A stretch of 21,707 nt of DNA. Origin: Thermotogota bacterium (GTDB lineage Bacteria > Bipolaricaulota > Bipolaricaulia > UBA7950 > UBA9294). The notes below the pieces were generated by a model. It worked only from the letters and a program-made list of their open reading frames with translations, did no database searches and was not told the origin of the DNA. The first letter of the stretch is position 1; every line of letters begins with the position of its first letter. Location: positions 1-21,707 of the forward strand of contig JBDKUT010000092.1 in NCBI GenBank assembly GCA_039679545.1, written 5' to 3'. A program made the translations under genes and the position numbers. Positions 1 through 21,707 of the stretch are shown piece by piece.

Positions 1-671
1 ACGGCATCTCCCTGCGCGGCCGCGGCGAGAACGAGCGGGGCGAGCGCCGCGATGTCGTTCACCGAAGCCGGCCTGCCGTAGGCCCATTCGAGGAGGGATG
101 GCGCCTCCTGCAGCTTGAGCGAACCGAGGACGACCCGCTCAAGTTCGCGCCCGCGCCGCGCACGGCCGTCATGGCGCCGCACGACGGCGCGCAACGCCTC
201 CAGGCCGATCCAGTACCCGCTCCCCTCGTCTCCCAGCAGATACCCCCACCCGTCGGCACGCAGAACCCGGTCTAGGCCGTCCATGCCGACGACGATGGCG
301 CCAGTCCCCCCACAGACGGCGACCCCGCGTTCGCCCGCCACGGCACCGACGAGGGCAACCTCTGCGTCGTTGCGGACGGTGAGGGGCACCCCGGCCAATT
401 CATCCATGTTCGCAAAAGCATGTTCAAGACGGAAGCGATCCGAAGCGAAGTCGGCCCCGGCGAGGCCGAACACGGCACGCGAGACTCGTTCCGGTCGCAC
501 GACGCTCGCAAGCGCCGCTAGAATGGCGGACCGGACACTTTCCACTGCGGCATCGAGCCCAAGCACCTGGTAGTTCGAGGGGCCGCTTCGCCCCGTCCCG
601 CGGACTCTTCCGGCGGAGTCCACGACGACCGCCACCGTCTTCGTTCCTCCGCCGTCTACGCCGAGAATCAC
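1..671 (-). CDS. BadF/BadG/BcrA/BcrD-type ATPase (N-acetylglucosamine/N-acetylmuramic acid kinase-like), 3' end runs off the window
   Basis: Not in the ORF track because there is no stop in the window. Manual translation from GTG at 671 gives MILGVDGGGTKTVAVVVDSAGRVRGTGRSGPSNYQ...VFGLAGAD...VRNDAEVAL...CGGTGAIVVG...ADGWGYLLGDEGSGYWIG, with the ASKHA phosphate motifs typical of this family. The RBS-like AAGGAAGGAG lies just upstream. Confidence 0.9.
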   Translation of the reverse strand, partial: MILGVDGGGTKTVAVVVDSAGRVRGTGRSGPSNYQVLGLDAAVESVRSAILAALASVVRPERVSRAVFGLAGADFASDRFRLEHAFANMDELAGVPLTVRNDAEVALVGAVAGERGVAVCGGTGAIVVGMDGLDRVLRADGWGYLLGDEGSGYWIGLEALRAVVRRHDGRARRGRELERVVLGSLKLQEAPSLLEWAYGRPASVNDIAALAPLVLAAAAQGDA

Positions 672-768
672 CGTCCTGCTCCTTCCTTATCGAGCACGAC
701 ATCTTCGTCGCGTGCCGCCCAAGAATCCTCGCGGGGATCCTACGAGCTCACCCGCTGCTTTCCAAGAA

Positions 769-800
769 GTGCCCCGACGGACTTGCCGCCGTCGGGGCAC
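769..800 (-). terminator. Intrinsic terminator downstream of the C1A protease
   Basis: Perfect 12-bp stem GTGCCCCGACGG (769-780) / CCGTCGGGGCAC (789-800) with an 8-nt loop, followed on the minus strand by TTCTT. Confidence 0.7.
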
Positions 801-855
801 CTGTGCTCTTCTTGCCCGGACAACAGCTCGCGCGGAACCTGACCCTCTCTCGCTC

Positions 856-1755
856 CTACTCGAACGCGGCCGTGTCCACCCACTCGGCTCGAATCAGGGT
901 CCACCAGTCTGTCGCAAGGCCACGCAGGACGTACTCGTACGGAAGCCACAGGTAACCGCCCATCGGGCCCCAACCCGTTCCCCACGAATTGCGGATCAGG
1001 AGAGCTCCCTTGTAGGTCGGAGATCCCGGCGCGCTGTTCTGGGTTTGGATGTCGTCGTCGTACCCCACCGCAACGACCGCGTGTCCCCCAAGGCAGCTCT
1101 CCCCGGAGACGGGGACCGGGATCTTCCCCGTCGCGGAAGCCTCTCCGATCGAGTCGTAAACCGTGAATCCGAACATCGACGGCAGGCCCGCAGCAAGGTG
1201 CTTCTTGATCTGCTTCAGCAGCTCCTTCTCCGTCCTGCCGGGAGGATCAAGGCGGTAGTACTTGACGGCCTCATAGTCCTCCCCGAACGCATAGCAGAAC
1301 GCGGACGGTTCAACGTCGAAGTCGGCGATCACATACGGCCAGTACTCCTCCGGCGGCACGCCAAACAACCGAAGCGCCTTCATCGTCGTGCGGAGGAACG
1401 CCCCCGTGTCGCCCGTCCAGTGAAGTAGGTTGCGCGTGGCTTTGTAGAGAAAGAGGCGCGAGGCGTCGATATGCTTCCCATACGCCCGCCGCTCGAAGTA
1501 CTCCACGATTCCCACACCGGCATTTGCCGTGCACGATCCAAGACTCCCTTGATCCTCGATCGGCGAGCACCAAGCCCGCAGATCCACACGAGCTGGAAGC
1601 GTGTCTTTCTTGGCCAAGCCGACCCTGGTCTTCCCCAAGAGGGGTTGGATGAGCTCGTGCTCGTCCGTGTAATCGCGGAAGTCGGGATGGTCGTGCAGCC
1701 ACCCCATGCCCCGCGGCGCCTGCTCCGCACAGTGCAACTCCTGTTTTCTTTCCAT
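856..1755 (-). CDS. Papain-family (C1A) cysteine protease, xylellain-like, no signal peptide
   Basis: LPARVDLR, QGSLGSCTANA (oxyanion Gln, catalytic Cys), GGHAVVAVGY (His), IRNSWGTGWG (Asn), and the N-terminal GWxxDxPDxRD short prosegment. ATG at 1755 is preceded by AAGGAGG and is preferred over the 1773 GTG. Confidence 0.93.
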   Translation of the reverse strand: MERKQELHCAEQAPRGMGWLHDHPDFRDYTDEHELIQPLLGKTRVGLAKKDTLPARVDLRAWCSPIEDQGSLGSCTANAGVGIVEYFERRAYGKHIDASRLFLYKATRNLLHWTGDTGAFLRTTMKALRLFGVPPEEYWPYVIADFDVEPSAFCYAFGEDYEAVKYYRLDPPGRTEKELLKQIKKHLAAGLPSMFGFTVYDSIGEASATGKIPVPVSGESCLGGHAVVAVGYDDDIQTQNSAPGSPTYKGALLIRNSWGTGWGPMGGYLWLPYEYVLRGLATDWWTLIRAEWVDTAAFE

Positions 1756-2025
1756 CGTGTCCTCCTTGCTCACCCTGCTCTCGGCCCCCAGTCGGGGAAT
1801 CCGACCTCTCTTTTGACCGCTTCCTACCGATCTTGTCCTATCTGCTGTCTGATGCTCTGCTCTTCATTCTCAGGATAGGACGCCCTCCTTCCCGTCGTCA
1901 AATCGGAAGCCACACACCACCGAGTCCCCCGCACGCGCGGGCTTCCTTGCGCGACCTTCCCTTCCCGCCCCGCCGCCGTTGAGCTATCGTGAAGGACGTT
2001 CGGACAACGAAAAGGGAGCCGCGAA

Positions 2026-3990
2026 ATGAACAGAGCACTTGTGGCCGCAATGGTCGCCGTCCTCACAACGGTGTCCGCCGTGTCTTGGGCCGTTGTCGCG
2101 GAGGATCACGGGAACTCACCTCTCACGGCGACGCCGATCGAGCCGACGGGAACGCGTTTGCCCGGGTGCATCGAGCCGACGGGGGACATGGACTACTTCC
2201 TCTTCCAAGCCGTAAAGGGCCGCGTGTACCGGCTCCTGACAAGCCACCTTTCAGCGGGAATGGACAGCGTCCTGTACCTGTTCGCGTCGGACGGCCAATC
2301 CATCTTGTTGGTGGATGACAACTCCGGTGGCAGTGGGGCATCCCGCATCGAGTGGACGTGCTCGGTGTCGGGTACGTACTTCGCCATGATCCGGCACGCG
2401 GCGCCGTCTACAGGAACCGGCTGCTACGACTTCAGCGTGTCCCTTCTCGAAACCGACGACCACGGCAACGACGCGCTGACTGCGACCTCCATCGCTCCAG
2501 GCGACGCGGCAACATCGGGGTTCATCGAGACGCCGAGTGACATCGACGCATTCCTCTTCCCCGTCCGCCAAGGGTACCGCTACTCCATCGTTCTCACTCC
2601 CTTGACGGCCGGCCGACAACCTGCAATCCGTCTTTCCGGCGCGGTGGGCGAGACGGACTGGGGCACCACCGAGCCCGCGATGTGCACTGCCGTTCAAGAC
2701 GGCGCCGCGTTTGCCTTCGTCTCGTTCCCCAACGGAGGAACCGGCGGGTACGAACTCCGCGTGGTTGAAGACGGGTACTCCGACGATCACGGAGACGCGC
2801 CGGCGACCGCAACCCCTTTGGAGGCGGACGGAGCCACTCTGCGAGGAGCGATCGAGGTGCACGAGGACCAAGACTGGTTCTTGTTGGCGGCACGACAAGG
2901 TGCGGAGTACCACGTGACCGTAACTGCCGAGGAGCCGGTCCGACTGTCCATGATCGCCGCCGACGGCGCCACTGTCCTCAGAGAGGAGGTCGGCAGCACA
3001 GGAACCCCGATCCAGATTGAGTGGACGGCACCCGCCGACGGCTCGGTGTTCCTCTCGCTCGAGATGCCGGATGAGGCTGGAACCTACGAGCTCACGGTTT
3101 CGTCTACGCTGCAGCTGCAGCTTCTTGGGTTCCTCAACCCGCAGGGGTACACCCTGGACGTCGCGGCGCGGAACTCAACCGCCTACGTCGTGGTCGGCAC
3201 CAAAGGCCTCCTGATCGTGGACACGACAGACCCCGCGCACCCTCGCGAGATCGGCTCTCACAGCACGCGTGGCTACGCGCAGGGCGTGACCGTCGACGGG
3301 GATTTCGCGTACGTCGCCAACCGCGGCGACGGCCTGACCATCCTCGACGTCTCGGATCCGTCCCGCCCGTTCGAAGTGGGATTCCTCGACACGCCGGGAT
3401 CCGTTCAGGACGTCGCCGTACAGGCGGGAATCGCCTACGTCGCCGACCAACGCGGGGGACTCCAGATCGTCGACGTGTCCCACCCTGAATCGCCGCGGTT
3501 TCTCGCCACGTTCGACACCGAGGGCTACGCGGAAGCGGTTGCCTGCGCGGATGGCGTCGCGTACGTCGCCGCCGGCGACGCAGGCCTGGAGCTCGTCGAC
3601 GTCTCCAACCCATCAGCACCCGCGGCTCTGGGGTCGATCGACCTGCGCGGGGACGCGAGCGACGTCGTCGTATCCGGCGGATGGGCGTACGTCGCGGCCG
3701 GGTTCCGCGGGATTCGCGTCGTCGATGTCCGAACGCCCGCGGCGCCGGTGGAAGCCGGCGCCGTGAGCACCACGGGAGAAGTCCGAGGCCTGGCCCTCGC
3801 GCGGAACTTCCTCTACGCGGCCCAGCGGACCGAGGGACTCGCCGTCTACTCGCTCGCCGATCCGACGCAGCCCGAGCTCGTCGCCGCCCTGGACACCGCG
3901 GGCGAGGCGCTCCACGTCGCTGTGACGAGTGCCGTAGCGTATGTCGCGGATCGGGAGAAGGGCCTCGAGATCGTGCAGCTGTTCCGGTAG
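2026..3990 (+). CDS. Secreted protein with three PPC-like (pre-peptidase C-terminal) domains and a C-terminal LVIVD-repeat beta-propeller
   Basis: Sec-type signal (MNRALVAAMVAVL...). Three domains begin (E/D)DHG(N/D)xxxTAT and contain DxDxF. Seven ~42-aa repeats match G.a.dVav.g..AYVA....GL.ivDvs.P..P. RBS AGGGAG upstream. Confidence 0.85.
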   Translation: MNRALVAAMVAVLTTVSAVSWAVVAEDHGNSPLTATPIEPTGTRLPGCIEPTGDMDYFLFQAVKGRVYRLLTSHLSAGMDSVLYLFASDGQSILLVDDNSGGSGASRIEWTCSVSGTYFAMIRHAAPSTGTGCYDFSVSLLETDDHGNDALTATSIAPGDAATSGFIETPSDIDAFLFPVRQGYRYSIVLTPLTAGRQPAIRLSGAVGETDWGTTEPAMCTAVQDGAAFAFVSFPNGGTGGYELRVVEDGYSDDHGDAPATATPLEADGATLRGAIEVHEDQDWFLLAARQGAEYHVTVTAEEPVRLSMIAADGATVLREEVGSTGTPIQIEWTAPADGSVFLSLEMPDEAGTYELTVSSTLQLQLLGFLNPQGYTLDVAARNSTAYVVVGTKGLLIVDTTDPAHPREIGSHSTRGYAQGVTVDGDFAYVANRGDGLTILDVSDPSRPFEVGFLDTPGSVQDVAVQAGIAYVADQRGGLQIVDVSHPESPRFLATFDTEGYAEAVACADGVAYVAAGDAGLELVDVSNPSAPAALGSIDLRGDASDVVVSGGWAYVAAGFRGIRVVDVRTPAAPVEAGAVSTTGEVRGLALARNFLYAAQRTEGLAVYSLADPTQPELVAALDTAGEALHVAVTSAVAYVADREKGLEIVQLFR

Positions 3991-3993
3991 AAG

Positions 3994-4023
3994 ACGCGGG
4001 GGAGTCGTGCAGCTCCCCCGCGT
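3994..4023. terminator. Hairpin between convergent genes, probable bidirectional terminator
   Basis: 11-bp stem ACGCGGGGGAG (3994-4004) / CTCCCCCGCGT (4013-4023) with an 8-nt loop, between the stops at 3990 (+) and 4041 (-). Confidence 0.7.
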
Positions 4024-4040
4024 TTGAGTTCTCTTCCGAG

Positions 4041-7000
4041 CTACCGCGGACCGGTTAGATCCTCGGACACGGTGTCCGAGCGGTCGGTTCCGTTCTTCTC
4101 GAGGGTGTTGCCGTAGCCGGCAACGAGCGACGCCGGGTCCGCGAACACTCCGAACCCGAGGTTTCCCGAGATCGTGTTCTCGCGAACCGACGCGATCGAC
4201 GTCTCCAGATGAAGACCATCCAGCCCTTGATCGGCGATCGTCGACAACGCCAGAGACAGCACGGACTGGTCGAACAGCCCGATTCCGTGCCCCTCGTTCC
4301 CCGAGACCGTCGCGTTGCGCAGGGACGCGGCCGACGCGCGGACCGACAGCCCCGACTTCAGGTTGTCGGCGACCGTCGAGCCAATCATGAGGAGAGCGGA
4401 CCTCTCGGCAAGACTCACGCCGACTCCGGCGTTCTCCGAAATCGACGTGTCATCCAACAGAGCGGCCACCGACCGAGTCAACGAGAGCCCGCCCAGGCCG
4501 TTCGACGCCACGAGCGTGTCGAGAGCCATGAACGCCGTTTGGGCCACGGCCTCGATGCCCCAGCCTTTGTTGTCGCGAATCGTGCTCCCGCTGAACGACG
4601 CGGGGGAATTGTCGAGCACAACGCCGGACGCCGGATGCTCTGACACCGTCGAGTCGAGCATCGTCACCGTCGCGTTCGACGTGTGGATCGCCACGTCTCC
4701 GTTGGCTCGAATGATCGATCCTGCAGCGATCACCGCCGAGCTGTCGACCAAGTCGAGCGCATACGACGCGTTCTGACTCACCGTGCTCGCGGAGACCGTG
4801 ATCTGGGAGTTCGCCGCGGCAATTCCGATTCCCTGGTTGCTGGAAAGCGAGCTTCCAACCAACTCCAGGGACGCTCGATCCAGGCGAATGCCGTCCGTCG
4901 GGTGTCCCACGATCGTCGTGTCGTCAAATGCGATGGTTGACAGCACGGCGACGGCCCCCGGTCCTTTGTTGCCTTCGATCCGCGAGCTCCGGACGTCGGC
5001 GCGGGAGTCGGCGAGGTCGAGCGCCGTCGCCCCGTGCTGCCGGATCGTCGTCCCGGAGACGGCCACTGTACCGCCCACCGCCGCGATGGCGCGAGCGCTG
5101 TTCTCGTACACCTCGCAGTCCTGCAGATCCACCGAGCTCTGGTCAAGGACGATCGCGTCCTTCGGATGCTTCGTCACCGAGCTCCCAACCAGCGTGACGC
5201 GGGATTGCGCCGCGGCGTCGACCGCCGATTCGCCGTTTCCCGAGAAGAGACACGTCGCTGCGGTTACCGATGTCGCCGTCACGTGGAGCGCGTCGCCTCG
5301 GTTGCCCGTCATCGTGCACCCCTGCAGCGAGCTCTTCGACGATGCCGCTTGCAGCGCGTCCCCGCCGTTGTCGCGAATCGTCGCGTCGCGCAGCTTGGCC
5401 GAGCTGTTGGAGAGAACGACGCCGTCATCGGTGTGCCCAAAGATGACGCTCCCCTCGGAGAGGTTCACAATCCCTTGCTCGGCGACGATGCCGTTGGCGC
5501 CGTTCCGCTCGAGGTTGCTTCCGGTGGCGTCCACCGCCGAGTCCAGCATCCGAATCCCGCCGGCGTTGTTCGAGACGACCGTGGACGAGATCAGCTCGCA
5601 CGTCGTCCCGCCGCTCCCCTCGACTCCCCAGCCTCGGTTCCCGCTGATCTCGCTGTCCGTCGCTTCGGCGTCCGTTTGCGCAAGGGTGAGTCCGTTCCCG
5701 GGGTGTCCGGAGACGACGGTCGCGTCGAGGAGGATCTTCCCGTTCGCGGCTTCGATCCCGACGGTTCCGTTGTCGCGGATCTTCGAGTCGCCGGACTCCG
5801 CCGAGCTGGAGTCCAGCTTGACCCCCGCGGCCCCGTTGCCGGCGATCGAGCACGCGGCCAGTTTCAGCTCGCTGTTGTCGGTCGCCGCAATCCCGCACAG
5901 CCGGTTGTCTTCGACCTTCGTCAGCTCGAGGTCGGCCTTGCTTCCCTGAAGCCGAAGGCCGTCCTTCGGGTGATCGACGATCTCCGAGTTCGCGATTTGG
6001 AGGCTTGTCGCCTGGGCATCAATGCCGTAGCCCGTATTCGCCGCGACGGTGCTCCCTCTGATCTCCACGGAGGCTCCACGGAGCACGACGCCGCTCGACC
6101 CGTTCCCATCGATAGTGCTGCCGTCCACAATGCGCAGGGCGCAGTTCGTTCCGCGGACTCCCTCGGTTTGGTTCGCGCCGACTCGGCTCGCGCGGACGTC
6201 GGCCGACGAGTCGAGCAGAGAGAGACCACCTTGAGGATGACCGGTGACGGACGTGCTCACGAGCGTGACGCGCGACCGCGCTTTGGCGTCGACGCCGACC
6301 GTCCCGTTGTCGCCGACCGCTCCGCCCTCGATTCGCACCTGAGTGAAGTCGAGCCGCAGTCCGCCCTCGACGTTCGCTTGGATCGTGCTGTTGAGGAACT
6401 CCGCTCCGGACGACGTTCCGTGCAGGCCAAGTCCGCCGTTCTTCGAGACGTCAAGACCCACGGCGTTGAGAGACGCCTTGGCGAGCAGGATCCCGTGCGA
6501 GCCGTTCGCGCGGACGGCGCCCCCGTTCACGGCGGCCACCGAGTGCTCCGCCCGCAGGCCCACGCCTCCGCTTCGCTCGATCGTCGTCTTCTCAAGCCCG
6601 GCGGCCGCGTTCTCCAGCACGAGTCCGTCCTTCGGATGATCGGCGACCAGGCAGTCGACCAGCGAGGCCGTCGAGTCCACCGCGTAGAGCCCTTCCTCGC
6701 CGTTCTCGATGACCTGTGACGCGGTGAGATCGGCCGTCGAGTTGGCAAGGTCCAGGCCTCGTTTCGCGTTCCCGGCGACCTTCGTCGTCGCGAGCACGAC
6801 CGTGGAGATCGTGCCGGCGATTCCGTGCCCGCCGCTCGTGAGGACCTCGCAGTCGAGGAAGTCCCCCGAGCTGTTGGCAAGCCGCACGCCGTCGTCGGGG
6901 TGCTCGGCAATCGTCGTTTCCGTCGCCGTTACACTCGAGTTGCTGTGGCCGTAGATCCCATGGATGCCGTTCCTACGGATCTCCGAGCGCAGGATGTCCG

Positions 7001-9023
7001 CCAGCGCATGCTCGAGGAGTACGCCGTTCTGGGTGTTATCGTGAACCTCGCTGTCAGAAAGCGCAAGCCGCGAGCCGAGCTCGGATACCCCCTCGAGGCG
7101 ATTCGAGAACACCTCCGTCGTGGCCACTTGCGCCGAGCTGCGCTCCATCCGGATTCCGTTCAGCGGGTGTTCGGAGACCGCCGACCCCGAGATCCGCGCC
7201 TCGGCGTCAAGGAGCGAGACTCCGTTTTCCCCATTGGCTCGCACCGTGCTGTCCGACATCTCCACGAAGCTCTGCTCCGCAAGGAGCCCGTTCGCGGTGT
7301 TCTCCAGGATCTCCGAGGCGTTCCGAACCGTGAGGGTCGAGTCGGCGATCGCGTAGAGCCCCTGTCCCCCGTTCTTCTCCACGAGGCTCGCATCGACAGT
7401 TCCCGTCGACGCCTCGAGGAACATCCCCTGGCCGACGTTGTTCGCAATCGTCGAGTGATCGGCCACGGTCACAACCGACGCCGCCTGCGCGTGCACTCCG
7501 TGGGCACCGTTGTTCGTCACCTGGCTCGCGAGGATTTCGACGCGCGACACGTCCGCCAGCACGCCTTCGGCCGCGTTCCCCGCCACGGTACTGGCCGTAA
7601 GGCTTCCCTCGGCACCCGTCGCGCTCACGCCGTGACGCTCGTTCGCGCGCACTTCTGAACCTTCGAGAGCGCCCACCGCCGACTCAATCCGCATTCCGTC
7701 AATCCCGTTGTCCGAGACGGCGCAGCCGTTCCGAACTTCGCCGCGCCCACCGCCGTACACGTAGACGCCGTAGCGAACGTTGGCTCGGACGGTCCCGCCG
7801 GCGATCGCGGCCGTCGAGGCGTCAACCGTGACTCCGTCGACGGCGTTCTCGAAGACCGCGGAATCCGCCACCTCACTTGCCCCACCCGCCTCGACAAGAA
7901 CGCCCGAGAGCCCGTTCTTCGAGATCGTCGAGGACGCGACGCGTGCCCTTCCGCCGTTCACGTGGAGTCCCTGGGCAGCGTTCTCGGACAGCGTGGAATC
8001 GGAGATGGAGGCCGAGGACAACGTCGTCACCGACACCCCGTCGCTCCCTTGGTTCGTGACCAACGTGCTCGTGACAGCAACGTCGCTGTGGTCGGAGATA
8101 AGAATGCCGAAGCCGGCGTTTCGGACGATCGTGCTGGCCGACACGCCCCCCGTTGAGCGAACGTACATGACGGCCGCGTCAGGATGCCCGCTGATCGTCG
8201 CGCCCTCTACGTTCAACGTGGCGTCATCCCCGCGCACGCCAACCCCTCGATTGTCGACGACCTGCGCGCTTCCCCGCAGCGTGAACGTGGCTCCCGTGAC
8301 GAACACTCCTCCCGTGCCGTTGTCGGAGATGCGCGTCGGCGTCTTCCCCTCGGCGAACCGAACGGTCGCCGCACCGTCGACCACAATGCCGTAGCCTGTG
8401 TTCGCCGTGAACTGGGACGCCTCGATGTCGGCCGAGCCGGAGTGGATAGCGATCCCGCCCGCATTTCGACTCAGGGTGCACGCGGACATCACGAGCTTCG
8501 CGACGCTCGCCGTCTCACCGCCCAATTCCACGCCCCACCCTGCGTTGTCGGCAATCTCGCAGTTCGTCAGCGTGAAACCGCCGCCGCGCAGTCCGGCATT
8601 CGAATTCCCTTGGACGACGCAGCCGTTCAGAGTCACGCTCGACGCCGAGTCCAGTTCAATCGCCACGGTCCCGCCCTGCACCGTCAGATTCTCGATCACG
8701 ATCCCCGTGCAGTTCTCGAACCGGAGCACCGGCGCCCCTGCGTCACGTCCGGAAATCGCGATCGTCCGTTGCGTATCCGGAGCCGCGTATACCATGACGT
8801 TCTTCTTGTCCTTCACGACGACCGTCTCGCGGATCGATCGCGAGATCTCGATCTTGCCCCCGACCGAGACCTGTCGAAACGCTTGGGCCAACGAGAGTAC
8901 AGTGTCAGGGACCACGATCCCTCGCCTCACGTCGCGGTCCGCTTGCCCAAGTCCCATGACGCACAAGGCCAAGACCCATCCGAGAGCTACGCAGAGAACG
9001 GTTCCTCGGGATGCCGAACGCAT
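4041..9023 (-). CDS. Giant secreted right-handed parallel beta-helix repeat protein (PbH1/NosD-like), 1660 aa
   Basis: Signal peptide MRSASRGTVLCVALGWVLALCVMGLG, a typical beta-helix cap (IVVPD..SLAQA...GGKIEI...ETVVV), then about 70 tandem 22-23-aa coils of the form NxxxGvxlxxsxaxixxsxixx. ATG at 9023 is preceded by GAGGAGG. Confidence 0.88.
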   Translation of the reverse strand: MRSASRGTVLCVALGWVLALCVMGLGQADRDVRRGIVVPDTVLSLAQAFRQVSVGGKIEISRSIRETVVVKDKKNVMVYAAPDTQRTIAISGRDAGAPVLRFENCTGIVIENLTVQGGTVAIELDSASSVTLNGCVVQGNSNAGLRGGGFTLTNCEIADNAGWGVELGGETASVAKLVMSACTLSRNAGGIAIHSGSADIEASQFTANTGYGIVVDGAATVRFAEGKTPTRISDNGTGGVFVTGATFTLRGSAQVVDNRGVGVRGDDATLNVEGATISGHPDAAVMYVRSTGGVSASTIVRNAGFGILISDHSDVAVTSTLVTNQGSDGVSVTTLSSASISDSTLSENAAQGLHVNGGRARVASSTISKNGLSGVLVEAGGASEVADSAVFENAVDGVTVDASTAAIAGGTVRANVRYGVYVYGGGRGEVRNGCAVSDNGIDGMRIESAVGALEGSEVRANERHGVSATGAEGSLTASTVAGNAAEGVLADVSRVEILASQVTNNGAHGVHAQAASVVTVADHSTIANNVGQGMFLEASTGTVDASLVEKNGGQGLYAIADSTLTVRNASEILENTANGLLAEQSFVEMSDSTVRANGENGVSLLDAEARISGSAVSEHPLNGIRMERSSAQVATTEVFSNRLEGVSELGSRLALSDSEVHDNTQNGVLLEHALADILRSEIRRNGIHGIYGHSNSSVTATETTIAEHPDDGVRLANSSGDFLDCEVLTSGGHGIAGTISTVVLATTKVAGNAKRGLDLANSTADLTASQVIENGEEGLYAVDSTASLVDCLVADHPKDGLVLENAAAGLEKTTIERSGGVGLRAEHSVAAVNGGAVRANGSHGILLAKASLNAVGLDVSKNGGLGLHGTSSGAEFLNSTIQANVEGGLRLDFTQVRIEGGAVGDNGTVGVDAKARSRVTLVSTSVTGHPQGGLSLLDSSADVRASRVGANQTEGVRGTNCALRIVDGSTIDGNGSSGVVLRGASVEIRGSTVAANTGYGIDAQATSLQIANSEIVDHPKDGLRLQGSKADLELTKVEDNRLCGIAATDNSELKLAACSIAGNGAAGVKLDSSSAESGDSKIRDNGTVGIEAANGKILLDATVVSGHPGNGLTLAQTDAEATDSEISGNRGWGVEGSGGTTCELISSTVVSNNAGGIRMLDSAVDATGSNLERNGANGIVAEQGIVNLSEGSVIFGHTDDGVVLSNSSAKLRDATIRDNGGDALQAASSKSSLQGCTMTGNRGDALHVTATSVTAATCLFSGNGESAVDAAAQSRVTLVGSSVTKHPKDAIVLDQSSVDLQDCEVYENSARAIAAVGGTVAVSGTTIRQHGATALDLADSRADVRSSRIEGNKGPGAVAVLSTIAFDDTTIVGHPTDGIRLDRASLELVGSSLSSNQGIGIAAANSQITVSASTVSQNASYALDLVDSSAVIAAGSIIRANGDVAIHTSNATVTMLDSTVSEHPASGVVLDNSPASFSGSTIRDNKGWGIEAVAQTAFMALDTLVASNGLGGLSLTRSVAALLDDTSISENAGVGVSLAERSALLMIGSTVADNLKSGLSVRASAASLRNATVSGNEGHGIGLFDQSVLSLALSTIADQGLDGLHLETSIASVRENTISGNLGFGVFADPASLVAGYGNTLEKNGTDRSDTVSEDLTGPR

Positions 9024-9162
9024 GACGACCTCCTCGCTACTCTGTTCCACGGCGGCCGGAGGCGGTCGAACGACAGCTCGCGCCGCGCCCGCCGAGAACT
9101 GCGCCGCTCTCTAACCTACCCGCCACGCCCCCGGTAGTTCCGCTCAAGGCGCCATATCTCTG

Positions 9163-9204
9163 CCACAAGCCTGCTTCCCCCGACCCACAAGCGCGGGGTA
9201 TCCT
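9163..9204 (+). promoter_or_regulatory. Candidate promoter of the TolC-ABC operon, with a direct repeat CCACAAGC and a -10-like TATCCT
   Basis: CCACAAGC at 9163-9170 and 9185-9192 (22 bp apart) and TATCCT at 9199-9204, in the divergent intergenic region. Confidence 0.3.
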
Positions 9205-9253
9205 CTCCCATGCAATCGATGAACACGCTGAAACAATGCAGGAGGTGCCACAG

Positions 9254-10645
9254 GTGTTGGCATTGGGGATAAGCCGAAGGGTGACGCCAGTTCTAGTGCT
9301 CCTCGTCATAGCGCTCACGGCACCCGGCATGGCGTCGGCCGGGCCATCGCGGACGATCAGTCCGTCCGAGGCGATCGAGCTTGCAGTCGAAAACGACTCG
9401 CAGCTCCGCGAGGCTGAGCTCAACCTCAGCCTGGCGACGCTCGAACTTGAGGCCGCGCGGGTCTCGACGGTGTTGCCGGCCGTTGGACTCGCCGTCGACC
9501 TCCCGAAGCTCACGGCGGCCGGACTCGGCCAGGAGATCGCCGCCTCCTTGACGGCCTCTCTCTCTCTTCCGTGGGGAGATGGGACCCTCACCGGAGGCTT
9601 GGGCTTCAGCTACAACGCTGCGACCTCCGAGCTCGTCGCGCCGACATGGCAGATCTCTCTGGCGGACGTCCTCGACCTCGCCCGGCCGAACGCGGCGGCG
9701 GAGAGAATCCAGTCACTCACGTGGGCCGTCGAGAGCGCCCGGCGCTCGTACGCGTCGGCCAAGGCGGATCTGGTCATCTCGGCGCTCAAGACCTACGGCG
9801 CGCTTCTCAGCGAGGCGCAGCAAGCCGACTGGGACAGTTCCGCCGTGAGCCGCCTCATGGCCGAGCTTGACCAGGTGAAGGATCTGGCTACGCAGGGGTA
9901 CAAGGGCGACCAAGACGTCAATGAGGCGAAGCTCCTCCTGCTCGACGCGCAAGTGAAGGCCGAGAAGAGTGCCGAAGCGTATGCAGCCGACCTCGAGGCG
10001 TTCTGCCGGACGACGTTGCGCGTCGAGGAGGCGTGTCAGCTCTCCTCGATCGACGTGTCGATGAGTGACCTTCTCGCGGCCGCGCGGAGCCTCCGCGAGA
10101 GCGAGAGCCCGGAAGGCGCCATCTCCGGCGCGTCGGCCGTGATCGCCGCACAGCAGAGCGTGGCCACCGCCGAGGACGACCTTCGCGAGGCCCGCGCCAA
10201 CATGCTGCCCTCCGTATCCGTTGAGGCGACGCTCAACTCCGAAGAGTGGTCCCTCGGCGTCGGCCTGTCGCTTGACCTCTTCGACCCAAGCGGGAAGACC
10301 AATGTTGAGATCGCCGAGACGGACCTCGAGCTGGCGAAGGAAAAGCTGGACTCGGCCCGCGAGACCGTGCGGGACGAGATCCTGAGTCTGAAGGCATCCC
10401 TCTTATCGTCCGTCCGTAGCGCAGAGAGCCTCACGCTAGAGACCGAGAAGTGGCGGCTCGAGGAGCAGGTCATGACGGCCAAGCGCGCGGCCGGCAGCAT
10501 CTCCGACTCCGATTGGGCGCAGTTCCTCGAGGAGAAGGGCGCCTTCGAGATCGATGCGGCGGGGCGCGCCACATCGCTGCTTGTCGCGCACCTCATGTAT
10601 CGCAACGCCCTGGGAATGGAGCTCAACTGGGAGGAATGGCTGTGA
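9254..10645 (+). CDS. TolC/outer-membrane efflux (OEP) family protein
   Basis: Signal peptide followed by ISPSEAIELAVENDSQL. Two OEP-like halves (…LPAVGL… and …ARANMLPSVSV…WSLGVGLSLDLFD…) with long helical heptads. First gene of an exporter operon. GTG at 9254 follows GGAGG at 9241-9245. Confidence 0.8.
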   Translation: MLALGISRRVTPVLVLLVIALTAPGMASAGPSRTISPSEAIELAVENDSQLREAELNLSLATLELEAARVSTVLPAVGLAVDLPKLTAAGLGQEIAASLTASLSLPWGDGTLTGGLGFSYNAATSELVAPTWQISLADVLDLARPNAAAERIQSLTWAVESARRSYASAKADLVISALKTYGALLSEAQQADWDSSAVSRLMAELDQVKDLATQGYKGDQDVNEAKLLLLDAQVKAEKSAEAYAADLEAFCRTTLRVEEACQLSSIDVSMSDLLAAARSLRESESPEGAISGASAVIAAQQSVATAEDDLREARANMLPSVSVEATLNSEEWSLGVGLSLDLFDPSGKTNVEIAETDLELAKEKLDSARETVRDEILSLKASLLSSVRSAESLTLETEKWRLEEQVMTAKRAAGSISDSDWAQFLEEKGAFEIDAAGRATSLLVAHLMYRNALGMELNWEEWL

Positions 10646-11679
10646 AGATCAAACGAAAGACTTGGAAGATCATCGCTGTGGGGACCGCGGTGGCCGTCGT
10701 AGTAGTGGTCGCTCTCGTCCTCTTGCTCAATCGTTTCGGCAAAGAGGAAGAGACGGCTACGGCCCAGACGTTCACAGTGAAGCGCGGCGACGTCAAGAAC
10801 AGCCTCGTCGTGTACGGAACGGTCCAACCGAAGCAGGAGTACACGTTCACGTTCGACGGGGATCTGGTCGACGAAATGCTGGTGAGCGTCGGGACCCGCG
10901 TGACCGAGGGACAAGCCCTCGTCAGGCTCGATCCGTCCCAGCAGGAGTTGGCTCTCCTCCAGGCTGAGCGAGCGCTCGCCGAAGCCAAGGCGGGCGGAGT
11001 CCGGGCCGACGTCAAAGAGAAAGAAGTCGCGCTGAGAATCGCCCAAGCCAACTACGACAACGCCACGCTCAAGGCCCCGTTCGCCGGCGTCGTGACCGAA
11101 ATCAACCAGGCGACGGAGTCGTCAGGAAGCTGGAGTCTCCTGCTGATTGACACGAGCGAGCTGTACCTCGAGGTCGAGATCGACCAACTGGATGCCCCCT
11201 CCGTCGCGGTGGGGCAGTCCGCGACCGCCGTGATCGAGCCCCTTCCCGACAACACGTGGGACGTCAAGATCACCGAGGTCGCCGGCATGGCTGAGGAAGT
11301 GGGAAACAGCACCGTCGTCGTCGCGAAAACGAGCTTCCCGTACTTCGATTCGCGCGTCCTCGTGGGGTACACAGTCGAGATGGAGATCACGACGGCCTCG
11401 GCGACCAACGTTCTTCTCGCGCCGATCTCTTGCCTGACCGAGACGCCGCGCGGATGGATCGTGATGAAGGTCGCGAATGGACAGGCGACGCCTCAGGTCG
11501 TCACGGTCGGCGTGAAGTCGGACACCTACGCCGAGATCACGAGCGGCCTCAAGGAGGGCGATGTGCTTCAGAGCGTCGCGAGATCCGCAGCCGGCAGCAC
11601 CACGACACAGCAGAGTAACGGGTTCCCGGGTGGCGGCATACCGATGGGCGGATTTGGCGGCGGGCCCGGGATGCCTTAA
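10642..11679 (+). CDS. Efflux periplasmic adaptor (MacA/HlyD/YknX-like membrane fusion protein)
   Basis: N-terminal TM anchor, VKRGDV...VYGTV, lipoyl halves (VSVGTRVTEGQAL / LKAPFAGVV), short alpha-hairpin, EITSGLKEGD, Gly-rich tail. GTG overlaps the tolC TGA, with GGAGG 7 nt upstream. Confidence 0.9.
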   Translation: MKIKRKTWKIIAVGTAVAVVVVVALVLLLNRFGKEEETATAQTFTVKRGDVKNSLVVYGTVQPKQEYTFTFDGDLVDEMLVSVGTRVTEGQALVRLDPSQQELALLQAERALAEAKAGGVRADVKEKEVALRIAQANYDNATLKAPFAGVVTEINQATESSGSWSLLLIDTSELYLEVEIDQLDAPSVAVGQSATAVIEPLPDNTWDVKITEVAGMAEEVGNSTVVVAKTSFPYFDSRVLVGYTVEMEITTASATNVLLAPISCLTETPRGWIVMKVANGQATPQVVTVGVKSDTYAEITSGLKEGDVLQSVARSAAGSTTTQQSNGFPGGGIPMGGFGGGPGMP

Positions 11680-11684
11680 CCATC

Positions 11685-12368
11685 ATGATCGAACTCAAGA
11701 ACGTCACCAAGGACTACCCGATGGGTGAACTCGTCTACCACGCGTTGCGCGGGGTCACGTTCAACATTGAGGAGCATGAGTTCGCCGCGATCACCGGGGC
11801 GTCGGGCTCGGGCAAGTCGACCCTGCTCCACATCCTGGGGGCTCTGCATCGCCCTACCTCGGGAGAAGCACTGTTTGACGGAGAGAACTTCGGCGTGATG
11901 TCGCGCGAGGACCTGTCGAGAATCCGCAATGAGAAGATCGGGTTCATTTTCCAGCAGTTCTTTCTCCTCCCTCGCGCGACCGCTCAGGCGAACGTCGAGC
12001 TGCCCCTCGCCTACGCCGGAATTCCCCGGAAGAAGCGGACGGAGATCGCTCACGTGTGTCTGGAGCGCGTTGGACTCGCCGACTTCGCGGAGCACCGTCC
12101 AACCCAGTTGTCGGGCGGCCAGTCGCAACGCGTGGCGATCGCCCGGGCCCTCGCGAACTCGCCACGCCTCATCCTCGGGGACGAGCCGACGGGAAACCTC
12201 GACAGCCATACCACAAAGGAGATCATGGCCCTGTTCCACTCGCTCCACGACGAGGGCAGGACCATCGTTCTGGTCACCCACGAACAGGAGATCGCGCAGG
12301 TCACGAAGCGTGAGATCATCCTCAAGGACGGGCTCATCGCGGAGGATAAGACCCATGGGACTGCATGA
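11685..12368 (+). CDS. MacB/LolD-family ABC transporter ATP-binding protein
   Basis: Walker A GASGSGKST, IGFIFQQF, signature LSGGQSQR, Walker B LILGDEPTGNLD, H-loop LVTHE. Confidence 0.95.
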   Translation: MIELKNVTKDYPMGELVYHALRGVTFNIEEHEFAAITGASGSGKSTLLHILGALHRPTSGEALFDGENFGVMSREDLSRIRNEKIGFIFQQFFLLPRATAQANVELPLAYAGIPRKKRTEIAHVCLERVGLADFAEHRPTQLSGGQSQRVAIARALANSPRLILGDEPTGNLDSHTTKEIMALFHSLHDEGRTIVLVTHEQEIAQVTKREIILKDGLIAEDKTHGTA

Positions 12369-13581
12369 GATGCTGCGGACCGCCGTCACGGCGCTCCGCG
12401 CCCACAAGATGCGGACGACGTTGTCCGTCCTCGGGATCGTCATCGGCGTCGCCGCCATTGTCGCGATCATCGCGATCGTCAACGGAGCGACAGCCTCGAT
12501 GAAGGAGCAGATCTCCGGACTCGGCATGCGAACGATCAACGTCATGATCTTCCCGAATGCGCTCTCTGCCGCCTCTTCGGCGCGAGCGCTGACCGATGAA
12601 CTGACGAGCCGGTTCGAGACCCTGCCGGACGTCTCCAAGGCGGTTCCGACGTCATCCTCGAACGCGAGGGCCGTCATCAACGGCGAGGAGTACTCGACCT
12701 CGGTTGCGGGGGTCGTTCCCGAGTACGCGGAGCTGTTCGACAACTTCTATCCGACAAGCGGCCGATTCATCTACTCGATGGATGAGAACCGCCGGGTTGT
12801 CGTCCTCGGCTCGGAGTTCGCCGCGGAGTACTTCCCCGGGGAAGACCCGGTCGGAAAGAGACTGACGCTCGAGATCTCGAGCCAGACCCTTGCGTTCACG
12901 ATCATCGGCGTGATGTGCGAGGCGGGGACCGTGGGCATGCAGGACCTCGACGACACGGTCTACGTGCCGCTCTCAACCATCCAGACGCTCTCAGGATCGC
13001 GCCAGTTCACGTCGTACATCGCCCAGGCCAAGGATGAGACGTCCGTCGACGCTGCCGCGGAGGAGATCGAGGGAGTCCTAAAGGAGGTCATCTCGACCTC
13101 AACGACCACCCAGACGAGCAACTCGCGCAGTCGGACTCCTTATCGCGTGACGCTCCAGCAGCAGTTTATCGAGACGTACGAGTCGACCGTGGGGACAATG
13201 ACGTTCATCCTGGGTGGCGTGGCGGCGATTGCGCTTCTCGTGGGCGGCATCGGGATCATGAACATCATGCTCGTCTCGGTGACCGAGCGAACCCGCGAGA
13301 TCGGGATCCGGCTCGCAATCGGAGCGCGGCCCAAAGACATCCGGACGCAGTTCCTCGTCGAGGCCGTCATGACGAGCTCAATCGGCGGGCTGATCGGCCT
13401 GGGCGCCGGGTGGTTGTGCGCGTGGCTCGGAGCGCTGTTCGGCGATTGGCCGTTTGTCATGTCCGTCTACCCTGCGCTCCTCGCGGTCGGGTTCTCGTTC
13501 CTGATCGGCGTGACGTTCGGCCTCTACCCGGCCGTGCGGGCCGCCAAGCTCGACCCCGTCGAAGCGCTGCGATACGAATAA
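12355..13581 (+). CDS. MacB/FtsX-family ABC transporter permease
   Basis: MRTTLSVLGIVIGVAAIV, a large periplasmic domain, GGIGIMNIMLVSVTERTREIGIRLAIGA and YPAVRAAKLDPVEALRYE. ATG at 12355 follows GGAGG and overlaps the ATPase gene. Confidence 0.95.
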   Translation: MGLHEMLRTAVTALRAHKMRTTLSVLGIVIGVAAIVAIIAIVNGATASMKEQISGLGMRTINVMIFPNALSAASSARALTDELTSRFETLPDVSKAVPTSSSNARAVINGEEYSTSVAGVVPEYAELFDNFYPTSGRFIYSMDENRRVVVLGSEFAAEYFPGEDPVGKRLTLEISSQTLAFTIIGVMCEAGTVGMQDLDDTVYVPLSTIQTLSGSRQFTSYIAQAKDETSVDAAAEEIEGVLKEVISTSTTTQTSNSRSRTPYRVTLQQQFIETYESTVGTMTFILGGVAAIALLVGGIGIMNIMLVSVTERTREIGIRLAIGARPKDIRTQFLVEAVMTSSIGGLIGLGAGWLCAWLGALFGDWPFVMSVYPALLAVGFSFLIGVTFGLYPAVRAAKLDPVEALRYE

Positions 13582-13585
13582 CACG

Positions 13586-13615
13586 GGGCGGAGAGGGCCA
13601 CACCCCTCTCCGCCC
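13586..13615. terminator. Hairpin between convergent operons
   Basis: 12-bp perfect stem GGGCGGAGAGGG / CCCTCTCCGCCC with loop CCACAC, 4 nt after the permease stop. Confidence 0.7.
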
Positions 13616-13644
13616 ACATTCCTCTTGCCCTGTCTGCGGGTGGA

Positions 13645-14922
13645 CTAGCCCGCGGGCTTCCAGGCCGGGTCGAAGATCCTCAGGTTGTCGAATCGAACGG
13701 TCGTCGTGCCGTCGAAGTTCACAACACAAAGGGCCAACGTTCCATTCAGGGGAATCGAGACACCGAGCGTTCCAGGCGTTGCGCCGTTGAACGAGATCTG
13801 CGCGTTCCGCTTCACGACGTCGATGAGAATTCGATTCGCGACGTCCTTCCCTTCCTTGAGGTTCGACGACGGCGTCCACTGTCCCGCCAGCACCCAGCTC
13901 GAGTTCCCTCCGGGGGCCTGCTTGAAGACGCCGTAGTTGCCCTCGTTGTCAATCAGAACCATGAAGCTCCACTGGCTCGTATCGTCCTCGGACGGGAAGA
14001 ACGCAAGCCCTGCCGCGCACCCCTTGGTGCACGTCGAGAAGAGGACCTCGACTTCGAACGAGGGGCCCGACGCCTCGGCCGGGCACTCTACGAAGTCCAC
14101 CGTTCCCTTCTCCTTCACGGCAACTTCGGCATACCCCGCCTCGTTCCAGTAGTCTGCAACCCACTCGCGGGATTGCGTGAACGGCTCCTTGTACTCGCCG
14201 TCCTGCACATACACGTCCGACCACTCGACGTACACCACCGCAGGCGTCGCGGCCGCCACGATCTCCCGCGACGTGAGCACCGTGTCTGCCGTCGAGACGG
14301 TCCACCCCACGACGTGCTTCGTCACCAACTGCGCCGCCAGGTTAATCGGAACCAAGAAGCTGACCCCCTCGACCTCTTCGCCGACGATCTTCGACGTGAC
14401 GATGCCGACGGCCCGGCCCATGGCATCGAGAGCCGGTCCCCCACTGTTCCCGGGGTTCACGGCAGCGTCGATTTGGAGCATCTCCGGCGAGTCCTTGATC
14501 TTCCGGAACGCCGTGATGTTGCCGCCGGTCACATTCAAGCTCACGCCAAGCTCAAACGAGAGGGGATACCCGAGGACGACAACCTGATCGAACAGCTGGA
14601 CCTGATCTGAATCCGCAATCGGGATCGTCGGAAGCCCCGACGCCTCGATTTTCAGGAGCGCGGCGTCATACCCACCCTCATCGGTGGTCGGGGAGTAGTC
14701 GACGACGCGCGCCTCGTGCTTCGTCCCGTCCGACAGCGTGATCGTGATCGGGCCGGTCGCACCCTCAACAACATGGTAGCTCGTGAGGATGTACCCGGAC
14801 GAAGCCACGATGAAGCCTGTGCCGCTCGTCGGGTACGTCTGAGCTACAGTACTTACGGCGACGATGCTCAGGGCAACGAGCAAGCTTGCGGCCGCGGCGA
14901 CGACGCTTCGGTCTCTGGTCAT
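13645..14922 (-). CDS. Secreted S1C/HtrA-like trypsin serine protease without PDZ, with a C-terminal ConA-like/DUF1080-like beta-sandwich
   Basis: Signal peptide, SGTGFIV, TSYHVV (His), YDAALLKI (Asp), QIDAAVNPGNSGGP (Ser). The C-terminal all-beta domain ends NRILIDV...ISFNG...GTLAL...VRFDNLRI. ATG at 14922 follows GGAGGGG. Confidence 0.88.
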   Translation of the reverse strand: MTRDRSVVAAAASLLVALSIVAVSTVAQTYPTSGTGFIVASSGYILTSYHVVEGATGPITITLSDGTKHEARVVDYSPTTDEGGYDAALLKIEASGLPTIPIADSDQVQLFDQVVVLGYPLSFELGVSLNVTGGNITAFRKIKDSPEMLQIDAAVNPGNSGGPALDAMGRAVGIVTSKIVGEEVEGVSFLVPINLAAQLVTKHVVGWTVSTADTVLTSREIVAAATPAVVYVEWSDVYVQDGEYKEPFTQSREWVADYWNEAGYAEVAVKEKGTVDFVECPAEASGPSFEVEVLFSTCTKGCAAGLAFFPSEDDTSQWSFMVLIDNEGNYGVFKQAPGGNSSWVLAGQWTPSSNLKEGKDVANRILIDVVKRNAQISFNGATPGTLGVSIPLNGTLALCVVNFDGTTTVRFDNLRIFDPAWKPAG

Positions 14923-14998
14923 TGCTGATCCCCTCCACACGGAAGCCTTCTCCTATTCTAGCCTAGGAATGACACCGCATCTACGCGCGACGGGCTCG

Positions 14999-16195
14999 CT
15001 ATCGAATCCGGAATGCGCGAACTCCAAGCACCGGCCCGGCGCCCCCGAAGTCGAAAGCGATCGTCGCTTGGTAGATGCCCGCAGGCAGTGGAACGCTTGA
15101 AACGTCTACCAGCGTGATGACGCGGACGCTGCCCGGAAGGATGCGGAAGTAGTCTCGCCCCGATTCCTCGAACCGCAGAGTTCGAACGACCGTACCGTTT
15201 CGATCCACAATCTGGGCCTCACAGACCACGATCAACTGGACGTTCCCCGTGTTCTCAAACGCCGCCTGAAGTGAGAGCGGATCAGCGACGGTCTGTTGGA
15301 TGTCAATGACTTTGCCCTCGGCCTTCTCGGTACCCGGGGCGGTGACGAACAGCTTCAGCCCGACGGTCGGGCGCGCGACGATCTGTGTGCCGGCGACCTC
15401 TCCGAGTGCCACGGGGCGGCTCTCGGCTTGGATGATGCTCCAGTATGTCCCCGAGAACTGCGTCGGTGTCCTCACGGTCGCGCGGATCTCCGTGCTCTGA
15501 CCCGGTTGAAGCGTCACTTCGTCCCGCGAGAGACTGATCCACGAAGAGCAGGAGCGGTTGACGGTGTCGAAGGTTCCGCCTCCACACTCCCCACATGAGA
15601 GCTCGACGCGCTCGCTGTACGTTTCCACGATCGTTAGTCCGTCGAAGTCCGAAGTCGGACGGATCGACAGCGCAACCGTGGCCTCGCCCTCTGGGGTTAC
15701 GGATTCGACGGTTCGAGTGACAAGAGCAGGAGCCGCACCGAGCGCGCCCGTCGTCGCAGGAGCGCCGCCGGGGACCTCGGACGCGCCCGCAATCGTGCCC
15801 GCAAGGTGTGGAGACCAGCTCTGATACGTGCCTTCCACCGACACAGGAGCCCCCCGCGGAAGGCGTACTGCGTAGCGCACGGTCACAACCTCGCCTGCCC
15901 CAAAAGTCCGATCGAACGTCCATCGCACGCTGTTCGGTGCAATCCCGAGGTCGTTTTGGCCTTCGAGCGTACGCACCCAATCCCAGACGTAGATCCGAAG
16001 CTCCGCCGGCTGTTCGCCGTCGTTGTACAGCGTAAGCACGTACGTCGTCTCGGTGCCCAGCGCCTGGGTGACGTCAAGCTCCGCCGGAGACCAACGAACC
16101 CCGTAGGCGCAAAGAGAGAAGGCTGTCAAAGCTACACCCAACGCGACAACGAGCGCCGCGCCCCTCGCCGCGTCACGGCTTCCTCTCTTCACCAT
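14999..16195 (-). CDS. Secreted PapD-like/DUF916-like (WxL-interacting) two-Ig-domain chaperone with an inserted extra domain
   Basis: Signal peptide, then VRWSPAELDV...LTLYNDG...IYVWDW, SCSSWISL...TLQPGQS.EIR.TV..P....GTYWSII, and FENTGNVQL...ILPGSVR...LPAGIYQA..AFDFG. This is the motif series of non-proteobacterial pilus-chaperone-like proteins. ATG at 16195 lies 10 nt after the upstream stop. Confidence 0.65.
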   Translation of the reverse strand: MVKRGSRDAARGAALVVALGVALTAFSLCAYGVRWSPAELDVTQALGTETTYVLTLYNDGEQPAELRIYVWDWVRTLEGQNDLGIAPNSVRWTFDRTFGAGEVVTVRYAVRLPRGAPVSVEGTYQSWSPHLAGTIAGASEVPGGAPATTGALGAAPALVTRTVESVTPEGEATVALSIRPTSDFDGLTIVETYSERVELSCGECGGGTFDTVNRSCSSWISLSRDEVTLQPGQSTEIRATVRTPTQFSGTYWSIIQAESRPVALGEVAGTQIVARPTVGLKLFVTAPGTEKAEGKVIDIQQTVADPLSLQAAFENTGNVQLIVVCEAQIVDRNGTVVRTLRFEESGRDYFRILPGSVRVITLVDVSSVPLPAGIYQATIAFDFGGAGPVLGVRAFRIR

Positions 16196-16205
16196 CGTCG
16201 TCCCC

Positions 16206-17018
16206 CTAGTCGGTCGAAACGGTGTAGGCAATCGTAATGACGTAGGTTCCCTGCGGCAGTCCCGCGAAGTCCGCCAGATCCACGACGAGGGCGTAGGTGA
16301 CAGCGATGTCGGTGATCCCGGCCGACGCGGTGTGGGTTCCGAGCGACACCCGGAAGATCCCTTCCACCACCGTCTGGGAGGCCTCCGGTGGAATCGAGAA
16401 CTGAGGCAAGTAGGTGAGTGACCATCCCGCGGTCGAGCTGGTGACGCGAAGGACGGTGTCGCTGGTCGCGGGATACGTCCCGGCACCGACGATCTCAGGG
16501 AACGAGATCGACTCCCCCGAGACGATATCGAGGGAGATGGACGCGACTACGCACGCCGGTCCGCCGACCGACCCGGTGAGGATTGCCGGCGGACTTGACC
16601 ATCCCGCCGCCACCCACACGTCCTCGGTGGTCCAGTTTCCCACCAGGTAGATGTAGTACTTCTGATTCCGCGAGCTGCAGGCGAACCTCATGCCTCGGGA
16701 TGGATTTGTCACCCAGGTGTAGTTCGAGGACATGTACCAGATCACGGCGTTGTCATCAACGCAGTCCTCGACTCCGAGAATCCAGTACGAGGGTGCCGAA
16801 CTGCCGGGCGGCGTCGTCACCTGGTAGGTGAACCGAGTGTAGTCTCCCCCCGAGTAGTATTGGACCGAATTCAGCGTGATCGTCGTGCGCCCCAGTTGAA
16901 CTCCGGCGCAGGCGGGTGCGAAGCCGGCGACGCCCATCACCAGGGCAAGTCCAAGAACGAGAAGACGACCAAGACGAGAGGACAGTGCCTCTCCCCATCG
17001 TCCCTCGCTACGTCCCAT
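16206..17018 (-). CDS. Secreted two-domain protein with a C-terminal pilin/WxL/spore-coat-U-like Ig domain
   Basis: Signal peptide (…LLVLGLALVMGVAGFAPACA). The C-terminal domain reads ISLDI...ISF......LRVTSST.GWSLT...VTYAL......LPQGTYVITIAYTVS. ATG at 17018 follows GGAGGAG. The gene sits directly upstream of the chaperone-like gene. Confidence 0.55.
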   Translation of the reverse strand: MGRSEGRWGEALSSRLGRLLVLGLALVMGVAGFAPACAGVQLGRTTITLNSVQYYSGGDYTRFTYQVTTPPGSSAPSYWILGVEDCVDDNAVIWYMSSNYTWVTNPSRGMRFACSSRNQKYYIYLVGNWTTEDVWVAAGWSSPPAILTGSVGGPACVVASISLDIVSGESISFPEIVGAGTYPATSDTVLRVTSSTAGWSLTYLPQFSIPPEASQTVVEGIFRVSLGTHTASAGITDIAVTYALVVDLADFAGLPQGTYVITIAYTVSTD

Positions 17019-17083
17019 GTCCCACGCTCCTCCCCCGGTCGCATTCTCCCGACGGTGAGGATTGTACCTGAGACTCCGTGGCA

Positions 17084-17776
17084 TCAGTCCGTTCTGTCGG
17101 GCGCCGCATCGCTCGGCGCTTCGAACAGGTGACGGAACAAGTACTGCTGGAGCTCGGCCAGACGCTCGAGCGCGGACGCGATGCGGATACGATGCTCAAT
17201 GGGAAAAGCCACCGGGTGCTTGCTTCGGATGAGTTCCGTCCGGATTGTCGGCGCGGGGTCGTTGGCTCGCTGCTCCGCGTCGAGGGACACGTAGCTCAGT
17301 GCTTCCCGCGCTTTGAAGATCTCGACGATTCCCTCTTCCGAGATGTTCACGGCGTCGGCCAGTTCAGCGAGCGTCGGCAGCTTCCCCGTCTCGCGTAGCA
17401 GTCGAGCTTCCGCGTTCTCGATCTGTCGGTTCAGGTCGCTCATCCAGGGAGGAACGCGGAGTTGCTGCTCGCCGCCGCGGATGTGCTGCCGGATCTCGCC
17501 GCGGATGAGGTTCCCCGCGTACTCCCGGAACGGTCGACCGCGGGCGAGTTCGAAGTTGCAAACCGCGCTCAGGAGCCCCAGGTAGCCCGGCCGGAACAGC
17601 TCGTTCGCCCCGTACCCGCTGTGAGCGAACGACTCCGCGATGACCTCATGGATCCACGGCGTTGCTCGGCGAAGAGCCTCCTCCCGCGCGTTCTCGTCCG
17701 TCTTTCCTCGCTCCAAGAGGTCCATCAGGTCGTCCGGATCATGCCCTGCCGCACGTCGCCGGTCGTCGGTCGTCAT
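17084..17776 (-). CDS. SigB/SigF/SigG-like sigma-70 family protein, regions 2, 3 and 4.1 only (no region 4.2 HTH)
   Basis: AREE (region 1.2/2.1), GYLGLLSAVCNFELARGRPFREYA...IRGEIRQHIR (region 2), RVP...ETGKLPTLAELADAVNISEE...VSLD (region 3), and PIEHRI..ALERL..LQ..LF..LF (region 4.1), followed by a stop. Confidence 0.85.
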   Translation of the reverse strand: MTTDDRRRAAGHDPDDLMDLLERGKTDENAREEALRRATPWIHEVIAESFAHSGYGANELFRPGYLGLLSAVCNFELARGRPFREYAGNLIRGEIRQHIRGGEQQLRVPPWMSDLNRQIENAEARLLRETGKLPTLAELADAVNISEEGIVEIFKAREALSYVSLDAEQRANDPAPTIRTELIRSKHPVAFPIEHRIRIASALERLAELQQYLFRHLFEAPSDAAPDRTD

Positions 17777-17778
17777 GG

Positions 17779-18951
17779 TCAGATCACGAAGTGGAAGCCG
17801 AACGTCACCAGTTCAATTCCCGTGAAGTCGAACTCGGTGTGCGTGAACAGGACGACGCCCGAGAAGCTGACCTCCGCGCAGACACGCTGCTCCGCGAACC
17901 CACCGGCGTCGAACGCGGTCAGGCTCGCGAATGTGACCGGCCCGATCGCCGCCTCGATGCCGATCAGCTCCTGACTGAACAGGAATGCGTCATCAAAATC
18001 CGTCGCACTGCTCACCACCACGCCACACACCGCAAACGACACGCCGAAGCGCTGTCCGTCGAAGGCGATCGGGATCACCGTCGGCACGACGGAGGCGGCG
18101 AACATCGTCTGCGACGTGAAGCGTACGGTCTCGATCTCGAGGTCGAGGATGAACCCCGCCGCGACAATGCCGAACGAGCCGTCAAGGGTCATCGTCGTCA
18201 GGAAGCGAAGGGACGGATCGTCAAACCGATACCCGAGTTCGAACAGCATCGTGGCAAGTCCGTAGGCGTCGAACCACGTCGTGCTGCTCGCCATCATCCC
18301 CAGGTAGTCCACTTCGAGCCGAACCAGCTCCTCCTCGAAGTAGAAGCCGTCAACGATCGTCACGTCGAGGTCCACGTCCTCCTCGCACAGGGTGTCGACG
18401 TGTTCCAACACGCAGAGCAGTTGGTGCGAGAACGGAGCCTCGATCCCGTCGAGCAGGTTCACAAGGTCCGTGGCGCCGAACCCCGTTAGACTCGCAATCG
18501 AGAACCCGCAGGCAATGCTGCTCGCCAGCCTGAAGACGGTTCCCATGCTGTAGGAGGGGGTCTGAGGGCCGCCAATGTCGGCGAAGATCCAATCCATTCC
18601 GATCTCGATTCCCACGATCGAAAGGTTGAACGACAGGTCGTTCCAGGCGAAGTACGGCTCGAAGCGAATCTCTTCCGCGATTCGCACGGCGCCGAGATCG
18701 ACCCCGATCGTCATGCACTCCGAAGAAAATCCCGCCAGGTTGAACTCAGTCTCCGACACCAGGCTCACTCCGCTGACGGCGAACCCGAGCGTGAGATCCG
18801 AGGTGATGTCGTAGGACGCCGGAGGCACCGGAGCGTACGTGACCTCCAGCCCGATGTCGGCCGAGAAGCCGAGGTCCCCCGCCGCCGCAACCCCGCTCGC
18901 GGCGACGAGCAGGGCAATCAGTGCCGCCCACTGCGCGCACATCCGATGCAT
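17779..18951 (-). CDS. Secreted probable outer-membrane beta-barrel protein of unknown function
   Basis: Signal peptide (MHRMCAQWAALIALLVAASGVAAA), amphipathic alternating strands in ~27-aa hairpin repeats, and an aromatic-rich C-terminus TFGFHFVI. ATG at 18951 follows GGAGGAGGA. Confidence 0.6.
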   Translation of the reverse strand: MHRMCAQWAALIALLVAASGVAAAGDLGFSADIGLEVTYAPVPPASYDITSDLTLGFAVSGVSLVSETEFNLAGFSSECMTIGVDLGAVRIAEEIRFEPYFAWNDLSFNLSIVGIEIGMDWIFADIGGPQTPSYSMGTVFRLASSIACGFSIASLTGFGATDLVNLLDGIEAPFSHQLLCVLEHVDTLCEEDVDLDVTIVDGFYFEEELVRLEVDYLGMMASSTTWFDAYGLATMLFELGYRFDDPSLRFLTTMTLDGSFGIVAAGFILDLEIETVRFTSQTMFAASVVPTVIPIAFDGQRFGVSFAVCGVVVSSATDFDDAFLFSQELIGIEAAIGPVTFASLTAFDAGGFAEQRVCAEVSFSGVVLFTHTEFDFTGIELVTFGFHFVI

Positions 18952-19123
18952 GTGTCCTCCTCCCAAGACGGACGGTCCTGGCTCGCTCCCCAAGCGTAGG
19001 AACCGGAAGGGAGGCTCGGGCGGAAATGCGACAGAGACGGGACGTGGATTCGTCACCGCCTGGGAGGACACCTGTACCGTGCGTCCCGCGGCGGAAAGCG
19101 ACGCGCGCTCGAGCGGTGCTGCG

Positions 19124-20428
19124 CTACGACTTGCGGATCTCCATCCTCGAGAGCACGAGACCCGTCAGAAGCTTCGGGTAGAAGTCGGTGGATTTTTGCG
19201 GCATCTTCTCGCCGTGGTCGGCCACGCGGACGACCTCGTCGGCCGAGGTCGCATTGAGGACGAAGAACATCTGCTCCGCCCTCGATTCCACACCCTTCTT
19301 CCCTTTCTCCAGTGTTACCGAGTAGTTGATGTTCGTCTGCTCCTCGAGCGCCTTCGCGTCAATGCCCAGGAGCGGCTCGAGGATCGCCGCATGAAGGATC
19401 GAGGCGTCAAGCCTGCGGTAGTCGTTCGACCAGGAGCCTCCAATCAGATCGTCCATCACGTGCTCGTCGCGCAGCCGGAGGGTGGCCGCCGTGTCCCACG
19501 CGTAGAAACCGAAGGTGTGCTTCCCCTTCCCTGCGCTCACAGCCTTCTCCATGTCCTCAAAGCTTGCGTGATGCGTCACCTCGAAGCGCTCGCTTGCCTT
19601 CGTTAGGAACGCCTGCGGCTCGAACCCGGGAACTCCGTGCACCATGCGATGGATTGGACGGATCGACATCCCCGGCTCGGCCACGTTGAACAACGTCATC
19701 AATCGGGCGTCGAACGACTCCGCCGCTGCGGGGGTCCATCCCCGCTCGCGGCACTCGCGCATGTAGTTCACGGAGGTCTCATACCGGTGGTGACCATCGG
19801 CGATGTAGAGGTCCTTGTCCCGAAGCGCTGTCTGGATCACAGCAATTGTCTTCGGGTCCGAGACACACCACACGCGGTGCTGGTTCCGATCCGCATCCTC
19901 CGCGACCATGTCCGGCCTCCGATCGGCGATCGCCGCGGCCAGCGCGCGGTCCGCGACCCGCTTGGCGTCGTTGTAGAGCATGAACACGTGCTCGAAGTTC
20001 GCCTCCGAGGCGCGCATGAGCTTCAGCCGATCTTCCTTCGGCCCCTTCAGGGTCTTCTCGTGGGCGTGAACCTTCTCCGGCTCAAGCTTCGCGAGGGCCA
20101 TCACGCCCTTCCGAACCAGCCCCTCGCCGCCGAAGGTGTACTCCTGATGATAGACGTACAAAGATGGCGCGGCGTCGCGGACGAGGATGCCCGAGGCGAG
20201 CCACTCCTGGAACGTGCGAGCCGCCCGCGTGTAGACGTTGTTCCACTCGTCGTCGTTCGGTTCCGCTCGCCCTTTGATGATTCGAACCATATTGAAGGGG
20301 CTTCGCGCGTACAGCGCCGTCTGAACATCCTCCGGCACGCGGTCGTACGGCGGCGTAACGACGTCGGTCAGGGAGCTGATCTTCTTCGCGTCGTAGTGAA
20401 CGCCACGGAATGCGTTGATCTCGGCCAT
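19124..20428 (-). CDS. DUF1015 family protein
   Basis: MAEINAFRG, VVTPPYD, HEKTL..PKEDRLKL, YIADGHHRYET and MPQKSTDFYPKLLTGL are the family motifs, and the gene has its usual position after serA. Confidence 0.92.
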   Translation of the reverse strand: MAEINAFRGVHYDAKKISSLTDVVTPPYDRVPEDVQTALYARSPFNMVRIIKGRAEPNDDEWNNVYTRAARTFQEWLASGILVRDAAPSLYVYHQEYTFGGEGLVRKGVMALAKLEPEKVHAHEKTLKGPKEDRLKLMRASEANFEHVFMLYNDAKRVADRALAAAIADRRPDMVAEDADRNQHRVWCVSDPKTIAVIQTALRDKDLYIADGHHRYETSVNYMRECRERGWTPAAAESFDARLMTLFNVAEPGMSIRPIHRMVHGVPGFEPQAFLTKASERFEVTHHASFEDMEKAVSAGKGKHTFGFYAWDTAATLRLRDEHVMDDLIGGSWSNDYRRLDASILHAAILEPLLGIDAKALEEQTNINYSVTLEKGKKGVESRAEQMFFVLNATSADEVVRVADHGEKMPQKSTDFYPKLLTGLVLSRMEIRKS

Positions 20429-20437
20429 CGCTTCTCC

Positions 20438-21358
20438 TTAGCGGGTTCGAGCGAACTCGATCACGATCCTCGCCGCTTCGTCGCCGACCCGTGCCTGGGC
20501 TTCTTCCGTGGCGGCTCCGATGTGCGGGGTCAGCGAGACATTGTCCAGCGCAAACAACGGGTGATCGGCCGCGGGCGGCTCGGTGGCAAAGACATCGAGC
20601 GCCACCCCGGCGACCTTTCCCGCCCGCAGCGCCTCGACGAGGGCCGCTTCGTCCACCACGCCGCCGCGGGCGCAGTTGACGATCCGGACGCCGTTCTTCA
20701 TCTTCTGAATCTCCTTCGCGCCGATCACCGCACCTACGCTCGGGTCAAACGGAATGTGGAGGGAGATGAAGTCGGAGGCCGCGAAAAGCTCGTCCAACGA
20801 CACCATACGCGCAACCTTCGGAATGGGGTTCGCCTTGAGGTACGCGTCGTAGCAGACGACCGTCATGCCGAGGGCGTGCGCCTTCGCTGCAAGGAGCTGG
20901 CCGATCCGGCCAATGCCGATGACGCCGAGGGTCTTCCCCTCAATCTCGATCCCCGAGAGCTGCTTCTTCTCCCACTTCCCGTTCTTCATCGACGCAGTCG
21001 CCCGCCCGATGTGGCGCGCCAAAGACAGGATGTGGCCGAGCGCAAGCTCTGCGACGGAGCTCGAGCTGGCCGCGGGTGTGTTCCGAACGGCGATGCCCTT
21101 CTTCGCCGCGTACTCCGCGTCGACGTTGTCCAGCCCGACGCCGGCGCGCACGATCAGCTTCAGGTTCTTTGCGGCGTCAATAATCGGTGCCCGCACCTTG
21201 GTCGCGCTCCGCACGACGATCGCATCGTAGCCCGCAATCTCGGCCTTCAACTGATCGGGAGACAGATCGGTCTTCTCATCGACCGTGAGTCCGGCGCCGC
21301 GCATCGCCGCCACGGCCGACGCGTCCAACGGATCGGAAGCCAACACTCGGAACCCCAT
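20438..21358 (-). CDS. serA: D-3-phosphoglycerate dehydrogenase-like D-2-hydroxyacid dehydrogenase (short form, no ACT domain)
   Basis: VRSATKV, RAGVGLDNVD, GKTLGVIGIGRIG (NAD-binding), NCARGG, DVFATEP, TPHIGAATEEAQ. ATG at 21358 follows GGGAGG. Operon context fits. Confidence 0.85.
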   Translation of the reverse strand: MGFRVLASDPLDASAVAAMRGAGLTVDEKTDLSPDQLKAEIAGYDAIVVRSATKVRAPIIDAAKNLKLIVRAGVGLDNVDAEYAAKKGIAVRNTPAASSSSVAELALGHILSLARHIGRATASMKNGKWEKKQLSGIEIEGKTLGVIGIGRIGQLLAAKAHALGMTVVCYDAYLKANPIPKVARMVSLDELFAASDFISLHIPFDPSVGAVIGAKEIQKMKNGVRIVNCARGGVVDEAALVEALRAGKVAGVALDVFATEPPAADHPLFALDNVSLTPHIGAATEEAQARVGDEAARIVIEFARTR

Positions 21359-21373
21359 GCGCACCTCCCGCTC

Positions 21374-21707
21374 CTAGAACCCGAGGATGTCGTCGAGCGC
21401 CCGGAGGAGCCCCTGGATTTCGTCAACCTGGAGATCGCCCATGTGAGCAATGCGGAACGTCTTCCCTTTGAGGTCGCCGTAGCCGTTCTCGATCCGTGCG
21501 TTGTACACACTCGCCAACGTCTTGACCATCGCCGACGCATCGATGTTCTGGGTGTTCTTGACGCAGGTCAGTGTCTGTGACCAGTACCCCTCTTCCGGAT
21601 AGACATCGAAGTGCTTCTTCGCCCACGCCTGGACGATGCCCGCCATCCTCGAATGACGCTCAAAGCGCTTCTCCATCCCTTCGGCAAGCATGTCGGTGAG
21701 TTGGGCA
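21374..21707 (-). CDS. Class V PLP aminotransferase (alanine-glyoxylate/serine-pyruvate/phosphoserine aminotransferase-like), C-terminal part
   Basis: EGMEKRFERH, SQTLTCV and NGYGDLKGKTFRIAHMG match the class V C-terminal motif. The 5' end lies outside the window, and the gene is upstream of serA. Confidence 0.85.
   Translation of the reverse strand, partial: AQLTDMLAEGMEKRFERHSRMAGIVQAWAKKHFDVYPEEGYWSQTLTCVKNTQNIDASAMVKTLASVYNARIENGYGDLKGKTFRIAHMGDLQVDEIQGLLRALDDILGF

Follow-up and report, generated by a model that had tools for sequence, protein, structure and literature searches.

A WxLIP-homologous chaperone and a two-domain subunit in a Bipolaricaulota envelope operon probably belong to a donor-strand pilus system

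The window, a 21,707-nt stretch of DNA from a Candidatus Bipolaricaulota host, carries a run of five genes, all on the minus strand and separated by gaps of 2, 65, 10 and 76 nt. From the promoter-proximal end, they encode a 22-stranded outer-membrane β-barrel of 390 aa (17779..18951), a SigB/F/G-type sigma homologue of 230 aa (17084..17776), a two-domain secreted subunit of 270 aa (16206..17018), a soluble two-domain WxLIP-homologous chaperone (DUF916/DUF3324) of 398 aa (14999..16195) and a secreted trypsin-like serine protease of 425 aa (13645..14922). A conserved promoter region on the same strand (18993..19075) contains the box ACAnnTGTCC-N11-GAC(A/G)AA at 19075-19049 and a -10-like TAnnnT at 18998-18993. 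At the other end, a 12-bp hairpin (13586..13615) lies between the convergent stops of the protease and ABC-permease genes and is likely the terminator that closes the run. Putative signal peptides, called as hydrophobic N-terminal stretches by Kyte-Doolittle with an 11-residue window, are present on four of the products (best values of 2.6-2.8) and not on the sigma homologue (-0.4). The co-oriented layout and the four signal-peptide-like N-termini agree with the sequence-only reading of this DNA, which had further proposed that the five genes form one surface-assembly system.

That proposal was not supported when the genes were followed through related genomes. The barrel and sigma genes occur together in 58 of 70 barrel loci; of the 70, just 21 have the chaperone as well. 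The protease, which had been given a quality-control or processing role, possesses the His, Asp and GNSGGP motifs of a trypsin-like enzyme and a lineage-specific C-terminal domain that was detected in just three of the 101 genomes, members of a single genus; in one of these three, it follows the barrel and sigma genes where there is neither a pilin nor a chaperone. The protease is a genus-restricted passenger of recent insertion. Its candidacy as a dedicated quality-control factor was rejected.

The predicted model of the small barrel has 22 strands (pLDDT 94.3, pTM 0.86), close to the number anticipated from sequence; strands 9 and 10 are linked by a helical loop, and periplasmic domains are lacking. 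TonB-dependent transporters are 22-strand barrels with an N-terminal plug domain. The small barrel resembles them in the barrel itself (Z 19.8, rmsd 3.7, 319 aligned residues, the match starting at target residue ~134-160) but differs in that its model starts with strand 1 and the plug is absent. Z scores for both barrels described here are re-scorings of Foldseek's own matches. Homologues in family f6 are shorter by about 60 residues, by inference about 4 strands, and 27 of 40 homologues end in Phe. Neither the small barrel nor the subunits matched a family in Pfam or NCBIfam, and in the Atlas the small barrel fell in Bipolaricaulota hypothetical clusters only, with Porin_4 as a lead at 0.84. 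A weak paralogue (E 7e-4) adjoins the SLH gene of the source genome on contig C20. The small barrel is likely a toga or envelope porin.

The sigma homologue matches the SigB/SigF/SigG profile (TIGR02980) at E 5e-29 over positions 2-189 of 227. It shares regions 2 and 3 with these group-3 sigma factors and ends before region 4.2, so that the "headless" sigma of the sequence-only reading is indeed truncated, but at the C-terminus, where the region 4.2 helix-turn-helix is missing. The same region is missing from all 29 readable barrel-linked copies, and a paralogue in the source genome spans positions 3-226 of the profile. The region 4.2 helix-turn-helix serves -35 recognition. The sigma gene almost always lies directly behind the small barrel, and the two are best read as a separate conserved pair that forms the stable core of an envelope (toga) operon. 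Upstream of the barrel, the spacing from box to -10 is exactly 50 nt, and a scan for the sigma-70 consensus found no promoter. The box is common to three genes, namely the barrel operon, a lipoprotein and a secreted coiled-coil/TM protein with a C-terminal hydrophobic tail; it is absent from pilus genes elsewhere. The truncated sigma was rejected as the reader of the box because in the complete genome G068 the box precedes a small barrel that has no adjacent sigma, and no sigma match was found there at 1e-30. Toga porins of the OmpB type are abundant, trimeric barrels that form a lattice and are tethered by a coiled-coil protein. The toga of Thermotoga is described as containing a 42-kDa porin (OmpB/Omp-beta) and a coiled-coil tether (OmpA/Omp-alpha) (PMC3387000, PMC10160955). 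The small barrel, at about 40 kDa and with most homologues ending in Phe, is similar to the former, and the coiled-coil protein that shares its box recalls the latter; the likeness is one of size and co-regulation, and this protein has no SLH match.

WxL proteins assemble into pili through strand exchange that a chaperone primes: the enterococcal chaperone ElrE (a WxLIP protein, PF06030 plus PF11797; PDB 9I25, 9I1Y) completes the Ig fold of the subunit with a donor strand (10.64898/2026.10.17.759780). A profile of the window chaperone aligned to EfmWxLIP1 (PDB 9I25) at E 3.2e-9 over positions 32-261 of 262, covering both domains. With 62 distant homologues, this match was at E 5.4e-11, while the best chaperone-usher chaperone, EcpB, reached only 0.004. 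PapD_N (PF00345) was matched by 1 of 50 chaperone homologues at E 0.001 and by none of the 62 distant ones, and PF06030 by 13 of the 50, although the individual Pfam scores lie below the curated cut-off. A C-terminal transmembrane helix was found in none of the 50 homologues and in 1 of the 62 distant ones, compared to a score of 2.3 for an actinobacterial DUF916 control; the lack of a C-terminal anchor had been noted from the window. As judged from sequence, it is a soluble protein homologous to WxLIP and much more distant from PapD; the soluble chaperone of the earlier reading stands, and its PapD-like identity is not supported. The N-terminal domain holds an insertion of ~120 residues. Some homologues carry dockerin/EF-hand tails (Dockerin_1 was matched by 18 of 50) and others have a subtilase-like or PKD domain as fusion partner; outside the phylum, homologues occur in Limnochorda and Aerophobetes, among others.

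The C-terminal domain of the 270-aa subunit is homologous to stand-alone subunits of 140-175 aa, of which several paralogues occur per locus. Its N-terminal domain has two invariant Cys and is also present within a DUF11/DUF7507 repeat protein. This extra domain would take the place of a donor strand, so that the 270-aa protein would cap the tip; it is likely a tip adhesin. None of 50 subunits matched the WxL (PF13731) or Csu families, none matched a PDB pilin, and profile comparison by hhalign with one actinobacterial DUF916-linked subunit gave a probability of 2%. Near the mature N-terminus, 21 of 49 small subunits have a motif of alternating hydrophobic residues that ends in W/F, compared to 5.5 in shuffles, for a pattern picked after the alignment had been viewed. 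Upstream of small subunits, c-di-GMP-I riboswitches were found in 6 of the 8 sources scanned; the major subunits lie behind such riboswitches and the main one behind tandem copies.

No canonical usher is present, as the sequence-only reading had said: PF00577, positive in the E. coli control, was not found in the source genome (93.6% complete) or in any of the 101 genomes, and no secretin was found in the source genome. A second, large outer-membrane protein of ~950 aa is encoded by 89 of the 101 related genomes (51 of 53 high-quality genomes) and by 65 of 69 genomes with a chaperone. It is predicted to consist of two N-terminal NEW3 Ig domains, a barrel and C-terminal Ig-like domains; the model has 26 contiguous strands, flanked at either end by Ig domains, and no inserted mid-barrel plug (pLDDT 87.9). 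For 45 of 94 chaperone matches, the large barrel follows downstream within 4.5 kb. The gene order subunits-chaperone-large barrel recurs in several families and in all three Deinococcus plasmid loci viewed; plasmid 2 of Deinococcus deserti carries such an operon. The source genome, G000, has two copies, both away from the window locus (C133:8507-11200 and C72:14532-18077). The top nine Foldseek matches were FimD usher chains (E 1e-16 to 6e-13), with PapC also among the best, at TM-scores to FimD of only 0.28-0.32. Barrel geometry does not establish usher homology, since MtrB scored higher (Z 19.9) than FimD/PapC (Z 16.3-16.4) and the latter were tied with AlgE/Occ porins. In the Atlas, the large barrel fell among unnamed outer-membrane barrels, with an usher cluster at 0.84 as a lead only. 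Many family-f1 copies adjoin an alpha-2-macroglobulin gene with no chaperone, so that other cargo is possible, and some copies carry many PKD repeats. The profiles of the small and large barrels show no similarity (probability 5%).

This protein bears directly on the proposal that a minimal barrel replaces the usher, which was not sustained. The small barrel has no periplasmic domains. Of the 21 relatives with small barrel and chaperone in one locus, 11 have the large barrel at that locus too and 10 have it at another place in the genome; near 34 chaperone-large-barrel pairs, no small-barrel orthologue is listed. The small barrel precedes pilus genes in at least three families, and the two may be functionally tied.

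Of the fimbrial module that had been proposed for the five genes, the subunit and the chaperone are what stands; these two are likely part of an undescribed, phylum-wide fibre-building system, to which the small barrel, sigma and protease probably do not belong. We therefore favour, at a probability of roughly 60%, the explanation that the subunit and chaperone act as a satellite pair, adhesin plus chaperone, of a donor-strand pilus of the WxLIP type, located in a toga-envelope operon. Subunits would cross the inner membrane by Sec, and the chaperone, like ElrE, would supply the donor strand that completes their Ig fold. The complex may then dock on the large barrel at its periplasmic Ig domains, in either the C133 or the C72 copy, where subunits would polymerise by N-terminal strand exchange and exit through the 26-strand pore. 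The 140-175-aa subunits would form the shaft. In some lineages, the pilus genes would sit behind a separate barrel-sigma toga operon.

WxL clusters were long thought to build a static surface platform or adhesin display. A system without long pili, with a short platform of this kind or with chaperone paralogues that are themselves structural, is unlikely here. The dockerin/EF-hand tails and the subtilase-like or PKD fusions of chaperone homologues and the PKD repeats of some large barrels are consistent with it, as is the report by Hao et al. of one Bipolaricaulota genome, by annotation and PilFind, without pilus genes (PMC6092417). The multiple small subunit paralogues, their alternating N-terminal strands and c-di-GMP control argue for a polymer instead, as do the polymerisation shown for the homologous WxL system (10.64898/2026.10.17.759780) and the toga-end pili described for the phylum's first isolate (10.1101/2025.11.21.689855). 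Less probable still is a hybrid in which the large barrel exports the fibre while the 22-strand barrel anchors its base in the toga and the sigma controls the pilus genes. That families f1 and f6 have the order barrel-sigma-subunits-chaperone-large barrel, and f5 and f8 the same order minus the sigma, suggests an old linkage, but the barrel-sigma pair persists without pilus genes in most loci, the pilins have their own riboswitches, and both the sharing of the box and its presence in G068 point the same way. A self-contained five-gene system with the small barrel as secretion pore is very improbable: the short gaps, the TonB-receptor-sized lumen, the lack of PF00577 and the location ≤9 kb upstream of the chaperone in 21 of 70 loci from several families are outweighed by the missing docking domains, the shortened f6 barrels, the rarity of the protease, a large usher-like protein in 21 of 21 barrel-plus-chaperone genomes, and the 49 of 70 barrel loci with no chaperone nearby (a figure inflated by contig breaks).

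Building on the donor-strand pilus explanation, we tentatively suggest, at somewhat less than even odds for the claim as a whole, that a third class of donor-strand pilus is common to Bipolaricaulota, Deinococcota and further deep-branching diderms, with a soluble WxLIP-type chaperone and a plugless 26-strand usher-like pore linking WxL to chaperone-usher pili, and that in Bipolaricaulota this pilus is c-di-GMP-switched and builds the toga-end pili, with an adhesin-chaperone pair placed in a toga regulon that has a -35-blind sigma. If diderms pair soluble WxLIP homologues with an usher-like pore outside PF00577, the WxL class would be extended and the two pathways would be connected by a route open to testing. 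Most genomes searched have the system of subunit, chaperone and large barrel, which makes it a concrete candidate for the pili of the isolate, and the Deinococcus plasmid copies reside in cultured organisms. Two further oddities, each checkable by itself, are the region-4.2-less sigma and the envelope promoter box of three genes. A literature search, with most subscription papers and bioRxiv supplements outside its scope, found no paper on the diderm system or on a sigma of this type. The supplement of the WxL preprint could list diderm matches (10.64898/2026.10.17.759780).

The WxL (Elr) pilus is reported to occur in Bacillota only, its chaperones are reported to form a set apart from the chaperone-usher ones, and 96.7% of WxL chaperones have a TM helix (10.64898/2026.10.17.759780). 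The window-type chaperone is homologous over both domains but soluble, and the layout of small subunits with aromatic-ended strands and a larger one with a C-terminal pilin domain is alike. In contrast, the host here is a diderm with a large outer-membrane barrel as partner, the subunits have no WxL Pfam match, and the loci viewed showed no sortase/LPxTG anchor. In chaperone-usher pili, which include the archaic Csu and cyanobacterial types, a donor strand completes the incomplete Ig fold of the subunits, and the usher is a 24-strand barrel with an NTD, two CTDs and an inserted plug, its defining feature. The present system resembles chaperone-usher pili in its two-domain periplasmic chaperone and in an outer-membrane barrel flanked by Ig-like domains. 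A separation of usher from chaperone genes, as in the source genome, is described for Synechocystis (10.1101/130278). The system differs from chaperone-usher pili (PF00577, PF00345) in the 26 predicted strands, the lack of an inserted plug, the two N-terminal NEW3 Ig domains, and a chaperone nearer to WxLIP than to PapD.

The five minus-strand open reading frames proposed in the sequence-only reading were recovered with the same coordinates and gaps (2, 65, 10 and 76 nt), and encode a small barrel (17779-18951), a sigma factor (17084-17776), the subunit P0003 (16206-17018), the chaperone P0004 (14999-16195) and a protease (13645-14922). Hydrophobic N-termini were found in four of the five proteins, in agreement with the four signal peptides claimed. 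Close homologues are labelled as coming from Ca. Bipolaricaulota. DUF1015 and 2-hydroxyacid dehydrogenase genes lie upstream in the same direction; downstream are a 12-bp hairpin and a convergent TolC/HlyD/MacAB-type (ABC) exporter operon (9236-13581, plus strand). The window also encodes a 1,660-aa right-handed beta-helix protein (4041-9050, minus strand), a PPC/LVIVD repeat protein (2026-3990, plus strand) and a papain-like peptidase (856-1773, minus strand). An HMM search for the usher family PF00577, whose absence had been claimed, returned no match in the window's own genome (G000, 93.6% complete) or in any of the 101 genomes searched.

Relatives of P0004 are present in 69/101 genomes, and 867 representatives were found in a 50%-identity library at E<=0.001; Limnochorda pilosa and Ca. 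Aerophobetes are among the names borne by some of the 20 representatives looked up. A profile of 50 homologues matched the solved enterococcal WxLIP1, a two-domain (DUF916/DUF3324) chaperone of WxL pili, with E 3.2e-9 over profile positions 32-261 of 262. The profile from 62 distant homologues matched WxLIP1 with E 5.4e-11 and the chaperone-usher (CU) chaperone EcpB with only 0.004. PF06030 was matched by 13/50 homologues and 20/62 distant homologues, compared to 1/50 and 0/62 for PapD_N, and a C-terminal TM-like stretch was seen in none of the 50 and one of the 62. Because of the WxLIP1 matches, the excess of PF06030 over PapD_N matches and the absence of a C-terminal TM stretch, P0004 is a soluble WxLIP homologue. 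The earlier view of a chaperone lacking a TM anchor thus stands, and its assignment to the PapD type does not. An insertion of ~120 residues in domain 1 (24/50 homologues) may be a permuted DUF11-like Ig domain.

Over its C-terminal ~110 residues, P0003 is a homologue of secreted proteins of 140-175 aa that stand alone, including a G000 paralogue on contig C36 (E 2e-15). One to four of these small subunits precede the chaperone at each locus. Close to the mature N-terminus, 21/49 small subunits, compared to 5.5 in shuffles, have a strand of alternating hydrophobicity whose last residue is W/F; this pattern, defined post hoc, resembles the WxL donor consensus described in section 8 of a preprint (10.64898/2026.10.17.759780). 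The N-terminal domain of P0003 has two invariant cysteines in place of this strand, so that its domain order reads as a tip-adhesin layout. P0003 was matched in 19/101 genomes, every one in the window's family. Against a pilus-subunit reading, the subunits had no match in the WxL and Csu families or the PDB. The same N-terminal domain occurs within a DUF11/DUF7507/Ig repeat protein, the last gene of an operon on contig C124 (L141, C124:24169-27673); a c-di-GMP riboswitch-like sequence, a pattern match only, lies upstream of that operon.

Neighbourhood maps revealed a protein of ~900-1,000 aa, the large barrel, behind many chaperones. Its family occurs in 89/101 genomes and 51/53 high-quality genomes, and carries NEW3, SdrD_B and carboxypeptidase-regulatory domains in 22/22 aligned members and PKD in 20/22. 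G000 has two copies. On C133, the genes ahead of the copy encode a chaperone paralogue and two small secreted proteins; the model of this copy (pLDDT 87.9, pTM 0.63) predicts a run of 26 contiguous strands (residues 221-654), uninterrupted by a plug, with two Ig domains before it and two beta domains at the C-terminus. FimD chains were the best nine Foldseek matches (E 1e-16 to 6e-13), with TM-scores of only 0.28-0.32. Barrel geometry, however, favoured MtrB (Z 19.9, rmsd 5.2, 397 aligned) and placed FimD/PapC (Z 16.4/16.3) level with AlgE and Occ porins. The large barrel is thus usher-like in its predicted layout and at most a putative usher homologue. The other copy, a multi-PKD large barrel on C72, lies near an alpha-2-macroglobulin gene (2,019 aa) and a 134-aa gene (L114:1826-12078), an arrangement conserved without a nearby chaperone in many genomes of family f1.

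To relate these genes, linkage was counted from match coordinates, using the best small-barrel match in 70 of 86 matched genomes (16 with weak matches only were dropped) and 94/101 chaperone rows (7 weak fragments dropped), and merging split large-barrel matches while excluding short fragments; the counts are lower bounds because of contig breaks. The sigma gene directly follows the small barrel in 58/70 loci, whereas a chaperone lies within 9 kb in 21/70. In all 21 of the latter the genome has a large barrel, in the locus for 11 and elsewhere for the other 10, which argues against the proposal that a minimal barrel replaces the usher. Behind 45/94 chaperone matches a large barrel follows within 4.5 kb, and one is present in 65/69 chaperone-bearing genomes. 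In 34 of these 45 pairs no small-barrel orthologue is listed upstream, although G082 at least has diverged paralogues there. The sequence-only reading was sound in what it observed and partly so in its interpretation: subunit and chaperone are most likely parts of a fimbrial module, but a single five-gene system is not supported.

A plasmid search returned six records, four from Deinococcus. In all three Deinococcus loci viewed, subunit genes are followed by a chaperone and an 839 to 1,058-aa protein; the similarity of this protein to the large-barrel profile lies mostly in the Ig domains and extends to the barrel part only in D. deserti. The actinobacterial match, a DUF916 protein, is TM-anchored and has no barrel. 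The Deinococcus operons (L134-L136), mostly annotated as hypothetical, are in cultured species and could serve as an experimental model.

c-di-GMP-I riboswitches were found upstream of small subunits in six of eight sources scanned, and none inside the window. In G000 a tandem pair ends contig C15 immediately before the subunit gene of C36, the two contigs overlapping by 13 nt; in G003 tandem riboswitches and subunit gene are contiguous. Divergent from the G000 riboswitches and major subunit is a second chaperone locus (L092, C15:36000-47786, with L093 at the C36 start). L092 encodes PAS/GGDEF/EAL-like, HAMP/GGDEF-like and subtilase-like proteins, a chaperone with a dockerin-like tail, a subunit and a beta-helix protein; the domain labels at both loci, unlike the riboswitches, were read from sequence.

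The small barrel occurs in 86/101 genomes. Its model (pLDDT 94.3) bears out the compact barrel described earlier: it predicts 22 strands, with 139-163 forming a helical loop, and shows neither a plug nor a periplasmic domain. The best geometric matches were TonB-receptor barrels minus their plugs (Z 19.8) and the top Foldseek match was a general porin; homologues in family f6 are ~60 residues shorter. A box, ACAnnTGTCC-N11-GAC(A/G)AA, lies upstream of 30/38 small-barrel loci compared to 0/822 other gene starts; a TAnnnT element comes next, 50 nt on in 28/30 and 51 nt on in 2/30. Genome-wide, the combined pattern was found in 32/61 genomes, including 30/36 family relatives, and the reversed control in none. 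The genes behind 30 box loci, one per genome, encode barrels in 15 cases, hydrophobic-tailed secreted coiled-coil proteins in 11, lipoproteins in three and another product in one. The three such promoters of G000 (window 18993-19075, minus; C8:13727-13809, minus; C103:13942-14024, plus) make up a regulon of invariant box-to-TAnnnT spacing (50 nt) and drive the operon of barrel and sigma, the gene of a secreted coiled-coil protein that has a hydrophobic tail at its C-terminus, and that of a 208-aa lipoprotein. The Thermotoga toga consists of ~42-kDa barrels for which coiled-coil proteins serve as tethers (PMC3387000, PMC10160955). In the first Bipolaricaulota isolate the toga shows a hexagonal lattice, and pili are present at the toga ends (10.1101/2025.11.21.689855). 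An SLH-domain gene in G000 is followed by a weak small-barrel paralogue (E 7e-4, C20:1589-3874), an order resembling the Thermotoga ompA-ompB pair. The odds that the small barrel is a toga or envelope porin are about even.

The sigma factor is of SigB/F/G type and covers positions 2-189 of the 227-position profile, compared to 3-226 for a full-length paralogue on C110. It lacks region 4.2: all 29 readable barrel-linked sigmas (one copy was masked) end 16-34 residues past the first region-4 helix motif, compared to 68 in the paralogue. It would probably serve as a sigma independent of the -35 element or, alternatively, as a decoy that draws off core polymerase or an anti-sigma. In G068, a complete genome, the box precedes the barrel but no such sigma was matched, so the sigma is probably an output of the box and not its reader. 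The protease is trypsin-like (E 2.5e-29) and had been proposed as a quality-control or processing factor. Its C-terminal domain occurs in only 3/101 genomes, all of the window's genus, and in G004 it follows barrel-sigma without subunit or chaperone, so it is a passenger; in G002 barrel-sigma stands alone.

By analogy with the WxL and CU pathways, the chaperone would complement subunits by donor strand and dock with them on the large barrel, where the subunits would polymerise with P0003 at the fibre tip. No secretin was found in G000, which strengthens the chaperone-large-barrel system as the pilus candidate. In one genome, Hao et al. (PMC6092417) reported no pilus genes. Literature searches found no paper on a diderm WxLIP-chaperone/large-barrel system. 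An usher encoded apart from its chaperone has a reported precedent in Synechocystis (preprint 10.1101/130278). The system would operate like a CU or WxL pilus but departs from the defining features of both.
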